In this document: positions 1-52,496 of the stretch, one piece after another
Layout: every line of letters starts with the position of its first letter
How positions within the stretch are numbered: the first letter of the stretch is position 1
Source: a virus
Lineage: Duplodnaviria; Caudoviricetes
Strand: one strand, 5' to 3'
Length of the DNA: 52,496 nucleotides
Virus record (IMG/VR): IMGVR_UViG_3300028045_000022
Span: 1 to 52,496 of that record
Notes under the pieces: model-generated
What the model saw: only the letters and a program-made list of their open reading frames with translations
The model's database searches: none
What the model was told of the DNA's origin: nothing
Translations under genes and position numbers: made by a program

Positions 1-444
1 ACTACTACCACCACCAACAGTAAATATTTTTTTATTAGTTATAGATTCACACAATGCGCCTAATTCTATTAGATCTAGATATGTTAGTGTTTGTAAATAT
101 TCGAATGATATATTCATTGTGTTGGTTATAGCTAAACTTAATGTTAGTATTTGATCATCTTTAACTGATGCTCTAAAATCGTCAACAGTTAATCCTAATA
201 ATGTAGCATTATTTAATTCTATAGTAGATGATTTGATAATATCTAAACCTATTTGATGTTTAGAAAAAAAGTTTGGTTCGTTACCAGATATATAACCTAA
301 TTCATATGCAGTCTCAGCTTTTGTATAAGGGTGATTAATATTATCAAGAACTGAAATTTCTGTTACATTTAATGTTCTATATATTATTTCGACATCTTTT
401 CCATCAGACGATTTATATAGTTTTGTGTTTCTGGTCAAGGTCAT
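1..444 (-). CDS. hypothetical protein, partial (runs off window); probable second tail assembly chaperone
   Basis: Not in the ORF track. Manual translation from ATG at 444 (MTLTRNTKLYKSSDGKDVEIIYRTLNVTEISVLDN...) stays open to base 1, with a GGAG RBS upstream. It follows the 99-aa chaperone-like gene. Confidence 0.6.
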   Translation of the reverse strand, partial: MTLTRNTKLYKSSDGKDVEIIYRTLNVTEISVLDNINHPYTKAETAYELGYISGNEPNFFSKHQIGLDIIKSSTIELNNATLLGLTVDDFRASVKDDQILTLSLAITNTMNISFEYLQTLTYLDLIELGALCESITNKKIFTVGGGSS

Positions 445-468
445 AAATAACTCCGTTGTTAAGGCTAA

Positions 469-484
469 TTATAGTATACTATAA
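469..484 (-). promoter_or_regulatory. putative late promoter motif TATACTAT within the perfect palindrome TTATAGTATACTATAA
   Basis: The same motif recurs upstream of many minus-strand starts; this copy lies about 27 nt upstream of ATG 444. Confidence 0.5.
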
Positions 485-601
485 AAATTTAACATTAGTA
501 TTGACAGAATGGTATGTTTCAATGTATTTTTATAATATGATATTATAACGCGCGAAGCGCTTATTAATAATATATAGATATATAGTAGTTACCATTCTTA
601 T

Positions 602-629
602 AAAAAAAGGGATGAGTGACCCATCCCTT
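602..629 (-). terminator. rho-independent terminator
   Basis: Minus strand reads AAGGGATGGGTCACTCATCCC then T7, just downstream of ORF 655-954. Confidence 0.75.
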
Positions 630-654
630 AGTTAATTAAAATTTTCGGTTTGTA

Positions 655-954
655 TTACAGTTCTTCAGATTCAACAACTGTAAAACCAGAGTTCTTCATG
701 ATTTCCTCATAAACAACAGTTACTAGTCCACCGCGTTCATAATATAGACTATCATCGATATCATTTAATACGCAACGTTTCACTGTTTCTAATTCAGGAT
801 CACTTACTTCACCCATCATTTGTTGACCTAATATATCCATATAATCTCCACGAGAGATTAATTTATAAATTATATCTGTTTCTGGTAATGGACTAGTTTT
901 AAAAATTCGTCCATATTTTTCTTTCCACTCATTAATATTTTCTTGTGATACCAT
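655..954 (-). CDS. tail assembly chaperone-like protein
   Basis: Small acidic protein starting INEWKEKYGRIF, a pattern typical of myophage tail chaperones; lies directly after the tube genes. Confidence 0.55.
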   Translation of the reverse strand: MVSQENINEWKEKYGRIFKTSPLPETDIIYKLISRGDYMDILGQQMMGEVSDPELETVKRCVLNDIDDSLYYERGGLVTVVYEEIMKNSGFTVVESEEL

Positions 955-1014
955 ATGACCTCCTATATGTTATATCTTATGGTTTATGTCTAGTATAGTC
1001 TATTTTATATATTT

Positions 1015-4000
1015 TTATTTTGTATCATCTACTTTTTTTAATTGTGATTTTACTAAAGCTGTAGGATCAATATAACCTGTAGCTCTAAATACAGCTAGTG
1101 GTATATATTGCTTTCCTGTATTAAACTGTAAATTATCTACTCTTTGAATCCAGAAATCTTTAGTACCTGCACCACTATGACCAATTAATGGTATTAACTT
1201 ATCTAGTTTTTCATCATATATAGATCCAACAACAACACCTTCATGTTCATTAAGTAAATTAGCTTCAACTGGTAATTCTTTACGAGGATCTAAATGTGTA
1301 GCATATTTAATTCCACCTTGATCTAATGATACTTTATCACCAAATTGAAATATACCTTTATTATATCCTTCTATAAAACTACTAACAGCATTATTCGCAG
1401 CATCAAAATTATCAGCTGGAGCTATACGTTCAGCTTTCCAAATAATTTTAGCTCCTTGTTCTTTATTATAAGCTAAACCGTAAAATGCATCTGTATTACC
1501 TGTAGCTGAATATGGTATAGTTGGATTCACATAACTTAACCATTGATTTACAGTTCTACCACATGGCGAATTTACTGGACAACTAAATCTCGATTTCGGT
1601 ATACGAATATTACCAAATTCATCGAATTGTCCTGCAAAATCTTGTGCTGTATAAATAGGTGCTAATACGCGTAATACTGCAGCCGTAGGATAGTTGTTAT
1701 CAAAAGCAATTTTATCAATCGTCTCAAATACATCATAGTTTTGAACATCAGCATCGACAGTTATATTCTGGAAATATATATCTCTAGCAGTTTTAGTAAC
1801 AATATCTTCGAAATACTCAGGACTATCAGGATCAAAATCACTAATATCATTAGTGAAATCAACAAATTTAGTTTGTTCATTTTCAGGAACTTCAAATCCA
1901 AATTCTTCATCTGATAATTCAGGTTCAGGATTAACATTATCAATAATAGATTCAGACGTTATACCTTCATCGGTAAGATCTGGTTGTTCAAATTCAGGAT
2001 TAACATTATCAGTTTTCTTATTATTAATAATAGGTTGTTCGGTTATACTTTCATCGTTATCTTCATCTTGAGGAACTTCAAATCCAAATTCTTCATCTGA
2101 TAATTCAGGTTCAGGATTAACAGTATTAGTTTTCTTATTATCAATAATAGGTTGCTCAGTCATACCTTCATATTCAGTGTCAGGGACTTCAAATCCAAAT
2201 TCTTCATCTGATAATTCGCGTTCAGGAATAACTACATCAGTTTTCTTATTTTGTTTATCTTCAGGAATATTAACTCCTAATTCGTCAGATGATATTTGAA
2301 CGTCAGTCTCAGGATTAGGACTACTAATAATCTCATCTTTCTTTTTCTGTTGTTCCTTAGTATTATCTTGTGTAATTTCAACTTCAACTGTATCTGGATT
2401 AATAGTAGGATTAACATTATCTTTAGTTTCAGCTATAGCTGGATTATTAAGAGCCTCAATCAATCTAGCTTCTTCTGAAGCCAATTCGTCACTTTTAATA
2501 TTATTCTGAGCTTGTATAACTTGTTGTTTTTCTTTTTCTTTAATAATATCACGTTGTATTTTGACTGCTTTAAGTATTTCTCGTTCAGAATCTGATAGTA
2601 CATCACTACTAAGTAGCCATTCTACATTTTGATCTGATACATCGGCATATTTAGCAAGCTGATCATCTGATAATTTAGTATATATATAGTCCTCATTACC
2701 AGTTGCTGCATAGTTTCGTAATATAGCAGCTTGTATTTGTCCTTCATCAGATACTATATAGTCAGCAACCTTTTGAGCTTCAGTTAATGCTATAGATGTA
2801 TTTGTAAACTTATCAGATAATTTACTAACATCAATATATTCACCTTTATCCTTAACTCCAAAAACATCTTTGTCTATAAGATTAACTAAACCATTATCAT
2901 TAGCTTGAAGTTTTAGAGCTTCTTCTTCTAATTTAGATATTTCACTATTTAGCTCGTTAAGACGAAGATCTGCATCTGGATCTCCACCAAGAGCTATTAT
3001 TTCATCGCGTAATTGTTGTTCCGTATTATCTAATATTAGATCATTTTGTCTAGCCGCAATCTGATTAGCTTTAGCAGCTAATCTATCAGCTAATGCTTTA
3101 TCTTGATCTTCTATAGGATCAGTAGTTTCACCAATATCGTAATCGACATAACCTTTATCTTTAAATAAATCTTTATGCATTTCAAATGTTTCTTCAGCTT
3201 TTTTCTCTAATTCAAGTAGTTCAGCTCGTTTGATAGCTGTTTCTTTATCTGCTTCTGCAAATTCATCCAATAACTTATCAAATGACTCAAGATTATCACT
3301 ATATTTACCAGTTTTTAAATTAGTACCAAACTGTTGAAAATAGTCTGTATCTTCAAAATTATTAACATCAGCAATATTATAGTCAACAGGTTCATATAAT
3401 TTATTACCATCAATATCTTTAAATGTTGAATTTTCACCATAAAGTCTTTCATTAATTGATTTTTGTAATTCAACGCCTTCTATTATATCTTGTGCATATT
3501 TTGGTGTACCAGTTCGTTCTACCTCATTAAGAGCATCAATCAATCTAGCTTCTTCTAAAACCAATTCATTATAGTTTTGATCAATTATTTGATCATCTAA
3601 TTTCTCAACAGCAGTACGATATTGCCAGTTTGACGACATATTATAGTTAAATTCAAATTGATCTTTTGTATCGACATTAGGTCTAAAGAAATCTTCACGA
3701 CGTATAAGATCTATTATTTGACTAGGATTTTTAGATGGTAATAATACTCTAAAATTTGAACCACCAACTCGTTCTAATAATACATTTAATGGTTTTAAGT
3801 CACTAGATCCAGTCAACGTTTCATACCCTTGCTCATCAACATCACCAGTTGTTGTAAAATTTGAAAATGTAACTTCAATTGCAACTTTAGTGCTATCTAT
3901 TAATGTGTCACCAATATGAAAATTATTACTAATAAACATAGTATTAGTTACATCTTCAATATATGTTAACATTTGAGTATTATAATCCTTACCATGTGTC

Positions 4001-5400
4001 ATAATAAAAGGTTCAATACCTAAACCATTTTCAATATACTCTGATGTAAGGGTAGCATCTATAGTTAACCATTTTATACCATCATACTTAGCTTTATATT
4101 TAATAGACAATGATGCAAAATTTGCTGGGTCTAATAATTTTTCCATGTCAGCTAAAGTAGATATATGAAATTCTTCTTCTTTAGGAAGTTTAAATGCTAA
4201 TTTATTAACTTTAACATTATTAGTATTAATACTTTTATTAATATCTCGGAAGAAGAAATTATAAACTTCAGCAATAGGTTCACCGTTAGGATTAACCATA
4301 ACTGATTGTCCAGTAAAATGAACATCATTTAAAACTGTTAATGTATGCTCTGCTCTTTTATCAGATATATCACCAAATGTAATTAGTATATTAAATGCGT
4401 CTTCGTAGTCATTACCTATAGCAGAATTAATTCCAACATTACGACCTTTATTATCATATTTTGTATCAAATTGATCAGCTCGAAGTAATGCGTGTGGTTG
4501 TTCGACACCAAATGGTTTACCGTTAGAGTCACCCCAAATTAAATCTTCTAATACTTCAGCTGCATCTTCAAAATCTTTAATTTTATTACCTGTTGTAGAT
4601 GCAAAATCTACATTATTAATAGGTACATCTACTTTTTTAATAGTACCATCATCAAGTGTAATAGTTTCTGTACGTGATCCAGTACGCTCAACTTTAAGAT
4701 CTGCGCCTTTAAGATTATCTAATACTTCTTCTATAGTTTCTGATTGTCTAATAAGTCCTGGATTAGATGTACCAGTAACATTAACACTATTAGCCATATC
4801 GGTAGTTGTTAACATATTAGGGTCACCAAATGTTCTAGATCTTAAATTCTTAACAGCTAGTTCTCTTCCACTTTTTTGTTCTTCTATAAACGCTCTAATA
4901 ACGTTAAAATAGCCAACTTCTTTAAAAGCGATGGCAATCATACCTTCACCTAATACCGTGCCTTGAGCGACGGCATCGAAGTTCTGAGACGCATATGAGT
5001 ATATTGGTTCTTTAGTTTGTCTAATATTATATTGAATAGTTACGATATCATCAACCCAGATATCTCCAAAGAAAATTTTAGCTTGACTACCGCAGTAATA
5101 ATCATATTGATATGTGTCATAATTAAATCTAGAACTATACTTATCTGGTTTACGCATTTCACCGCGAGCTTGTTCAGCAAATCTTTGTTCTAATGCTTCT
5201 TTTGTTTCGTTTTGTATACGACTAAGCTTATCACTATCGTAGTCAGGTATTTCATTTGAATCTAATCGTCTAGCATATCTAGTGTCTTTAATTTTTTGTA
5301 CTCGTTCTTTTTCGGCACGAATACGTCTACCTAATCTAGGACTATCATTACCTTTTTTATCAATTATATTATCAGCAGCTGTAGCTTTATTGTTTGCCAT
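1015..5400 (-). CDS. large virion protein: N-terminal tail-tube-like domain, coiled coil, acidic repeats, C-terminal putative Cys-His (CHAP/NlpC-P60-like) hydrolase
   Basis: YYCGSQAKIFFG...IQYNIRQTKEPIYSY...VLGEGMIAIAF and FNILITFG...LNDVHFTGQS...IAEVYNFFFRDI parallel the two adjacent tube proteins. LSDEEFGFEVP occurs three times. The C-terminus has PCGRTV...EHEGVVVG...IGHSG. Confidence 0.6.
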   Translation of the reverse strand: MANNKATAADNIIDKKGNDSPRLGRRIRAEKERVQKIKDTRYARRLDSNEIPDYDSDKLSRIQNETKEALEQRFAEQARGEMRKPDKYSSRFNYDTYQYDYYCGSQAKIFFGDIWVDDIVTIQYNIRQTKEPIYSYASQNFDAVAQGTVLGEGMIAIAFKEVGYFNVIRAFIEEQKSGRELAVKNLRSRTFGDPNMLTTTDMANSVNVTGTSNPGLIRQSETIEEVLDNLKGADLKVERTGSRTETITLDDGTIKKVDVPINNVDFASTTGNKIKDFEDAAEVLEDLIWGDSNGKPFGVEQPHALLRADQFDTKYDNKGRNVGINSAIGNDYEDAFNILITFGDISDKRAEHTLTVLNDVHFTGQSVMVNPNGEPIAEVYNFFFRDINKSINTNNVKVNKLAFKLPKEEEFHISTLADMEKLLDPANFASLSIKYKAKYDGIKWLTIDATLTSEYIENGLGIEPFIMTHGKDYNTQMLTYIEDVTNTMFISNNFHIGDTLIDSTKVAIEVTFSNFTTTGDVDEQGYETLTGSSDLKPLNVLLERVGGSNFRVLLPSKNPSQIIDLIRREDFFRPNVDTKDQFEFNYNMSSNWQYRTAVEKLDDQIIDQNYNELVLEEARLIDALNEVERTGTPKYAQDIIEGVELQKSINERLYGENSTFKDIDGNKLYEPVDYNIADVNNFEDTDYFQQFGTNLKTGKYSDNLESFDKLLDEFAEADKETAIKRAELLELEKKAEETFEMHKDLFKDKGYVDYDIGETTDPIEDQDKALADRLAAKANQIAARQNDLILDNTEQQLRDEIIALGGDPDADLRLNELNSEISKLEEEALKLQANDNGLVNLIDKDVFGVKDKGEYIDVSKLSDKFTNTSIALTEAQKVADYIVSDEGQIQAAILRNYAATGNEDYIYTKLSDDQLAKYADVSDQNVEWLLSSDVLSDSEREILKAVKIQRDIIKEKEKQQVIQAQNNIKSDELASEEARLIEALNNPAIAETKDNVNPTINPDTVEVEITQDNTKEQQKKKDEIISSPNPETDVQISSDELGVNIPEDKQNKKTDVVIPERELSDEEFGFEVPDTEYEGMTEQPIIDNKKTNTVNPEPELSDEEFGFEVPQDEDNDESITEQPIINNKKTDNVNPEFEQPDLTDEGITSESIIDNVNPEPELSDEEFGFEVPENEQTKFVDFTNDISDFDPDSPEYFEDIVTKTARDIYFQNITVDADVQNYDVFETIDKIAFDNNYPTAAVLRVLAPIYTAQDFAGQFDEFGNIRIPKSRFSCPVNSPCGRTVNQWLSYVNPTIPYSATGNTDAFYGLAYNKEQGAKIIWKAERIAPADNFDAANNAVSSFIEGYNKGIFQFGDKVSLDQGGIKYATHLDPRKELPVEANLLNEHEGVVVGSIYDEKLDKLIPLIGHSGAGTKDFWIQRVDNLQFNTGKQYIPLAVFRATGYIDPTALVKSQLKKVDDTK
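1881..2220 (-). repeat. intragenic tandem repeats encoding ELSDEEFGFEVP
   Basis: ACTTCAAATCCAAATTCTTCATCTGATAATTC occurs three times (near 1889, 2075 and 2186), with related spacer segments (PIIxNKKTxxVNPE). Confidence 0.9.
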
Positions 5401-5419
5401 TATACATTAGTTCCTTTAA

Positions 5420-6430
5420 TTATTTTTTTGAAAACGCAGGCGATTGGGTATAATTTGGTTGAGTAGCAGAATTCATATCCCATGACATTTTAGTTTTTTC
5501 ATACTTTCTAATATTATTATAGGCTTTTTCTATTTCAGAAATTACAATTACTCTTCTTTTATCTAGAAGTTTAATTTGTTGCTGTGAAACTCGTTTAGAG
5601 TCTAAGCTACTAAATGTACTTTTACTTTTCTTACTAATCTCACTAATATTTTTAAGTATTGTTGATAATTCTTGTTCTAATTTATCAGCATATTTAACCA
5701 TGGAGGCATAATGTTCATCGATAACTTTACCTTGCATCATTTTATTAAATAATAAAGTTTGATGTTCACCACTAGAACCATTAGATACCATAGGATCAAT
5801 ATCTTTAGCTAAAAATTGCATAACATTTTCTGAATAAATGTCATTAATACTATATGTTCCACCTTCATCAGTAATCTCTACACCGTATATTCTAATAATA
5901 GAACTAAAGCCATATTCATTAGTGAATATAAGCATTAGATCGAATGGTGGTATTTCATCTGCGAGAGGTGAACTAAATCTATGAGGATTTTCTAATTTTT
6001 TATTAAAAAAGGTATATACTGCATTTAACGGACTTTCGTCAAATTGAACAAAAATTAAACTACCAGCGATAGTTCTTTGTCCACGAACATAATCTTTAGC
6101 ATACGTTCTACCTAGTGTGCGAACTGGCATTTTATCTCTATGTATAGAATATGTAGCAGTTTGAACATTACCAAGTATAACAATATTCTCGTTATATACT
6201 AAAGCTACTGTAACATCAGTCCCAGCAAAAGTTCGATTAGTATCAGTATAAATCATCGATACAGGTGACTCAATATCTCGACCATTAAGCATACTAGTAT
6301 CTCTAGGACCAGCTTTAAGGAAATCTAAACCGTTAGCATCAACACCGCCGATTATATTTCGAGTTCCTTGTAATGCAGCATTACCTAATGCTCGTCCAAC
6401 TTTTTTAAAAAACTTATCATCATCAGCCAT
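5420..6430 (-). CDS. tail tube-like protein (paralogue; possible baseplate tube initiator)
   Basis: FAGTDV...LGNVQTATYSIHRDKMPVRTLG...RGQRTIAGSLIF...DEIPPFD...NEYG...GVEITDEG aligns by eye with the 232-aa tube protein; it has an added C-terminal coiled coil. Confidence 0.7.
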   Translation of the reverse strand: MADDDKFFKKVGRALGNAALQGTRNIIGGVDANGLDFLKAGPRDTSMLNGRDIESPVSMIYTDTNRTFAGTDVTVALVYNENIVILGNVQTATYSIHRDKMPVRTLGRTYAKDYVRGQRTIAGSLIFVQFDESPLNAVYTFFNKKLENPHRFSSPLADEIPPFDLMLIFTNEYGFSSIIRIYGVEITDEGGTYSINDIYSENVMQFLAKDIDPMVSNGSSGEHQTLLFNKMMQGKVIDEHYASMVKYADKLEQELSTILKNISEISKKSKSTFSSLDSKRVSQQQIKLLDKRRVIVISEIEKAYNNIRKYEKTKMSWDMNSATQPNYTQSPAFSKK

Positions 6431-6504
6431 AAAGTTATAAACCTATAGAATTAATGACATGGGGACATCTGCCCCCAATGTCAAACGTATAAACCATAAA
6501 ACAA

Positions 6505-7203
6505 TTATACGGAAGGTCCTCGTTGATCCTGCGCAGCCCATGCAGAGCGAACAGCAGCTAAAGGACTATTTGCACCAACAACATTTGGCTCAAACGCTTT
6601 TAAGTCGCCACCAAATAGTGGTCTCCAAGTTTGAATAGCTCTCGCTACAAATGTCATTTGAGTTTCTGTTACAATATCATCTATCGATATACCAGAACCT
6701 TCATTGATAAATTCCACACCGAGTAACGCCATAACTGAAACTGAACCATATTCATTTTGTCCAGTTAAAGTAATAGTGAAAGGAGGAATTTGGTCTGAAT
6801 AGTTCGCTTTAGTTTTATTAACACCTTGGATGAAAGATAAATCACCTTCGAACGATTGAGTACCTAGAAGAGTAGATCTACCCCCAGCAGGGATATCAGT
6901 ACCTTTTGCGTAGTAGCTTAATTCTTGGCTACTACCTTCTAATGCTTTTTGTACATCATATAACGCGTGTCTATCGAAATTTGTAAAAATCATAGAACCA
7001 GCGTGACCACGTTTACCACGACCGAACGCAACAGCATCTACATTACCTAAAGTATATACAGGTGCTTTTTCACGAGTAGTTGAAAAAGATATACCGTTAA
7101 GATTACCTAAAACAACTCCATTAAGCGTCGCAATAATATCGGTACCAGCATGAGCATTATATGTTTGTGTTAAAGTGTCTGAAAAATTACTTCCATTAGC
7201 CAT
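6505..7203 (-). CDS. major tail tube protein
   Basis: Immediately downstream of the sheath. Motifs AGTDI...ISFSTTREKAPVYTLG...RGKRGHAGSMIF...DQIPPFTI...NEYG...GVEFINEGSGISIDD. Confidence 0.8.
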   Translation of the reverse strand: MANGSNFSDTLTQTYNAHAGTDIIATLNGVVLGNLNGISFSTTREKAPVYTLGNVDAVAFGRGKRGHAGSMIFTNFDRHALYDVQKALEGSSQELSYYAKGTDIPAGGRSTLLGTQSFEGDLSFIQGVNKTKANYSDQIPPFTITLTGQNEYGSVSVMALLGVEFINEGSGISIDDIVTETQMTFVARAIQTWRPLFGGDLKAFEPNVVGANSPLAAVRSAWAAQDQRGPSV

Positions 7204-7230
7204 AATACATACCTAACCTTTTTTTAAATA

Positions 7231-7248
7231 GGGTGGGTTTCCCCACCC
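7231..7248 (-). promoter_or_regulatory. GC-rich hairpin between sheath and tube genes (weak terminator or mRNA stabiliser)
   Basis: Minus strand GGGTGGG-GAAA-CCCACCC with only a short T tract. Confidence 0.45.
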
Positions 7249-7254
7249 ATTATA

Positions 7255-10140
7255 TTAACTTAGAGCGACATTCTTTCTAAGTTTAACAGTTGTTCTGATT
7301 TTCTTCATTGTAAACACTGGAACAATGATTAAATCAATTTCAACAACACCGAGTATTTGTTGCTCAATAGTAGATGAAAGACTGTAATTAAACGCTTGGA
7401 TACCAGACATATTTTTAAGTATGTTAGAGATATCTTGGTCTAATGCATTTTTAATTTCAACACTATTAGGTCTACCAATATAGTTGTCAGCTAAACGTTT
7501 AATACGGTCAGCAGCTTCTTTAGTAATACTAAAGATAGAATAATTTATATAATCAGATCCAAGAGGAGCCGCAGTTATATCATTAACAACTACAGGAGGT
7601 CTTGTATCGGAAGTTTTCATAGCAACATATCTATTACCGTTAAGAGCTTCTAATTGTCTAATTGTAAATGGGAATCTTGTAGCATAAATTCCTGGTATTG
7701 ATTTATTTGTTGGTGATACATCATAAGGTACAGATGCAAGCAATCCTGCATATGACGCTTGACCGTTAGCAGCGTAAGGTGTACCTCTACCAGTATTCAA
7801 GAATACAGGTTCAAATGCAGCAACCGAAATAAATTTATTCTGGATAGTACTCATAGTATTAGCACCGCGAGTAGGATCATCAAAATCAACTTCAGTTAGA
7901 TTTTTAACCCATTCGTCTCTATCACCGATGGTATCACCATCAATTTGAGTAGTACCAAGCACAGCATGTGGTTGAAAGAGATTAATAGATTGTTCATCTA
8001 AGAAATCTTCAATATCAGCAGCAAAGCTATTAGCTTGATTTTCAAGTAAACCAGTATTCTCATTATAATCTTGTTTAATATCATCGATATATGCACCCAT
8101 TGGTACCCAAACATCACCTTCAAAATTACGAAGATATTCGTAAGCTTTTTTCAGTTCATCTTCTCGTTCTTTAACAGAAAGATTAGCACCAGTTGTACCA
8201 CCATTTAAAGCTTTAGCTTTAGATGTAATATCTGGGAAGTTTGGCATATATGAATAATTTAATCTAATATGTGAAGCTTCAGTACTATCTAGTTGTTCTC
8301 CACCTGGCCCAGGTAAGTTATTAGTATCAGTAAAAGTTAAGACACCTTTATTAGCATCAGATAGGATAACATTAGTTCCTACTTCATATGTTCTTTTAGT
8401 TCCATAATTCATAATCATTGGAAATGGAGCCGCAACATTAAGTAACAATTCGTCTCCACGAACAAAGTAATTAGTAGGTGTAATTGCACTTACATTCTCA
8501 AGTTGAGAATAAGTATCAAGTTCACTCATAAAACCTTTAACTGATGTACCAGTAACGCGAAGATACGTATTGTCTTTAATATTACCATCTTTATCAATAA
8601 GAGCAGACATATTAGTAAACTTAACTGGATCAACTTTAGGTATACCTGTATCGAATGTTATGTTTGTTAAGTTAGCAATATTAACATCATCATAACAACC
8701 AGATGCACCAGAACCAACAGAAAATATAACTTCAGCATCAGTAGTTGATGTAGCTTCAACGAATTCTGAAATATATACACCAGACTCTGGACTGTACGGA
8801 ATTTCTGTCCAATTACCATTTGGATCAACGTTATTAGATGCGAATACGCGAACAGAACCATAAGGACGTCTAAGTCCAGAAGGTTCAGCACTTATAACTT
8901 TAACACCTTTACATGTAGCATCGAAATAATTGTTGTCAAAATAATTAACATAATCAGTATTACCTAATAAATAATTATAAACTACACCACTTTCAACAGT
9001 AACATATGGGTTTTCAGTATCATCAAAAGGTTTATCAATAGTAAAAGAAAATTTATTTTCTTCGTCTAACCCTTTTTCATCAGTTGGAATTTCATCAATA
9101 AGTGCGAAATTAACATCATACATATATTCAGATGTAACATTACCAGAAGGATCAGTTGCGTATTGATAATCAGCATCATAATCATTAAGTGCTTGTATTG
9201 TATTCCATCTACTTGTACCTTTACCATCAAGAGGTGTTAATCCTAATTTAGTACTAGTACCAGTGAATGTTTGTAGTTTCCAATCAGAAATACCTACAGC
9301 TTGAACTGAATCAAGTGCAATAATATTATTACCAACTGTAACATTTTTACGAACACCATTACCATCTAGAACATCTTCACCGTATGGTAAATCTGGATCA
9401 GTGACAATATACGCATCATTTGAATCAGCAATAACGCCACTAAGCGCAAGTATAGTTGGAAGAGTTAATTCAACTTTAGTAGTTGTAGAATTAACACCAG
9501 CATCACCACTTTTAACCATTAACTCATAATCAGTTGTAAGGTCATCGAAAGATGCAGTAACGACAGAACTAGTATTTCTATCATTATTAATCGCAGCAAC
9601 AAGTTCCGCGACATTATGGACTTGTACACTTGAATTATTAGGGTTTTTTCTATCTACTGTAAAGTATGAATACAATCCAGTTTTAGGATTATATACAGAT
9701 ATATCCCCTGCGTTTGCTCTACTAGTATCATATTGAATTGTTACCTGATCATATACAGGACCAGGAAAACGACCCTCAAGTACTAACGAGTTAATATTCG
9801 TATCACTGTCTTCAGTATCTATATCGTTAGAATTAATTTCTCCGATTTCAAGAATTGACTTTTTAGCGTTACCAATACGCACACCTACAACATTTTGATT
9901 GTTACTTTGTGAGTTCCAACATTCAGAGATACCTCTTACGAGATCACCTCTTGATTGACGGCCCCACACTAATTCTGCATCAGTTGGTAAATCGACAACA
10001 ACAGGCTCATAAAGAGGTCCGTCTTCAGATGTACCAATAATAACAACACGTCTATTTCTAGCGGTAGGTGGAGTGGTTACGGCTAAACCGAAATCCTGTA
10101 AAATAGTTGAAGAACTCGGAATTGCATATTCTCTAGCCAT
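7255..10140 (-). CDS. contractile tail sheath protein
   Basis: N-terminal VVIIGTSEDGPLYEPV; C-terminal SPTNKSIPG...QLEALNGNRYV...YIGRPNS...VEIDLIIVPVFTMKKIRTTV is characteristic of sheath domain I. Large central insertions. Confidence 0.88.
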   Translation of the reverse strand: MAREYAIPSSSTILQDFGLAVTTPPTARNRRVVIIGTSEDGPLYEPVVVDLPTDAELVWGRQSRGDLVRGISECWNSQSNNQNVVGVRIGNAKKSILEIGEINSNDIDTEDSDTNINSLVLEGRFPGPVYDQVTIQYDTSRANAGDISVYNPKTGLYSYFTVDRKNPNNSSVQVHNVAELVAAINNDRNTSSVVTASFDDLTTDYELMVKSGDAGVNSTTTKVELTLPTILALSGVIADSNDAYIVTDPDLPYGEDVLDGNGVRKNVTVGNNIIALDSVQAVGISDWKLQTFTGTSTKLGLTPLDGKGTSRWNTIQALNDYDADYQYATDPSGNVTSEYMYDVNFALIDEIPTDEKGLDEENKFSFTIDKPFDDTENPYVTVESGVVYNYLLGNTDYVNYFDNNYFDATCKGVKVISAEPSGLRRPYGSVRVFASNNVDPNGNWTEIPYSPESGVYISEFVEATSTTDAEVIFSVGSGASGCYDDVNIANLTNITFDTGIPKVDPVKFTNMSALIDKDGNIKDNTYLRVTGTSVKGFMSELDTYSQLENVSAITPTNYFVRGDELLLNVAAPFPMIMNYGTKRTYEVGTNVILSDANKGVLTFTDTNNLPGPGGEQLDSTEASHIRLNYSYMPNFPDITSKAKALNGGTTGANLSVKEREDELKKAYEYLRNFEGDVWVPMGAYIDDIKQDYNENTGLLENQANSFAADIEDFLDEQSINLFQPHAVLGTTQIDGDTIGDRDEWVKNLTEVDFDDPTRGANTMSTIQNKFISVAAFEPVFLNTGRGTPYAANGQASYAGLLASVPYDVSPTNKSIPGIYATRFPFTIRQLEALNGNRYVAMKTSDTRPPVVVNDITAAPLGSDYINYSIFSITKEAADRIKRLADNYIGRPNSVEIKNALDQDISNILKNMSGIQAFNYSLSSTIEQQILGVVEIDLIIVPVFTMKKIRTTVKLRKNVALS

Positions 10141-10158
10141 TATTTTACTCCTAAGTTT

Positions 10159-11115
10159 TTATTTAATAAAATGCCAACGATTTATTATATTATTATAATA
10201 TTCAGATAAATTACTGTTTATTACAAAATCGGTTGCAGACTTAACAACGTCAATATCTGCGTCTATTCTATTGATTGGCATAATAGTTTCATTCATAATA
10301 TGTTCAGTTCGTATATAGTATAGCATAGAACGCAAGTGAAAGCGATTTTTAACTTGCATTAAAACGTCATCTCTAACTCGTCTTTGGAATATTAGTTCGT
10401 TTATACCAGCTTCACGAAACATACCAGTATAAGGTAACATATATTCTCTCTGAAACCAGTCAGCTAATTCTTCAGCTTCCCAGTTCGTCCTAGTCCATAA
10501 ATTATATTGAACTAAATTATCAAAAAATTGACCTTTGACTTTTATATATTTTAAAATTTTATCATTATATTCTACAAATTTATTATCACTATTTTCTCGT
10601 AAAAGAGATTGATGTTCTTTATTGAAAACTAATACTAGTTCGCGTTCTCTAGGTTTTAATTCTTGTGTACCACGGAAAGGTGTACCACTAACTGTACCTG
10701 GTTCTGTTCTAACAATACCCCAAGTTATATGAGGTTGAGGAACATTATTTAATGTGTCATATTCATCATAGTTACGAGTATATAGATCAGATCTATAATG
10801 TGGCATATTTTTATAATCACTAGGATTAATAGTAGGTATAGTTTCCATATATTTAGGATCATCTTCAGATAATAAATAGTCTGGAAAGTCTGGAGAAAAT
10901 ACAAGTTTAGGATTAATAATAGATAATGACTTAGTCATTAACGTATGCATTTCTAATATAGTTTGTATAGAACCAGTACTTTTATTTTTAGGTATATTCT
11001 GTTGGTATTGATTTATAATTTGATTAGATTTACCATCTAAAACAACAAAAGATAAGTCAGAAGCTATACCTGGATTAATACCAGCATTTTTAAAAAATTG
11101 AGTATCGAAAAACAT
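10159..11115 (-). CDS. putative tail terminator/completion protein
   Basis: Directly upstream of the sheath, with GQFFDNLVQYNLWTRTNWEAEELADWF. Start moved to ATG 11115 to avoid overlapping the upstream gene. Confidence 0.55.
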   Translation of the reverse strand: MFFDTQFFKNAGINPGIASDLSFVVLDGKSNQIINQYQQNIPKNKSTGSIQTILEMHTLMTKSLSIINPKLVFSPDFPDYLLSEDDPKYMETIPTINPSDYKNMPHYRSDLYTRNYDEYDTLNNVPQPHITWGIVRTEPGTVSGTPFRGTQELKPRERELVLVFNKEHQSLLRENSDNKFVEYNDKILKYIKVKGQFFDNLVQYNLWTRTNWEAEELADWFQREYMLPYTGMFREAGINELIFQRRVRDDVLMQVKNRFHLRSMLYYIRTEHIMNETIMPINRIDADIDVVKSATDFVINSNLSEYYNNIINRWHFIK

Positions 11116-11125
11116 AATTATACCT

Positions 11126-11668
11126 TTAATATGTAACGTTGTTATATTTACATACAACTTGTAGATATTGAACATTACCATTTTCTAATCTATACGGATG
11201 TACTCTATCAATATCGTATTTTTCTACAAATGTATAACTTGTAGGTTTATTAGTATGATCTAAAACATTTAGTTCGAAAATCTGATCACCATCTCTTAAT
11301 GGAACATCATATTCTAAATAATATGAAAATTTATGACCAGTAATTTCACCAGCTTTAATACCATCGATAGATGATCTTGTAAGTCTACTAGGTGCACGTC
11401 TTGCTCTAATTAAATAATCAGTATAAGGGTGTGATGGTCCACCAACACCCTCTTTAGAAAATTCATTGAAATATTTAGATTTTTCGTCACCAGCAAATAC
11501 TCTAGCAATAACCCAATGACCTAATGGTTTCTTAAATGTAGTACCGTATAATATTCTATTCATTTCTATTCTAAGATCTATACCATCAGCGTCTGAAACC
11601 AAACCAGGATAATAAGTATCTTGAATCGCATTATCGGTAGAAACAGTAGTATCTTTAAAAAAATTCAT
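11126..11668 (-). CDS. putative head closure / head-tail joining protein
   Basis: Position in the neck cluster and a beta-rich C-terminal half. Confidence 0.5.
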   Translation of the reverse strand: MNFFKDTTVSTDNAIQDTYYPGLVSDADGIDLRIEMNRILYGTTFKKPLGHWVIARVFAGDEKSKYFNEFSKEGVGGPSHPYTDYLIRARRAPSRLTRSSIDGIKAGEITGHKFSYYLEYDVPLRDGDQIFELNVLDHTNKPTSYTFVEKYDIDRVHPYRLENGNVQYLQVVCKYNNVTY

Positions 11669-12828
11669 TAGAAATTACTCCTAGGATATCTAGTATTACC
11701 ATTTTGGAACCATGGTCCGTTAGCGTCAGGTCTAGTGTTAACTACTCTATTATGTGTGATATCATCGACGGGATGTGAAAAACCTTTACTAACATCATAT
11801 CTACCACGAACAGCATTATTAATACCAGCACCAGTACCGCAAACAGTAGGACTATTACTAAGAATACCTTGAAGTCCCATAAAACAATCATATAAATCTT
11901 TTTTAGGATCGACGGAACTACCATCGCCGCCACCACCACCATTATATTTGATGGACATATCACCAAGTGTTTTAGTTTGACCTCCACCGTTACCGTCAAC
12001 TTGTCGCATTCTATCTAATAGATTAAATAAATCATATGCGGTTTTACACTCGACATATCTACGAATATTAGAAGGTATTCCGTCAGGTCCACAACCATAA
12101 TAATCGTAACCTATTTTAGCAGCGCTACAATCTGGGCTAACATTCATTAAATCAATTGCTTCTAATGAATTTCTATGTATATATCTATTAATAGTATCTA
12201 CCGCAAATTTATCACCTTCAACACCAAGCATTAGAATTATTCTAGTAGCAGTTGTAAATAGCGGACAATATTGACTAGTAAATGTGAAGTTTTCACTACT
12301 TACTAATTTTAGATTATTTTCACTATAAATAGCATTAGATATATTTACGCCATACTCGGTATTATATGCTAGTGATGAGACATATGATTCACCACTATAA
12401 TACGATGCTGGGAGAATATAAATATCATCATCATCTACTAAAAATCTATATTCAAATCTATCATATATATCAGAATACGCTAATTCGTCAATAGTAACAT
12501 CTATAGTTTTAGTTAATATATTACGCCTATTAGTAATAGCATCCATTTGAATAGAATATATAGTATCTACAATTCCACTATTAACTAATACAGCAATATT
12601 AGCATTATCACAAATATCAGGATCACGCGTAAATATAGTATTATAATTGCCACTAACGGCATCCGAATATGTTTCTAAACGATCTGTGTATAAACCACTT
12701 GCGTGATCATCATTAACATATACGTTATAATCTCTAATAGTTTCACCAGATGCCAATAACGTATCATAATTAAAAATAAGATTATAGAATCTATCACTTG
12801 TTTTACTAAATATTAAATTTCCAGACAT
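11668..12828 (-). CDS. putative head-tail adaptor (neck) protein
   Basis: FTSQYCPLF...RRYVECKTAYDL...KTLGDMSIKY resembles adaptor proteins; gene order supports the call. Confidence 0.5.
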   Translation of the reverse strand: MSGNLIFSKTSDRFYNLIFNYDTLLASGETIRDYNVYVNDDHASGLYTDRLETYSDAVSGNYNTIFTRDPDICDNANIAVLVNSGIVDTIYSIQMDAITNRRNILTKTIDVTIDELAYSDIYDRFEYRFLVDDDDIYILPASYYSGESYVSSLAYNTEYGVNISNAIYSENNLKLVSSENFTFTSQYCPLFTTATRIILMLGVEGDKFAVDTINRYIHRNSLEAIDLMNVSPDCSAAKIGYDYYGCGPDGIPSNIRRYVECKTAYDLFNLLDRMRQVDGNGGGQTKTLGDMSIKYNGGGGGDGSSVDPKKDLYDCFMGLQGILSNSPTVCGTGAGINNAVRGRYDVSKGFSHPVDDITHNRVVNTRPDANGPWFQNGNTRYPRSNF

Positions 12829-12831
12829 AAT

Positions 12832-13503
12832 TTACTCCAAAACATTTTTAGTAGTAACGTTTATATAAGCGTTATAATCTATACCACTAGCTGGCATAGA
12901 ATCATTAAATGTTAATTTGAAGTATTTCAATTTATTAAATGGTATATTAGATTGTAAATGTGTAGGATATGTATTTAGTACTTCGAGATCACCAGTAGGT
13001 TCAATAGTAATCGCTATAGTTCCACTAGATGTACCATCAATAAGATCTTGAATTCTAGCAGCTTCGGTATAATCTTCACGTTCAACTGCTGCTGCTAGAT
13101 CAATTAACCATTGTTCATATTGAGTTGGTTCAGTATTATTAACTGTAGATATACCAGTATAAAATTTAAACGAATATTTGTCTTGAATATAGCTGCCATC
13201 TGTAGCCATTACACTATCAGGATAATCTGGTACAACAACATTATATGTCGTTTCAGGATCAAGATAAGTATCAGGTGTAAATGTAAGTATACTAGCAACA
13301 CCTGATATTGTACCTTTATTATAATACTCCCAACCAACTGTACCTTCAACTGGATTATATAAATAATCAGTAACAATAATATTATTATTTTTTACAGTAG
13401 ATGTATTAATTTCTCTATCAAGAAAGATTTCTATTCTTGGATTTCGTACAACATCTTGTTGATGTATACTTGGATAATGTCCAGAAATCAAAATAGCAGC
13501 CAT
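12832..13503 (-). CDS. Ig-like (SbsA/Big_5-type) domain virion protein
   Basis: YPS...VVRNPRIEIFLDREINTSTV...LTFTPDTYLDPETTYNVVV...YSFKFYTG pattern. Confidence 0.6.
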   Translation of the reverse strand: MAAILISGHYPSIHQQDVVRNPRIEIFLDREINTSTVKNNNIIVTDYLYNPVEGTVGWEYYNKGTISGVASILTFTPDTYLDPETTYNVVVPDYPDSVMATDGSYIQDKYSFKFYTGISTVNNTEPTQYEQWLIDLAAAVEREDYTEAARIQDLIDGTSSGTIAITIEPTGDLEVLNTYPTHLQSNIPFNKLKYFKLTFNDSMPASGIDYNAYINVTTKNVLE

Positions 13504-13523
13504 ATTTACAATCCTTAATCTAA

Positions 13524-14237
13524 TTAATTATTTGAATCATCATCTGATTCAAAATCTTCAACAGTAATAGGAGACATAGTAGGTCCTAACGAATTAAGTT
13601 TAGTTCTTAATGCTGCGAGTACAGTATCTCTAGGACGACTTAATCTATTATATCCTTTAAGTTCATAATCGAATAGATCCATTAAATTAACTCTAGCATT
13701 AATAGGAGCATCAGATATAAACTTAATTAAATCATCATGTTTAGTATTATTTAACTTGTCATACATTTGTTTATTTTTACCGTTAAAGATCATATCACCG
13801 TCTTTTTTAAAGGTGAAATCTTTTTTGAGTTTTTTATCAACAGTATCTACTGCTGGTTTTTCTGGGTCAAATTCTATTAGAATACCAGTATTATATGCAG
13901 TTATAATATTAGCTAGTTTAATTTTAGGAATATCCTCAGTGCAAAAATATGACTTATCGTCATCGACATCAACATAACCATAATCACCATGTTGTGTGCT
14001 AGTATTTTTATTTTTATCATCAGGAATTTCTTTACTATCTAAATAACCATTAGATTCAAAAGTATTCCATTCATCATCAGAAATATAACCTCTACCTACA
14101 AATTTAGTGGTAGTATTAAAAAGTGAAATATTAGAACAATTTTCACCCATGTTATCGAACCACATGGTTCCTTTAGCTAATTTTAAAAATTTTGGTAACG
14201 TAATATCATTTGTTTTTGTTGAACTCTTTCTAGCCAT
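13524..14237 (-). CDS. hypothetical protein (post-capsid)
   Basis: ORF track. ATG 14237 is preceded by AAGGAGGTG and a TATACTAT motif at 14275-14282. Confidence 0.7.
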   Translation of the reverse strand: MARKSSTKTNDITLPKFLKLAKGTMWFDNMGENCSNISLFNTTTKFVGRGYISDDEWNTFESNGYLDSKEIPDDKNKNTSTQHGDYGYVDVDDDKSYFCTEDIPKIKLANIITAYNTGILIEFDPEKPAVDTVDKKLKKDFTFKKDGDMIFNGKNKQMYDKLNNTKHDDLIKFISDAPINARVNLMDLFDYELKGYNRLSRPRDTVLAALRTKLNSLGPTMSPITVEDFESDDDSNN

Positions 14238-14293
14238 ATACACCTCCTTATAAATCGTTATATGGTTTCATATGATAGTATACGCTAAAAAGC

Positions 14294-14323
14294 AAAAAAA
14301 AGGATGACCGAAGCCATCCTTTT
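14294..14323 (-). terminator. rho-independent terminator after the major capsid gene
   Basis: Minus strand AGGATGGC-TTCG-GTCATCCT followed by a T run. Confidence 0.85.
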
Positions 14324-14348
14324 ATATTAAAAACTTATATCAAATAGA

Positions 14349-15662
14349 TTAAGCCATACCAGAAGGTGTAACGTTTCTATCTAATTCAGAAAGTGTTTGA
14401 GCATTAGTATTTTCAAAGTTATAGTTTCTATCTGTAGAAATATTACGAGCTACAGCGATTCCTTTACCTTGTTCGAGTAATGCAAGTCCCCACATTTCCT
14501 TAAGTTTGATATTTTCAATATCACGTTCAGGGTCAGACCAACGATCCATAGTAACTGGCATAGATTGTCCAATAAGACCACAGTTAGAAGAGTCAACCAT
14601 AACTAAGTTAGAAGTTGATCCTTTAGTAGTTTCATTAGCAGTACCAGGACTACGAGTACCATAAGTAAATGGTACATACTGAGTTACGAGAACTTCAAGT
14701 GGAGTTGGAAGATATTTAGGTGCAATATTAAATGTTGCTCCAAGTGGATTCAATGTTTGAGTCCAAGCGCTTCCGCCTTTCGCACTGTTACCAGAAGTTG
14801 CACTGTTACCAGTTGCAGTGGTTCTAAGTCCAAGTCCGTTATGAGATGTACCCCAGTTTTCAGCATAAGATCCGTTAGGATTCTTGTAAGAAGCTACAGT
14901 AGCACCTTCAAGAACAACTTCACGCATTTCAGTATCACACATGAAAGTTTTCCATGCAAGTGGGTGCATCATGATAGTATCAGGACTAAATCCACGATGC
15001 ATTAAGTAAGTATACATTTCGAATACATCGTTAACAGTCATAGAACCGTTACCGAGACCAGCAATGTTACGACCAGTAGTCGCACCAATGTATGCATTAC
15101 TTGGAGTTACGTTATCGAAAACGTCGTATCCCATTTCATTAATAAGTTTAGCAGCAGTACGTTCTTTATGGCGAGCAAGAGCACGACCAGCAGCACGTAA
15201 CCAGATACCAACTACATCAAATAGGTTTTCTCTAAGAACTTCTTCAGTAAGAGAAATTTTAAGACCGTGTTTATCGGTAGTAAGTGCTACCATATCTCCA
15301 CCGTCCATATCTACGAAACGTTCAGGATATTCACCACCCTGCCCAACACGTCCAGCTTCCATAGCACCGATAGCACCAATTTGGATTCTAGATCCGCGAG
15401 GGATATTTATTTCTTGGAATAATTTATCAACGATAAATAAGTTAGGTTCAATTGCTTCACGTACAACAGTCTCAACAGTCTGAGGGATAAAACGAGTAAG
15501 ATCTTGAGTACTGATTAAATCACGAAGTTCAAATATCTCACGGTTACCATCAGAGTCCTGCATTAATCCACGGTTAGTGAATGCGTCGTATACGTTGTTA
15601 AATAGAACCCGATCTTCAGTTGTTTTATAATCTCTAAGAGCTACTTCTTCTCTAATATACAT
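14349..15662 (-). CDS. major capsid protein (HK97-fold)
   Basis: 437 aa with FIPQTVETVVREAIEP, KHGLKISLTEEVL, AAGRALARHKE and PDTIMMHPLAW. Follows the protease and decoration genes and ends in a strong terminator. Confidence 0.88.
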   Translation of the reverse strand: MYIREEVALRDYKTTEDRVLFNNVYDAFTNRGLMQDSDGNREIFELRDLISTQDLTRFIPQTVETVVREAIEPNLFIVDKLFQEINIPRGSRIQIGAIGAMEAGRVGQGGEYPERFVDMDGGDMVALTTDKHGLKISLTEEVLRENLFDVVGIWLRAAGRALARHKERTAAKLINEMGYDVFDNVTPSNAYIGATTGRNIAGLGNGSMTVNDVFEMYTYLMHRGFSPDTIMMHPLAWKTFMCDTEMREVVLEGATVASYKNPNGSYAENWGTSHNGLGLRTTATGNSATSGNSAKGGSAWTQTLNPLGATFNIAPKYLPTPLEVLVTQYVPFTYGTRSPGTANETTKGSTSNLVMVDSSNCGLIGQSMPVTMDRWSDPERDIENIKLKEMWGLALLEQGKGIAVARNISTDRNYNFENTNAQTLSELDRNVTPSGMA

Positions 15663-15674
15663 AGTATTTCTCCT

Positions 15675-16775
15675 TTATGAAACCATCAATTGGATTCTAG
15701 CAACACCATAAGTACCAGTCTGTACAGCGTTTAGTACAGATTCAATAGTAGGTGTATTTCCTATAGCAGTTTCAGCTGCTACAACGAATTCGAACAAGAA
15801 GCTTGGAAGACCAGCAGTCTGAGTCCCTGGCATTCTTGATCCTGGATAAGTTTGCACTTCATCGAGTGCAGATTTAGGAAAGCGATTATCGATACCGATT
15901 ACTTTACCAACAGTTTGAGCCGTTTTATTTGCAGTTAAACTACCAGCGCTTTGTAATTTATAATTACCAATAGCATCAGAGTCAACAAATTGACCAGGTT
16001 TAAGACCAAGTGAATCACCATAAGTAGGTTTAACAGTTAAGTATGCATACTGATTAGAAACACCAGCAAAAAGTGCACGAGCAGCAGCATCATCTGTAGA
16101 TTCAGCACGAAGAGTTTGAACTCCAGAAGCTTCAATAGCATAAGGAACTTCAACATACCAGTCAGTTAATACATGTCCACCGTCAGGCCACATTCTATAG
16201 TTAAGATTTTTACCGCGAATATCTTGGTACCAATCATGGAATGCTACACCAATAGGAGCGTTAGCTGGCATTGGAAGTGCATCACCTGCTACAGCATAAG
16301 TACCTGAACCAGTAATAGAACCAGCAGTTACATCAAGTGCAGTATAGAATAAGTTAGTAGCAGTACCACCATTAGCAGGAACTACTAAATTAGTGATATA
16401 ATCATCATATCCAAAGTATGATTCAGTTTGTGAGTAAGTGCCAATTGCACTTGTTACTTGGTTTGTGAAACCATAAAGTGTTCCGCTTTCAGGAATATCT
16501 TTAATACCACCAGCTGGCGTTAAATCATATGCAGAAAGAGACCCTAAAATTCTACCTTTTGGGATTATAACGTAATCTTCAGTAGTTACATCTTTTTCAG
16601 TAACAGGTAGATATTTGAACGGTGCGAAATATTCCGCAGGGCGTTGACCTTCCGATACTTCGAAACGTGCTCTTTTAGCAAGAGGTGTTTCAGCGTATTT
16701 GTCGGGACGGTTTCTAATAGGCACTTTATGAGTATTCTGAGCTTGAAGATTCAATTGATAATTATCTAAAGCCAT
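15675..16775 (-). CDS. capsid-associated structural/decoration protein
   Basis: Between scaffold and MCP; IIPKGRIL...PANGG...APIGVA motifs; Gly/Ala/Thr-rich. Confidence 0.6.
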   Translation of the reverse strand: MALDNYQLNLQAQNTHKVPIRNRPDKYAETPLAKRARFEVSEGQRPAEYFAPFKYLPVTEKDVTTEDYVIIPKGRILGSLSAYDLTPAGGIKDIPESGTLYGFTNQVTSAIGTYSQTESYFGYDDYITNLVVPANGGTATNLFYTALDVTAGSITGSGTYAVAGDALPMPANAPIGVAFHDWYQDIRGKNLNYRMWPDGGHVLTDWYVEVPYAIEASGVQTLRAESTDDAAARALFAGVSNQYAYLTVKPTYGDSLGLKPGQFVDSDAIGNYKLQSAGSLTANKTAQTVGKVIGIDNRFPKSALDEVQTYPGSRMPGTQTAGLPSFLFEFVVAAETAIGNTPTIESVLNAVQTGTYGVARIQLMVS

Positions 16776-16776
16776 C

Positions 16777-18309
16777 TTATTCCTCCATAGTTAGAATATT
16801 GTTTTTAAAAAAGCGATCAATTTTACTTTGTTTTGAATCATCATTCGAATCCTCAATAATTGTAGTTTCATCGCTAGTACTATCATTATCTGATTCGCTA
16901 GAATCTTTTAATGTTTCGTCATTAACTTTTGGAATCGAATTTTCTGATTCATTTCTAAAGTCACTTAATGTATCCACTAAGCTTTCGACCTTTCTTGAAT
17001 CATACTTATTAAATTCCTCATCTTTATTTTCAGTAACTTTTTTAAAGTCAAGAATATTATCTACAAGAGCATGTTTATAATTCACAGTAAGTTGTGCGTT
17101 ATCGTCAAGCAACTTGTTGATTTCATCTTCTTTACTAATTAGTATAGTATCTTGTTCAGAAACTTTATCAGTTAATTCTGATTTTTCATCATTTATTTTA
17201 GTTATAGTATCGTTCAATTCATTATATTTAGTAACAATAAAGTCACAGAATTTAATAATTTCATCTTTTTTACCTTTAACTACTTCTTGATAATCATCAA
17301 TAGTATAGGTAACTTTTTCTTCATCTTCAACAATTTCTTCAGTTGCTTCATCTTCGGAAGGAAGATCTGCGTCTGGATTTTCGTCGAAAAATGTGGTGAT
17401 AGCTTTTACTTCTTCATCAGTAAATTCATCATCCATTCTAAAAACTAAAAGATCTTTTGTTTTTAATAATTCATCTTCTTGTGGTTCTATGTCAAATCTT
17501 TTACCTTTTCTATATAAGCTAGATTTAATTTTAGCTATAGTAGAATCGTCAAAATCTGAACTGTCAAGTAGTTTCAATCCTGCGGCAACGTGTTCCTCGT
17601 CATGAGCAGGGAAGCTTCTGTTAGGACCACAAAATGCTGACTCAGGTAATGTCTGACGACTTTCCTTAGTTAGTTTTGCTTTTTTGGTCATACCATCCTC
17701 CATATAAAAGTTGGTTAATAATTCTTCCTTATCATCAAGGAATTTGTCGTAAGCCATTGGGCCATCTCCAATATCTATAGATACTATTCGAGAGTATGAA
17801 TCCGCAGGATTGTTAACAAAAGAATTTTCTCTATAGGATATGTTATCCACTATCCAGTGTACTTTCTCACCATCAACTGTTGAACCTTTTTCATGTTCAC
17901 ATAAACCATCAACAGTTAATACTTGATCACAGTGCGAACATCTAACTCTAGATGTCGAACTTCCTACACTACAAGTATAGTATATTCCTTTTATAACTTT
18001 AGATATAGCTTCTTTATCAGTTATTCGAACTTGTAATTTAATAAAATCATTAGGTTCACCTTTAGTAGCAGCAGTATCCTCAATAGAGTATCCCATAATT
18101 CTACCAACGGCATCACTATGTTTATCGTGATGTAATAGTTGTGGTTTTTTATAAGGAGTTATCCAAGATTTACCACCACTGTTCGCAGCATCTATTGTAT
18201 ATAAAAGTGAATTACCATTTACGTAATTAAGATGTGTAGCATTGATATCAACATCAACAAACTCTAACTTTTCAATCAGATCGTCAAGGTTTTTATTTTT
18301 CTTCATCAT
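16777..18309 (-). CDS. prohead protease / scaffold fusion
   Basis: N-terminal KPQLLHHD...AVGRI...CSVGS...CSHC...CEHEKG...ENSFVNNPAD (HK97/XkdF-like protease with a Zn ribbon) and an acidic coiled-coil C-terminus. GGAG precedes ATG 18309/18306. Confidence 0.78.
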   Translation of the reverse strand: MMKKNKNLDDLIEKLEFVDVDINATHLNYVNGNSLLYTIDAANSGGKSWITPYKKPQLLHHDKHSDAVGRIMGYSIEDTAATKGEPNDFIKLQVRITDKEAISKVIKGIYYTCSVGSSTSRVRCSHCDQVLTVDGLCEHEKGSTVDGEKVHWIVDNISYRENSFVNNPADSYSRIVSIDIGDGPMAYDKFLDDKEELLTNFYMEDGMTKKAKLTKESRQTLPESAFCGPNRSFPAHDEEHVAAGLKLLDSSDFDDSTIAKIKSSLYRKGKRFDIEPQEDELLKTKDLLVFRMDDEFTDEEVKAITTFFDENPDADLPSEDEATEEIVEDEEKVTYTIDDYQEVVKGKKDEIIKFCDFIVTKYNELNDTITKINDEKSELTDKVSEQDTILISKEDEINKLLDDNAQLTVNYKHALVDNILDFKKVTENKDEEFNKYDSRKVESLVDTLSDFRNESENSIPKVNDETLKDSSESDNDSTSDETTIIEDSNDDSKQSKIDRFFKNNILTMEE

Positions 18310-20158
18310 TAATCTCCAATAATAATTCGAACGATTTAATTTCATCTATAATAGAATTAAAAACATAATCGTATTTTTCTTGTGAATCAATAGACGCTAA
18401 TCTATTAACTCTATCTTCAAAGCGTATTTTGAAAATCTTAAAGACTTCATCAGCTTTATCATAATCGTTATCTACAATCTTTAGTATAGTATTTTTAGCA
18501 TTCTGTAAGCTTTTATTAAGGAATGTAGTTCTATTCAAATTAGACTGACAATTATTATTATCTAATAATGTCTGCGCTATCTTATCTATATAAGATACAC
18601 TTTCAGATATGCAGTCTTTTTTAAATGTAGGTCTACTAAGTTGTTTACCATGTTGATTACTAGGTTGACTATTAGCTTTAACTTTATTTTCAGAAGCTTT
18701 AGTAGCAGATTTAGCTTTACTACCAGAACTATTAGTTTTAGCGCCACCACCAGTTGTTGTAGGTTTAGGTGCAGCTTTAGCAACTTTAATACTAGCATCA
18801 GCTTGTTTATCTATTTGTTTCATAGACTCTTCACTCTCAGCTTTAAGAAGAGGAATTTGAACTTGATTGATATATAGATCAGTATCTTTAATTTTAGGTT
18901 CCATATCCATTTCAATACGAGCTTCATCTCTAGTAATAAGATTAGCATGATATTTTTGAATAACGTGAGTCTGTTTTTTGATTGTAGCTTCTAAATCGAT
19001 TTCATTCCAACGAACTTCAAATTCAAAACGTTGAGGACTCCAACCACCATCAAGAATTAATTCTTTGATTAATTCCATTTCTAATTTTTCTTTAATTATT
19101 TGTTGGTATGATTTAGTTATAGCTTGCATAGAAAGATATGCAGCTTCAGCTGTATTTCTATTTGATGTGTCTGATTCACCCATAGCAACAGGTGAAACTC
19201 CAAGACCAGAATATACGCGTTTTTTGAAATGGTCTATATATTTAATAATATCTATAACATCATTATTTTGAGTTACAGTTTCAACATTATGAGTATGAGG
19301 AACACACATGATACCGTAAGTATTCATGTTATTAATTTCCATCGCAACAGAATCAACTTCACCAGGAGCAGCAGGATGATTATCTGTACCTACTTTATAT
19401 AGATATAATGGAACGGCATATTGAAATCCTAAAATTTCTGCTTCTTCTTCAAGTTTACGTAATGCTCTAACGTCATCTAATATAGAAACTAAACTAGATC
19501 TACCAGTTAATAAACCTGGGACTTTATTATAGTACATATGTATAACGTCATCAGCAGCAAAGATACGTTCAGAACCATTAATTACTTGTTTATAATATTT
19601 AACTTGATTGTTTTTATCTAGACCTATTTTAATAGTTGTAGCGTCGGCGACAAATAGACCAACGATAGGTCTATAGTTTTTATTATACATATTATAATTT
19701 TTACCAGTTTTAGAAACACTAGATTTACGCGTTTTTATAAGAAAGGCATTTCCATATGTAACTAATTGTCTAGATAAAGTATTAACTAATTCTGTAGTTT
19801 TTATATTTGTAAACATTTCTATTTCAGTTAATCTACTACTAACATGCTTATAAACTTTATCATCAGGAACCACAACTTCATATCCGTTTTTATTTATCTG
19901 CTCTGTGAAAACGTTAACTGATCTATTTAAAATACCATCGAGTTGAACAGCTGTAGCTATAGTAGTTAAATCATATTCTGAATCTACAAATTCCACACTA
20001 TTAAGTTTATTATAATTAGAATTTTTAATATATTTAGGTCGACTAAATTTTAATGATGGATCTTTAACTGTAGCATCAGTAATATCACCACTAAAATTTA
20101 ACTCAATATCGTCTTCAAATTTAACTGTACTAATTGAAAATAAGTTTTTTAAATTCAT
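18293..20158 (-). CDS. portal protein
   Basis: QLVTYGNAFLIK, DDVIHMYYNK...GRSSLVSILDDVRALRKLEE and GLGVSPVAMGESDTSNRNTA; upstream of the protease. Confidence 0.85.
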   Translation of the reverse strand: MNLKNLFSISTVKFEDDIELNFSGDITDATVKDPSLKFSRPKYIKNSNYNKLNSVEFVDSEYDLTTIATAVQLDGILNRSVNVFTEQINKNGYEVVVPDDKVYKHVSSRLTEIEMFTNIKTTELVNTLSRQLVTYGNAFLIKTRKSSVSKTGKNYNMYNKNYRPIVGLFVADATTIKIGLDKNNQVKYYKQVINGSERIFAADDVIHMYYNKVPGLLTGRSSLVSILDDVRALRKLEEEAEILGFQYAVPLYLYKVGTDNHPAAPGEVDSVAMEINNMNTYGIMCVPHTHNVETVTQNNDVIDIIKYIDHFKKRVYSGLGVSPVAMGESDTSNRNTAEAAYLSMQAITKSYQQIIKEKLEMELIKELILDGGWSPQRFEFEVRWNEIDLEATIKKQTHVIQKYHANLITRDEARIEMDMEPKIKDTDLYINQVQIPLLKAESEESMKQIDKQADASIKVAKAAPKPTTTGGGAKTNSSGSKAKSATKASENKVKANSQPSNQHGKQLSRPTFKKDCISESVSYIDKIAQTLLDNNNCQSNLNRTTFLNKSLQNAKNTILKIVDNDYDKADEVFKIFKIRFEDRVNRLASIDSQEKYDYVFNSIIDEIKSFELLLEINDEEK

Positions 20159-21477
20159 TATCCTACCTTACTACTCTCTACTAAACTTTTTAATATAGAA
20201 GATATATCTCCTGGATTTAGTATATTACCACAACTATTAGCTGTACCTGTTCCATCATTACCAGTATTAAGTCCACCATCAGCAAGCATTTGATCTGCTT
20301 TATCAGCAGATAATCCCATATAATTTAATAAGAACGCTCTGACTTCGTCATTACTTGGAACATTAATTGAATTTTGACCTTTATCTATGTCTAAATTATT
20401 AGACCCATCGTTGACATCATTTAGTATAGTATCATCGTCAGAAAATAGAAAATCATTAGTATTATGATCATATGTTTGACTATTAGAATTACCAAGTGAA
20501 TTAGCTAAATATTTAAAATATGGATTATCGTCAGTTTTATTTTCAGTTTCAGGATCTTGATTTAGGAATACACAATACTCCATACTAATAACAGATTCTT
20601 TAATTTTTAATAGAACCGATTTAATAAATCGTAATGTTTCAATAACTTTAACATTTTTATTAAAATCATCACCAAAAGCTTTATTAAATTTATTACCCCA
20701 ATTAGCAGTGAAGCCTTGCATTAATGCTGCTAACTTTGCTGTTAAACCATAATCGTGAATATATTTTTTCATAATAGTAATAAAGTCCATATATGGTAAA
20801 CATTTAGCCCACTCCATATCTTCAGTAGCTTCATCTATTTTTTTAATAATCCATTCAAAACCAGCATCTCTTAATGTGAATATTATTTCTTGCATAGCAA
20901 TACACAAAAATCCAATAGCAGCTTCAGTAATTTCTCGTATAAAATCTAACGATGGCATAACGAAATCTTTGATATCCAGTTCTAAAAATGATAACATAAT
21001 ATCTATAATTGCAACAATACTATCTATAGCTTGAGCGAAACCACTTTCACTAAGAATAAATTCGAAATTATCTTTATCTAAATGTAATCCAGATACGTAT
21101 GCGTCATTATTAGGATCAGCTTGAGAATCACGTAGATCATGTATTTTTTTATTTACACTTTCGAGTTTTTCTTGTAAACCTAATTGTATAAGTAAATTTT
21201 TAATTAAACAACAAAGCATTTCTTCTGATACATAAAATGAACCTAATACACCAATCATATCTGTAGCAAATGATTTCAAAACAGGTTTATCAATACTATT
21301 AGTTAAATCTTTTAACATTGAAACTAGATCTCTTTGTCTACCAGATACGAATTTTGTAAATTTACCAGCACCTTTAGCAGTTACTTCAGTATTGTGTTCT
21401 TCCACTCTACGAGTTAATTCTCTAACTTTTTCAATATATTCTATATCATTAGCTTGTTGACTATTAACTTCCGCCAT
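20158..21477 (-). CDS. hypothetical helical protein
   Basis: ORF track; translationally coupled to the portal gene. Confidence 0.7.
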   Translation of the reverse strand: MAEVNSQQANDIEYIEKVRELTRRVEEHNTEVTAKGAGKFTKFVSGRQRDLVSMLKDLTNSIDKPVLKSFATDMIGVLGSFYVSEEMLCCLIKNLLIQLGLQEKLESVNKKIHDLRDSQADPNNDAYVSGLHLDKDNFEFILSESGFAQAIDSIVAIIDIMLSFLELDIKDFVMPSLDFIREITEAAIGFLCIAMQEIIFTLRDAGFEWIIKKIDEATEDMEWAKCLPYMDFITIMKKYIHDYGLTAKLAALMQGFTANWGNKFNKAFGDDFNKNVKVIETLRFIKSVLLKIKESVISMEYCVFLNQDPETENKTDDNPYFKYLANSLGNSNSQTYDHNTNDFLFSDDDTILNDVNDGSNNLDIDKGQNSINVPSNDEVRAFLLNYMGLSADKADQMLADGGLNTGNDGTGTANSCGNILNPGDISSILKSLVESSKVG

Positions 21478-21820
21478 TAGTTACATCTCCTATTGTATTA
21501 TCATTATGAAAATCATTATATCGTTCTATTTTAGTTGTGTCTTTAGCATTAGTGTTAATATCAGGAGTATACGAACTTTTACCTAATGCTTCCATTTTAC
21601 CTCTCATAGTAAACTTATCGATTTGTTCAGAATTATAAATAAATTTATGCATAGAATCATTATGCATTTCTGTATTTTCTTTCATTTCTCGAGTTGTATC
21701 ATTATCAACAAGCATTCTACAAACGAATTTTTCGAACTCTACATATTCGCGCATTTCTCTAATTTTTTTATTCATTAATAATGCACCAGAAACATAACCA
21801 TTATTTTGTATAGCACCCAT
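21464..21820 (-). CDS. hypothetical protein
   Basis: ORF track; AGGAG RBS. Confidence 0.65.
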   Translation of the reverse strand: MGAIQNNGYVSGALLMNKKIREMREYVEFEKFVCRMLVDNDTTREMKENTEMHNDSMHKFIYNSEQIDKFTMRGKMEALGKSSYTPDINTNAKDTTKIERYNDFHNDNTIGDVTNGGS

Positions 21821-21828
21821 AATTACTC

Positions 21829-23085
21829 CTATTTACTATTATCATCATTATTATTATATAAAGCATCATTGACAGCTGCTTCTAATACAAGTTTAGCAGC
21901 TTCTAAACATTCAGGACTCACCGCAGACTTATCACCTTTTTTAGTATTTTTAAAACCTGTATCTAAATCAGAATCAGGACAATCAGTATCGATAATATCT
22001 AATCCTTCACCAATACCAGGTTTATCTTTATCATCAGTAATAATATCACCATTATCATCTACTATATTTATTTTACCAGATTCGTCAGCTTTTTGTTTAC
22101 GACGTGTACCATAATCAGGACAATCTTTACCTATATTAGATTTACATAAATCCTCTAACGCCATAAAACCTTTTAGATATACATAAATTTGTATACCTTC
22201 CTCTGGTTTAAAATCAGACCAAGCACGTCTAGGAATTTTACATAAAAACATTAATTTTAATACATTTAAAATTTTGTGTATGATACCCCATTTATAATAG
22301 TTTTCAGTACTTATTATATAAAACGGAGGTTTAACAAATAATGATCTAGTTATAATAATTAATGCATCAATAGGTTTAGCTATGATTTTTTCAACGAAAT
22401 CAAAAATACCAGTCCACATTCTACACCAGATATGGTTCCAGAATAATTTGTTTAATAATCCAGCAAACATTTCACCCATTTGTTTAGCAAAGCTATCTTC
22501 CATAGCTGCTTTATTATCTAGTATATCTTTAATGCGTTCTTCATCATTTTTTTGAACAATATCAAAACCTTCAAATACAGCTTTAGTAACTTCTGAACAA
22601 TTAGAGTGAGGTATATTTAATGTGCCATCACCAAGTAATGCTGCAAGTTTAGTATTATAACCATTTAATGCGTCTACGAAATCTGGTGATGTAATAGTTT
22701 CAGCAGCATCAAATACTGGTTTAGTTATAGTTCCATCTTTAGAACCTAAAAGTTTAGCAGCATCTTTAACTCTATCACTCTTAGGTGTAATCTTCATATC
22801 TTTTAATAAATCATCTCGCATATCTTCTAGTGTTTTAACTAAGTCTTCATTTTCTTTAACATTATCAACTAGATCTTTAATGTCTTCTTTAGTAGTAGTA
22901 TCAACACCATCAGTTCCAATTTCACAAGAATCATTAGAACCTTTAGATATAGCAGAAGGTGCAGTTACTGGTCTGTCTGGGAATTTAATTCTACCTTCAG
23001 TTATAAGACTATTTAATATATTACCATCAATTGATTTACCTAATAAATCATCAAGTTCGATATTACTTTGATTATTTTTATCCAT
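21829..23085 (-). CDS. hypothetical protein
   Basis: ORF track; coupled to TerL through a TAATG overlap. Confidence 0.7.
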   Translation of the reverse strand: MDKNNQSNIELDDLLGKSIDGNILNSLITEGRIKFPDRPVTAPSAISKGSNDSCEIGTDGVDTTTKEDIKDLVDNVKENEDLVKTLEDMRDDLLKDMKITPKSDRVKDAAKLLGSKDGTITKPVFDAAETITSPDFVDALNGYNTKLAALLGDGTLNIPHSNCSEVTKAVFEGFDIVQKNDEERIKDILDNKAAMEDSFAKQMGEMFAGLLNKLFWNHIWCRMWTGIFDFVEKIIAKPIDALIIITRSLFVKPPFYIISTENYYKWGIIHKILNVLKLMFLCKIPRRAWSDFKPEEGIQIYVYLKGFMALEDLCKSNIGKDCPDYGTRRKQKADESGKINIVDDNGDIITDDKDKPGIGEGLDIIDTDCPDSDLDTGFKNTKKGDKSAVSPECLEAAKLVLEAAVNDALYNNNDDNSK

Positions 23086-24902
23086 TAAAATGTTCTCCTA
23101 AATCCTGTACCTAATATATTTGAGCTTCTAGAGTTTCCACGACCACCAACCATTCTAGGTCTACTATACGTCGGTGGTGCTTCTGGATCTCTAATAGGTT
23201 TATCATTCTGCTGTAGTATAGCAGATTTTGGAGAAGCACTATCTCTTCCTTCAAAATTATCTAATCTAGGATTACGCATATACTTAATTTTATTATCATA
23301 TGTGTTTTTTAATAGTAAACCGAACTGATGATAGAATCCATATATAGCTAATGTAAATGCGTCTAATACGTGGTCTTCACCTTCATATGTACAATCACCT
23401 CTAGCAGTTATAGATTTAACTGTATATGCTCGCATTTGATCTATTAATCTATGACTAGCATCTTCTTCTTTAGGTAATAACATTCTACCTTCTTCTAGAG
23501 ATAATACAGTTTGGTTAATCATTAAACCTTTATTTCTTTTTTTAACTTTTTTCTGAAGGATAGCGTCGTAGTGTTCAGTAGATGCACCAGAATCTATAAC
23601 ATGTAATTTTCTAGACATACCAAGAGATGGAACTTTTCTACCATGTAACGTTAGTTCTTCAACGTTTGTATCACCAGCACCATAATCAACATATAAGAAA
23701 TCGACTCTATAATAAGTCATTAATCTAATAATTTCATTACGAGTTTCTCTTTGAGTAGCTTCTTTAGATTTAACACCTTTACGATAGAATAATCTTATTT
23801 TACCAGTACAATCTATTTTAACATCTTCATTTTTTTCATGATCGTAAAATTCTATAAATGTAGGTTCATGACAATATTCAATCATTACAACTTGTCCACC
23901 ATTTTTATAAGTATTCCAATCAACCCCAATGATATATTTATTACCAGGTTTTTGTTCAAATCCTGGATCGAAGATATCTACATCATGACTATTAAAGTGT
24001 GAGAAATAATTAGCTAATGACTCATTAATATGTTTATGTTTATAAACACCTTGAAGTTCTTCACCGAATTCAGCACCAAACTCACGCATGTATGCATCTT
24101 CCGCCATCATAGATCTAAATTTAAATTCAGTTGAATCTGTTATAGGTCTACCTTGCTCTTCAGCTTGTTCAATAGATAACCAGTTAGGATTATCTTTATG
24201 CCAAGATGGATAGTGTTTTGACCACCAACCAATAGACGAACCTTTAGTACACCAATCATAAAATATATCTCGTTTACCTGACGGTGTAGAACATGCTCTA
24301 ATTTTAGTATGTTGATTAGTATTAGCAATAGGAAGAACAGATTGTTCCATAATATCTCTAGGTATAAAGTCAGCTTCATCAAGCATGAGTAAGTCAGCAC
24401 TTTGACCACGAACAGATGTACCTTTATTTGCAGAAGATATACCAAGGGTCATACCTTTAATAACTGAACCATTAGAAAAATGTATTTCATTAACATCAGA
24501 ACGTTTTACGCTAGTTATTTGTTCATTAAGAAAAGGTGAGTCAGCTATTAAATCCATTAGAGTATCAAATATCATTTTAATTTGAGCATCCATTGGTGTC
24601 ATTATAAGTACACTAAACGGAATAGGTTTAGTTCCATTTGTATTATACATAGTAGCTAATGGTTGCGCGACTGTCCACCATAATGCATCGGCACATAATA
24701 CAACAGTTTTTCCCATTCTTCTACCATATCTAAGAACTATCTGTTGTTCGTCTTTACTCGCATCTAACACTTCTCTTTGATAAGATCTTAATTTAAGAGG
24801 TTGTTGTGGATCGATAGGATTACGTAAAAATGTTTCCGCCCATTTTGACGGAACATTTAATATATCCGCGAATACTTTTTTCTCTTCTAAACTTAATTTC
24901 AT
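23085..24902 (-). CDS. terL: terminase large subunit
   Basis: LRSYQ adenine-binding motif, Walker A YGRRMGKT, Walker B LLMLDEAD, coupling motif STPSG, and nuclease motifs IIGVDWN and DHVLDA. Confidence 0.93.
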   Translation of the reverse strand: MKLSLEEKKVFADILNVPSKWAETFLRNPIDPQQPLKLRSYQREVLDASKDEQQIVLRYGRRMGKTVVLCADALWWTVAQPLATMYNTNGTKPIPFSVLIMTPMDAQIKMIFDTLMDLIADSPFLNEQITSVKRSDVNEIHFSNGSVIKGMTLGISSANKGTSVRGQSADLLMLDEADFIPRDIMEQSVLPIANTNQHTKIRACSTPSGKRDIFYDWCTKGSSIGWWSKHYPSWHKDNPNWLSIEQAEEQGRPITDSTEFKFRSMMAEDAYMREFGAEFGEELQGVYKHKHINESLANYFSHFNSHDVDIFDPGFEQKPGNKYIIGVDWNTYKNGGQVVMIEYCHEPTFIEFYDHEKNEDVKIDCTGKIRLFYRKGVKSKEATQRETRNEIIRLMTYYRVDFLYVDYGAGDTNVEELTLHGRKVPSLGMSRKLHVIDSGASTEHYDAILQKKVKKRNKGLMINQTVLSLEEGRMLLPKEEDASHRLIDQMRAYTVKSITARGDCTYEGEDHVLDAFTLAIYGFYHQFGLLLKNTYDNKIKYMRNPRLDNFEGRDSASPKSAILQQNDKPIRDPEAPPTYSRPRMVGGRGNSRSSNILGTGFRRTF

Positions 24903-24911
24903 TTAAACTCC

Positions 24912-25976
24912 TTAAGCATGCATCATTCCAGCTTCTTGTCCTAGTATACTTCTTCCATTCATTCTTGACTTAGAAATAGCTTGAATTGCACGTTGGCGTT
25001 CTGTTGCTGCACCTTGAGAAATGAATGCTAAGTTGAGCTGTCCGCCTAATTCAGGTCTAGCCATATTATTTATAGAATTAAATGTACTATCTACAGCTTG
25101 CGTTGCTGCTTGACCTATAGGGTTAGCTACCATTTTAATACCTTCATACATTAAACTACCAACAGCATAATATGCTGAACCTTTACCGAAGGCAGTAGCA
25201 GCCCTAAATAAACCGCGACCTAAACCTCTAGCTGCACCATATCCAGCTTTTAATGTATTTGCAGCTAATAAGTGCATTTGACCTAAAGCTTGATTATCAG
25301 TTACAATATTAACACCACTAAAAGCTGTGGATACTTTAGCTATTAATCTTGTAGCTTTAGCACCTAAAGTCCCAGATATATCTTTCATTGTAGCTATTTG
25401 TTTATCTATACCTTTCAATGCTCTACTTAAACTTTGTCTTCTAGCAAGAGGTTGATCTAAATCTAATATATCACCACCGATTTTTGATGCATGTGCTTTT
25501 AGTGTTGATAATGATGTACCATTTATACGCTTTTTAGCATTTGATCTCCATGCGTCTAGTTTTTTAACAAAGGATGTATCTGAAAATTTAGTTTTATTTA
25601 AACCAAAACTAAGTTGACCATCTATACTTCTATCTATAGTTAGTCCGATTGGGGATAACGCGTTATTTGCACCAGTTCTCATTCCTGGTAAAATACCTTT
25701 AGCTCCAGTTTTAAAATTAGATATAGACTCTGGATCGAATAGTTTATTAGCAGCCCAGTTAGCTCCTTGGGTCAATTTACTCCCAGCAAATTGACCTAAC
25801 TTACTATTTAATATAGGGTTGTCTTTAATCGAATTCAACATCACTCTACCATATGATGGTCGCCACATACCTGGATTATATTTGTACGCATAATGTGGTA
25901 ACATTGATGCGATTGCTGCATCTTTCGCAATACCTAAAACGCTTATTTGATCTTCCATATACGGTTGTTGTTGCAT
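24912..25976 (-). CDS. hypothetical basic Ala/Gly-rich protein (possible internal virion protein)
   Basis: ORF track; C-terminal AATERQRAIQAISKSRMNGRSILGQEA. Confidence 0.65.
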   Translation of the reverse strand: MQQQPYMEDQISVLGIAKDAAIASMLPHYAYKYNPGMWRPSYGRVMLNSIKDNPILNSKLGQFAGSKLTQGANWAANKLFDPESISNFKTGAKGILPGMRTGANNALSPIGLTIDRSIDGQLSFGLNKTKFSDTSFVKKLDAWRSNAKKRINGTSLSTLKAHASKIGGDILDLDQPLARRQSLSRALKGIDKQIATMKDISGTLGAKATRLIAKVSTAFSGVNIVTDNQALGQMHLLAANTLKAGYGAARGLGRGLFRAATAFGKGSAYYAVGSLMYEGIKMVANPIGQAATQAVDSTFNSINNMARPELGGQLNLAFISQGAATERQRAIQAISKSRMNGRSILGQEAGMMHA

Positions 25977-25986
25977 AATTTACCTC

Positions 25987-26508
25987 TTATCCATGTCTAG
26001 TTTTATGCATAGATAATGATAAACCAGTATGATTACCTATACTCATTTTAGATTTACCCATAGCTTTACCTATGCTAGTCTGAGTCATCATTCTACTAGA
26101 GTATCTAGAATCTTGTAAATATCTAGCACTCATTATATCTTGTGCTCTACCAACAGCACCAGACATCATAGATAATGCAGTCATTGCGGTAGCACCAACT
26201 GCAGCTTGAGTCATTAAACTAGTTGGTGAGTTAACACTAGTATTAACTAACTTTTTAACATTAGTATTAAACATGCTTGTATTACCAACAGCACTAGCCA
26301 TATTATGTGGTGCGTCAAATAGATTATTCATTCTACTTGTACCAGGTTTAATATTAGTATTGTTATTATGCTTACCAATAAAACCTTTATTTTTATTTAA
26401 AGATTTAAGACCACCTTTACCTAACATTGATCTAGTGAAAACGTTATTACTAACTAAATCTACGCCCTTTTTGAACATTTGCTTTAAGCCTGTAAATACA
26501 CCTTTCAT
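25987..26508 (-). CDS. hypothetical basic Met/Gly/Ser-rich protein
   Basis: ORF track; GAGG RBS. Confidence 0.65.
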   Translation of the reverse strand: MKGVFTGLKQMFKKGVDLVSNNVFTRSMLGKGGLKSLNKNKGFIGKHNNNTNIKPGTSRMNNLFDAPHNMASAVGNTSMFNTNVKKLVNTSVNSPTSLMTQAAVGATAMTALSMMSGAVGRAQDIMSARYLQDSRYSSRMMTQTSIGKAMGKSKMSIGNHTGLSLSMHKTRHG

Positions 26509-26510
26509 AA

Positions 26511-27692
26511 TTAATACCTCGTATGATTAATTGCATTATTATGCATATTTAAAGCTATATTATTATTCATTACAGAATTAGTTGACGTTATGTAACCATT
26601 TCTACTACTATTTTTAGGAGTTCTAATGAACTTATTAACAGCTTTATCTAAATGTACTGATGAACCGAAATCAGTAGTTAATTCTTTTATATCGTGGAAA
26701 CCTCTTTTATATAAAGATGGTATATATGCAGATTGTCTATCTGTAAATTGTGTTGATTGTCCAGGATTAACAATATTAGTTTTATGACTAGATGATAGTT
26801 TAGACATCATATATGATACTAATACTGTCGCCCCGAATGCTACAGCTAACTTAGATCCACCTTTAATCGATGACTTTGTTTTTTTCGGTGGTTGTTGTTG
26901 TCCAGGTGAACTACTTTGTTGTTTACTTACTGGTTTATTTTGTATATCATGTGGTGAACTTGTATTATCCGCGCTTTTACTCTGTGGTGTATCAGTTTTA
27001 CTACCAGTAGTAGATGGTTTACCATCAGCTCGTCGTCTAGCTGCTACCTCTAAATCATAAGCTGTTTTTTGACTATTACCATTAGCATTATCAGTTTTTG
27101 CTTTGTTAGCAGTAGTTTGTCTTTCTTTTTCTTTAGTATGATTATTATCAACTTTATTTGGAGTAGTTGATTTATCCTGTTGAAGATCATATTCTTCTTG
27201 TGTTATTATTCCATCTTTTAAATCTTTTTCCAAGTGTTGTTGTGCTAGTTTACCACCTTTATTACTACGTTTAACTTTATCATCAATTTTCGTATTATTG
27301 TCAGCTGCTAATTTTTCTTGTTTAAGACTTGCATCATATTGTGCATCTTTATGTTGTTGTAATTGTTCTCTACCAATTGATGTATAATATGAACTATAAG
27401 TTTCTTGCATAACAGTAGTATTTGTATTACTAATACCTTTAACTACTTGATGATGTGTTTTGTTTTTCTTATCCCAATAACTATAAACGTATTTACCATT
27501 TGCGTCGACCACACCAGGCTTAACACCTACAATTTCAGCACCTGTAATTTTATCAAATTTAACATCAGTTCTAGCACCATGTCCAAATTCTACATGTGTA
27601 CTTTTACACTGACTGTTATCTTCTACGAAATTCTCTCGACCACCAAACATGTCGAGAGTTTCCATTCTACCAGCTGGTTTCTGTATTGCCAT
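26511..27692 (-). CDS. hypothetical protein with a low-complexity linker and one hydrophobic segment
   Basis: ORF track; LAVAFGATVLVSYMM segment. Confidence 0.65.
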   Translation of the reverse strand: MAIQKPAGRMETLDMFGGRENFVEDNSQCKSTHVEFGHGARTDVKFDKITGAEIVGVKPGVVDANGKYVYSYWDKKNKTHHQVVKGISNTNTTVMQETYSSYYTSIGREQLQQHKDAQYDASLKQEKLAADNNTKIDDKVKRSNKGGKLAQQHLEKDLKDGIITQEEYDLQQDKSTTPNKVDNNHTKEKERQTTANKAKTDNANGNSQKTAYDLEVAARRRADGKPSTTGSKTDTPQSKSADNTSSPHDIQNKPVSKQQSSSPGQQQPPKKTKSSIKGGSKLAVAFGATVLVSYMMSKLSSSHKTNIVNPGQSTQFTDRQSAYIPSLYKRGFHDIKELTTDFGSSVHLDKAVNKFIRTPKNSSRNGYITSTNSVMNNNIALNMHNNAINHTRY

Positions 27693-27694
27693 AA

Positions 27695-28339
27695 TTATGC
27701 TCCAGACATAGCACTCTTTATAATCTCTTCCATACTAGAAGAACCTTGTATACCATAACGTTTTTTAGCTAATCTAGTAGCCATAAACTCATTTAATAGT
27801 TTTTGTTTAAGCCCTTTTAAATCCATCTTGATGCTGAATTCAGGAGCAATATCTTTAGATATAACTGATCCACCTCGACCCTCCTTAGTAATTTCTTGAA
27901 CTAAAGAACTTTGAGCTAACATACCAGACGTTCTCATATCTAATATTTTAGCATCAATAAAATCATAAAGTAATTCCATTTCAACAGTATCTTGAGAATC
28001 TATATCTAAATCTCTACATAATGTTATTTCTAATTCACTACTTAATTTTTTTTCAATAGGACAAGTATAACCTTCAGGAGCTAAATCATTTTTTAATAAA
28101 GGACAAGATAATTTATAAGGACAAGTATCTATATTACATTTCATAAGCATAACAGCAGATGAAACATTAGCGATACCACTATCGAAAATCGCAGCTAATT
28201 TACTTAGCTTATCTTTATGTTTTATTAATTTATCCATAGCTTCTTCAGGATACATCGCTAATAGAGGAGATAGATCACCTATTTCCTCTTGTATTAGTGA
28301 TAATTGTTTTGATTCACTTAAGTTTTCTCTTAAATTCAT
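27695..28339 (-). CDS. putative terminase small subunit
   Basis: Cys cluster CxxxxCxxxxxC...CPIE then helices ending LLNEFMATRLAKK; near TerL. The call is inferred from size and position. Confidence 0.5.
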   Translation of the reverse strand: MNLRENLSESKQLSLIQEEIGDLSPLLAMYPEEAMDKLIKHKDKLSKLAAIFDSGIANVSSAVMLMKCNIDTCPYKLSCPLLKNDLAPEGYTCPIEKKLSSELEITLCRDLDIDSQDTVEMELLYDFIDAKILDMRTSGMLAQSSLVQEITKEGRGGSVISKDIAPEFSIKMDLKGLKQKLLNEFMATRLAKKRYGIQGSSSMEEIIKSAMSGA

Positions 28340-28348
28340 ATATAACCT

Positions 28349-28933
28349 TTATTTAATAATTTCTTTAATTGCATCTACATGATATTTTATTATTCTATGT
28401 CTTCCATGTTCTGACATTAAGTACTCTCTACATTCATGCTCATTATCCATGAAAAAGTTTTCAGTTAATACGGCAGGCATTGATGAATGTTTAAGCATAT
28501 AAAAGTTAGCTTCTTTATCCATATCACCATCCGTTGTATCAACTCTAACTTTAACAGTTGGGAATTCTTTTTTAAATTTATTATAAAAAATAGTAGCATA
28601 TCTGTCACTAGCACTAACGCCAAAATATGTAAATGCTTCGAAACCAGAACCACCACCTGCGTTAGCGTGAATAGATAATAAAATAGAATCAGTATATGAG
28701 TTAGCTCTTTTAATTCGTTCTTTTAAAGGTATATCTGTTAATTCAGGAACAAGATTAACATATGGAATTTCCAACACAGTTAATTCTTGAATGATACCAT
28801 TAACTATAGCTCGAGTAAATTCACCTTCATATAATATAGATCCATCATCCCAAATAGGACTGCGTTTACCATTAGTTTGATAAACGCCATTTATAATACC
28901 ACCATGTCCATTATCTAAGAGTATCGTTTTCAT
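28349..28933 (-). CDS. N-acetylmuramoyl-L-alanine amidase (Amidase_3), endolysin
   Basis: LDNGHGG, YEGEF, LSIHANA and PAVLTENFFMDN zinc-amidase motifs. Confidence 0.92.
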   Translation of the reverse strand: MKTILLDNGHGGIINGVYQTNGKRSPIWDDGSILYEGEFTRAIVNGIIQELTVLEIPYVNLVPELTDIPLKERIKRANSYTDSILLSIHANAGGGSGFEAFTYFGVSASDRYATIFYNKFKKEFPTVKVRVDTTDGDMDKEANFYMLKHSSMPAVLTENFFMDNEHECREYLMSEHGRHRIIKYHVDAIKEIIK

Positions 28934-28940
28934 TATAAAC

Positions 28941-29042
28941 CTATTTCTTATTTTTATTAAATCGTTTAATCATTTGAGCGTTAGTTTTTATATATTGTTT
29001 TCGTTTTCGTAAAAATTTTATTCTTCTACGTCCTGTAAACAT
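28941..29042 (-). CDS. very basic 33-aa peptide
   Basis: Manual translation MFTGRRRIKFLRKRKQYIKTNAQMIKRFNKNKK; fills the gap between 29046 and the amidase. Confidence 0.5.
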   Translation of the reverse strand: MFTGRRRIKFLRKRKQYIKTNAQMIKRFNKNKK

Positions 29043-29045
29043 ATA

Positions 29046-29384
29046 TTACCCTCTAGATTTACTTCCTGTACCTGAACCCCACGCACCAGGATAAAACCCT
29101 GCATTATTAGGATTTATAGTTTTATTATTAACACGATACGCTGTTTGATCGCCTATATAATTATAGTTAACATTTGCGTATGTTCCGCTGCCGCTAACTT
29201 CAACAGTTAAATCTTCACCAAACTGTATATTAAGATTATTATTTAATCCATCTAATGTATAATTAATCGTATCATTATAAATATGCACAGTAGAACTACC
29301 ATGTGCATCAACAGATGTTATTAGTCCATCTAAACCTTCAGGGACATTTAAAGTTCCAGAACCAGTCATTATATAATTTGACAT
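29046..29384 (-). CDS. hypothetical protein
   Basis: ATG 29384 is preceded by AAGGAG; TATACTAT motif at 29458-29465. Confidence 0.65.
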   Translation of the reverse strand: MSNYIMTGSGTLNVPEGLDGLITSVDAHGSSTVHIYNDTINYTLDGLNNNLNIQFGEDLTVEVSGSGTYANVNYNYIGDQTAYRVNNKTINPNNAGFYPGAWGSGTGSKSRG

Positions 29385-29569
29385 TACTATTCTCCTTATT
29401 ATATAAAATGAGATTAACCCACGTTTTTTATTATTAATACGTACTACGTACGTGTTTATAGTATACGTTAAAATATGAAAAAGGAGCATACCAGGAAGGT
29501 ACACTCCTTATATAAGAAGGTTATCGGAAATGCTTTTACTCAAAGGGGTATTTATGAGTAATGTTATAT

Positions 29570-30025
29570 TTAAGCCTTTTCTGAAGAAAGACCTAGATCA
29601 TTTGCTTTATCATTAAGACTATCTAATGTTCTATTTAATAGTATATCAGTAGTCGGACAAGCAATTTCTTTATCACTACAATGTTTAATTATATTATCAA
29701 CTAATTGTTTTTTCTCTTGATCAACTTCATCACCTAGATACCTAATAACATCTGCATCAGCGAATTTAATATCATCTTGGATACCGATAGGTTTAATATT
29801 TTCAACCATGTCAGGTCTTTTAGTAAATGACTCTCGTTTCATAGTTCCTTCATCATCAAAAGATGTTACATTAAATGCTATATATCCATCTTCTTCATAT
29901 CTTTTATTAGGTGCATCCGCGAAAAATGTTAAACTTGCAACTTTTCGTGAATCACTTAATTTTTCACCATCCATAGTAACAGTAGTGCCTGAAACTGTCA
30001 AATCTGTATCTATTGTAATTTTCAT
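29570..30025 (-). CDS. hypothetical protein
   Basis: ORF track; AGGAGG RBS. Confidence 0.7.
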   Translation of the reverse strand: MKITIDTDLTVSGTTVTMDGEKLSDSRKVASLTFFADAPNKRYEEDGYIAFNVTSFDDEGTMKRESFTKRPDMVENIKPIGIQDDIKFADADVIRYLGDEVDQEKKQLVDNIIKHCSDKEIACPTTDILLNRTLDSLNDKANDLGLSSEKA

Positions 30026-30092
30026 AAATCCTCCTATTATAAAAATGGCCAGTATATACTGGCCGTAATATACATCCTATAGTATAGTCATA

Positions 30093-30734
30093 TTACATAA
30101 AATTAAATGGTGTCATTTTAACCACTGAATCAGTAGGTATTGATGACATTATACCTTTATTAAAATCTTTACGAGTAGTATTAGTTGAACCATAACCATC
30201 TTTTCCGCGCTCAGTATTATCGTTAAGTTCTTCTTCTATAACTTCTAATAATTCAACTTTCATAGGAACAACTTGAGCTATAGCTTCACCTAATGTTATT
30301 TTCTGAGTTTGTCTAGAAGTATTCATTATAATAACACCAACTTCATTTCTGTAAGCTTCATCTACAGTACCTGGTGTATTAACAACTGTAAGTCCACGTT
30401 TTAATGCATTACCACTTCTAGGTCTAACTTGGATTTCATATCCTGGACCTACGGTCATTTTAAGACCTGTACCAATTAATGCTCGTTCACCAGATTGTAA
30501 TTCGAAAATACCAGATTCGATAAATTTACTTTCCATATTATCACCTTCTAGTAATTTTTCACCATTACCACCAAAGTGTGCATATATACGTTTTACATTA
30601 TGCGCAACGACATCAAAACCACTATCTGTGCTAGTTTTAGGTTTACTAGGTAGTGGTGCGTCTGGGTATAGTTTTTCAACTCTAAGAGCAAGTGTATCTT
30701 TTTTTGCAATTTCTTCTTTTTTTGATTCAGTCAT
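30093..30734 (-). CDS. dut: trimeric dUTPase
   Basis: All five dUTPase motifs are present: DSGFDV, QVRPRSG, GTVDEAYRNEV, IAQVV and RGKDGYGST. Confidence 0.93.
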   Translation of the reverse strand: MTESKKEEIAKKDTLALRVEKLYPDAPLPSKPKTSTDSGFDVVAHNVKRIYAHFGGNGEKLLEGDNMESKFIESGIFELQSGERALIGTGLKMTVGPGYEIQVRPRSGNALKRGLTVVNTPGTVDEAYRNEVGVIIMNTSRQTQKITLGEAIAQVVPMKVELLEVIEEELNDNTERGKDGYGSTNTTRKDFNKGIMSSIPTDSVVKMTPFNFM

Positions 30735-30876
30735 TAAAACCTCCTGATGAACTGATTATATTGAATATAATAGATTTCCTTCAATTTGTCAATAATTAAA
30801 ATATTTTATATGTAAATAATTATTTTCCTAAGTTAAGATTTATTTTTAAAATTTCCATACTATCAATTCATCAGGA

Positions 30877-31185
30877 TTATTTATTAGATATCACTCGTTG
30901 TTCAAACATTAATTCTGGTATCATATTTTTTAATGTTTCTATTTCGTAGTATTTAGTTTTTATAGTTTGTCTTATATGTTTTATTCTAGTAGTATAACTA
31001 TTTATTAAATAAGATACGGCATCCTTTTCAGAGAATGCCGTAGTAAATATATCATATGTCATATTAATAATTGTTTTGTTTTGCGTTAAAGCTTTTATAT
31101 TATCATCTTTTATTTCAATAATTGTAAATTTATAAACAACAATTTCATCGTTTATATATTCAGCTTTATACACAAAGTCATGCAT
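30877..31185 (-). CDS. hypothetical protein
   Basis: ORF track; AAGGA RBS. Confidence 0.6.
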   Translation of the reverse strand: MHDFVYKAEYINDEIVVYKFTIIEIKDDNIKALTQNKTIINMTYDIFTTAFSEKDAVSYLINSYTTRIKHIRQTIKTKYYEIETLKNMIPELMFEQRVISNK

Positions 31186-31194
31186 ATAATATCC

Positions 31195-31374
31195 TTATTT
31201 ATTTTTAGTCTTCTTAGACGATTTACATACATCATTTATTACTGTTGTAGTCTTTTGTTTAGTATATTTTTTTTCAACATTTTTTGTATCAACTTGTTTT
31301 TTATTTATAAATCTAGTTGTATCATGTGTTGTTAACATATCATTAAACGCTACATCATTAACTTGTTGTCCCAT
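31195..31374 (-). CDS. hypothetical basic protein
   Basis: ATG 31374 follows AAGGAGG. Confidence 0.55.
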   Translation of the reverse strand: MGQQVNDVAFNDMLTTHDTTRFINKKQVDTKNVEKKYTKQKTTTVINDVCKSSKKTKNK

Positions 31375-31633
31375 AAACTTCCTCCTTTGTAACATTTAAT
31401 ATAAACTTTAACCATTTCCATGTAATGTTAATATCTTCTGGATCATCTTTTATAACATCTCGTAATATACATGTACAAGATATAGCTGATCCGTCTTTGC
31501 CCCAATCGTCAATTCCACTACCATCACATATTTTACAATTCTTTTTAGGTTGTATTATACCACCTATTAAATCGTCGTCGTTAATATTTAAACTATCTGA
31601 CATTTTACGTATAAGATCTAAATCTATATCCAT
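31358..31633 (-). CDS. small zinc-finger protein
   Basis: CKICDGSG...CTC motif. Confidence 0.6.
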   Translation of the reverse strand: MDIDLDLIRKMSDSLNINDDDLIGGIIQPKKNCKICDGSGIDDWGKDGSAISCTCILRDVIKDDPEDINITWKWLKFILNVTKEEVYGTTS

Positions 31634-32163
31634 TAATCTTCTCCTTTAATATTAAGTCCAGCAAATATACCAGTTATATTTGGATCAAAATGGTATGGTC
31701 CAGTTCGTTCACCTATTAAAATTAAGTTACTAACATTTAGTAAATCTAAATCAGTAGGCATAAATTGATATTCATCTATAAAAATTTCATCAAATATATA
31801 TTGTAATTTTTTCGTTTTTACTTCATTATATGTTGCGAATTTATTATGATATCCGTTTATACTTATAATGTCATCATTAATTTCATAACCAATATTATTA
31901 GAAATACTTACATCTATCATTTGTTGAAATAACGTGTTACACATAGCTTTATTGTTAGATATTAGTAATGTATTTCTATGTTTATTAGCTAAAGCTTGCA
32001 TACATAAAAATATAGATTTACCACATCGTCTAGGTGCCATAATTATACATCTATTATTATTACTATAAAAGTCCATCATTTTATTTTGTATATGTGATAA
32101 CCATGTATAAGATATCTTTTTTACTGCATCTTTTTTATTATTCAGTAATCTTAGATTGATCAT
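31633..32163 (-). CDS. stand-alone terminase-like P-loop ATPase domain
   Basis: IIMAPRRCGKS (TerL-type Walker A) and FDEIFIDEY (Walker B), with no nuclease domain. Start moved to ATG 32163. Confidence 0.65.
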   Translation of the reverse strand: MINLRLLNNKKDAVKKISYTWLSHIQNKMMDFYSNNNRCIIMAPRRCGKSIFLCMQALANKHRNTLLISNNKAMCNTLFQQMIDVSISNNIGYEINDDIISINGYHNKFATYNEVKTKKLQYIFDEIFIDEYQFMPTDLDLLNVSNLILIGERTGPYHFDPNITGIFAGLNIKGED

Positions 32164-32308
32164 CGCTAATTTCTGCGTCAGATAGTTTAAGTTGTAATTC
32201 GTTATTAATCTTAACAGCATTATTTAATTCTGTTTTTAACATTTTAACTCTATTTTGTACTTCTAACATCAAATCGCATGTATCTGCGTAAAACTCATCT
32301 AAATTCAT
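32138..32308 (-). CDS. 56-aa coiled-coil protein
   Basis: Manual translation MNLDEFYADTCDLMLEVQNRVKMLKTELNN...; AGGAGG RBS; TATACTAT at 32341-32348. Confidence 0.65.
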   Translation of the reverse strand: MNLDEFYADTCDLMLEVQNRVKMLKTELNNAVKINNELQLKLSDAEISDDQSKITE

Positions 32309-32365
32309 AAAACCTCCTATTTTGTTTTATTAATTATAATATAGTATATTTTACAGAATTAATCA

Positions 32366-32980
32366 TTAAATTTTTGCACGATCCTTAATATTTATTGATG
32401 TTTCGAAAACATTGCGTATAACATCCTTTAATTCTGACTTATTAATATATTGAATTAATGGTACAGTGTGTTCTGTAGATACAAGTCTATTTGTTAACGT
32501 ATCGTATATTTGTTCTGTTACATATGTTATATATTCTTCTAATGATACAGTGCTTAATTCGTGATACCCATTTTCAATAATTTGCGTCATTATATCTTTT
32601 TCTATTTTGATCATAGCTTTTAATAATATACCGTGTGCCGCAGATCTTATACATCCATCTCTACCCATTCTAATACAATTAGTTTCTTTACCATTTATAC
32701 AAACTGGCTCTATATCTAATCTATTCATTATAACTGCTTTAAAATGTTTACATTTATTTATAAGATAACGTTCTATCTCATTATATGCTTTATGTTTGTC
32801 ATCAATTCTATCTTTTTCTTCTTCTTTAGCGAGTTTAATTGCTAATTGTAACTTATCTTCTACTAGATTAGTTTTGCTTTCACACATTCGTTTAAATTCA
32901 TTATAACCAATATAAAGTATTAGTATAATAATTGACCATACTGAAGGATTAGTTAATCCTTGTATAAAAATTGATTCCAT
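32366..32980 (-). CDS. membrane-anchored hypothetical protein (possible holin-related)
   Basis: N-terminal TM segment VWSIIILILYIGY after ATG 32980. Confidence 0.55.
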   Translation of the reverse strand: MESIFIQGLTNPSVWSIIILILYIGYNEFKRMCESKTNLVEDKLQLAIKLAKEEEKDRIDDKHKAYNEIERYLINKCKHFKAVIMNRLDIEPVCINGKETNCIRMGRDGCIRSAAHGILLKAMIKIEKDIMTQIIENGYHELSTVSLEEYITYVTEQIYDTLTNRLVSTEHTVPLIQYINKSELKDVIRNVFETSINIKDRAKI

Positions 32981-32990
32981 CTTATAAGCC

Positions 32991-33119
32991 TTACATATAA
33001 TTAATAAAATATTCTTTAAGAATTGGTATAATATATTCAAGTGTAAAACTCGATATTAACCAAATAATAATAATAAATAATACTGTTTCTATAAGTTTTT
33101 TAAAATAATACTTATCCAT
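32991..33119 (-). CDS. 42-aa single-pass membrane peptide
   Basis: Manual translation MDKYYFKKLIETVLFIIIIWLISSFTLEYIIPILKEYFINYM; TATACTAT at 33145-33152. Confidence 0.45.
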   Translation of the reverse strand: MDKYYFKKLIETVLFIIIIWLISSFTLEYIIPILKEYFINYM

Positions 33120-33161
33120 AATAATACCCATATTCTATATAATAATAGTATACTTTAATTT

Positions 33162-33195
33162 AAAAAAAATAGCACAAATATTAATCTGTGCTATT
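33162..33195 (-). terminator. rho-independent terminator
   Basis: Minus strand AATAGCACAGATTAATATTTGTGCTA followed by T8. Confidence 0.7.
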
Positions 33196-33230
33196 CTTAT
33201 ATACATTAGTAATATTACTAGTGTTATACC

Positions 33231-33533
33231 TTACAATACACCTGAAGGTTCAGGTTCCTCTACTGGTTCCTCTGGTTCTTCTTCAACAATAGTATAACCA
33301 TTATCAATTTTCCATTGGTCAAACATAGACTCAGACAAAATACCAAATTTTTCTAAATCAATTGCTCCAGCCAGTACCGCATCTTGTAATGAAACAGAAG
33401 CACTGCCAACTCGTATACCCTTATCAGTTACATATTTCAATGTAACATTACCAGTACCTTCTGCGAAGTTGATACCGTTTACCTTTACTGAAGTGACTGC
33501 ACACTCCATATTACCTAAGTTTAATTCAGCCAT
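33231..33533 (-). CDS. small protein downstream of the tail fibre (possible fibre chaperone)
   Basis: AAGGAG RBS; position directly after the fibre gene. Confidence 0.6.
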   Translation of the reverse strand: MAELNLGNMECAVTSVKVNGINFAEGTGNVTLKYVTDKGIRVGSASVSLQDAVLAGAIDLEKFGILSESMFDQWKIDNGYTIVEEEPEEPVEEPEPSGVL

Positions 33534-33566
33534 TTCTGACTCCTTTTCTATTGAAGGGGCAGTTGC

Positions 33567-36500
33567 CTACCCCAGTTCTGATAACATTGCTGTTATAAGT
33601 CCGTTGGTAACTGTAATTGTTTTACCATCATTACTTGTAAAGCTACCACTTGCACCTGCCGTTCCACCAACACTATAAGTAGCTGAGTCAGTATCACCAC
33701 TAACTGCAAGGTCTTTGTATACTCTTGTATCGCCATCTCTGTCAATTTCAAATAACAGTTTAGCATAGTCTCTAAATGAGTAGGCAACTTTTCCAGCAAG
33801 AGTAGTATGCTCTTTACCTCCAGCAGAATCATCATCTTCTCTAACAGTGAATATCATATCAGAGTCAACCATTCCGTTATTGGTTACTGCACCAATAAGT
33901 AGTCCAATATCAGATATTCCACTTCCTTTAGCTAATATACTTGGCACTCTATATATAGATGAGCCATTTACTATTTGCAGAGTACCATTAGCCACTGCTG
34001 AGGCATCCCAACCATTACCAGTGTTCGGCAATATTGTAAGGTCTTTTCCTGATATATCTCCACCAACAGCGAGGTCGCCACCAACATCAAGGTCGTCAGT
34101 AATTTCAACATCGCCAACTACATCCAGTTCAGCAGAAGGTGTATCTGTTCCAATACCAAGATTATTATTAGCATCGAGTACCATACCAATAACACTACCT
34201 GTACCAAAAAACATATCACCGTCTTCGTAGTTTAGGACATACGCAGTAGTAGGACCAGATAACCCAATACCTAAACCACTGTATAAATCTGTTCCTGAAT
34301 CTGTATTGGTAATCTTAATTAAGTTGGTGTTCGAACTAGCGTTATGCACATGTAGCGGTTGCGCAGGGTCTGCTAATCCGACACCTATATAACCACCATT
34401 AAAGTATGAAATACCATTACCATTAATATTAACAGTATCAGCAGTAGATGTTCCTTTGAGTGCTAATAAACCTGAAGTGTCAGTGTTCTCAAACATATAG
34501 CCAAACAGGGTTCCACTGGCTGTGCGTTCAAGTGCTAATGCTGGTGCACCTACACTATTATTTTTTACAATCAATGGATATGATGAAGCAATTGTTGCTC
34601 CACCAACAGTAAGGTTGTTAGTAACATTAACGCCACCAGCAGGACCAGATTCTATAGACAACTTTTTAGTGCCTTGTGTCCAGAAATCCAACTCACCGCC
34701 TGTTACTGTGTTCTTAACTGATACATCGTTGGATTGTGCTCCAGACGCTGAACCGTAGGCAACCATTACACCAGCAGTTGCACCGTTGCTCGTGTTTAGC
34801 GATAATACTGAGTTTGCATTTGTGTTAGAGCAGGTAGCATTGATAACAGCAGCAGTGGCATCACCAACTGTGAGAACTCCACCAACATCGGCATCTCCAC
34901 CAACATCTAAGTCGCCATTGAGTATATCAACATCACCCAAATTGTCTATAGTTATTCCAGCATTTGAGTTTGCAATGAATGTCATTACATCGGTGTTGTG
35001 GTTATAAGTAATCTGACCTACTGTATTGCTTGCTTCATCACCAAATAGCATGTATTGTATTGAGGTTGATGGACTCAGAAATTGTAAACCAGTGGAACTA
35101 CTATTTTCTACAACCAAGTCAGTAACAGAGGACGCACCGATTGCTCCAGCCGAACCCGAAAATACATGAAGCCTCTCATCAGGAATTGCTGTTCCAATAC
35201 CAACATTACCACCACCAAAACCGAGAATCACATCTGATGCTGTATAGTTGTTGATATATGTACCAGCGTCTGAATCCATAACTAAATACTTACCTGTAGC
35301 ACCTGCAATAGATGCCTCTCCACTTTTACGCTCAATGGTAATTGCTGGTGAAGCGGTTACGCCATCACCAACGGTTAGAGTACCACCAACAGTAAGGTCG
35401 TTAGTAATGTCTGCATCACCTAGCATATCAATACTTTTATCATCATTCATTACCATTGCAATATCTAAAGAGTCGCCACCATTGACATAAAAATTCAATT
35501 TGCCCTTTAGTGCTGATGGTGTAGCTTGTGTAATTACGCCCTGCATTATTCCATGGATGTTGGTATTTGACAACGCCCCTGTACCTGTCATAAGGTATAC
35601 ACCATTAGCACTATCTACGGCTTCAGCACTATTTCTGAGTGCTAATATTGAACCATTACTACCTGAGTTGCTTACGATAGATTCTATCGCCACATTTGCC
35701 TCGCCTAAACCATCTCCAACTACAACCCTGCCGCCAACATCAAGGTCGCTAGAAATATCTACATCGCCAGTATTATTAACTGTAAATAATTCGTTACCTC
35801 CATCATCCCCAACTGATAGAATATCTTGATTTTGAGTTGAATGACCTTTTACTCTGAGTTGAACATTATCGTCTCTACCATCAATGAAGACATTGCCGTT
35901 AATTCCTGCTGCATATGACTCTGACACTTCTATGCTCTTAGTGGTTGTTCCAATAAGCACTCTTTCACCTGTGGAACTTAGGGTTACTTTAGCGTTTCCC
36001 GTAGGGTTTCCAATGGAAGAACCATCTCCAATTATAACCTCGCCATCAACAGTGAGGTCGTTAAAAACCTCAGTATTCCCTGCACCGTCAATGGTGAATA
36101 GGTCAGTACTATTCCAACTCTCTACTTCTAATATATTTGAAGCTGTTTGAGTGGAATGCGCTTGAACCTTCAGTTGGACCTCATCCGCAGTTCCATCAAT
36201 AAATGTTGCTGAGTCATTCACGCTATCAACATACGATTTGATTGCTGATTGAGTTACAAGGCGAGTGTTTGTAGGAGTAGTAAAGCTAGTATCTGTTGAT
36301 ATATCGTTTACACTTACACTTCCTGAAAGGTCAAAAAAACCACCAACAGTGAGAGATCTTAAAATGTCAACATCTCCTGTAGAGTCTATAGTAACCCTGG
36401 TAGCATCATTAGTGTTAATAGCCATGCTGTCGGTTGCGTTGTCGTAAGCTATTTTACCAGAGGAAACATTGTCTCCTAAGCCTAGCGTAGCCACTGAGGA

Positions 36501-39500
36501 AGCGCCAGCCTCAACATAAACACCTGCGTTCGCACCATACGCTATTGTTACCCTGTCGTCAGCAGTTGCAAAGTTCCCTGCAGTCAATACTCCTGCTACA
36601 TCTAAGTCGTCTGTAATATCAACATCGCCTTCAAACTTAGAATCACCAACAACATGAAAATCAGTATCAGGTGTGATATTGTGTACACCCACTCTATCGG
36701 TGGTATTGCGAATCGTTATTGCTCGCTCTCCTGTGCTTGAATATAAATTAGTATAATCTGCCCCTCTTTGTAATAGTGAGGCACCCGAACCATCATTTAG
36801 CCTTACACTTGTTTGGTTAATTAATAATGCATTATTACCACCTAAGTCAACTTGAAGATATTCAGCACCTGTAGTACCATTAAAGTTCATATTTGCAGAG
36901 CCAGTACCATCACCTGTTAAAATTATATTTGGACCATTGTTATCTTTTCTTATTGTGTTAGCCTCAACTGTATTGGCTGTTGCAATACCTGTAACCGTTA
37001 GGCTGCCATCAACATCTCTTGTACCATCAGCCAATAAATATTGTGTATGGTCATCGTCGTCTAAACCTGTTAATGCTCCATGATCTACAATACTACCAGC
37101 GACAGCAGTTCCAATAGATGATGTTCTCCAATCAATAATCATAGCTGCACCTTCAACTTGCTCATAATCCCAAGTGTTATTACCACCTCGAACAATTGCT
37201 GTTGCAAGTGCTTTATATTCAGGAAAAGTTAATCCTGTTGTAGTTATTGTATTTATTTCACTAGCAGCAGCTTCTCTAGCAGCATTTCTAGCAGTATATA
37301 AATTTTGACCAACTACTGTAAATATTTCCTTATTATTAAAATCTAAAGTACCAAAATAATGATATAGTACATAATTATTATTCGGTACATCCTTAAGTGG
37401 TTCTATCGCATCTGTAATATCATTATATTGTGGTTGACCGCCACCATCTATAGCTACACCTGAATCGAAGAAATCAGAATCCCATTCTGGTGTTACAGCA
37501 TCATATTCATACCATACTGATGATATTTGATTATTAGCAGCATTAGGAATGTCTGATATATTCCATCTAATATCTTCGTCCCAAATGAGACCACCACCAA
37601 TACTAATTTCTTTAGTATTATTTACGGGAACTACTAACAACCCCTCATTACCATATCTAGTACCAGTTGCTAAATGATTATATAAATGTGTTTCCCAATT
37701 CATTAATCCGTGAAATTCAAACGATTCTTTCATTGCTGCATCTCTAGCTTTATTCCACACTATTTCAGCTACAAATACATTATCTCTAATTATTGTATAA
37801 ACATTAACTGTATTAGCTGCTTCGACAGTAAGTGTACCTTCAGCATCTGAGAAATAAATCCAGTAAGATTTAGCAGTTGTTGGTATATCTACTGTTATAG
37901 CGTCAGTAGTTTTATTCATTACTTTTTCCGCACCTCTATAATAATACTCATATGTCGAATCAATAGCGTCTATAGTAAAAGAACCAATACCACCAGTACC
38001 ACCAGTTGGATCAAATGACATAGAAACTTTATCTTGTTGCCATTCTCCATTTGCTAGAGATTCAGTATTATATCCATTATTTGTTACTGCACCTTCAGCG
38101 TTAATCGCAAGTTCATCAATAGCGTCTTGTATATTGCTAGAACTTAAACTAGATGTGAAATTCTCATATGTAACTTCATTACCAGCTATATAACCTGATG
38201 ACCAAACTACACCATTTGATCTCATATATAATCCACTAATAGTAGCTGTTAGATTATTATCTACATCGTGCAATTCATATAATTCAAAACCATTTTGCGG
38301 ATTAACAAAAATAGCACCATTACCATTACTTTCAATAACAATAGTTCCAACTATAGAACCGTGTGCTGGTGAATCTGGTTGTGTAGTTTGCCATTCCCCT
38401 GATGTAACTGATGTCCACACTGTTGCACCAGCATCATCGCCACCCGTTACGTCCGTATTTAGATTACGAACAAGTCCAAACGTAGTAACCCAACCTTGAT
38501 CACCATCAGCAATAGCGTGAGTTGTCATACCTATAATATCTTGCGTTTCCTCAGAAGCAGCTGAAGTTAATTGTATTGTCGCTCTTTGTCCTTGTGAACC
38601 ATTAATATAAACAATTTTTCCATCACCGATATCAGATCCAGTATTATTTAATACTCTTACCCAATTTTCTTGACCAAGTTGTAATATCGAATCTGGTACA
38701 TCTGTTTGTAAATTTAATGTATGATCGTCAGAATTATACCAAACCGCGCCTTCTTCTGTAGGATCATCACCGCCAGATTGTTCGAAATGAACCCACTCTG
38801 CATGTAATCCGCTAACAGAACCTTGATACCAACGACTTGTCGCTTCATCACCAAATGATATGTTATCAGAAGTTGGTAAAATATAATTTCCAGATTCATA
38901 TATATTATTAAACGTTGGTATTTGTCCTGATAAAGTAATGATTTCACCATCAATATAATTCTTAGTAGCTAAGTCTGAATCTGCAACAGGATCTACTCCA
39001 CCAACTGGTCCAGTAAAAGGAATAGCGCCATCATCAGTTACATAATTACTTGGACCACCACAATTAGATTCATATCCAGTTCCAACAAAATACGCTTCGG
39101 TAATGGTAACGCCACTATTGTTATAATAACTATACATATTTATAGCGGTCTCAGCAGGAGAAAATGATCCAGACCTAACAAGTGTTTCTGTTAATACACC
39201 TTGTGTTACAGTTGTAGTCATTGTTAATTGACCTGGTGTATTAAAATCTAATTCAACTACAAAATCAGCAGGAACATTATTTACAAATGTAACAGAACCA
39301 TCAACTCTTGAACCGTTAAAATATGTAGCCAATACTCCACCTATTAATCCAGTTCTAGTATTCGATGTTAAAGAACCACCAATATTTAAAGAGTTTGCTC
39401 CACTATCGGGTTGTGCGTCAGGATCAGTCCATTTAATTCTAGCAAAGGTTAGGTCGTATACATCAACATTTGAACCATTCGCTCTAAATATAGAATACTG

Positions 39501-40700
39501 TCTATTAGAAGTAATACCTAAAGGATCTAAATCAACGGAACCGTCACCATTAAATGTGTAGTCAGTAGAAAATTTATAATCAAAATCGACAGATGTAAAA
39601 GCTGTAGCGCCATCTGCTGTCAGACCTCTTGAAAGATATGTTCCACTAATTGGACAATTAGCGTAACCATCACTAGTCGCAACATCAGCTTTTAATGCTA
39701 GTTCAGTTGTTATTTTATCTGCTGACCATAATATATCATCGTCTGTATTATCATCGTCAACTTCAAATCCTGAATCTGTTAAGTTACCATTAGAATTTAA
39801 TGCTGCTAGATTACCATCTGTAGCACCTGACACTTTATCTGCCTTGTCCTCTAATGCAGTATTGAAGTCTGTAGTAGTTACATATGTTTCTTCATTGCCT
39901 AAACAATCACTTTCAAAGTCCGTTCCTACAACATACAACTCATTAAATGTTATTCCATAGGCGTTATCTGCCTGATTATAAGCTATACCAATTGTGTTGT
40001 CACCTGATGTAGTTCCTGTGTGCTGAACTGTTTCTATTGTTGCACCTTGAGTTACTGTTACAGTTACAGTAGTAGTTGCACCGTCAATTACAACGTCTAC
40101 TTCCCAATCTGATGAATCAGGTTGAGCAAATACCGTAGTACCTTGCTTCAGGTTGCCATCGATATAAATGCTGATCTTATAGTTAGCCGAAGTTACCCAA
40201 TTAAACTCGCTTTGCCAATTCCAAGTAAGCTTAGACGGTCTAGTGCCATCAAACATCTGCTCTTTTGTATACTTCATGTGAAATGACTTTACTTTAGTCA
40301 TGTCTATGATGGAACCCTGAGAATAGAATTCTATATCATCGTTTGATGTTCCAGTAGGATCGAAGAACATAGAACCATCAACATTATAAACAAGATCTGA
40401 TACTGGATTGCCTAACCATTTGATGTCATCACTTGAAAACGCCGTTGCTCCACCTTCCGTCAGACCTCTCGCGAGATATGTTTCACCGATAGCACATGAA
40501 CCATAACCTTCCATAGTCGGTACATCAGCTTTAGTGGCTAATGCTTCTTGTACAGATAATCCTGTAACTATATCTGTTGCTAACGCTGTAGATATATTAT
40601 CTGATACACCACTAATTGGTAAACTTTCACCATCTATTGTGTCTCCTATTAGGAAACCATTTTTAATTTTAAATTCATTAGACATAATTTCACTCTCCAT
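33567..40700 (-). CDS. long mosaic tail fibre / receptor-binding protein
   Basis: 2,377 aa. Fibre motifs include DLATKNYID, GNVGIGTAIP, NLGIGTDTPSAELDV, DHGALTGLDDDDHTQY and repeated GDVDITDDLDVGG spacers, with the terminal GKTITVTNGLIT. Confidence 0.85.
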   Translation of the reverse strand: MESEIMSNEFKIKNGFLIGDTIDGESLPISGVSDNISTALATDIVTGLSVQEALATKADVPTMEGYGSCAIGETYLARGLTEGGATAFSSDDIKWLGNPVSDLVYNVDGSMFFDPTGTSNDDIEFYSQGSIIDMTKVKSFHMKYTKEQMFDGTRPSKLTWNWQSEFNWVTSANYKISIYIDGNLKQGTTVFAQPDSSDWEVDVVIDGATTTVTVTVTQGATIETVQHTGTTSGDNTIGIAYNQADNAYGITFNELYVVGTDFESDCLGNEETYVTTTDFNTALEDKADKVSGATDGNLAALNSNGNLTDSGFEVDDDNTDDDILWSADKITTELALKADVATSDGYANCPISGTYLSRGLTADGATAFTSVDFDYKFSTDYTFNGDGSVDLDPLGITSNRQYSIFRANGSNVDVYDLTFARIKWTDPDAQPDSGANSLNIGGSLTSNTRTGLIGGVLATYFNGSRVDGSVTFVNNVPADFVVELDFNTPGQLTMTTTVTQGVLTETLVRSGSFSPAETAINMYSYYNNSGVTITEAYFVGTGYESNCGGPSNYVTDDGAIPFTGPVGGVDPVADSDLATKNYIDGEIITLSGQIPTFNNIYESGNYILPTSDNISFGDEATSRWYQGSVSGLHAEWVHFEQSGGDDPTEEGAVWYNSDDHTLNLQTDVPDSILQLGQENWVRVLNNTGSDIGDGKIVYINGSQGQRATIQLTSAASEETQDIIGMTTHAIADGDQGWVTTFGLVRNLNTDVTGGDDAGATVWTSVTSGEWQTTQPDSPAHGSIVGTIVIESNGNGAIFVNPQNGFELYELHDVDNNLTATISGLYMRSNGVVWSSGYIAGNEVTYENFTSSLSSSNIQDAIDELAINAEGAVTNNGYNTESLANGEWQQDKVSMSFDPTGGTGGIGSFTIDAIDSTYEYYYRGAEKVMNKTTDAITVDIPTTAKSYWIYFSDAEGTLTVEAANTVNVYTIIRDNVFVAEIVWNKARDAAMKESFEFHGLMNWETHLYNHLATGTRYGNEGLLVVPVNNTKEISIGGGLIWDEDIRWNISDIPNAANNQISSVWYEYDAVTPEWDSDFFDSGVAIDGGGQPQYNDITDAIEPLKDVPNNNYVLYHYFGTLDFNNKEIFTVVGQNLYTARNAAREAAASEINTITTTGLTFPEYKALATAIVRGGNNTWDYEQVEGAAMIIDWRTSSIGTAVAGSIVDHGALTGLDDDDHTQYLLADGTRDVDGSLTVTGIATANTVEANTIRKDNNGPNIILTGDGTGSANMNFNGTTGAEYLQVDLGGNNALLINQTSVRLNDGSGASLLQRGADYTNLYSSTGERAITIRNTTDRVGVHNITPDTDFHVVGDSKFEGDVDITDDLDVAGVLTAGNFATADDRVTIAYGANAGVYVEAGASSVATLGLGDNVSSGKIAYDNATDSMAINTNDATRVTIDSTGDVDILRSLTVGGFFDLSGSVSVNDISTDTSFTTPTNTRLVTQSAIKSYVDSVNDSATFIDGTADEVQLKVQAHSTQTASNILEVESWNSTDLFTIDGAGNTEVFNDLTVDGEVIIGDGSSIGNPTGNAKVTLSSTGERVLIGTTTKSIEVSESYAAGINGNVFIDGRDDNVQLRVKGHSTQNQDILSVGDDGGNELFTVNNTGDVDISSDLDVGGRVVVGDGLGEANVAIESIVSNSGSNGSILALRNSAEAVDSANGVYLMTGTGALSNTNIHGIMQGVITQATPSALKGKLNFYVNGGDSLDIAMVMNDDKSIDMLGDADITNDLTVGGTLTVGDGVTASPAITIERKSGEASIAGATGKYLVMDSDAGTYINNYTASDVILGFGGGNVGIGTAIPDERLHVFSGSAGAIGASSVTDLVVENSSSTGLQFLSPSTSIQYMLFGDEASNTVGQITYNHNTDVMTFIANSNAGITIDNLGDVDILNGDLDVGGDADVGGVLTVGDATAAVINATCSNTNANSVLSLNTSNGATAGVMVAYGSASGAQSNDVSVKNTVTGGELDFWTQGTKKLSIESGPAGGVNVTNNLTVGGATIASSYPLIVKNNSVGAPALALERTASGTLFGYMFENTDTSGLLALKGTSTADTVNINGNGISYFNGGYIGVGLADPAQPLHVHNASSNTNLIKITNTDSGTDLYSGLGIGLSGPTTAYVLNYEDGDMFFGTGSVIGMVLDANNNLGIGTDTPSAELDVVGDVEITDDLDVGGDLAVGGDISGKDLTILPNTGNGWDASAVANGTLQIVNGSSIYRVPSILAKGSGISDIGLLIGAVTNNGMVDSDMIFTVREDDDSAGGKEHTTLAGKVAYSFRDYAKLLFEIDRDGDTRVYKDLAVSGDTDSATYSVGGTAGASGSFTSNDGKTITVTNGLITAMLSELG

Positions 40701-40712
40701 TATGCTTTAGTT

Positions 40713-40735
40713 AAAAATGAGGACCGAAGTCCTCA
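40713..40735 (-). terminator. rho-independent terminator
   Basis: Minus strand TGAGGAC-TTCG-GTCCTCA-TTTTT. Confidence 0.8.
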
Positions 40736-40741
40736 ATAATA

Positions 40742-42700
40742 TTATAATGCTGGTAATACATATGCACCAGTACTATTAGACCAAAATGTTCCATTAAACC
40801 AAATTGGGTATCCTAAACTTGTATTAAAATATTGTGTACCTGTTGTCACTACACCAGAAGGTCTATCTGCACTTAAACCATAAGATACCTGCGTATCAAC
40901 ATAATTCTTAGTAGCAAAATCATCTGAATCTACTGGATCGTCACCTTTTACTCTGGTTTCAAAATGAAAAGTATCGTTATCACCATTAAATTCAAGTTTT
41001 CTAGTTATTCCTGATGCTGTCATTGCTAAATATGGATTAAATAAACCTGTCGGATATGCAGGAATTGTATTTTCTGTTTCATCATTAACATTTAATGTTA
41101 TTCTATTATATCCACTAGGTGTTATATAATCGACTGTTCCAACTGAACCATTCGAATCTGTACCAATCGTTAATATATCTCTATATAATCTAGCCATTAC
41201 TCTATCAGCTATTTTTGTATCATCGTTAAGTATTAAACCACTACGAGTATATTGTGCCGTTGGTACACTACCTGATCCTTCAATTGAATCTATATAATCA
41301 TATAAGAAATAACCAGCACTTCCAGTACTTGATATATTTTTACCATTAGAGTAAGTATAGAATGCACCTGGATTAATTAAAAATGATGCGCCAGTTTCTA
41401 ATGGTGCGGTAGTAGTTCCATCTATATCACCAACTGCTAATTGATAATATCCAGAATGTGTATATATAATATTACTATATGAATACCAATAGTCAGAAGA
41501 ACTCATATTAGCATCAACATAACCTTTTGTTGTTAATACTTGATCAGATGCTGCATCAATCATATCATTAGTTGCTTCATCACTAAATGCTAAACCACTA
41601 TTTGTAACTCTAAAAGCATTTAATAATCCACTACTACTTGTACCAATACCAATCTCAAATATTGATTCTTCTTGTGGGTCATTATATTTACCTATTGCTG
41701 TCATATAATCATTATATGCTACTGTAAAATATCCACCAGCATGAGAATAATCGCCATTGGCTATAGAAAAATGACCTTCAGCATGTGCCGAATTAGCATT
41801 AGCCTGAGTACCATTACCTTCAGCATGTGAATAATTACCACTAGCTCTAGTACCAGCACCTTCAGCGTGTGAAGAATTTCCAATTGATGTTGTTGCTTCA
41901 CCTTCAGCATGAGAATATATTCCACTTGTAATAGTATATCCACCTTCAGCATGTGACGAAGCACCTATAGCTTGAGTATTTTCACCTTCAGCATGTGAAG
42001 CATAACCATATGCTTTAGTAATTACACCTTCAGCATGTGCACCTGGTCCACCATCAGTATAAGCCGTAGTGTGAAATCCTTCTGCGTGTCCTGCATAAAT
42101 TCCAGATACTACTGAACTGTCACCTTCAGCGTGAGAAGCAATAGCATATGCTATAGTTCTCATACCTTCAACATGTGAATAATCACCATAAGCAATTGTG
42201 TTATATCCTTCCGCATGCGACGCATCGCCACTAGCCACAGAATAATGACCTTCAGTATGTGAAGCATAACCATATGCTTTAGTTCTCATACCAGTAGCAT
42301 GACTAGTTGATCCTAATGCTCGAGATCCATCACCAAATGCGTGAGCATAATGACCACTAGCATATGTATTTTGACCTGTAGTAAATGAATAAACACCTTC
42401 TGCTCCACCAAGATTACCAGATGTTGTATTTGATAAATCTACAGCGTCTAAACCAATAGTAGTTTTATAAGTTTTATCCTGCGATGATATAGCATAACCA
42501 TTATCGAATTGTATTAATTCTCCACTACCTGACGGATTCTCATATATATAATGTAATACGCCACTTTCATCTTTATATCGTAATGCGTGATTAGAAGGAT
42601 CTTCAGTTGACCATGTTGGCTCTCTATTATACTGAACAGCATCTATTTGTGAATTAGTAGCTTCTAACATCAGATATATACCACTTATATATTGAGCCAT
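40742..42700 (-). CDS. tail spike/fibre with YadA-head-like (SHAEG) repeats
   Basis: About 15 tandem ~14-aa repeats of the form xSHAEGxxTxAxG, followed by FEIGIGT...NAFRV and DFATKNYVD. Confidence 0.8.
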   Translation of the reverse strand: MAQYISGIYLMLEATNSQIDAVQYNREPTWSTEDPSNHALRYKDESGVLHYIYENPSGSGELIQFDNGYAISSQDKTYKTTIGLDAVDLSNTTSGNLGGAEGVYSFTTGQNTYASGHYAHAFGDGSRALGSTSHATGMRTKAYGYASHTEGHYSVASGDASHAEGYNTIAYGDYSHVEGMRTIAYAIASHAEGDSSVVSGIYAGHAEGFHTTAYTDGGPGAHAEGVITKAYGYASHAEGENTQAIGASSHAEGGYTITSGIYSHAEGEATTSIGNSSHAEGAGTRASGNYSHAEGNGTQANANSAHAEGHFSIANGDYSHAGGYFTVAYNDYMTAIGKYNDPQEESIFEIGIGTSSSGLLNAFRVTNSGLAFSDEATNDMIDAASDQVLTTKGYVDANMSSSDYWYSYSNIIYTHSGYYQLAVGDIDGTTTAPLETGASFLINPGAFYTYSNGKNISSTGSAGYFLYDYIDSIEGSGSVPTAQYTRSGLILNDDTKIADRVMARLYRDILTIGTDSNGSVGTVDYITPSGYNRITLNVNDETENTIPAYPTGLFNPYLAMTASGITRKLEFNGDNDTFHFETRVKGDDPVDSDDFATKNYVDTQVSYGLSADRPSGVVTTGTQYFNTSLGYPIWFNGTFWSNSTGAYVLPAL

Positions 42701-42784
42701 AATTTTCTCCACTTATTTATAAAATACATATAGTATTAAAATGATATCAAATGATATCTTATTTTCTACTCTATAGTATAGTAT

Positions 42785-42811
42785 AAAAAAAGAGAAGCTT
42801 TTACGCTTCTC
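42785..42811 (-). terminator. rho-independent terminator
   Basis: Minus strand GAGAAGCG-TAAA-AGCTTCTC followed by T7. Confidence 0.65.
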
Positions 42812-42825
42812 CCTTTATCTAATCA

Positions 42826-43344
42826 TTATATAATTTTAGTACTTTTATATTCTACAAAATCTAACATATATAATCTACTCTTCCTATATCGCCACCATCT
42901 TATTCTTCCTACTAGCGAGCTAATTCCTAACCACTCCAACGCTCCGAGCGGCACGGGGAGGTCAAAATACCGAGAAATCCAATAATACATACGATTAACA
43001 TCTCTAAATCCGATTGGTTGTATACCAAACATATAATCATGTATCATACTCGCTATCTCTGTCCGTGGATCATCATTATCCTTTAACGCTTTTATTATTC
43101 CTGGAGTCGAACTTAAATCCCATATGTATCCTCGCTTAAACAATATGTCATACCTATATCCATCAAATTCATACTTGACCCTTACTGGATCAAGTAAGAT
43201 TCGATAAGCATTCCTATTCCGCATCCTCAACTTCGGTAAATCTATATGCTCACCCTTAAAACTAACTACAACTCTATCATAATTATATTTACTCAAAGTC
43301 GTTGTCTTTACTTCTCCATCTATATCCATGTCATCTATCTTCAT
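42826..43344 (-). CDS. DUF1353-like protein
   Basis: GYIWDLSSTP...ASMIHDYMF matches the DxASxP / AxxHD pattern of DUF1353. Confidence 0.65.
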   Translation of the reverse strand: MKIDDMDIDGEVKTTTLSKYNYDRVVVSFKGEHIDLPKLRMRNRNAYRILLDPVRVKYEFDGYRYDILFKRGYIWDLSSTPGIIKALKDNDDPRTEIASMIHDYMFGIQPIGFRDVNRMYYWISRYFDLPVPLGALEWLGISSLVGRIRWWRYRKSRLYMLDFVEYKSTKII

Positions 43345-43357
43345 CTGTTAACTCCTC

Positions 43358-43846
43358 TTATCTTAATAATATATCACTTATTAGGTCTTCTTGATTTTCT
43401 ACTCTGGTTTCTAACCGCTGTATGCGGTTTAACAATTCAAATATGTTACAACTTTGCTCCAAATCTTCAGATATATATGAGAAATCACCATTAACATTAA
43501 TTATCATACTATCACCAGTTATATTACTAGTTATGTGAAATACAGGATCTATATATTCAGCACTACTACTATCTACACCTACTGCAGACATTGGTGTTGA
43601 TTCTAAGTGCTGAATATAGTCGTGTAGATACACGTTTGTACCATCAGTTGTTGTTGTCATTGTTGATGAAATAGTATGAGCTGGCCCGCTCGTACTACTC
43701 GCACCTAAACCAGACCAAGATGCATCTGTTGATATACCGTGTCTATTTGTTAAATAATTCTCTACAGCAACATCCATATTTAATATATTATCTCGATATC
43801 GTAACCGAGCACCTAATTCATTTGCCGAAGCATATTTTAATTCCAT
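43358..43846 (-). CDS. hypothetical protein
   Basis: ORF track; AGGAG RBS. Confidence 0.65.
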   Translation of the reverse strand: MELKYASANELGARLRYRDNILNMDVAVENYLTNRHGISTDASWSGLGASSTSGPAHTISSTMTTTTDGTNVYLHDYIQHLESTPMSAVGVDSSSAEYIDPVFHITSNITGDSMIINVNGDFSYISEDLEQSCNIFELLNRIQRLETRVENQEDLISDILLR

Positions 43847-44095
43847 CTATTTCTCCTGTATATCTACATTCAATTCATTATTTATTACTTCTAACTCAAA
43901 TATTACACCATCTAAATCTATATCATCTTTCAAATTACCTATCAAATCTATGATCTCGTCAGAGGCCATTTGAGACCCTAACATATTTAATGACTCCTCT
44001 AGTATCCCTATTGCACTTTCTATATGCTCTGATGCACTCTCTGGCTCATCTGATGCGTTGTATAATTCATTTAATGCTCTATCTAAACTTTTCAT
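43847..44095 (-). CDS. small acidic helical protein
   Basis: ATG 44095 follows GGAGGA; TATACTAT at 44158-44165. Confidence 0.6.
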   Translation of the reverse strand: MKSLDRALNELYNASDEPESASEHIESAIGILEESLNMLGSQMASDEIIDLIGNLKDDIDLDGVIFELEVINNELNVDIQEK

Positions 44096-44233
44096 CTTAT
44101 CCTCCAAGGATATTAATCTAATATATATGATCAACGCGTTTTTGTCAATCATATTCTATAGTATATTCACTTTTCCAATTTTATCACCGTTTCGAAATGT
44201 GCAGTGTTCACTATCCCTATATATAGAATCTAG

Positions 44234-44389
44234 TTAAAATTTTATTTTTAATCCTGAAATTAGAGATTTAATGCGATGTCTAATTAGTGGACCAACTGTA
44301 ACCATATCATCTTGAGTTAAAACTGTACCTTTAATAGTATTACAAAACCAACAACATGTACAAATTTTATAATCTTTATCAAATTTCAT
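44234..44389 (-). CDS. 51-aa Cys-rich peptide
   Basis: Manual translation MKFDKDYKICTCCWFCNTIKG...; AAGGA RBS. Confidence 0.5.
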   Translation of the reverse strand: MKFDKDYKICTCCWFCNTIKGTVLTQDDMVTVGPLIRHRIKSLISGLKIKF

Positions 44390-44583
44390 AATTAGTCCTT
44401 TATATAGATTTTGTTAATTTTTTTTGTGAGACGGGAATATTAACGTTTGTATATATACATATATATGTAGCCCACCCCCTTTTATATAATATAGTACAAA
44501 ACAGGGATCCTCGCAAGTATTTTATATAAAATTTCATCATCTGCAACTGCTAGGTTATTATATTATGATCAAAGTAGTTTCGA

Positions 44584-44612
44584 TTGATTCGAGCCTACCC
44601 CCTGTTTATAAT
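44584..44612 (+). promoter_or_regulatory. sigma70/sigmaA-type early promoter
   Basis: TTGATT (44584-44589), 17-nt spacer, TATAAT (44607-44612); predicted +1 at about 44619. Confidence 0.7.
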
Positions 44613-44619
44613 AATAACT

Positions 44620-44747
44620 CTGTGGAAAGTACGGAAAACACAGTATAAACCTTGTACATAACAGGATAAAGCAGTTCCTGAACATATCGTTAAACACTGC
44701 GTAATACCTAGTACAGCTAGGAGAGAGGTGGCTATCATGGCTATCGT
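44620..44747 (+). ncRNA. structured leader, copy 1 (full length)
   Basis: Four hairpins with compensatory changes relative to copy 3; invariant GTGGAAAGTACGGAAAACAC. Confidence 0.7.
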
Positions 44748-45009
44748 AAGAAGAGATGAGCTTGTTGTTGGTGATTGTTTCCATGAACTTAAGGGTAACT
44801 ATGACGAATCATTCAAGTACGTAGGTATTGTATCACTACCATGTGGTAAGTGCTATAGATATGAGCGTACAAACAAAATGACAGGTGTTAAAGACATCAG
44901 TCATACACTGTGTGATTGGGGTATATTTAAGGTCGATGTGTACTATAGCCCTGAAGTTGAAAAGGAAATAGAAACATGTGGCCTATGGAATGAGGAGTAC
45001 GGTGCATAG
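44737..45009 (+). CDS. hypothetical early protein
   Basis: ATG 44737 follows GAGGTGG (MAIVRRDEL...). Confidence 0.7.
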   Translation: MAIVRRDELVVGDCFHELKGNYDESFKYVGIVSLPCGKCYRYERTNKMTGVKDISHTLCDWGIFKVDVYYSPEVEKEIETCGLWNEEYGA

Positions 45010-45033
45010 GTAATATGTGTCATACAACATAAT

Positions 45034-45104
45034 TCGAAACTAGTCGTCCTAATAGGGTGGCTAGTCTGTAGGGGATAAGCTTCCTGCACTGATGAGATAG
45101 CTTA
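45034..45104 (+). ncRNA. type II hammerhead ribozyme
   Basis: Core GAAA (45036-45039), GUC cleavage triplet (45064-45066) and CUGAUGA (45089-45095). Stem III is 12 bp, stem I 7 bp and stem II 2 bp; loop I UAAGCU pairs with 3' AGCUUA. Confidence 0.92.
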
Positions 45105-45140
45105 CGTGGAAAGTACGGAAAACACGTTAAAACTTGTACA
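45104..45140 (+). repeat. structured leader, copy 2 (truncated)
   Basis: ACGTGGAAAGTACGGAAAACACGTTAAAACTTGTACA is identical to 45445-45481. Confidence 0.85.
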
Positions 45141-45181
45141 TTTCGAATTATTAATTTAAAGCTTTTTGAAAGGAGCTTATT

Positions 45182-45367
45182 ATGAAAGTTTATAAAACTA
45201 TTGGTGCAAAATGGCGTTCAGAAAAAATTGTTAATATTAACACTAAAAATGAAGAAGATAAGAGGTATATGATTAAGCTTGCGACTAAGGTTGTAGGTGC
45301 TGGGCTTGTATCTGGTGTTATATACATCGGATATTGTTTAGTATGGATAGCTGCTGGCTTAAACTAG
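45182..45367 (+). CDS. small membrane protein
   Basis: AAGGAG RBS; C-terminal hydrophobic helix. Confidence 0.7.
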   Translation: MKVYKTIGAKWRSEKIVNINTKNEEDKRYMIKLATKVVGAGLVSGVIYIGYCLVWIAAGLN

Positions 45368-45383
45368 TAGATATTCATATTTA

Positions 45384-45437
45384 GAACCCAAATGTGCCTT
45401 CTTGATAGTTCGCTATTGAGAGGGCCATTTTAGGTTT
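45384..45437 (+). promoter_or_regulatory. long hairpin (candidate RNase III site)
   Basis: GCCTTCTTGATAG-TTCG-CTATTGAGAGGGC (13 bp with G-U pairs), extended by AAATG/CATTT and AACC/GGTT. Confidence 0.55.
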
Positions 45438-45444
45438 TATATCT

Positions 45445-45570
45445 ACGTGGAAAGTACGGAAAACACGTTAAAACTTGTACACAACAGGTTACAGTAGTGC
45501 CTGAGCATTTCGCTAAATACTACACAGATTCTAGTACAACTAGAGGAAAGGTGGCTATCATGGCTATCGT
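45445..45570 (+). ncRNA. structured leader, copy 3 (full length)
   Basis: Homologous to 44620-44747 with compensatory base changes. Confidence 0.7.
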
Positions 45571-47740
45571 TAAAACTTTCGCAGCACTCAAAAACATCGT
45601 AACATTTACTAACAACGTTGACATTAAACGTATCAGTAAAGAACAAGAAATCATAAACACTATGTCGAAGGAACAGTACTTCGGCCTAAGCGAACAGGAG
45701 TTTAAAACAATGACAAAGTCTGACTGGTACAAGAATGAAGAAACAAGATTGGATGCTTGGTTTAACCGAAAGGAAAGAGGTCTAGATAATGGACCAATCA
45801 TAAACGTTGATATTATAAAAGAGGCCAGAGCAAAGATGCATGCTGGTATAACTGAAGCTGATAACTTAAGAATTGCACTTAACCGTGCTGAGACAAGGAA
45901 TAACAATATGAAAAAGAACGAACTTCGTGCAGAGAAACGTGCTGCTAAGAAACAAGGGACTGAGATGTCTCTAACTATACATGGGTCTAGTTTTAAAGAT
46001 GAAATAAAGTCTAAATCTAACAAAGGAGTTAGTATGAGAAAGATAAGTATGTCCAAAGAGGCATGGGTTGAGACAATGGTTGCTGAAAATGCGGATTATA
46101 GGTATGGTCCATCAAGATTCTGCAATTGTTTTGATCATAAGGCAATATTAAAGGAGGCTATCAGTGAGCTTAAGGATGAGATCGATTGTCTTGATTCTAT
46201 CACAGATGAAGATAGAATATTATATCTTGAGTCTCAGGTTTTGGACTTGGAAGATATAGTGTATGCACCTCATATAAAGACGGAGTTGAGTACAGATGGA
46301 GCATTTGTATGTCCTGTTTGTAATGAATCATACAAGCACGAAGACTTAAGATTCGATTACATCGACGAAGATGAAATCAGAATTGATACAGAATATGCAG
46401 ATAGACGTAATGCGATTCTAGAGTCATTTAAATCTCCAATGCATAACCCAGAAATGAGTAATGAAATACCTGTTGTGATCGATAAGTGTAAGAAGGTTAA
46501 CCTTATTGGTAAGAACAAAGACACAATAGTAGAAAATGTAAAAGCGCTATTTAATACAGATAGTAATGGATCTCTATCATATGAGGATTATAATAAGTTT
46601 GAAGTTATTGAGAGTCTGATAATGACACCTGATGAACTTATTGCATCTGAAACTAGTAGTGATGGACTTGGTAATGAGTGTATGTCATATGAAGCGTTTA
46701 TGGGTTATGATTCTAATGATATGGAACGTAATGATGGTGATGATACAAATGATACACATGATGAATTGGATATAGCTGGGGCTGTAGATAAGATCTTGCC
46801 TTGGATTGGTGAATCTGTAGATATTAGAGGTATGCTCGACTTCAATGTAAGAAATTCTTTCGAGACAACACATGGTCATAAGTTTATACTAGGTAAGACT
46901 GAAGTTAAAGGTATGTTCGCTGACTACTATTTCACAAATCACACAATACTTAGAGAAAGGATTCAAAAGAAGGCAGAAGCTGCTAAAGCTGGCATAAATA
47001 AAGTGAATCGTATGATAGATATAGAACATGCAGATGGTAGTATTACCGAAGAGCGTAATATATCAGATGATGCATATAATACGTTAATTGAACGTCTAAC
47101 TGATGAATATTACTATTGGATGGCTTGGACTGAAGATGAAGAATGGAATGGTTATAAGAAGGTTCAAAATGGTAGAAATAAATCTATAGATCATGTTAGA
47201 GCTGGTGGTACACTTAAATACTACGTGTATATCAATAGAGATGGTAAGATATGTTTCGGATCTCATCCAGATACATATACAATGACGAGTGCAAAATATA
47301 TCGAACACGGCGATACATACATGTTAGCTGAGGATGACTATGTTGCAACTGCATATAAAGTATTTACTAAGATAGCACCAAGAATAGTTTGGAACTATAA
47401 CACATATAAAGGATATAACTTTGTAAATATAGGTATTAAAGGTAAGGATGGAAAAGTACATATGGGTTATGGTGGATTCGAGAATGGTCTTAAAGATGTG
47501 CTTCTAGATATTTGTGGTCAACCTAGGATGGCTGGAATAAACACATATCGTCAGTTTAATAACTTAGTTGAAACAGATGGTATGACTAAATTTGATTCAT
47601 CTAATGAGTTAATATCAAAACTAGCAGAAATGTTAAAGATCGATATTGTTCAATCAATTAAGAAACATAGATCAAGTAACAAATGGTTAGCTGATATTGA
47701 TGTTAAAGATGATAAAACTTATCGCTTTGAACTCAAATAA
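45560..47740 (+). CDS. large hypothetical early protein (726 aa) with an acidic middle and a CPVC motif
   Basis: ATG 45560 shares its RBS and start context with 44737; in-frame internal AAGGAG plus ATG at 46034. Confidence 0.75.
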   Translation: MAIVKTFAALKNIVTFTNNVDIKRISKEQEIINTMSKEQYFGLSEQEFKTMTKSDWYKNEETRLDAWFNRKERGLDNGPIINVDIIKEARAKMHAGITEADNLRIALNRAETRNNNMKKNELRAEKRAAKKQGTEMSLTIHGSSFKDEIKSKSNKGVSMRKISMSKEAWVETMVAENADYRYGPSRFCNCFDHKAILKEAISELKDEIDCLDSITDEDRILYLESQVLDLEDIVYAPHIKTELSTDGAFVCPVCNESYKHEDLRFDYIDEDEIRIDTEYADRRNAILESFKSPMHNPEMSNEIPVVIDKCKKVNLIGKNKDTIVENVKALFNTDSNGSLSYEDYNKFEVIESLIMTPDELIASETSSDGLGNECMSYEAFMGYDSNDMERNDGDDTNDTHDELDIAGAVDKILPWIGESVDIRGMLDFNVRNSFETTHGHKFILGKTEVKGMFADYYFTNHTILRERIQKKAEAAKAGINKVNRMIDIEHADGSITEERNISDDAYNTLIERLTDEYYYWMAWTEDEEWNGYKKVQNGRNKSIDHVRAGGTLKYYVYINRDGKICFGSHPDTYTMTSAKYIEHGDTYMLAEDDYVATAYKVFTKIAPRIVWNYNTYKGYNFVNIGIKGKDGKVHMGYGGFENGLKDVLLDICGQPRMAGINTYRQFNNLVETDGMTKFDSSNELISKLAEMLKIDIVQSIKKHRSSNKWLADIDVKDDKTYRFELK

Positions 47741-47743
47741 TAT

Positions 47744-47766
47744 TAACTGGGGCTTCGGCCCCTTTT
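47744..47766 (+). terminator. terminator-like hairpin (repeated at 48111)
   Basis: TAACT-GGGGC-TTCG-GCCCC-TTTT. Confidence 0.75.
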
Positions 47767-47803
47767 CTAAGGTATTTAATTAATTTTTAACAAAGGATAT
47801 ATC

Positions 47804-48109
47804 ATGATGAAGATTACAGGAAGTTACAGAATTTGGAAAAAAGGTGGGAACTTTAATAACCAGTTTCTACAAATGTATCTAATCATTGATGGTAAGAGAT
47901 TTGCCTTTAGTGGTTATGTTGATGAGAAGGATATGAGTCAAGTTAATATCTTATTAGCTGCTCATTGGGGTAATCTTAAGGTAACTAAGGATCTTAAGAA
48001 TGACAGAAAATCTGAACATGATGAGTATGTAGATTGGTGTTATGCTAGAGAGCTACACTTGAGTACATATATTGTACCATTTCTAATGCAGATTAAATAT
48101 ATAAAATAA
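47804..48109 (+). CDS. hypothetical protein
   Basis: AAGGA RBS; ORF track. Confidence 0.7.
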   Translation: MMKITGSYRIWKKGGNFNNQFLQMYLIIDGKRFAFSGYVDEKDMSQVNILLAAHWGNLKVTKDLKNDRKSEHDEYVDWCYARELHLSTYIVPFLMQIKYIK

Positions 48110-48110
48110 T

Positions 48111-48133
48111 TAACTGGGGCTACGGCCCATTTT
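48111..48133 (+). terminator. terminator-like hairpin, second copy
   Basis: TAACTG-GGGC-TACG-GCCC-ATTTT. Confidence 0.6.
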
Positions 48134-48148
48134 CTAAAGGATATTATT

Positions 48149-48454
48149 ATGAAAAAGAATATAAAAGTAAGAGAAATTAGTGTAACGATGATGGATAATG
48201 GTAAATATAAGCATGCACTTAGAGTATTTGCAGAATACACATTAATGATTGACATGAAGGTATATATTGAATATAACATAAACACTAATGTGTATAATGT
48301 ATACGTTGGATATATGGCTGCGCATAAAGTAATACTTGAAAACTGTTCAAAAGTAGAAGCTTGGGATAGATTATTAAGTATAAAACATTCAGAAGTATTA
48401 GATATTATTAAAGACATTCGTCGTATGGAATATCTAGCATCTCTTGAATCATAA
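48149..48454 (+). CDS. hypothetical protein
   Basis: AAGGA RBS; ORF track. Confidence 0.7.
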   Translation: MKKNIKVREISVTMMDNGKYKHALRVFAEYTLMIDMKVYIEYNINTNVYNVYVGYMAAHKVILENCSKVEAWDRLLSIKHSEVLDIIKDIRRMEYLASLES

Positions 48455-48459
48455 GGGAT

Positions 48460-48640
48460 TGTTCCTCCGCACACCTCCGCACCCAAAAGCATGCGTCTCG
48501 TCGTTCCTCCTCACCTTACTTTGGTGGTCGCTTCGCTCCATGGGGTTATAGCGGCACTCGTTCCTCGGCCTTATGGACCACTCGTTCCTCGTTCGGATTT
48601 TGGGTGGTCGGTAACATCTAACTGTCACCTCCGCACACAA
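48460..48640. other. GC-rich branched non-coding element
   Basis: CACCCAAAA/TTTTGGGTG closing stem; CTCGTTCCTCG twice; CCTCCGCAC three times. Confidence 0.55.
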
Positions 48641-48764
48641 CAACAGTGGACACGCTCAGTATTATCTGTAACATATATCGTTTGTGTACGCAGGAGTTAA
48701 AAATGTATAGAATGTCTTATTCAGTGTCTATCAAATGGTTGGTAGGCGCAAACAAGGGGTTGTT

Positions 48765-49073
48765 ATGAGAATAACAGTCGGTAGAGTTGGTACCAACAAG
48801 TTTGGTGTAACCAATATCAAGGTTGATAGAACTACCATCCTTGGTAACCCTTTTCCGATGAAGAATCAGTCTGACAATGAACGCACTCGCGTATGTTTAG
48901 AATATGTTAAGTATTTCGTACGCATGGTTAATTCAGCTGGTCCTTTTCGGGACGAAGTTGGGAGAATATATAAGCTTGCTAAGAGTGGTAAGTCTATTAA
49001 TCTCCAATGTCATTGTGCACCTAAGCAGTGTCACGCAGATACAATCAATAAATTTATAGAAAAATATTTATAG
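48765..49073 (+). CDS. DUF4326-like protein
   Basis: VDRTTILGNPF...LQCHCAPKQCHADTI matches the DUF4326 signature (GNPF; LxCxCxPxxCHxD). Confidence 0.8.
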   Translation: MRITVGRVGTNKFGVTNIKVDRTTILGNPFPMKNQSDNERTRVCLEYVKYFVRMVNSAGPFRDEVGRIYKLAKSGKSINLQCHCAPKQCHADTINKFIEKYL

Positions 49074-49118
49074 AATGTCTTAATTGATGTTCTATTTAAC
49101 TTTTTTAAAGGAGTTCAC

Positions 49119-49313
49119 ATGGGTGAATTTATGAAAGCTTTTAAGAATGACTTAGCAATAAGTTTATTCGGTAGGAGCCAAGATGAAGCACAGGATAAAG
49201 CAATTTGTGTTTCTTGTGGCGGAGATGCAAGCGAATTCGTTGACGAAGTAAGTCAGCACGAATACTCCATTTCAGGAATGTGTCAAAAGTGTCAAGATGA
49301 ATTTTTTGGCTAA
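49119..49313 (+). CDS. small zinc-binding protein
   Basis: CVSCG...EYSISGMCQKCQDEFFG; AAGGAG RBS. Confidence 0.75.
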   Translation: MGEFMKAFKNDLAISLFGRSQDEAQDKAICVSCGGDASEFVDEVSQHEYSISGMCQKCQDEFFG

Positions 49314-49392
49314 ATAAAATTAGAATGTCTTATTCAGTGTCTCTTAGGTGAGGCACTACTATAAGATTTTTTAACATTTTCAAGGATTTATT

Positions 49393-49545
49393 ATGAAAAA
49401 TTTAGTTGATCTTTTTAGCTCAGACGTGTCACATTTGTTACATTTAGGTTTTAGGCCTGAAGATTTCAATCCAAGACCCGTAGATAAAGTTGAGTTTGGA
49501 TACAAGGAAGATTTCTTAGATACAGAGTTTGATGACTTTGACTAA
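49393..49545 (+). CDS. 50-aa acidic peptide
   Basis: Manual translation MKNLVDLFSSDVSHLLHLGFRPEDFNPRPVDKVEFGYKEDFLDTEFDDFD; AAGGA RBS. Confidence 0.65.
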   Translation: MKNLVDLFSSDVSHLLHLGFRPEDFNPRPVDKVEFGYKEDFLDTEFDDFD

Positions 49546-49599
49546 GAAAAATAAATAGAATGTCTTAATTGATGTTATTCAAAGGAGTTCATCACCAAA

Positions 49600-50160
49600 T
49601 AGCCTTATATCTCTGACTGGTGAATCAGAGGGAAATTATTAGATAAGAGCAAACTAATGATTAAATATGAGGCCACCGCTCGTTTTTAACTAAAGGAGTA
49701 GCAGAAATGCTATAGTTTCAGACCTGAGTCATGTCACAAAACTGACTTATTACGGACTATATGGGGGTAGGATCTCTTCACTTATGAACAGTAATGTTCT
49801 CGGTGAGTAGTCTGGGGGTTTGGTACTGACCTAATTAGTAAAGTACTACTGGTTTTTAATGATTGCACCAGTTATCCTAAAACAATCATAATTCGTATCT
49901 AAAATCTGGGAAGGCTTTGCGGAGCTGGAGTAAAAGATACGTGCATTTTTGTAGTAGATCTTAATAACAACACTACATTGATGTACTTAAATATTAAAGT
50001 TGTTATAGGAGTTGTGTACACTTCTTTGATGGTATAAAACCAAAGTGCATTTATGCGTAATAATTTGATATTGTGTCTAGTAACGCGCCAATATCATCTT
50101 ACTGAAAGACTACAGCGTGTTAAAGGAGTTGGGTACACTTCTAATAAAAACAAGTGCCCA
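49600..50160 (+). ncRNA. ORF-free array of structured RNA modules (three-way junctions plus six H-type pseudoknots)
   Basis: No ORF of 60 aa or more. Pairings are listed in the findings; non-Watson-Crick stem positions are G-U on the + strand. Confidence 0.75.
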
Positions 50161-50230
50161 TTATATTTTATAAGATATACTAAAATGAATAGTGCGTCTT
50201 ATTAAGTATAATTTTTAACTAGGAGGATAT

Positions 50231-50512
50231 ATGAGAGATCATTTATCAAAATTGAACTTCAAATATGACGACAAAGGTCAACAAGCTATTCTTTTCTTCC
50301 TTAATGGATATGGTGTATCTGTTGTATGGGGAGAAGGTAGGTACGGTGATGGTGTTGATTCTTGGGAATTGGCTGTACTCAAAGGTGAAATGGATAATTG
50401 GGAACTATGTTATGACACTGATGTAACTTGTGATGTTATGGGTTGGTTAGATCGCAGTGAGGTTAACAAGGCAATCGAAGATGTTTACAAGTTAGAATTT
50501 GTAAATGAATAG
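50231..50512 (+). CDS. hypothetical phage protein
   Basis: AGGAGG RBS; FLNGYGVSVV...WELAVL...DVMGWL pattern. Confidence 0.75.
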   Translation: MRDHLSKLNFKYDDKGQQAILFFLNGYGVSVVWGEGRYGDGVDSWELAVLKGEMDNWELCYDTDVTCDVMGWLDRSEVNKAIEDVYKLEFVNE

Positions 50513-50677
50513 AGTGTCTTAATTATTGATTCTTGATTAAGGAGGAACCACAATTGAGGGTTTACTAAGAGAGTTAGGTATCTACTGTAAAAGATATTAA
50601 TTCCATCTAAGAAGAGAGGGATGGTATAACAAATACTTCTCAAACTAATTTTTTTAAAACAATATCTAGGAGATATT

Positions 50678-51103
50678 ATGAATAACACAGCTGACAACAC
50701 CAGGACTTCAAACACTATCAGTGACCTTTTCGATGCAGGAAATCCAGTAGCTAGAGAACAGATAAAAACCAGAACTGTAAGAAAAAGCGAGAAGGATCTC
50801 ATAATCCAACAAATTAAGAATGAAGTCAATGTTATTAAAGTTAACAGAGATAACTTACTTAAAACTGCTAACGGTGATAAAATGCTTACACACCAGATAA
50901 ATAGTGAAGCGAAGACACGTATCCTTGCATTGCAGATTAAATTTCAACCTGCCATTAAAAATGCCAGCATTGACGTTGAAGCAGTTGGGGAAGCATTATT
51001 TTCTATGGGTGGTGAAAAAGTAGGTGCATTTGTCGCAACTCCAGTTAAAGCAGCTAAAGGGTTTTTTGGTTCTCTTATGAGAAGAGCAGGTATAATCAAA
51101 TAA
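50678..51103 (+). CDS. hypothetical protein
   Basis: AGGAG RBS; ORF track. Confidence 0.7.
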   Translation: MNNTADNTRTSNTISDLFDAGNPVAREQIKTRTVRKSEKDLIIQQIKNEVNVIKVNRDNLLKTANGDKMLTHQINSEAKTRILALQIKFQPAIKNASIDVEAVGEALFSMGGEKVGAFVATPVKAAKGFFGSLMRRAGIIK

Positions 51104-51127
51104 TAAGGTTTCTTCGAAATTCCCCAG

Positions 51128-51160
51128 GTCATCTGCCGAATGGTGGGTGGCCGCTTTATT
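51128..51160 (+). terminator. terminator-like hairpin
   Basis: GGTCATCTGCC-GAAT-GGTGGGTGGCC followed by GCTTTATT. Confidence 0.45.
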
Positions 51161-51194
51161 AACTAATTTAATAATAATTATCAAAGGATATGTC

Positions 51195-51605
51195 ATGTTT
51201 AATATTAAGAATGCTGTAGAGAAAAAAGTAATCGGTAACAAAATTAGGACCTTTATCGAAGATCTTGATACTCAATCTATACTTGAAATTGGTGAAATTA
51301 TCGGAGACACATTTAAAAAGATATTAATATCTGAATCTTTAATGTTAACTGATATGGTTAAAGACAACAAAGAACAATTAATTAAACTAGCTGAAGATAA
51401 TTCTAATCTTATTATATCCTTAAATAATTCTTGGGATATGTGGACCGAAGCTAAAACTAATAAAAAGAATCAAGATAATGTCAAATCTATTAAATCTAAT
51501 ATTAATAGAAGTTGGAATGAGTTTCTTGAAAGAGTAGATTGCATAAACGAAGATAGTAACAAGGCTGTTGCTAACAATAAGTATATCGCTAAATTTAATA
51601 AGTAA
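51195..51605 (+). CDS. hypothetical protein
   Basis: ATG 51195 follows AAGGA. Confidence 0.7.
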   Translation: MFNIKNAVEKKVIGNKIRTFIEDLDTQSILEIGEIIGDTFKKILISESLMLTDMVKDNKEQLIKLAEDNSNLIISLNNSWDMWTEAKTNKKNQDNVKSIKSNINRSWNEFLERVDCINEDSNKAVANNKYIAKFNK

Positions 51606-51607
51606 TC

Positions 51608-51958
51608 ATGGAAAGCATATTAATTTTCGGTATCTTAATGGCGCTTGCTGCTGGATTATTTTGGGTAATCGAGGCTCAACCGTATGTCAGAAAATTAAAA
51701 GAATTAAAGAAAGAACACGCTAATGCTACCGCTAACGTTTCAACTATACGTAAATATGCTAGTAATACAGCATTTACTATTAAAACTGGAGCACATATAT
51801 ATCTATTGTTACCTTTAGGTATAGATCTATTTATTACAAGTTCATTAGCATCAATGTTAGGTTTTGGTGGAATGGTCGGTGGTATCATCGGATTATTCAT
51901 CTCTAATATCATTTCATTATTTATTATAGTTGTAGCTGCAAGTATGAATGGAAAGTAG
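51608..51958 (+). CDS. membrane protein (about 3 TM segments)
   Basis: Hydrophobic segments at both the N- and C-termini. Confidence 0.7.
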   Translation: MESILIFGILMALAAGLFWVIEAQPYVRKLKELKKEHANATANVSTIRKYASNTAFTIKTGAHIYLLLPLGIDLFITSSLASMLGFGGMVGGIIGLFISNIISLFIIVVAASMNGK

Positions 51959-51964
51959 GACATT

Positions 51965-52195
51965 ATGGTTAAAGATTTAACAATCGCTGTCGCTGTTAGG
52001 ACCACAGAGCATGGAAACTCAGGGTATATATTATATATGCCCAATAGTTCAGGTAACGGTCGTTATGGATGGTATACAACGTCACATGATACTGATCATA
52101 TGATTAGACAAGAACTTCAAAATGATGCTGAGGATTATGGAAGATCATTAGTTATCTGTACACCTGATAGACAAGCATATTATGGAATTAAATAA
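51965..52195 (+). CDS. hypothetical protein
   Basis: AGGA RBS; ORF track. Confidence 0.65.
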   Translation: MVKDLTIAVAVRTTEHGNSGYILYMPNSSGNGRYGWYTTSHDTDHMIRQELQNDAEDYGRSLVICTPDRQAYYGIK

Positions 52196-52237
52196 TACCA
52201 ACAAACAGGTTATGACTAAATAACGACTTTGTGGTAA

Positions 52238-52265
52238 GGCCCCCCGAGCGGATGCGAGGGGGGCT
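52238..52265. other. GC-rich hairpin closing the plus-strand block
   Basis: GGCCCCCC-GAGCGGATGCGA-GGGGGGCT. Confidence 0.5.
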
Positions 52266-52496
52266 ATTCATTCTATTTTTTCTAATTCTCAATTACTACA
52301 AATAAACATCAGTTCACTCTAGGGCCAAAGAAATATATTTCACTATATTTCAAGTACTTAGAGAAAACCTTGTTTTCCGTTCACTATCCCTATATTTTCA
52401 CTAAAATATACGTAAGTTTTACTAAAATAACGCAAATGCATTGAATTTGGTTAAAATTTTGCTAAAATACGCGCGTAAGAGGAGTTTGAAAGTACC

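Follow-up and report, generated by a model that had tools for sequence, protein, structure and literature searches.

One short leader behind a promoter-like site, a type II hammerhead and a long hairpin at three neighbouring genes of a marine myophage

Three neighbouring plus-strand genes of an uncultured marine myophage were found to carry the same short leader, each time after a different signal. The record (IMGVR_UViG_3300028045_000022) was analysed over its full 52.5 kb (52,496 nt; hereafter the window) and represents about 23% of the phage genome. At genes 1, 2 and 3 the order is kept in three cases out of three: a promoter-like site, a hammerhead or a long hairpin comes first, then a 38-nt module, then a ribosome-binding site (RBS). 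This layout is real; that it forms a single coordinated RNA-cutting design we only infer. The repeats, the hammerhead and the hairpin stand above chance; the promoter motif by itself is at chance level. The best explanation, to which we give slightly less than even credence, is an operon that has a sigma-70-like start, is cut at the RNA level and uses the module as RNA. The repeated leader is an orphan without assigned function, and the hammerhead extends a known class by one new member. The features of the locus are as follows.

44584–44612, plus strand: sigma-70-like promoter TTGATT-N17-TATAAT, 10/12 matches, in the divergent intergenic region between minus-strand structural genes and plus-strand genes
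44619–44736, plus strand: leader copy 1 with structured 5' UTR; 38-nt module at 44619–44656, H1 stem 44620–44624 with 44639–44643
44737–45009, plus strand: gene 1, encoding a 90-aa protein with several Cys
45029–45039, plus strand: 5' arm of a perfect 11-nt helix, spanning the hammerhead stem II strand and GAAA
45032–45106, plus strand: type II hammerhead ribozyme (RF02276, 30.9 bits, E 6.5e-5)
45103–45140, plus strand: leader copy 2, a short form consisting of the 38-nt module alone; H1 stem 45104–45108 with 45123–45127
45141–45151, plus strand: 3' arm of the perfect 11-nt helix, pairing with 45029–45039
45182–45367, plus strand: gene 2, encoding a 61-aa protein whose C-terminal segment is hydrophobic; AAGGAG stands 7 nt upstream of the ATG
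45382–45439, plus strand: long irregular hairpin with UUCG loop, 25 pairs, −27.6 kcal/mol
45444–45559, plus strand: leader copy 3 with structured 5' UTR; 38-nt module at 45444–45481, homology with the gene 1 UTR extends up to and including codon 5
45560–47740, plus strand: gene 3, encoding a 726-aa protein
47749–47768, plus strand: compact GC-rich intrinsic terminator, GGGGC-TTCG-GCCCC then TTTTCT; near-copy at 48116–48135

The repeated leader and the site upstream of copy 1

The initial annotation had claimed three leader copies, and these were confirmed with small coordinate corrections, starting at 44619, 45103 and 45444. No others occur in the 52.5-kb record, throughout which the identical 20-nt core was found three times on the plus strand and not once on the minus strand when up to 3 mismatches were allowed. 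All three copies lie in sense orientation within 5' UTRs. The module is made up of a 5-bp stem (H1), a conserved 14-nt purine-rich loop and then CUUGUACA. Copies 2 and 3 are identical at 38/38 nt, and copy 1 is 71% identical to them in an ungapped comparison. Outside the 38 nt, copies 2 and 3 diverge abruptly on both sides into unrelated flanks, and this combination resembles recent recombination more than long selection. A peptide-coding role for the leader was ruled out because stop codons occupy different frames in the copies.

Upstream of copy 1, TTGATT (44584–44589) and TATAAT (44607–44612) are separated by a 17-nt spacer, and copy 1 begins 7 nt after the −10 hexamer, in agreement with the initial description. 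These distances fall within sigma-70 geometry (16–18 nt spacing, start 5–9 nt past the −10), the start site being predicted. On both strands of 44300–52496 this is the joint-best promoter-like site. Promoter-like sites were not in excess (31 found against a shuffle mean of 38.6), so its putative promoter function is read from its position. Directly upstream of copies 2 and 3, where independent promoters would speak against the processing scheme first proposed, no sigma-70-like site of at least 9/12 was found.

The hammerhead and the long hairpin

The element between genes 1 and 2 is, on its sequence, a real canonical type II hammerhead, for which self-cleavage is predicted at C45066|U45067. 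Its parts comprise GAAA (45036–45039), a stem III of 12 bp (45039–45065), C17 at 45066, a stem I of 8 bp (45067–45088) and CUGAUGA (45089–45095), and stem II is formed by two pairs, C45035-G45096 and U45034-A45097. The core conserved in the family consists of C3-U-G-A-N-G-A9, G12-A-A14, the A15.1-U16.1 pair and any base but G at position 17 (H17), the cleavage site. It is complete here, with CUGAUGA, GAA at 45036–45038, the A45039-U45065 pair and C45066 at position 17, and the topology is that of type II, stems I and III being closed by loops and the 2-bp stem II being open. The family description includes a 2-bp stem II and a pseudoknot between loop I and the 3' tail (Perreault 2011, PMC3088659). 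Here UAAGCU (45076–45081) can form 6 Watson-Crick pairs with AGCUUA (45099–45104), which exceeds a criterion of at least 4 bp and was attained in 51/5000 shuffles and at 80/5000 random places; the AGC of the tail aligns with the AGC in the tail of the RF02276 model.

The match to RF02276 (30.9 bits, E 6.5e-5) covers model positions 1–66 of 66; it falls short of the gathering score (37) and appeared under lax filters only. Rfam at the gathering threshold reported no hammerhead, nor did E-value mode on 1301 nt. A descriptor scan with stems of at least 8 and 6 bp gave one strong match in the window and none in 200 shuffles. In a second, low-depth contig of the sole DNA run that contains the sequence, 30/37 nt matched across stem I and the core; its flank, CGAAAC-GCCC-ATCA-GGGC, provides a stem III that is different yet pairing, and an RBS and an ATG follow downstream.

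Copy 2 had been described as abutting the last base of the hammerhead. The adjacency holds, and the two in fact overlap, the pseudoknot tail taking in the first 2 nt of the leader. The further claim that each message is headed by the same H1 element fails for gene 2 if taken literally, because 36 nt of ribozyme sequence (the hairpin of stem I, CUGAUGA and the pseudoknot tail) are predicted to remain in front of the leader in the cleaved RNA.

The ribozyme may face competition from a perfect 11-nt helix between 45029–45039 and 45141–45151; the window has only 4 loci of this kind. This helix forms in the minimum-energy fold (−35.6 kcal/mol; the core-free fold with the pseudoknot reaches about −34.3), and it could sequester the GAAA and the ribozyme core, a possible ribozyme-off conformation in the modelled folds. 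Taken with the 2-bp stem II, this suggests that cleavage may be inefficient. The segment 45145–45151 was also considered as the true stem II strand and rejected, since 49 nt would then separate A9 from position 10.1.

The long hairpin before gene 3 (45382–45439) folds with −27.6 kcal/mol and a z-score of −6.65, equalled in 0/200 shuffles. It had been placed at 45384–45437, about 7 nt before copy 3; the hairpin stands with these corrected limits, and copy 3 begins 4 nt past its base. An idealised RNase III substrate has 22 bp, about two helical turns, according to the review by Nicholson (PMC3867540). The 25 pairs of the hairpin exceed this length, and the stem is irregular, with a bulge and an internal loop. 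The terminator scan returned its inner stem (45396–45425; 13 pairs, 5 of them GC) with the tail CATTTTAGGT, in which the U tract is interrupted and begins 2 nt after the stem. The clear terminators of this phage are short GC hairpins followed by TTTTCT (47749–47768 and 48116–48135), and by eye the 3' side of the long hairpin looks like both. It may therefore form the 3' end of gene 2, instead of or besides the 5' end of gene 3. The hairpin is a candidate RNase III site, a candidate for leaky intrinsic termination and 3' stabilisation of gene 2, or both.

Leader folding and the readings of the locus

At genes 1 and 3 the module heads a UTR of about 120 nt with a conserved fold, whose last hairpin is predicted to occlude the Shine-Dalgarno (SD) sequence and the AUG; in UTR 1, the hairpins downstream of the module include 44727–44734 with 44738–44745, which pairs the SD region with codons 1–3. 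RNAalifold analysis of UTRs 1 and 3 yielded 31 pairs with 4 compensatory changes, 1 one-sided change and 0 broken pairs. When columns were shuffled (n=300), at least 4 compensatory pairs arose in 2/300 cases and the energy was matched in 0/300; the basis of this covariation is two or three paralogous copies in a single genome. Within the module, the H1 arms read CUGUG/CACAG in copy 1 and ACGUG/CACGU in copies 2 and 3, and all 5 pairs are kept. Folding energies of the leaders were not better than those of shuffles (z −0.1 to −1.0), and an alternative hairpin, H1', competes with H1. The shared fold of the gene 1 and gene 3 leaders, with its 4 compensatory pairs, points to an RNA-level element, and most likely the 38-nt module acts as RNA.

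Since gene 1 and gene 2 are separated by a canonical type II hammerhead, the natural reading is that the ribozyme cuts a polycistronic RNA. The plus-strand operon would start at the sigma-70-like promoter (44584–44612) and then be cut at the RNA level, beginning with self-cleavage of the hammerhead at its predicted site. Hammerhead cleavage leaves a 2',3'-cyclic phosphate and a 5'-OH. The RNA of gene 1 would accordingly carry a 2',3'-cyclic phosphate behind its terminal 12-bp hairpin (stem III), whereas that of gene 2 would have a 5'-OH, with the 8-bp hairpin of stem I coming first. The second boundary would be the 25-bp hairpin, a leaky terminator that also stabilises the 3' end and that may, where RNA reads through, be a site for RNase III. 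All three cistrons would then bear the 38-nt module near the start of their 5' UTRs. As a shared element of recognition or structure, the module could lend the three messages equal stability or bring them under one translational control. The processing scheme of the initial annotation gains from the hammerhead, the lack of sigma-70-like promoters of at least 9/12 directly upstream of copies 2 and 3 and the covariation of the leaders, and loses from the predicted 5' end of gene 2, the terminator-like hairpin and the helix that can mask the ribozyme core.

Were the module instead a DNA element, a phage-specific promoter or operator, the genes would be transcribed singly, with the 3' end of each upstream gene made by the hammerhead, the long hairpin or one of the GC hairpins (at 47749 and 48116), giving a repeated pattern of module, gene and 3'-end signal. 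The 20-nt core, perfectly kept in three copies and oriented with the genes, accords with such a role, as do the 3'-end-capable element after each of genes 1–3 and the terminator-like result for the long hairpin. Another promoter-like cassette is repeated in the region, TAGAATGTCTTA in 4 copies, so the phage does use repeated intergenic control sequences. However, copies 2 and 3 have no sigma-70-like hexamer pair inside or just upstream, and the scanned proteins of the window, a record of about 23% of the genome, include none recognised as an RNA polymerase or sigma factor. The compensatory changes in the H1 arms and the downstream UTR fit an RNA and not a protein-read duplex, and the overlap of the pseudoknot tail with the module places the module on the same RNA. 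A DNA-level role is on balance unlikely.

We also doubt that the copies are footprints of modular shuffling, in which a 5' UTR/gene-start cassette was duplicated, or a recombination joint was left, when genes 1 and 2 were acquired; their closeness to promoter, ribozyme and hairpin would then reflect tightly packed intergenic spacers and not coordinated design. This origin agrees with the 38/38 identity of copies 2 and 3 and their abrupt divergence on both sides, with the UTR shared by copies 1 and 3 through the first 5 codons of proteins that are otherwise unrelated on inspection, with genes that are ORFans, typical of hyperplastic regions, and with Logan contigs that end exactly at the repeats. 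The PeSL cassettes of T4-like phages are a precedent (PMC4122927). These are, however, composites of terminator and promoter, and the module has neither a promoter consensus nor a terminator. That UTRs 1 and 3 covary indicates that their structure is still under selection, and the order of signal, module and RBS is retained in all three cases. Shuffling, moreover, would account for the origin of the copies and not for their function, and is compatible with an operon processed as RNA.

Antitermination RNAs of the nut and put type need tethering to the elongating polymerase. The module could be such a processive element, re-installed after each point at which the transcript is severed, given the terminator-like hairpins after genes 2, 3 and 4 with no promoter of at least 9/12 before the next gene, and the place of each copy directly downstream of the start or of a likely cut. 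This is very unlikely, as the three copies in lax scans resembled no Rfam family in sequence or structure, the GAAAG pentaloop of H1' seems to misfit the G...A type of the boxB loop, no N-like protein was identified and no module copy follows the terminators at 47749 and 48116. It is likewise a long shot that the module is tethered to the polymerase or to the first ribosome, for antitermination or loading, with a fresh copy supplied after the start, the hammerhead cut and the hairpin cut and with the 11-nt helix making the cut conditional; if true, the locus would be a natural operon of alternating cut and re-arm RNA modules.

Known systems and searches for relatives

In synthetic insulators of the RiboJ type, a hammerhead, a fixed hairpin and an RBS serve to standardise the 5' end of a cistron. 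The same succession of hammerhead, fixed hairpin and RBS is present here; unlike RiboJ, the arrangement is natural and its fixed element stands free of a ribozyme at two other genes. Since 2011 hammerheads have been described from sites between phage genes; to our knowledge, little has been established about their effect on the messages at either side. The present one lies in a legible context, in which one structured leader is reused after a promoter, a ribozyme and a long hairpin, and in which pairing with a built-in complementary strand could turn the ribozyme off. If RNA ends map as the operon reading predicts, the locus would offer a compact natural model of how a phage standardises and separates cistrons at the RNA level, and a natural counterpart to synthetic ribozyme insulators. 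If they do not, it would represent one more type II hammerhead beside shuffled UTR cassettes.

With the type II hammerheads of RF02276, described from bacteria, phages and marine metagenomes (PMC3088659), the element shares the complete core, the pseudoknot register and the intergenic position in a block of phage genes. By contrast, its score of 30.9 lies below the gathering score of 37, its stem III is long (12 bp), its pseudoknot tail runs into a repeated leader hairpin and an 11-nt downstream complement can sequester the GAAA. The early polycistronic mRNA of T7 is processed by RNase III at five sites (Nicholson review, PMC3867540). Like these sites, the predicted long hairpin is irregular, longer than 22 bp and placed between cistrons just before the leader of the next gene; unlike the T7 early region, the locus has only one such hairpin, with a U-rich terminator-like tail on its 3' side. 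PeSL cassettes combine a terminator stem-loop with an early promoter (PMC4122927). The phage locus, also of a myophage, resembles them in having short conserved intergenic repeats before unrelated, variable small genes and sharp boundaries of homology. It differs in that no promoter pair of at least 9/12 lies in or beside copies 2 and 3 and no U tract follows H1, and in that the module continues into an RNA fold backed by covariation.

Searches for relatives of the leader were carried out at several levels. Rfam covariance models gave nothing relevant in lax E-value scans around each of the three copies (E up to 10), and such scans detected no other ribozyme or riboswitch class for the leader or the long hairpin. 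The exact 20-mer core had 0 matches in viral_contigs and 1 in metagenome_contigs, judged to be chance, inside a bacterial MutS-like reading frame. A 15-mer of the leader had 100 matches in viral_contigs, none with similar flanks or a downstream TTGTAC, the best agreeing at 18/38 positions. An 18-mer of the SD/start hairpin had 0 matches.

At the protein level, the 90-aa product of gene 1 had no family match and no related loci in viral_contigs. The 726-aa product of gene 3 likewise had no related loci there and no homologue among 7999 scored candidates. A 2377-aa protein was considered as a virion RNA polymerase and rejected, with no Pfam, PHROG or PDB match. In the relatives recognised by their portal (L004–L006, 62–70% identity) the homologous region is absent, with short chance matches only. 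The RF02276 search of these relatives was also blank, which is uninformative because the same search missed the hammerhead of the window itself.

One DNA sequencing run, perhaps the one from which the record derives, and zero RNA runs contain the sequence, and the contigs of the DNA run show no variants of the locus. In these contigs the 38-nt unitig had an assembly depth of 31.6, compared with 11.4–14.5 in its flanks, which hints weakly that identical copies may number more than two.

Repeated leaders at the divergent junction

The viral record is complete as an IMG/VR virus record (52,496 bp) and is estimated to represent about 23% of a genome. Its genes fall into two blocks:

1-44389, minus strand, myophage structural genes (tail sheath, portal, large terminase, major capsid protein)
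from about 44737 onward, plus strand, small genes of no recognised function

The region of leaders and ribozyme thus occupies the divergent junction, where the plus-strand block begins. Only one public run contains the sequence. It is of DNA, carries the label seawater metagenome, and the record may itself derive from it. Within the minus-strand block, a 656-aa gene carries ten copies of a repeat of 42-nt period (41695-42345); the product has matches to the YadA-head repeat and to PHROGs, among them a family of virion structural proteins, and may accordingly be a fibre or adhesin. A 2377-aa protein (33567-40700, minus strand), encoded by a sequence with internal nucleotide repeats, had no sequence match in Pfam, PHROG or PDB.

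A repeat search recovered a 38-nt unit in three direct copies (44619-44656, 45103-45140 and 45444-45481), one in the 5' UTR of each of three consecutive genes. With up to 3 mismatches allowed, a search of the whole record for its 20-nt core gave three plus-strand sites and no minus-strand site. Copies 2 and 3 are identical at 38/38 nt, with both flanks unrelated. Homology between copies 1 and 3 runs on past the unit and takes in the Shine-Dalgarno (SD) region and the first five codons (116 nt, 77%); the products of genes 1 and 3 both begin MAIV and on inspection are otherwise unrelated. The leader copies and neighbouring signals described in the initial annotation are present. Searches of viral contigs found no relatives of the leader or of genes 1 and 3, nor did metagenome contigs for the leader, and no Rfam family matched any copy in lax scans. 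The repeated structured leader is real, and an orphan. The 38-nt unitig common to copies 2 and 3 (45103-45140) had a word depth of 31.6, versus 11.4-14.5 for flanking contigs, weakly hinting that another identical copy exists beyond this record.

Covariation provided evidence, at the level of sequence, that the leader acts as RNA. In H1, the 5-bp stem of the leader, copy 1 has the arms CUGUG/CACAG; copies 2 and 3 have ACGUG/CACGU. Both partners differ at two of the five pairs, and none of the five is lost. RNAalifold, applied to the gene 1 and gene 3 UTRs, gave 31 pairs, 4 of them compensatory, 1 changed on one side and none broken; when alignment columns were shuffled, at least 4 compensatory pairs arose in 2/300 cases and the consensus energy in 0/300, these statistics referring to paralogues within one genome. 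In the last UTR hairpin of this consensus, GGUGGCUA pairs with UGGCUAUC, burying SD and AUG, and this pairing across both accounts for the conservation of the first codons. Single-sequence energies of the leaders were ordinary (z -0.1 to -1.0), and in copy 1 the favoured hairpin is H1', a competitor of H1 whose loop is GAAAG. In 3/3 copies, loop GUACGG can pair with a downstream UUGUAC (-5.5 kcal/mol), in competition with another hairpin.

The signal before copy 1 is the following:

44584-44612, plus strand, promoter-like TTGATT-N17-TATAAT, copy 1 starting 7 nt past the -10 hexamer

With 10/12 matches it is a joint-best promoter-like site in 44300-52496, and it occupies the sole intergenic space needing a plus-strand promoter. 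Promoter-like sites were no commoner than in shuffled sequences (10 versus 11.9 in one scan, 31 versus 38.6 in 44300-52496), so this promoter rests on position and not on statistics: it is plausible by the former and unproven by the latter. The leader might instead be a promoter or operator acting as DNA, with the ribozyme and hairpins as 3'-end signals of the upstream genes; this is unlikely, since copies 2 and 3 lack a promoter consensus and the covariation would go unexplained. We give a similarly low probability to modular shuffling of the copies in the manner of PeSL cassettes (promoter-early stem-loop cassettes of T4-like phages), which fits the ORFan genes as well as the abrupt 38/38 identity between copies 2 and 3, but explains the origin of the copies and not what they do.

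A type II hammerhead before copy 2

Rfam searches of the whole window at gathering threshold, and of 1301 nt in E-value mode, returned no hammerhead, and an RF02276 profile search of the record itself gave no match. When 45010-45160 was searched alone with laxer filters, Hammerhead_II (RF02276) was found at 45032-45106, over model positions 1-66 of 66. The match scored 30.9 bits, below the gathering score of 37, with an E-value of 6.5e-5 for this search, or about 0.02 once scaled by length (our own arithmetic) to the whole window and all families. An independent descriptor (GAAA, hairpin, U then H, hairpin, CUGANGA) matched the same site with a stem III of 12 bp and a stem I of 8 bp; among 200 dinucleotide shuffles, 20 contained some match and none had stems of at least 8 and at least 6 bp. 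The core is canonical at every position, with a stem II of two Watson-Crick pairs. The loop of stem I, UAAGCU (45076-45081), complements AGCUUA (45099-45104), which a single nucleotide separates from stem II; six Watson-Crick pairs were attained in 51/5000 shuffles and at 80/5000 random places of the same geometry. According to Perreault et al. 2011 (PMC3088659), type II hammerheads have an open stem II, down to two pairs, and a pseudoknot in which at least 4 pairs join loop I to the 3' tail, an architecture with which the present two-pair stem II and pseudoknot agree; the same paper places hammerheads beside prophage genes, and another directly ahead of an early gene of haloviruses HF1 and HF2. 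By sequence and structure the hammerhead is genuine, with self-cleavage predicted; it adds a new member to a well-known class, and its setting is a typical one.

A low-depth 310-nt contig of the same run matches 45064-45100 (stem I and core) at 30/37 nt; its flank CGAAAC-GCCC-ATCA-GGGC makes a different stem III with pairing kept, and an RBS and ATG follow without any leader module. It carries a related type II hammerhead of another genome in the sample. A minus-strand descriptor match at 43955-44020, inside a 101-aa ORF (stems of 4 and 5 bp, CUGACGA), is probably due to chance, because equally weak ones arise in 20/200 shuffles.

Cleavage is predicted between C45066 and U45067, so that in the downstream RNA 36 nt of ribozyme sequence, made up of the stem I hairpin, CUGAUGA, the stem II strand and the pseudoknot tail, would precede leader copy 2. 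The last two nucleotides of the tail are the first two of copy 2, which was rightly said to abut the last base of the hammerhead; that each message is headed by the same H1 element does not strictly hold, given the 36 nt preceding copy 2. Segment 45029-45039 (AUAAUUCGAAA), which takes in G12-A14 together with the stem II strand, has a perfect complement at 45141-45151, directly past copy 2; the whole window contains just 4 loci with 11-nt perfect inverted repeats whose arms are 40-150 nt apart. For 45020-45160, this helix is part of the minimum-energy fold (-35.6 kcal/mol); when the core and pseudoknot strands are left free the fold has -29.6, to which the pseudoknot duplex adds about -4.7, making the helix-masked and free states nearly isoenergetic. 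In this model, the helix could possibly serve as an off-switch regulating cleavage.

The hairpin before copy 3 and the proposed design

Copy 3 begins 4 nt past the base of a hairpin, listed with the two unmistakable terminators of the phage:

45382-45439, plus strand, hairpin of 25 pairs (7, 5 and 13, with a bulge and an internal loop between) and UUCG cap
47749, terminator, GGGGCTTCGGCCCCTTTTCT
48116, terminator, GGGGCTACGGCCCATTTTCT

The hairpin (-27.6 kcal/mol, z -6.65) was equalled in stability by 0/200 shuffles. It is longer than the idealised RNase III substrate, given as 22 bp in PMC3867540, according to which such helix irregularities can cause only one strand to be cut, with stabilising 3' hairpins left behind, as at the five T7 early sites. 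A terminator scan also picks its inner 13-bp stem, with tail CATTTTAGGT, and by eye its 3' side (GGGCCATTTTAGG) is like the two terminators. Given this length and these terminator-like traits, the hairpin may terminate the gene 2 message, serve as a cut site on read-through RNA, or do both.

The initial annotation had envisaged one transcript cut by the ribozyme and perhaps RNase III into monocistronic mRNAs, each with the same leader. The hammerhead and repeated leaders of this integrated design stand; the third cut signal does not stand as a unique reading, being equally readable as a terminator. As read from sequence, the design is a reasonable synthesis, unproven. That the leader is a nut- or put-like antitermination element is attractive in view of terminators with no promoters after them, but we consider it very improbable.

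Further elements downstream

Near-identical terminator cassettes (TTAACTGGGGC..GGCCC.TTTTCT) follow genes 3 and 4 at 47743-47768 and 48110-48135, each with the next RBS directly after and no promoter-like site in between. A second intergenic cassette, comprising an A/T-rich run, TAGAATGTCTTA and conserved bases downstream, precedes small plus-strand genes in four copies and looks like a promoter with TAGAAT as -10 element:

48708-48719, 49071-49082, 49321-49332 and 49556-49567, second cassette, small plus-strand genes downstream
48699-48735, 49062-49091, 49312-49348 and 49547-49583, repeats enclosing the cassette

A GC-rich stretch of this AT-rich phage (48455-48700) has short ORFs only (35-69 aa), no annotated gene, and internal repeats (CTCGTTCCTCG twice, plus CCTCCGCACAC-like motifs); a structured RNA could lie here, and a lax Rfam scan gave nothing relevant. 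About 650 nt at 49585-50230, where Rfam gave no convincing match, hold just two short ORFs (40 and 50 aa) and GGAGTTGNGTACACTTCT twice, at 50008 and 50125.

Follow-up and report, generated by a model that had tools for sequence, protein, structure and literature searches.

A repeated multi-hairpin leader with compensatory stem changes before the first three rightward genes of a jumbo phage fragment

The first three plus-strand genes past a divergent junction in an uncultured marine jumbo myovirus (a giant phage) are preceded by copies of a leader whose short hairpins keep their pairing while their sequence changes, and we consider it likely that this leader is a selected RNA secondary structure. 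The material was one fragment of a phage genome (52,496 nt, referred to as the window; CheckV completeness, 23%), and the leader is so far a singleton, found on this fragment and on no relative. The original prediction had placed it before the first three early genes; their rank after the divergent junction was borne out, and the early timing is presumptive. Genes 1 to 3 are all orphans or nearly so.

Anatomy of the repeated leader

A 20-mer, GTGGAAAGTACGGAAAACAC, occurs three times on the plus strand (at 44622, 45106, and 45447), with 0 matches in 100 dinucleotide-preserving shuffles of the DNA (0 expected by chance). Copies 1 and 3 are homologous across ~129 nt, from H1 to codon 4, at ~80% identity; a 2-nt indel separates the H1 and H2 spacing of the two, and their longest identical block is the 22-mer AGGTGGCTATCATGGCTATCGT (22/22 nt; 44726-44747 and 45549-45570), which covers the Shine-Dalgarno (SD) sequence, the AUG, and 11 coding nt. 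Copy 2, which had been predicted to keep H1 and half of H2, does so within 38 nt that match the start of copy 3 exactly (45103-45140 = 45444-45481; 100% identity), beyond which copies 2 and 3 are unrelated, the borders of identity being sharp. The H1 loop, GAAAGUACGGAAAA, is identical at 14/14 positions in all three copies. Features and coordinates are collected in Table 1.

Table 1. Features of the leader copies and their surroundings (window coordinates)
Feature	Position	Strand	Remarks
Promoter P2 (predicted)	44584..44612	+	sigma-70-like; TTGATT, 17-nt spacer, TATAAT; 10/12 matches
Leader copy 1	44619..44747	+	
Copy 1 H1	44620-44624/44639-44643	+	loop GAAAGUACGGAAAA
Copy 1 H2	44651-44655/44661-44665	+	
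Copy 1 H3	outer 44671-44675/44696-44700, inner 44681-44683/44689-44691	+	
Copy 1 H4	44707-44711/44717-44721	+	
Copy 1 H5	44727-44734/44738-44745	+	over SD AGGUGG and AUG 44737
Gene 1	44737..45009	+	90 aa, starts MAIV; orphan
Copy 2	45103..45140	+	H1 45104-45108/45123-45127, linker, 5' half of H2
SD-occluding hairpin of gene 2	45159..45178	+	AAGCUUUU/AGGAGCUU; predicted SD pairing probability 0.74
Gene 2	45182..45367	+	61 aa, hydrophobic C terminus
Terminator-like hairpin	45396..45425	+	13 pairs, then CATTTTAGGTTTT; directly upstream of copy 3
Leader copy 3	45444..45570	+	
Copy 3 H1	45445-45449/45464-45468	+	
Copy 3 H2	45474-45478/45484-45488	+	
Copy 3 H3	outer 45494-45498/45519-45523, inner 45504-45506/45512-45514	+	
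Copy 3 H4	45530-45534/45540-45544	+	
Copy 3 H5	45550-45557/45561-45568	+	over SD and AUG 45560
Gene 3	45560..47740	+	726 aa, starts MAIV
Intrinsic terminator after gene 3	47749..47762	+	GGGGCTTCGGCCCC and T run

The hairpin and repeat sequences on which the original prediction was built were all present at their places. Its four-hairpin leader holds for H1 to H4 but is incomplete, since the identical 22-mer adds a fifth hairpin, H5 (GGUGGCUA/UGGCUAUC, -6.6 kcal/mol), which in the predicted fold buries both the SD and the AUG. The H1 stem is CTGTG/CACAG in copy 1 and ACGTG/CACGT in copies 2 and 3; H2 is invariant, CTTGT/ACAGG with one U.G pair; the outer stem of H3 is GCAGT/ACTGC in copy 1 and GTAGT/ACTAC in copy 3, its inner stem is AAC/GTT and AGC/GCT, respectively, and H4 is CCTAG/CTAGG in copy 1 and TCTAG/CTAGA in copy 3. 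Predicted SD pairing probabilities were 0.80, 0.74, and 0.90 for genes 1, 2, and 3, compared with a median of 0.40, and values of at least 0.74 were obtained for only 4/45 other predicted start regions, defined by gene starts from a crude automatic rule; the occlusion of genes 1 to 3 is above the median, yet not unique in this genome.

Compensatory changes and strand of the fold

In H1, both sides changed in 2/5 pairs and 15/15 cells across the three copies are paired; in H2 to H5 together, 52/52 cells are paired, with 3 pairs changed on both sides, and sliding the partners by 1 to 3 columns as a control reduced the paired cells to 27-58%. All substitutions in stems are paired (10/10), and the five compensatory pair changes originally reported between copies 1 and 3 were thus recovered, two in H1 and three in H3-H4. 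Linkers differ at 10/21 columns and loops at 5/41 (Fisher p = 0.004), and in the flanks and linkers the identity of copies 1 and 3 is near random while the loops and the 22-mer are kept. Drifting linkers, conserved loops, and paired stem changes would together make up a constraint pattern typical of functional RNA. No pair varies in H2 or H5, whose pairing is supported by energy alone.

For a significance test, the centroid fold was predicted from copy 3 alone and then applied to copy 1. Of the 35 pairs tested, 33 were kept and 27 were unchanged in copy 1; the changes comprised 5 compensatory double changes, 1 compatible one-sided change, and 2 broken pairs, both at helix ends. With 25 random substitutions, at least 5 compensatory pairs arose in 11/200,000 trials (5.5e-5), and with the observed transition bias they arose in 57/500,000 trials (1.1e-4); two or fewer broken pairs were seen in 0.4% of random trials. 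The shuffle control of the covariation tool gave 69/500 and 46/500 on two sequences, a control that is almost powerless with so few sequences, the covariation being drawn from two full copies and one partial copy of a single fragment, to which no relative contributes.

RNA of the plus strand is favored because of its G.U pairs, present in H2, H4, and H5, and its fold energies. On that strand, copy 1 folds at -28.4 kcal/mol (z, -0.95) and copy 3 at a minimum free energy of -30.2 kcal/mol (z, -2.32; 2/200 shuffles fold as well), compared with -25.8 kcal/mol (z, -0.04) and -19.5 kcal/mol (z, +1.32), respectively, on the minus strand. The individual hairpins are weak (-3.3 to -6.8 kcal/mol), and H1 as single-stranded DNA reaches -2.5 to -3.0 kcal/mol. 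A protein-coding reading of the antisense strand was ruled out, since the antisense open reading frames of copies 1 and 3 do not share a frame across the conserved 20-mer. The earlier proposal of a cis-acting RNA therefore holds, on the compensatory changes, the G.U pairs, the folding of the plus strand, and the position just past a predicted promoter.

Two alternative pairings were observed. The 5' arm of H1 has an alternative partner in copy 1, UACGG within the loop, with which it would form a 4- to 5-bp stem and a pentaloop, GAAAG. A helix CAGGA/UCCUG in copy 1, CAGGU/GCCUG in copy 3, competes with H2 and H3; its one consistent change does not suffice for an argument, and it may be a possible switch.

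Genomic setting and searches for relatives

P2 is the best plus-strand sigma-70-like match in 44000-52496, tied with one at 52168-52196. The end of its -10 element lies 7 nt from the first paired base of H1 in copy 1, which places H1 at, or 0 to 2 nt from, the predicted 5' end of the transcript, and we infer that P2 is active and that transcription starts near this hairpin. The divergent junction is covered by only one of five contigs related through the terminase (66-80% identity), designated G004 (TerL 75% identical), in which a GCCYAC...TGT...TATAAT block is kept at the same junction and the -10 element lies ~40 nt from the ATG; the promoter is kept, and the leader is absent. Since G004 retains the junction motifs at this spacing, the leader would be an insertion inside the 5' untranslated region (UTR). 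G004 carries its own repeated SD/ATG cassette, different from the leader. A promoter scan and reading by eye found no convincing sigma-70-like promoter upstream of H1 for copy 2 or 3; a weak TTGAGA-16-TATATC before copy 3 was spotted by eye, below the rule of the scan, and copy 2 has no promoter-like sequence. Between H1 and H2 lie -10-like TATAAA / TAAAAC sequences, and no good -35 at a spacing of 16 to 18 nt was found within the 38-mer.

Among 5.8 billion proteins, the only relative of gene 1 was gene 1 itself, and neither it nor gene 2, which has exact 38-nt direct repeats on both sides, belongs to a Pfam or PHROG family; the Atlas model of gene 1 resembles small beta-barrels (TM, ~0.5), which is a lead only. 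A word-indexed search with gene 3 returned no match, and three remote homologues were found among 1.84 billion representatives. The start of gene 3 at 45560 is supported because its alignment with one of these homologues (P0003) begins at residue 4. Neither gene 3 alone nor a profile of it with its three remote homologues retrieved a locus from viral_contigs or genome_contigs. A near-identical copy of the terminator cassette at 47749 lies at 48109.

The family had been described as unrecognized, and Rfam 15 gave zero matches at gathering thresholds in the whole window; in 44400-45700 at E <= 10, six subthreshold matches (12-21 bits, against thresholds of 41-80) were all to unrelated snoRNA, miRNA, or sRNA families. 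A covariance model built from copies 1 and 3 recovers the three copies already known and no other in the window, its next match (606-713, minus strand, 21.6 bits) being the end of a gene and its terminator. The covariance search that had been proposed extends to the five terminase relatives (G001-G005), none of which carries the element (best scores, 15.7 and 10.8 bits, with broken pairs); gene 3 and a 2,377-aa protein of the window are also absent from them. There was no exact match to the 20-mer in genome_contigs, and the one match in metagenome_contigs, in what its reading frame suggests is a MutS-type gene, was dismissed as chance, as were 22 loci in viral_contigs with an exact 16-mer of the H1 loop, all single, within coding sequence, and without a flanking stem. 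The 19-nt SD/ATG block had 0 matches in viral_contigs, blastn of 44400-47800 against GenBank phages gave no match, and a gapped pattern of the junction motifs yielded just 2 chance matches in viral_contigs, in GC-rich coding DNA. Used as search handles, proteins of 656 and 2,377 aa gave only partial, domain-level matches, and the motif was absent at <=4 mismatches from 37 loci fetched through the terminase and neighboring proteins. The nearest cultured TerL relatives are those of Moorella phage MTATph1 and Bacillus phage 0305phi8-36 (27-30% identity).

No candidate for a trans-acting factor was identified in the window. RNA complementary to the H1 loop was represented by one 10-mer, at 52371, where ~1 is expected by our own estimate, and was set aside. 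No polymerase gene was found in the window, which represents ~23% of the genome; assignment of the 2,377-aa open reading frame as a virion polymerase was rejected as unsupported, the protein being repetitive, fiber-like, and without a Pfam, PHROG, or PDB match.

Possible functions of the leader

Our best explanation, for which belief and doubt are close to balanced, is that the repeat is a modular structured 5' leader cassette, so far a singleton, that acts after transcription and sets the genes as one regulon. A structured plus-strand leader RNA would have been duplicated onto the first genes of the rightward block, all copies sharing H1, a 5-bp hairpin that would display the invariant purine-rich 14-nt loop. 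On genes 1 and 3, H1 would be followed by the short hairpins H2 to H4, with conserved loops and freely drifting linkers, and then by H5, in which pairing of the SD with the first codons would keep translation initiation low by default; gene 2 would combine H1 with a different SD-occluding hairpin. The upstream hairpins, chiefly the H1 loop, may serve as the recognition surface for a trans-acting factor, perhaps the 30S subunit itself or an RNA-binding protein from phage or host, that would set translation and/or shield the 5' end from decay, so tying the orphan genes into one small regulon; the start of transcription, the factor, the direction of its effect, and the early timing are presumptive. 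As judged from the predicted folds, the anatomy of the leader leans toward translation or mRNA stability, because each full copy leads, at a constant spacing, into a hairpin occluding the SD and AUG and because the terminator-like hairpin at 45396-45425 precedes copy 3 rather than following it.

Known leaders with such roles match it in part. RNA thermometers that occlude the SD, ROSE and fourU, are multi-hairpin 5' UTRs, and as in them the SD and AUG of the leader are paired in the last hairpin, with several G.U pairs, but conserved upstream loops, which the leader has, are not known as a thermometer feature, and the thermometer models of Rfam gave no match, even at E <= 10. The 5'-terminal stabilizers (the ompA-type 5' stem-loop, STAB-SD, and the SP82 polypurine stabilizer) are generic features rather than families with a conserved fold; like them, the leader would open with a hairpin and/or with a purine-rich tract resembling an SD (H1 with its loop, 0 to 2 nt from the predicted start), but they leave H2 to H4 and the invariance of the loop unexplained.

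An effect on transcription itself was weighed against this posttranscriptional reading. The put RNA of phage HK022 binds host RNA polymerase at the beta' zinc-binding domain and needs no protein factor to suppress termination, and nut sites of the lambda type combine boxA and a boxB hairpin having a GNRA-like pentaloop with an N-type arginine-rich protein. The alternative pairing of H1 provides a pentaloop on a short stem, but Pfam and PHROG revealed no N-like protein among the orphan genes. Were the leader put-like, which we think unlikely, the nascent RNA would bind host RNA polymerase and bring about read-through of the hairpins at 45396-45425 and 47749-47762 and beyond, with gene 3 and downstream genes expressed from P2. 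Terminator-like hairpins do lie downstream in the same orientation, and gene 3 has no good sigma-70-like promoter of its own. According to the published account (PMC9378689), put spans ~70 nt with two long stem-loops and occurs in two similar copies, putL being just downstream of an early promoter; the leader is likewise a stem-loop RNA presumed to act in cis, with copy 1 just past a predicted promoter and more than one diverged copy per genome, and RNA-only antiterminators (EAR, canT, and conAn2) are described from other mobile elements (PMC11658703). Against this, three copies lie inside 950 nt, copy 3 past the first terminator, and an RNA that modifies the polymerase needs no fixed-distance fusion to an SD/AUG hairpin such as that of both full copies; put is not known to be joined to a ribosome-binding site and has two long irregular stem-loops where the leader has 4 to 5 hairpins of 3 to 8 bp over ~105-127 nt, with three copies in 1 kb. 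No Rfam family matched, put being compared through its published description.

Somewhat unlikely, in our judgment, is a signal at the DNA level. H1 with the 13 nt that follow it (the 38-mer) would serve as promoter or operator and be recognized by a polymerase, sigma factor, or regulator specific to the phage, whose gene would lie in the missing 77% of the genome; the copies would then be three early promoters and the transcripts would hold only H3 to H5. A sharply bordered stretch of identity between copies 2 and 3, promoter sized at exactly 38 nt, would fit, as would the -10-like sequences between H1 and H2, the lack of upstream sigma-70-like promoters at copies 2 and 3, and the absence of covariation in H2. 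The early promoters of coliphage N4, which serve a single-subunit RNA polymerase that the phage encodes and packages in its virion, have a 5- to 7-bp stem, a 3-nt loop, and a GC-rich heptamer centered at -11, are extruded as DNA, and tolerate variable stem bases if the hairpin is kept (PMC4496689), which would account for the two compensatory changes of H1; the leader resembles them in occurring three times where a gene block begins and in its conserved loop bases with variable but complementary stem bases. H1, however, folds only weakly as DNA, its 5-bp stem closing an A-rich loop of 14 nt, whereas N4 extrudes mini-hairpins with 3-nt loops (PMC4496689). Copy 1, moreover, lies downstream of a conventional promoter, inside the transcription unit of one conserved in G004; the 38-mer lacks a good -35, no polymerase gene, virion or otherwise, was found in the window, and a dimeric operator predicts conserved half-sites around a free spacer, the opposite of what is observed. 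That the leader is a neutral duplication remnant, with pairings owed to chance or to mutational template switching in quasi-palindromes, is highly improbable: there are only two full copies and, on so small a set of sequences, the shuffle control does not reach significance, but at least five compensatory pairs have a probability of ~1e-4 under random substitution, flanks and linkers have become near random while the loops and 22-mer are kept, and five separate helices would each need a template-switch event. Recombination cassettes of the PeSL (promoter-early stem-loop) type would make of the repeats mainly homology patches for shuffling orphan genes, the hairpins being generic structures of transcript ends or 5' ends without a dedicated trans factor, and this as a full account is decidedly unlikely. 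The perfect 38-bp repeats around gene 2, the orphan or near-orphan status of genes 1 to 3, the composite nature of copy 3 (terminator hairpin, weak promoter-like sequence, and leader with SD and ATG), and the cassette of G004 all speak for it, but homology alone needs no five compensatory changes, no invariant 14-nt loop, and no loops conserved above linkers, and copies 1 and 3, given their identity and longest identical block, are poor substrates, yet their fold is kept. A recombination role is compatible with the favored posttranscriptional leader and does not replace it.

In arrangement, the leader is like the PeSLs of T4-like myoviruses. Two reports (PMC2839356; PMC4122927) describe PeSLs as cassettes of a sigma-70-like promoter and a stem-loop that end in an SD and start codon before ORFans. 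Each PeSL repeat has a strong early promoter, which a terminator or attenuator stem-loop adjoins or overlaps. The leader shares with them, as there described, short repeated cassettes before orphan genes of a large myovirus that end in an SD and start codon, in some copies a predicted sigma-70-like promoter and/or terminator-like hairpin, and direct repeats flanking a small ORFan; the SD-ATG 22-mer ends both full copies, before the orphan or near-orphan genes 1 and 3, and gene 2 between its repeats would fit a PeSL-like gene-shuffling site. A terminator-like stem-loop is seen before copy 3 (13-pair hairpin and T run), whereas the hairpin before copy 2 has no T run and copy 1 is preceded by no terminator stem-loop. 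PeSLs are about promoter sized with one GC-rich terminator stem-loop, unlike a transcribed leader of ~105-127 nt with 4 to 5 hairpins; the invariant loop and compensatory changes, the good promoter match at copy 1 only, the lack of sequence similarity, and a phage unrelated to T4-like phages set the leader further apart.

A broader conjecture, to which we attach little expectation, is that the leader exemplifies a new "regulon tag" class of phage RNA. Its H1 loop would be read by the transcribing polymerase, making the leader an antiterminator that like put needs no protein but has an unrelated fold, or else by the 30S subunit or a phage RNA-binding protein dedicated to it; immediate-early orphan genes would be switched jointly through their RNA, and the same module would be a portable homology patch through which new genes join the regulon. 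In T4-like phages, orphan early genes are known to be preceded by repeated cassettes that work at the DNA level as promoter/terminator modules, and to our knowledge very few phages and mobile elements regulate early transcription by RNA alone. Here, comparison of the copies points to a repeated unit made up largely of a transcribed leader with several hairpins, in which compensatory change has preserved the pairing as linkers and flanks drifted. Should it control translation, stability, or read-through, the leader would be a new cis-regulatory RNA motif and would offer a handle on how giant phages coregulate and exchange fast-evolving takeover genes.

The sequencing runs found to contain this DNA included no RNA run and only one DNA run, possibly the source metagenome. 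Its contigs show no variants, the assembly simply breaking at the 38-mer repeat, and two to three copies of the 38-mer are suggested by the depth of its Logan unitig, 31.6, compared with 11.4 to 14.5 in its flanks.

The leader repeat and its conserved pairing

The leader repeat is real, statistically supported and structured, and it lies outside every catalogued family. The original prediction of a repeat in front of the first three early genes was borne out by a 20-mer, GTGGAAAGTACGGAAAACAC, that occurs three times on the + strand, whereas none of 100 shuffles contained any match; all of the stems named in that prediction were found in the sequence. Copies 1 and 3 align from 1 base 5' of H1, the first of hairpins H1 to H4, through codon 4 of genes 1 and 3, with 25 substitutions in 127 aligned columns and an indel of 2 nt in the H1-H2 linker, and their flanks are unrelated on both sides. 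Copy 2 had been said to keep H1 and half of H2, as indeed it does: exactly 38 nt, which run from H1 across the linker and through the first arm of H2, are identical to positions 45444-45481 of copy 3.

Coordinates of the leader copies, genes, and neighboring elements
Feature	Position	Strand	Description
Virion genes	1-44389	-	Tail sheath, portal, large terminase, head proteins, 2377-aa repetitive fibre-like ORF
2377-aa protein	33567-40700	-	Tail gene block; repetitive, Gly/Thr/Asp-rich
AGCCYACCCCC pair	44469-44479, 44592-44602	+	Divergent junction
G004 counterparts of pair	L065 ~14291, ~14407		First exact, second partial (GCCCAC)
P2	44584-44612	+	TTGATT-17-TATAAT
Leader copy 1	44619-44747	+	Before gene 1
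20-mer GTGGAAAGTACGGAAAACAC	44622, 45106, 45447	+	One per copy
Gene 1	44737-45009	+	90 aa; first + strand gene of the window
Leader copy 2 (partial)	45103-45140	+	Before gene 2
Gene 2	45182-45367	+	61 aa
Leader copy 3	45444-45570	+	Before gene 3
Gene 3	45560-47740	+	726 aa
Terminator cassettes	47742-47782, 48109-48149	+	ATTAACTGGGGCT(T/A)CGGCCC and T run, after two consecutive genes
GC-rich stretch	48455-48700		ORF-poor; internal repeats CTCGTTCCTC, CCTCCGCACAC
AAATNNATAGAATGTCTTAATT family	48701, 49064, 49312, 49549, 50183, 50503	+	Precedes most later + strand genes
Stretch without convincing ORF	49590-50200		~600 nt; 25-nt repeat at 50001 and 50118
Second 10/12 sigma-70-like site	52168-52196	+
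Window end	52200-52496	+	GC-rich hairpin, then repeated TTCACTA and ACTAAAAT words
G004 start cassettes	L065 14436-14470, ~15790-15835, 16086-16125, ~17060-17085		SD in loop of ATAGTC/GACTAT hairpin directly 5' of ATG

To avoid circularity, the centroid fold was taken from copy 3 alone, and its 35 pairs were then scored in copy 1: 27 were unchanged, 5 had changed on both sides and still paired, 1 carried a compatible one-sided change, and 2, both at helix ends, were broken. The five compensatory changes originally proposed were recovered, two in H1, one in each of the outer and inner stems of H3, and one in H4. At least 5 compensatory pairs arose in 11 of 200,000 trials when 25 random substitutions were placed in copy 3 and in 57 of 500,000 when the observed transition bias (16/25) was imposed; the latter null gave 2 or fewer broken pairs in 0.4% of trials. 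For the helices as first drawn, 52/52 cells were paired in H2 to H5 and 15/15 in H1, and sliding the partners by 1 to 3 columns reduced pairing to 27 to 58% and 0 to 53%, respectively; the tool's own shuffle control gave 69/500 and 46/500, significance being out of reach with two or three rows. H2 and H5, a fifth hairpin over the SD and AUG, are invariant between copies, and their pairing is backed by energy alone.

Linkers between hairpins differ in 10 of 21 columns, against 5 of 41 in hairpin and internal loops (Fisher P = 0.004), all 10 stem substitutions are paired, and the 14-nt loop of H1 has the same sequence in all three copies; such a pattern of constraint reads as the signature of a folded RNA with loops that would be read by something. 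A recent, still-undiverged duplication does not match drifting linkers, conserved loops, and paired stem substitutions. We are confident, short of certainty, that selection has maintained an RNA structure here.

The strand is also informative. H2 contains U.G or G.U pairing in both copies, H4 of copy 1 has it at its top, and H5 has three such pairs; all of these would become C.A mismatches on the opposite strand. Fold energies on the + strand were -28.4 kcal/mol (z, -0.95) for copy 1 and -30.2 kcal/mol (z, -2.32) for copy 3; on the - strand, they were -25.8 (z, -0.04) and -19.5 (z, +1.32) kcal/mol, and the shapes were unrelated. The antisense ORFs over copies 1 and 3 use different frames for the conserved 20-mer, and the repeat is thus not a hidden antisense gene.

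Start-site hairpins and the predicted promoter

The sole long block identical between copies 1 and 3 is a 22-mer over the SD sequence, the ATG, and 11 coding nt; it is predicted to fold as H5 (GGUGGCUA/UGGCUAUC, -6.6 kcal/mol), pairing the SD and two AUG bases. The gene 2 leader has only H1 in common with those of genes 1 and 3, and a separate 8-bp hairpin, AAGCUUUU/AGGAGCUU, involves its SD. Predicted SD pairing probabilities were 0.80 (gene 1), 0.74 (gene 2), and 0.90 (gene 3), compared with a median of 0.40 across 48 predicted start regions, in which only 4 of the 45 others reached at least 0.74; these regions were set by a crude SD rule that assigned gene 3 an internal ATG at 46034. The start of gene 3 at 45560 is backed by N-terminal alignment to a remote homologue; the ATG at 46034 lies in the same frame and has a strong SD of its own. 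SD sequences of the window genes are of the canonical AGGAG type.

P2, the predicted promoter ahead of copy 1, matches 10/12 and ties as the best + strand sigma-70-like site in 44000-52496; such sites as a class were not enriched there (34 found versus 39.7 expected). A gap of 7 nt separates the -10 element of P2 from the base at which pairing in H1 begins, so H1 would probably lie 0 to 2 nt from the 5' end of the transcript, given the predicted start. The junction is homologous in G004, a terminase relative (75% identity) that reaches it: AGCCCACCCCC is common to both, followed ~110 nt downstream by GCCYAC...TGT...TATAAT. In G004, ~40 nt separate the -10 element from the ATG, via a small ATAGTC-AGGA-GACTAT hairpin, and this short distance argues that the multi-hairpin leader is an insertion into the 5' UTR downstream of a conserved predicted promoter. 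Sequence scanning revealed no promoter comparable to P2 at copies 2 and 3, which may instead be served by read-through, processing, or a promoter of unrecognized type. Upstream of copy 3 is a 13-pair terminator-like hairpin with TTGAGA in its 3' arm and TATATC 16 nt later; upstream of copy 2 is a hairpin without a T run.

Possible mechanism and comparison with known systems

We tentatively propose that the leader acts post-transcriptionally. H5 would mask the site where ribosomes bind; H1, close to the 5' end and bearing the invariant purine-rich loop, would form a common recognition and protection module, lengthened by H2 to H4 in the full copies; and a factor acting in trans, either a protein or the 30S subunit itself, would set the translation and/or 5'-end stability of a small set of orphan genes. 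A put-like antiterminator RNA, judged by the put features in PMC9378689, would suit the promoter-proximal position and the terminators downstream but not a leader welded to the SD, three copies inside 1 kb, or a terminator that precedes copy 3, and we regard it as improbable; other RNA antiterminators exist, according to PMC11658703. Action of the 38-mer at the DNA level is unlikely. In its favor are sharp borders, a size like that of a promoter, and copies 2 and 3 having no recognizable promoters; as single-stranded DNA, however, H1 has a calculated energy of just -2.5 to -3.0 kcal/mol and a loop of 14 nt, which makes it ill suited to being extruded from a duplex. In this reading, the three leader copies would resemble the trio of hairpin promoters in phage N4, but the 3-nt loop, GC-rich heptamer, and virion polymerase of that phage, as described in PMC4496689, were either not matched or not found in the window.

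Among described systems, the arrangement comes closest to the PeSL cassettes found in T4-like phages, which, according to PMC2839356 and PMC4122927, comprise a promoter and a stem-loop ending in SD and ATG, are repeated before ORFans, and mediate their shuffling. By analogy, the exact 38-bp repeats flanking gene 2 look like the footprint of a PeSL-like exchange, a role that can be compatible with an RNA function but leaves the covariation unexplained. Giant phages are reported in PMC11512511 to produce small RNAs that derive from 5' UTRs and whose function is unknown; structured leaders therefore have some precedent among them. The leader repeat is a variation on a known theme of repeated early-gene cassettes and a singleton from one fragment.

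The family had gone unrecognized in the original prediction, and Rfam agrees: across the whole window, no family reached its gathering threshold, and in the leader region, no credible match appeared at an E value of ≤10. No further copy was found in the rest of the window, in five terminase relatives, or by exact-word scans of IMG/VR, JGI metagenome, and GTDB genome contigs; blastn against GenBank phages gave no match, and the open-access literature searched contained nothing describing this element. Gene 1 had no homologue among 5.8 billion proteins. A search of 1.84 billion representatives gave three homologues for gene 3, at 29 to 34% identity; this very small family has in common two Cys motifs, GPxRFCNCH and GFxCPxCG, from which zinc binding is suggested. 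The structures nearest to an Atlas model of the gene 1 product (pLDDT, 0.61) are small beta-barrels (TM, ~0.5), namely, EF-P N-terminal/KOW-like, RapA Tudor, and CarD/TRCF RNAP-interacting domains; a possible contact of the product with polymerase, ribosome, or RNA is a lead, nothing more.

Genome setting and neighboring elements

CheckV puts the completeness of the 52,496-base IMG/VR record at 23%, so that the whole genome would be roughly jumbo-sized and the window a fragment of it. A single sequencing run, a seawater metagenome that is possibly its source, contains the stretch, and the closest cultured terminases are those of Moorella phage MTATph1 and Bacillus phage 0305phi8-36 (27 to 30% identity). 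The 2377-aa protein had no match in Pfam, PHROG, and PDB sequence searches and had partial relatives in viral contigs for residues 551-1308 only.

The AGCCYACCCCC pair may mark two promoters, or two factor sites, arranged in tandem upstream of the rightward genes. The start cassette that G004 repeats is followed in 3 of 4 genes by a common hydrophobic N terminus, MFT.... In the window, the AAATNNATAGAATGTCTTAATT family looks like a separate promoter class, distinct from that of the leader; its core, TAGAAT, resembles a -10 element, and it has no -35. The GC-rich stretch, in surroundings of 33% GC, may be a noncoding RNA, and the stretch at 49590-50200 lies 3' of a promoter-like repeat; neither had a credible Rfam match. 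The repeated words at the window end, where two sigma-70-like sites also occur, could be iterons or another promoter cluster.

Follow-up and report, generated by a model that had tools for sequence, protein, structure and literature searches.

The viral contig analysed in this study is a record of 52,496 bases estimated to be 23% complete, and its whole length is referred to here as the window. The sole sequencing run found to hold this stretch is a DNA run labelled as seawater metagenome, which may be the source sample. The minus strand encodes terminase, portal, major head and tail-sheath proteins, and a reading frame of 2377 amino acids without Pfam or PHROG match lies at the end of this structural block (33567-40700, minus strand). 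Small genes on the plus strand, with no known family, make up a divergent block that begins near 44.6 kb. The window contains no tRNA or tmRNA genes.

The elements at the start of the divergent block follow each other on the plus strand in the order promoter, leader copy 1, ORF1, hammerhead, leader copy 2, ORF2, terminator-like hairpin, leader copy 3 and ORF3. The best promoter of the region is sigma-70-like (44584-44612, plus strand; TTGATT, a 17-nt spacer and TATAAT, with 10 of 12 matches) and is recognized by its match to the consensus only; the transcript start predicted from it, at ~44619, is the first base of leader copy 1. The upstream gene, ORF1 (44738-45009), belongs to no known family and has an ATG at 44738 and an alternative GTG start at 44728. 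The downstream gene, ORF2 (45182-45367), encodes 61 amino acids and is preceded by the Shine-Dalgarno sequence AAGGAG at 45170-75, which is partly buried in a local hairpin formed by 45159-66 with 45171-78. A 13-bp hairpin with a T-rich tract, resembling a terminator, is located between ORF2 and leader copy 3 (45396-45425, plus strand), and ORF3 extends from an ATG at 45551 to 47740.

The preliminary description of this DNA had placed a hammerhead ribozyme between the first two early genes of a polycistronic message. The position is as described, since the element lies between ORF1 and ORF2 on the same strand. The polycistronic reading also fits, with the sole good promoter being upstream of ORF1 and no sigma-70 promoter-like or terminator-like site being found in a scan from the ORF1 stop to 45155. 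We infer that ORF1 and ORF2 are carried on one transcript, and consider them as putative "early" genes from their position only.

Each of these three consecutive genes is preceded by a copy of a repeated leader, which occurs in the record three times only. Leader copies 2 (45103-45140, plus strand, 38 nt) and 3 (45444-45481, plus strand) are 100% identical, and copy 1 (44619-44656, plus strand) is 71% identical to copy 2. Leader copy 2 contains a hairpin of 5 bp (45104-08 with 45123-27) closing a conserved loop of 14 nt, GAAAGTACGGAAAA, that is the same in all copies, while two compensatory double changes set the 5-bp stem of copy 1 apart from that of copies 2 and 3 (CTGTG/CACAG vs ACGTG/CACGT). 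The compensatory changes in the stem and the constant loop suggest that the leader is a functional RNA hairpin. Searches in Rfam gave no match for the leader; a leader 18-mer had two matches in viral contigs, both inside unrelated coding sequence, and a leader 20-mer had one match in metagenome contigs, in an unrelated reading frame which by eye resembles a mismatch-repair gene.

Further repeats were observed among the plus-strand genes. ORF1 and ORF3 share 77% identity over 116 nt covering their 5' untranslated regions and first codons (44637-44752 vs 45460-45575), and the proteins of both genes begin with MAIV, so that a duplicated front end is common to the two genes. Two near-identical terminator-like elements, ATTAACTGGGGCTTCGGCCCCTTTTCT, with 85% identity over 41 nt, follow ORF3 (47742-47782) and the next gene (48109-48149). 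Besides, a motif of ~22 nt, AAATGAATAGAATGTCTTAATT, and its variants occur at 48701, 49064, 49314, 49549, 50183 and 50503 (within 48699-50524) ahead of small plus-strand genes, and may represent a second promoter or regulatory class for the later part of the divergent block.

The element at 45034-45104 (plus strand) is a type II hammerhead ribozyme, identified by its sequence, by descriptor scans and by covariance models, and the original observation of a hammerhead was confirmed base for base. At the coordinates given earlier we find the canonical core, a minimal stem II and a pseudoknot that joins loop I to the 3' tail. From 5' to 3', the strands are ordered as stem II 3' strand, GAAA, stem III hairpin, C17, stem I hairpin, CUGAUGA and stem II 5' strand; loops close off stems I and III, while stem II is open, which is the type II permutation. 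Descriptors for type I and type III hammerheads found nothing at 45034-45104.

The 5' end of the element (45034-45039) comprises the stem II 3' strand, with T45034 and C45035 (position 11.1), followed by the core GAAA at 45036-39 (G12-A13-A14-A15.1). The stem III hairpin (45039-45065) consists of 12 pairs, 45039-50 with 45054-65, around an AAT loop; its first pair is A15.1-U16.1 (A45039-T45065), C45040 stands directly 3' of the core GAAA, and 3 of the 12 pairs are G-U. The triplet GTC occupies 45064-66, and scission is thus predicted between C45066, which is C17 by core numbering, and T45067. The stem I hairpin (45067-45088) has 7 pairs, 45067-73 with 45082-88, two of them wobbles, and a loop at 45074-81, to which RNAfold adds an eighth pair (G45074-T45081). 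The core CUGAUGA (45089-95) and the stem II 5' strand with G45096 (position 10.1) and A45097 then complete the conserved part (45089-45097), stem II being formed by two pairs, C45035-G45096 (G10.1-C11.1) and T45034-A45097. Accordingly, every invariant position of the core is present, i.e., C3-U4-G5-A6-N7-G8-A9, G12-A13-A14, the A15.1-U16.1 pair and a nucleotide other than G at H17 (C17), together with G10.1-C11.1 and also C15.2-G16.2.

The pseudoknot 3' strand AGCTTA (45099-45104) begins one nucleotide, a U, after stem II. The type II pseudoknot, which most but not all members have, is taken here as four or more pairs linking loop I to the bases that immediately follow stem II on its 3' side; six are present, between TAAGCT at 45076-81 and AGCTTA at 45099-104, all of them Watson-Crick, in agreement with the preliminary description. 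The hexamer AGCTTA occurs seven times only on the plus strand of the 52 kb, and one further copy, at 45174-79, forms the 3' strand of the hairpin at the ORF2 Shine-Dalgarno sequence and is identical to the pseudoknot 3' strand; loop I could therefore pair with either copy. Stems III and I were present in both the minimum free energy (MFE) and the centroid structures computed by RNAfold, for the element alone and in a context of 196 nt. Stem III was also considered as an intrinsic (Rho-independent) terminator, which we rejected because no U-run follows it, the next sequence being CTGTAGGGG; a scan detected no terminator-like site at 45039-45088.

The whole window was scanned on both strands with a loose type II descriptor (at least 4 pairs each in stems III and I, and at least 2 in stem II). 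The same descriptor produced 278 matches in 3374 Markov shuffles of the window, among which the largest sum of stem III and stem I pairs was 14, compared to 20 at 45034-45104. A chance origin of the element is excluded for practical purposes. One other loose match was found in the window, inside a gene on the minus strand (plus-strand positions 14072-14232); its stems have 4, 4 and 2 pairs and it spans 160 nt, which is the level of chance. Neither the descriptors, beyond chance level, nor the covariance model R1 described below, with filters off, detected other hammerheads in the window, and a search for a second ribozyme before leader copy 3 with Rfam (45365-45455) gave two weak microRNA-hairpin matches only.

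The Rfam Hammerhead_II model (RF02276), which had been suggested as a check of the element, gave a mixed result. It aligned over its full length, positions 1-66 of 66, on 45032-45106 in a search of 81 nt (30.9 bits, E 3.5e-5; an E-value of ~0.02 by our own arithmetic when scaled to the whole window and all families), but did not reach the gathering score of 37 bits, so that the element falls outside the formal Rfam definition. RF02276 was absent at the gathering threshold on the whole window, at E <= 10 on 251 nt and in a search of the record with RF02276 only. The match appeared only under the laxer filters that a short input such as the 81 nt receives. To put this score in perspective, 22 descriptor-positive hammerheads at 20 loci, taken from the matches listed in the viral-contig search described below, were searched with the same library: 11 were reported at E <= 1, 6 reached at least 37 bits, and the three most similar hammerheads of the matches listed were unreported by Rfam. 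With 6 of 22 reaching the gathering score, falling short of it is the normal case in this phage group. The default filters and gathering score of Rfam thus overlook the present element and many similar phage hammerheads, and routine annotation under-counts them.

In viral contigs, at least 129 stretches fitted a pattern made from the core blocks and spacing of the 45034-45104 element. The matches listed yielded 160 candidate parses, the window's own included, of which 100 passed the stem test, and 93 distinct sequences among these listed matches were aligned (alignment A2) and used for the covariance model R1. When R1 was run with filters off on the 52 kb window, its sole real match was 45032-45108, with 52.4 bits (E 4.7e-12) compared to 6.6 bits for the runner-up, a test which is partly circular because the training set came from the pattern of this very element. 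Among the matches listed, stem II most often has two pairs (44 of the 99 comparison matches passing the stem test), and an SD-like motif occurs within 22 nt after the core in 55 of the 100 listed stem-test passers, window included. Several copies close together were also observed among the listed loci L049-L177, with three in L117 and two in L125, as were pairs of hammerheads on the same contig (L090/L091, L094/L095, L098/L099 and L120/L121).

The closest relatives among the matches listed are the IMG/VR loci L060, L131 and L132, followed by L067, L118 and L134. Like the window, these six loci have the stem III frame TCGAAACTAG...CTAGTC, a loop I composed of 3 nt, the 6-nt pseudoknot strand and 1 nt, and a tail of the form GAGA-N-AG(G/C)(C/T)TA, and their stems and pseudoknot are in register with those of the window, as is seen for the stem I hairpin in L060, L131 and L132. 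Their sequences in stem I, inner stem III and the pseudoknot differ from those of the window by compensatory changes. The closest listed relatives have a third pair in stem II, whereas the window has a U-U mismatch at that place. All six are found after one reading frame has ended and ahead of the Shine-Dalgarno sequence and start of the gene that follows; their flanking genes are unrelated to those of the window, as far as can be seen from 300-400 nt of flank.

An alignment of 11 rows including the window was examined for covariation. Paired cells amounted to 87.1%, compared to 64.1% in shuffled alignments (0 of 500 reaching the observed value) and 29-38% when the partners were slid, and in 19 of 24 pairs, 5 of the 6 in the pseudoknot among them, both partners changed, although these counts lean towards structure because the rows were pre-selected for stems I-III and the subgroup by loop sequence or pseudoknot length. 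The pseudoknot of the window lines up column for column with those of L060 and L131, from which it differs by compensatory changes, and is a feature which the models do not score.

Searches for the locus itself in other phages were negative. The region 44700-45500 had no blastn match in 50,697 phage records. The 747-aa product of ORF3 had no relative in viral contigs and no homologue among the proteins of 410-1308 residues in a set of 5.8 billion proteins, and a neighbouring 656-aa protein had 16 distant loci with 38-48% identity. When L004-L021 (218,321 bases) were scanned with the descriptor, a single match came up, at the level of chance. In five related phage contigs (G001-G005) the terminase is 66-80% identical, with no DNA similarity to 44600-45500, and descriptors of types I, II and III applied to all their 225,648 bases returned weak matches only and no hammerhead. 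One of them, G002, keeps the syntenic divergent region but has neither the hammerhead nor the leader. By eye, a C-rich block, CCCACCCCC or CCTACCCCC, stands a few bases upstream of a TATAAT-like hexamer in this phage and in G002 (44470-44500 and 44594-44612 in the window; 12494-12520 and 12605-12630 in L044), and this block in the divergent promoter region may be a promoter element common to both. Overall, no orthologue of the hammerhead locus was found in the phage, viral-contig and metagenome searches or in G001-G005, and the missing counterpart in these five related contigs indicates that the element is lineage-specific.

We consider it probable that this element is a genuine type II hammerhead of the phage and prophage kind, which cuts one ORF1-ORF2 message between 45066 and 45067 and is thereby likely to uncouple the two genes. 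The message would start at the promoter at 44584-44612 and run through ORF1 into ORF2, and the ribozyme would fold during transcription by forming stems III and I and the pseudoknot. The 2'-OH of C45066 would then attack the next phosphate and cut the chain between C45066 and U45067. Hammerhead cleavage leaves a 2',3'-cyclic phosphate on the upstream RNA and a 5'-OH on the downstream RNA. Because of the type II topology, both new ends would be capped by a hairpin. The ORF1 RNA would end with the 12-bp stem III hairpin and a C carrying the 2',3'-cyclic phosphate, and the first nucleotide of the ORF2 RNA, bearing the 5'-OH, would be the first paired base of the 7-bp stem I, with leader copy 2 coming next. 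This predicted 3' product starts 36 nt upstream of leader copy 2, which agrees with the earlier proposal that it would begin just before that leader. Both kinds of ends resist the main exonucleolytic and 5'-end-dependent pathways of bacterial mRNA decay. The likely effect would be a natural insulator, in which the two genes are uncoupled, each with its own stability and translation and each with a protected end. Cleavage itself, as well as its consequences for RNA stability, are deduced here from sequence and should be read as predictions. Hairpin-capped ends would offer a concrete and testable reason for phages to use the type II permutation inside operons.

Two other explanations of the locus give the hammerhead a lesser role or none. 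In one of them, ORF1 and ORF2 are separate transcription units, the leaders being promoters or starts for a phage-specific polymerase and the hammerhead a 3'-end former that trims read-through from ORF1. The arrangement of the leader points in this direction, as it is 100% identical at 45103-45140 and 45444-45481, stands ahead of three consecutive genes and, in copy 1, has its first base where transcription is predicted to start. Beside the region, the contig also encodes a 2377-aa protein with no known family. However, the two compensatory double changes in the leader stem are those expected of a folded single strand rather than of a duplex promoter, the leader has three copies only in the record, no polymerase was identified, and no sigma-70-like site was found in or before leader copies 2 and 3. 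We thus regard separate transcription units as improbable. The probability is lower still for an inactive look-alike, in which a chance or decayed hammerhead-like sequence would leave hairpins acting as an RNA stability element or a protein site. A score below the Rfam gathering score would agree with such a look-alike, as would a stem II of two pairs, wobbles in 3 of 12 stem III pairs and 2 of 7 stem I pairs, and the lack of an orthologue that would show conservation. Against this stand the intact state of every invariant core base, the 20 stem pairs compared to 14 in the best of 3374 shuffles, and a pseudoknot of 6 bp, all Watson-Crick, which is in the exact register of related hammerheads and which the models leave unscored. 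The low Rfam score itself is shared by most of the calibration set, the gathering score being reached by only 6 of the 22 listed descriptor-positive hammerheads, and a stem II of two pairs is the commonest form among the listed comparison matches (44 of 99) and is described as common in PMC3088659.

A further possibility is a genuine hammerhead whose cleavage is gated, i.e., a real ribozyme that is held off in the finished transcript by a downstream strand. The sequence ATAATTCGAAA (45029-45039, plus strand), which covers the stem II strand and the whole core GAAA, is the 5' arm of an alternative helix; its perfect 11-nt complement TTTCGAATTAT (45141-45151, plus strand), which we call the "anti-core" strand, stands directly after leader copy 2. 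The exact 11-mer is found only at 45029-39 and 45141-51 in the 52-kb window. Shuffling the downstream 150 nt gave a complement of at least 11 nt in 5 of 20000 cases, and among 7428 random 14-mers taken from the window 4 had one; the p-values are post hoc, as the feature was seen after looking at the fold. Both the MFE and the centroid structure of 45005-45200 form the 11-bp helix between 45029-39 and 45141-51, which encloses leader copy 2 and removes the stem II strand and the catalytic GAAA from the ribozyme. For 45020-45160, the alternative fold was computed at -32.7 to -33.5 kcal/mol and the hammerhead-compatible fold at -22.7 kcal/mol, with pair probabilities of 0.78-1.0 for 10 of the 11 helix pairs and of 0 for stem II. 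Given this gap of ~10 kcal/mol in favour of the alternative fold, the full-length RNA may be largely inactive, and with a downstream strand predicted to cover the core, the ribozyme may not cut constitutively.

The comparison with other hammerheads sets the window apart in this respect. For pairing of G12-A14 with downstream sequence the predicted probability is 0.92 in the window, while among the 93 other listed viral-contig hammerheads the median is 0.04 and the maximum 0.60, none of the 93 reaching 0.92. The longest downstream complement to the core was at most 8 nt in all 91 of these 93 listed hammerheads in which it was measured, and the six closest listed loci likewise never exceed 8 nt. 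The rarity of the perfect complement, the helix recovered in both predicted structures, the energy difference and the exceptional pairing of G12-A14 all argue for a gated ribozyme. On the other hand, a TTCGAA palindrome gives part of the complementarity free, the energy model takes no account of the pseudoknot, of the Mg-dependent tertiary core or of transcription order, in which the competitor emerges 37 nt after the ribozyme has been completed, and the window provides a single example. Taken together, gating is a possibility that we advance tentatively on the basis of predicted folds. If it applied, cleavage would be confined to a short interval preceding transcription of the competitor, or to occasions on which the helix is opened; candidate openers are a factor bound to leader copy 2 or a ribosome on the ORF2 site ~20 nt downstream. 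It is more doubtful, though conceivable from the same modelling, that a dedicated anti-core strand makes self-cleavage a conditional switch or a timer for the separation of the ORF1 and ORF2 messages during infection. In our literature searches, which were not aimed at such a case, we met no dedicated anti-core strand beside a phage type II hammerhead.

The preferred reading, an ORF1-ORF2 message divided by a type II hammerhead, places the window among systems that are already well represented. Thousands of type II hammerheads between phage genes have been catalogued since 2011. The one described here is an ordinary, clean example, and it comes from a marine phage lineage with almost no relatives in collections. 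The report of Perreault et al. 2011 (PMC3088659) describes type II hammerheads as common in bacteria, with stem II commonly made of as few as two pairs, and states that disruption of the pseudoknot cuts the rate by orders of magnitude and that prophage genes are often flanked by several hammerheads; regulated cleavage in bacteriophages appears there as speculation only. A review (PMC6765202) mentions a suggested role in the processing of polycistronic transcripts into RNAs that differ in stability or translation, and treats the purpose as not settled. The architecture and phage context have thus been known since 2011 (PMC3088659), and the element in the window is a further example. It shares with the type II hammerheads of RF02276 and of PMC3088659 the core, the permutation, the stem II of two pairs, the pseudoknot and the intergenic position in a phage. 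It differs from the RF02276 type in the one unpaired U between stem II and the pseudoknot. Besides, a 38-nt repeated leader separates the ribozyme from the next ribosome-binding site in the window, whereas in many others the Shine-Dalgarno sequence directly follows the tail.

The proposed role may also be compared to engineered systems. In insulators of the RiboJ type, a hammerhead placed before a gene strips the upstream RNA and leaves a 5'-OH and a hairpin. By analogy, an insulator action like that of RiboJ may be expected for the window, where the hammerhead is natural, of type II and located inside a phage operon. Inactive alternative folds are known for viroid hammerheads and for engineered allosteric hammerheads, in which, as in the window, a competing helix that takes core nucleotides would switch the ribozyme off, with the difference that such a helix is only predicted in the window. 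The anti-core strand, if functional, would add natural conditional hammerhead cleavage in a phage to these viroid and engineered cases.

Follow-up and report, generated by a model that had tools for sequence, protein, structure and literature searches.

A spacer of 685 nt without open reading frames, located on the + strand of a viral contig of seawater origin (IMG/VR, 52,496 bp, estimated 23% complete; this whole stretch is referred to below as the window), holds a cluster of sequences able to form H-type pseudoknots, and we tentatively propose, with slightly less than even confidence, that this spacer (49546-50230) encodes an orphan, structured non-coding + strand RNA that is specific to this phage. 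What the pairing data establish is complementarity; the folding itself stays predicted. An array of six such pseudoknots (PK1 to PK6) had been described in an earlier note on this DNA, and that observation was confirmed, as every arm pair was present at the listed position and complementary as claimed, the junctions between the two stems measured 0-1 nt in all listed units, and the non-Watson-Crick stem pairs were all G-T (G-U in RNA) on the + strand. Five of the six listed units are strong, and one new unit, b0, was added to them.

In the window, a structural module on the - strand spans positions 1-44152 (tail sheath, portal, large terminase, major head protein, and endolysin), and a + strand block of small genes, mostly without assigned function, begins at ~45.5 kb. 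The spacer, which from the list of open reading frames would be the whole candidate RNA cassette, lies within this block between a 50-aa ORF (49393-49545) and a 93-aa ORF (50231-50512), both on the + strand. Six copies of a 37-nt promoter-like motif stand ahead of most small genes of the block, with the 20-nt motif core, TAGAATGTCTTAWTYRRTGT, giving 5 matches against 0.27 expected, and each copy is followed by a strong ribosome-binding site, AAAGGAGTTCA being the usual one of this phage. A -10-like hexamer, TAGAAT, was listed by a consensus scan for one motif copy only. At the start of the spacer (49547-49591, +), a copy of the motif (TAGAATGTCTTAATTGATGT, repeat families D1 and D4) and the AAAGGAGTTCA behind it are both kept, yet no start codon or ORF follows them. 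The cassette ends with a weaker copy (50181-50217, +; 65% against the reference copy), beyond which comes the 93-aa ORF. Early expression of the stretch, as the earlier note had supposed, may be inferred only from this promoter-like motif. For the 93-aa gene, a separate motif and Shine-Dalgarno (SD) sequence lie 70 nt beyond the SD-like strands of the b-type units described below. It belongs to PHROG 4074, a widespread phage family in which its relatives are 40-54% identical, and the gap upstream of these relatives has a median of -1 nt and a maximum of 239 nt (72 of 80 loci, namely those with at least 900 nt upstream), indicating that a leader like this spacer is not conserved across the 93-aa gene family.

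The stretch had been described as ORF-free, and this agrees with stop codons throughout all three + frames, the sole + strand ORF of at least 25 aa in the gap being a 50-aa frame (50053-50205). Coding potential was scored as log-odds per 100 nt with a three-periodic Markov model trained on the long ORFs of the window. Between 49540 and 49900, the score was -10 to -17 in every frame, and between 49900 and 50200, frame 1 scored -6.6 to +1.4, which is weakly coding-like and better than the other frames. The neighboring small ORFs scored +1 to +7 in nine of ten cases and -0.33 in the tenth.

The pseudoknot units, all on the + strand, are of two types apart from PK1 (49721-49747), in which stem 2 is a credible plain hairpin and the 3-bp stem 1 is at chance level, because pseudoknots with 3-bp stems are abundant in shuffled sequence (68 real against 43±10 shuffled at S1>=3/S2>=5). 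The nested-ensemble pair probabilities of PK1 were 0.98 for S2 and 0.0 for S1. The a-type units are PK2 (a1, 49848-49889), with perfect stems of 6 and 7 bp and a junction of 1 nt, PK3 (a2, 49950-50006), with perfect stems of 6 and 8 bp, a junction of 0, and a 3' end that adjoins PK4, and PK5 (a3, 50066-50122), with two 8-bp stems. These three share one topology and a YUARURA-like stretch at the border of loop 1 and stem 2, with wholly different stem sequences. Among the b-type units, PK4 (b1, 50007-50050) consists of an AGGAGT/ACTTCT hairpin, in which an SD-like strand is sequestered, and a loop, GTGTAC, that pairs with GTGCAT downstream; PK6 (b2, 50124-50160) consists of AGGAGT/ACTTCT and TGGGTAC/GTGCCCA, with TAATAAAAACAA as its third loop and with S2 followed by TTATATTTTAT, a U-rich tract. 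The seventh unit, b0 (49816-49848), which was absent from the earlier list and was found by the scan, is formed by GGGTT/GACCT and TGGTACT/AGTACTA, has a GGTAC loop in common with PK4 and PK6, and adjoins PK2.

The 5' arm of stem 1 in both PK4 and PK6 is thus the ribosome-binding sequence of the phage itself, AGGAGU, paired with ACUUCU, and in all three b units, a 7-nt hairpin loop containing GUAC pairs downstream across an A-enriched loop. Units of the b type are absent from the real gene starts in the window. The A-richness ascribed to the third loops was borne out, with 49 of 97 positions being A against a background of 0.33 (p = 2e-4), and such A-enriched third loops fit loops running along the minor groove, as in classical H-type pseudoknots. 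The units are heterogeneous in length (33-57 nt), and adjacent a and b units abut directly, with gaps of -1, 0, and +1 nt, which could let as many as four helices stack on one another. Among the 639 H-type candidates on the whole + strand of the window, PK5 and PK6 rank 2nd and 4th.

The pseudoknot-capable cluster exceeds chance under scan criteria that were chosen post hoc, after the earlier list of units, and the result was stable over the five thresholds tried. In the comparison with shuffled sequence that the earlier note had proposed, stems of S1>=5/S2>=6 gave 7 candidates against 1.46±1.25 in 300 dinucleotide shuffles; counted as non-overlapping units, there were 5 against 1.21±0.94, and 0/300 shuffles reached 5. 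At S1>=6/S2>=6, the 7 candidates compare with 1.02±1.21, and again 0/300 dinucleotide shuffles reached 7. The control on real sequence under loose criteria is less flattering, since coding windows elsewhere match this density: on the + strand, 9 of 1038 600-nt windows reached 5 units, 8 of those 9 being this region, and on the - strand, 13 of 1038 reached at least 5, elsewhere and inside structural genes. An energy filter for balanced pseudoknots (each stem <= -4 and their sum <= -10 kcal/mol) left 10 non-overlapping units on the + strand of the window, 4 of them inside the 597-nt stretch against 0.11 expected, and 14 units on the - strand, 1 of them in the stretch. This strand asymmetry (4 against 1) arises from G-U pairs and argues for RNA. 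In other phage DNA (587,071 bp from 80 loci, both strands), searched with a slightly looser energy filter under which the region holds four units, three units clustered within 500 nt in 9 places and four in none.

Part of the array is a diverged tandem duplication with a period of 117 nt (49940-50175, +), in which unit A (49940-50056) comprises PK3 and PK4 and unit B (50057-50175) comprises PK5 and PK6, at 77% mean column identity. Within it, a 25-nt repeat, TGTTAWAGGAGTTGKGTACACTTCT, occurs at 50001 and 50118 with 23 of 25 positions identical (92%). The earlier statement that the units share topology rather than sequence therefore holds only in part, since the 25-nt repeat is common to PK4 and PK6, and PK3 and PK5 are diverged paralogues. 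The two copies differ in 28 of the 63 columns of the a-type part, yet a strong H-type pseudoknot is kept at the same place in both; when the changed columns were redrawn at random in neutral simulations, any balanced pseudoknot was kept in 19 of 5000 runs and one as good as that of unit B in 1 of 5000. In stem 2 of the b-type units, anchored on the conserved loop GUAC, positions 5 and 6 are G-U and U-A in b0, U-A and G-U in b1, and G-C and G-C in b2, so that two positions are altered on both sides among the three paralogues with zero pairs broken. Here, b0 counts for less, because the scan demanded pairing, which makes the compensation partly one of construction, and because its stem 1 register is shifted relative to b1 and b2; MAFFT set b0 and the 3' arms of S2 out of structural register. 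Taken as a comparison of sequences, these observations suggest that the modules arose by duplication and that sequence divergence left the pairings intact.

Support from thermodynamic models for the predicted H-type folds is mixed. The z-scores of the nested minimum free energy (MFE) were weak on the + strand (-1.14 and -1.70), with -0.39 and -0.64 obtained for the - strand. Most of the claimed stems had low probability in the nested ensemble, high values being confined to PK3 S1, PK5 S1, and PK1 S2, and the global nested MFE structure pairs two b units with each other. For each of the 7 units, the local energy of a simple pseudoknot was set against the nested MFE of that segment; the pseudoknot was better for b0, PK2, PK5, and PK6, tied for PK3 and PK4, and was worse for PK1. 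A crude pseudoknot-aware greedy fold, which blocks the whole span of a pseudoknot and uses rough parameters (initiation of 9.6 kcal/mol and 0.1 per loop base, after the Dirks-Pierce model), left the real sequence, like 399/400 shuffles, without any pseudoknot and thus cannot discriminate; the two-pass fold was likewise too greedy to inform.

The array had been linked to type III toxin-antitoxin systems, and this link was not supported. Type III loci are described in PMC5086642 as short tandem repeats that are preceded by a promoter and followed by a terminator and a toxin gene, with ToxI and CptI units that are H-type pseudoknots, those of CptI having a single-base loop 1 and a long A-rich last loop; the same text describes a phage that escapes ToxIN by pseudo-ToxI repeats. 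The likeness of the stretch to type III antitoxins (ToxI, CptI, TenpI, and antiQ) consists in serial H-type pseudoknot units on one RNA, here predicted, and the b units are similar to CptI, as described in PMC5086642, in their 0-1-nt first loop and A-enriched last loop. This resemblance of the SD-containing b units to CptI is generic to classical H-type pseudoknots. The stretch differs from these antitoxins in having two kinds of units, arranged in pairs and 33-57 nt long. An array of near-identical short repeats is absent, there being one two-copy 25-nt repeat at 117-nt spacing, and a terminator-plus-toxin arrangement is absent near the stretch. The best matches of the Rfam ToxI model (RF02519), a comparison that the earlier note had recommended, scored at most 12.9 bits in the record against a cut-off of 50 and lay outside the region. 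That no toxin gene is adjacent, as the earlier note had stated, was upheld by a scan of the eleven + strand ORFs of 45497-52195 against Pfam, PHROGs, and PADLOC (PHROGs and PADLOC for the 50-aa frame at 50053-50205), which gave no ToxN-, CptN-, TenpN-, or AbiQ-like match. Membership in the type III antitoxin family was rejected, as neither the repeat array nor a terminator, a toxin gene, or a match to the ToxI model was found.

A candidate decoy cassette of antitoxin-like pseudoknots, directed against type III TA/Abi endoribonucleases (ToxN, CptN, TenpN, and AbiQ), was weighed separately; we give it only slight credence. In its favor are the H-type fold of the known antitoxins, the resemblance of the b units to CptI, the phage precedent of pseudo-ToxI repeats (PMC5086642), and A-rich runs (UAAAAC-like) that recur in the loops. 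These runs, however, lie inside the pseudoknots and not between them, near-identical tandem repeats of 34-45 nt are absent, no ToxI model match falls in the region, and both the heterogeneous units (33-57 nt) and an architecture generic to H-type pseudoknots speak against it.

Comparison with other known RNAs gave no assignment. The Rfam scan that had been suggested for this stretch produced no match in the region for any family, either at the gathering threshold or at E<=10. The preQ1-I riboswitch (RF00522) was rejected on one 9.7-bit match elsewhere (25550-25583) and none at the b units, with no start codon at working distance. Riboswitches in which a pseudoknot sequesters the SD (preQ1-I/II and SAM-II/V) are ~35-45 nt long, with a purine-rich SD strand in a stem and an A-rich third loop along stem 1. 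The b units are similar to them in H-type size, the SD strand in the stem, and the A-rich third loop, and the stretch differs in that no regulated start codon lies behind the SD and that the units alternate with a second pseudoknot type. A tmRNA was also rejected, with 0 genes reported by ARAGORN in the window and no Rfam match; at thresholds of 70-80%, ARAGORN returned implausible matches only, none on the + strand of the region. The PK2-PK4 portion of tmRNA and the upstream pseudoknot domains of plant-virus 3' UTRs are strings of consecutive pseudoknots, and the likeness of the stretch to such strings lies in several H-type pseudoknots with almost no linker, stackable into a quasi-continuous helix. 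The stretch differs from tmRNA in lacking a tRNA-like domain or tag reading frame and in its DNA phage context.

Relatives of the stretch were sought at several distances, and none was found in any of these searches, so that no independent covariation was available. Phage GenBank records gave no homologue in distant and near searches. In IMG/VR, the 19-mer core gave one match (L003), at chance level, and metagenome contigs with AGGAGTTNNGTACACTTCT amounted to 50 loci in unrelated contexts, about the number expected by chance, with no nhmmer match. The 80 loci with relatives of the 93-aa gene contained no homologue of the stretch by blastn, nhmmer, or motif, and the stretch was not found in the whole records of five relatives whose terminase is 66-79% identical. 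Where the contigs of these closest phages reach the equivalent place, they are without the motif, the 747-aa gene, or the stretch, and the relative G002 has other small genes and a different upstream repeat on the syntenic side. The region is thus hyperplastic, with relatives carrying other gene sets and motifs or giving no match. Neither the 93-aa nor the 747-aa gene had a close relative in single-protein scans, the protein database yielding at most 54% identity for the former and no match for the latter. Among sequencing runs, two of DNA and none of RNA were found; one of the two may be the source, and the other contains a low-depth relative without a contig over 49418-50377. Heterogeneous pseudoknot arrays in phages were not described in what a narrow literature search retrieved, which is not proof of absence from print.

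The main rivals of the structured-RNA reading are relic cassette DNA and a cis-acting element. If the stretch were a relic, which we judge unlikely but serious, it would represent one or more decayed small-gene cassettes (motif, ribosome-binding site, and dead ORF), partly duplicated in a region of fast turnover, and its complementarities would be functionless. This would explain why a cassette start (motif plus AAAGGAGTTCA) is retained without an ORF, why the b units open with the phage's standard ribosome-binding sequence, and why the 117-nt repeat is in frame (39 codons) where frame 1 of 49900-50200 is weakly coding-like; the hyperplastic region, the failure to find a homologue, and the weak fold z-scores point the same way. 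Three features would not, however, be expected from decay: the strand-specific, 30- to 40-fold enrichment of balanced pseudoknots, the retention of both pseudoknots after 44% divergence, and the A-enriched third loops. Both differences within the 25-nt repeat are non-synonymous in frame 1. The 50-aa frame (50053-50205, +) has no SD or homologue, and its log-odds of -3.1 per 100 nt is below those of all ten real small ORFs. The same frame is the basis for supposing that an unannotated small protein gene accounts for part of the stretch, being the sole open frame in a stretch where frame 1 outscores the others; given that score, the missing SD, an overrun into the next intergenic motif, and the lack of any match in PHROGs or PADLOC or of a sequence homologue, we attach almost no weight to such a gene.

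A cis-acting element of the small-gene transcript could be an intercistronic stabilizer, a processing barrier, or a switch responsive to a ligand, a protein, or temperature, and as a switch it would act through the AGGAGU/ACUUCU helices, and through the S2 helix and U-rich tract, to control the genes downstream. No terminator-like site was found on the + strand at 47762-51127, so the stretch may sit in a polycistronic RNA. Pseudoknot riboswitches such as preQ1 and SAM-II are similar in that the SD is held in a weak helix with G-U pairs and accompanied by an A-rich loop, and S2 of PK6 is followed by TTATATTTTAT, which is also in keeping with an element of this kind. We nevertheless consider it quite improbable, as none of the b-unit SDs has an ORF starting at working distance, the 93-aa gene carries a separate motif and SD, its relatives lack a long leader, no PreQ1 or other Rfam riboswitch was matched, and b-type units do not occur at real gene starts in the window. 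Very little probability was assigned to an element acting at the DNA level, such as a replication origin, a packaging site, or a recombination hotspot of short inverted repeats. An ORF-free, repeat-containing spacer would suit it, as would the stems of PK2 and PK3, which are perfect Watson-Crick and therefore strand-symmetric, but interleaved inverted repeats are meaningless in duplex DNA and the G-T pairs confer + strand specificity (4 against 1). In addition, Tandem Repeats Finder detected no repeats in 49546-50230, and no iterons, no terminal inverted repeats flanking the stretch, and no GC-skew switch at the stretch were found.

Under the preferred reading, that of a phage-specific structured RNA, the RNA would be transcribed by itself, from the promoter-like motif at 49556, or would form an intercistronic segment of the small-gene transcript. 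Three modules would make up its core (49816-50160), each combining an a-type pseudoknot (6-8 bp + 7-8 bp, with long loops) and a b-type pseudoknot. As a matter of pure inference, such an RNA might most plausibly serve as a stable binding platform, either decoy or scaffold, for an RNA-binding partner, whether protein or 30S subunit, to which the conserved SD-containing b units would offer putative binding sites. Regulation of a single gene is probably not its role. If real, the RNA would represent a new architecture, in which alternating duplicated pseudoknot types are kept by structure-preserving change in an uncultured marine myovirus; if it is no more than a relic, the stretch is a reminder that short interleaved complementarities in AT-rich spacers are easily over-read.

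A bolder and improbable version is a sponge RNA of a marine jumbo-type phage, in which coaxially stacked double-pseudoknot modules, with a sequestered SD mimic and A-rich loops, would titrate a host RNA-binding factor (a defense endoribonuclease such as a type III toxin, or ribosomal protein S1 or the 30S subunit). If true, this would be a new class of RNA-based counter-defense or takeover element. Phage non-coding RNAs are poorly catalogued, and the known cases of RNA-based counter-defense are few, antitoxin mimics and CRISPR-repeat mimics among them.

The 37-nt motif that flanks the stretch can be compared with the PeSL promoter/terminator cassettes of T4-like phages (PMC4122927; see also PMC2839356). 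The likeness lies in copies of a short, conserved regulatory motif that separate small ORFan genes within a variable region, and the flanking motif recurs in just this way in the variable region studied here. This likeness concerns the motif alone and not the pseudoknots. The PeSL cassettes have another sequence, and long ORF-free structured spacers are not part of PeSLs. By analogy, the 37-nt motif is a putative promoter that is PeSL-like in behavior.

A 37-nt motif recurs six times in the intergenic sequence of the + strand gene block, at 48699-48735, 49062-49098, 49312-49348, 49547-49583, 50181-50217 and 50501-50537. The motif has the core TAGAATGTCTTA, and its copies lie directly 3′ of stop codons, with the next ribosome-binding site following 20-60 nt on. 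It is a promoter-like sequence and is reminiscent of PeSLs, the promoter/terminator cassettes of T4-like phages. No conservation of the motif was found in related phages. In one of these relatives, G002 (locus L151), the genes beside the tail-fibre gene form another set of small genes on the + strand. This set has a repeat of its own, a 68-nt upstream segment that takes in ORF starts and is present at 2436-2503 and 4086-4153 of that locus. Such an arrangement is consistent with cassette turnover in a hyperplastic region.

Strong ribosome-binding sites followed only by mini-ORFs were present at 49696-49715 (ATG CTA TAG), at 50007-50038 (ATG GTA TAA, within the third loop of pseudoknot PK4) and at 50541-50569 (TTG AGG GTT TAC TAA, within the 165-nt spacer 50513-50677). 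PK4 also has an alternative partner within unit A, the PK3-PK4 copy of the tandem duplication, as the 3′ arm of its stem 2 can instead form nine pairs with GATGTACTT, a segment of PK3 loop 3. This pairing (49980-49988 with 50042-50050) is part of the local MFE structure and is not kept in unit B, the PK5-PK6 copy.

Upstream, the ORF-free stretch at 48455-48660 has a G+C content of ~50%, compared to roughly 30% in its surroundings, and contains many short repeats rich in C and T, among them three copies of CACCTCCGCAC, two of CACTCGTTCCTCG, and GTTCCTCC. These repeats look like anti-Shine-Dalgarno sequences, being complementary to ribosome-binding sites of the GGAGG type that the phage uses. 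Its fold z-score was -2.2 on the - strand and -0.1 on the + strand, and Rfam and tRNA searches of the stretch returned no match. The 747-aa ORF that opens the + strand block (45497-47740, +) matched neither Pfam nor PHROG, and homologues were absent from a search of 5.8 billion proteins and from the closest relatives. Among the structural genes, doubled PHROG matches were observed for ORFs at 5420-7203 and at 23085-24902 / 31633-32220: the N-terminal part of major-head-protein PHROG 9206 is matched by both of two adjoining ORFs, and large-terminase PHROG 2, besides the full terminase gene, is matched a second time, in part, by a 194-aa ORF 7 kb from that gene.
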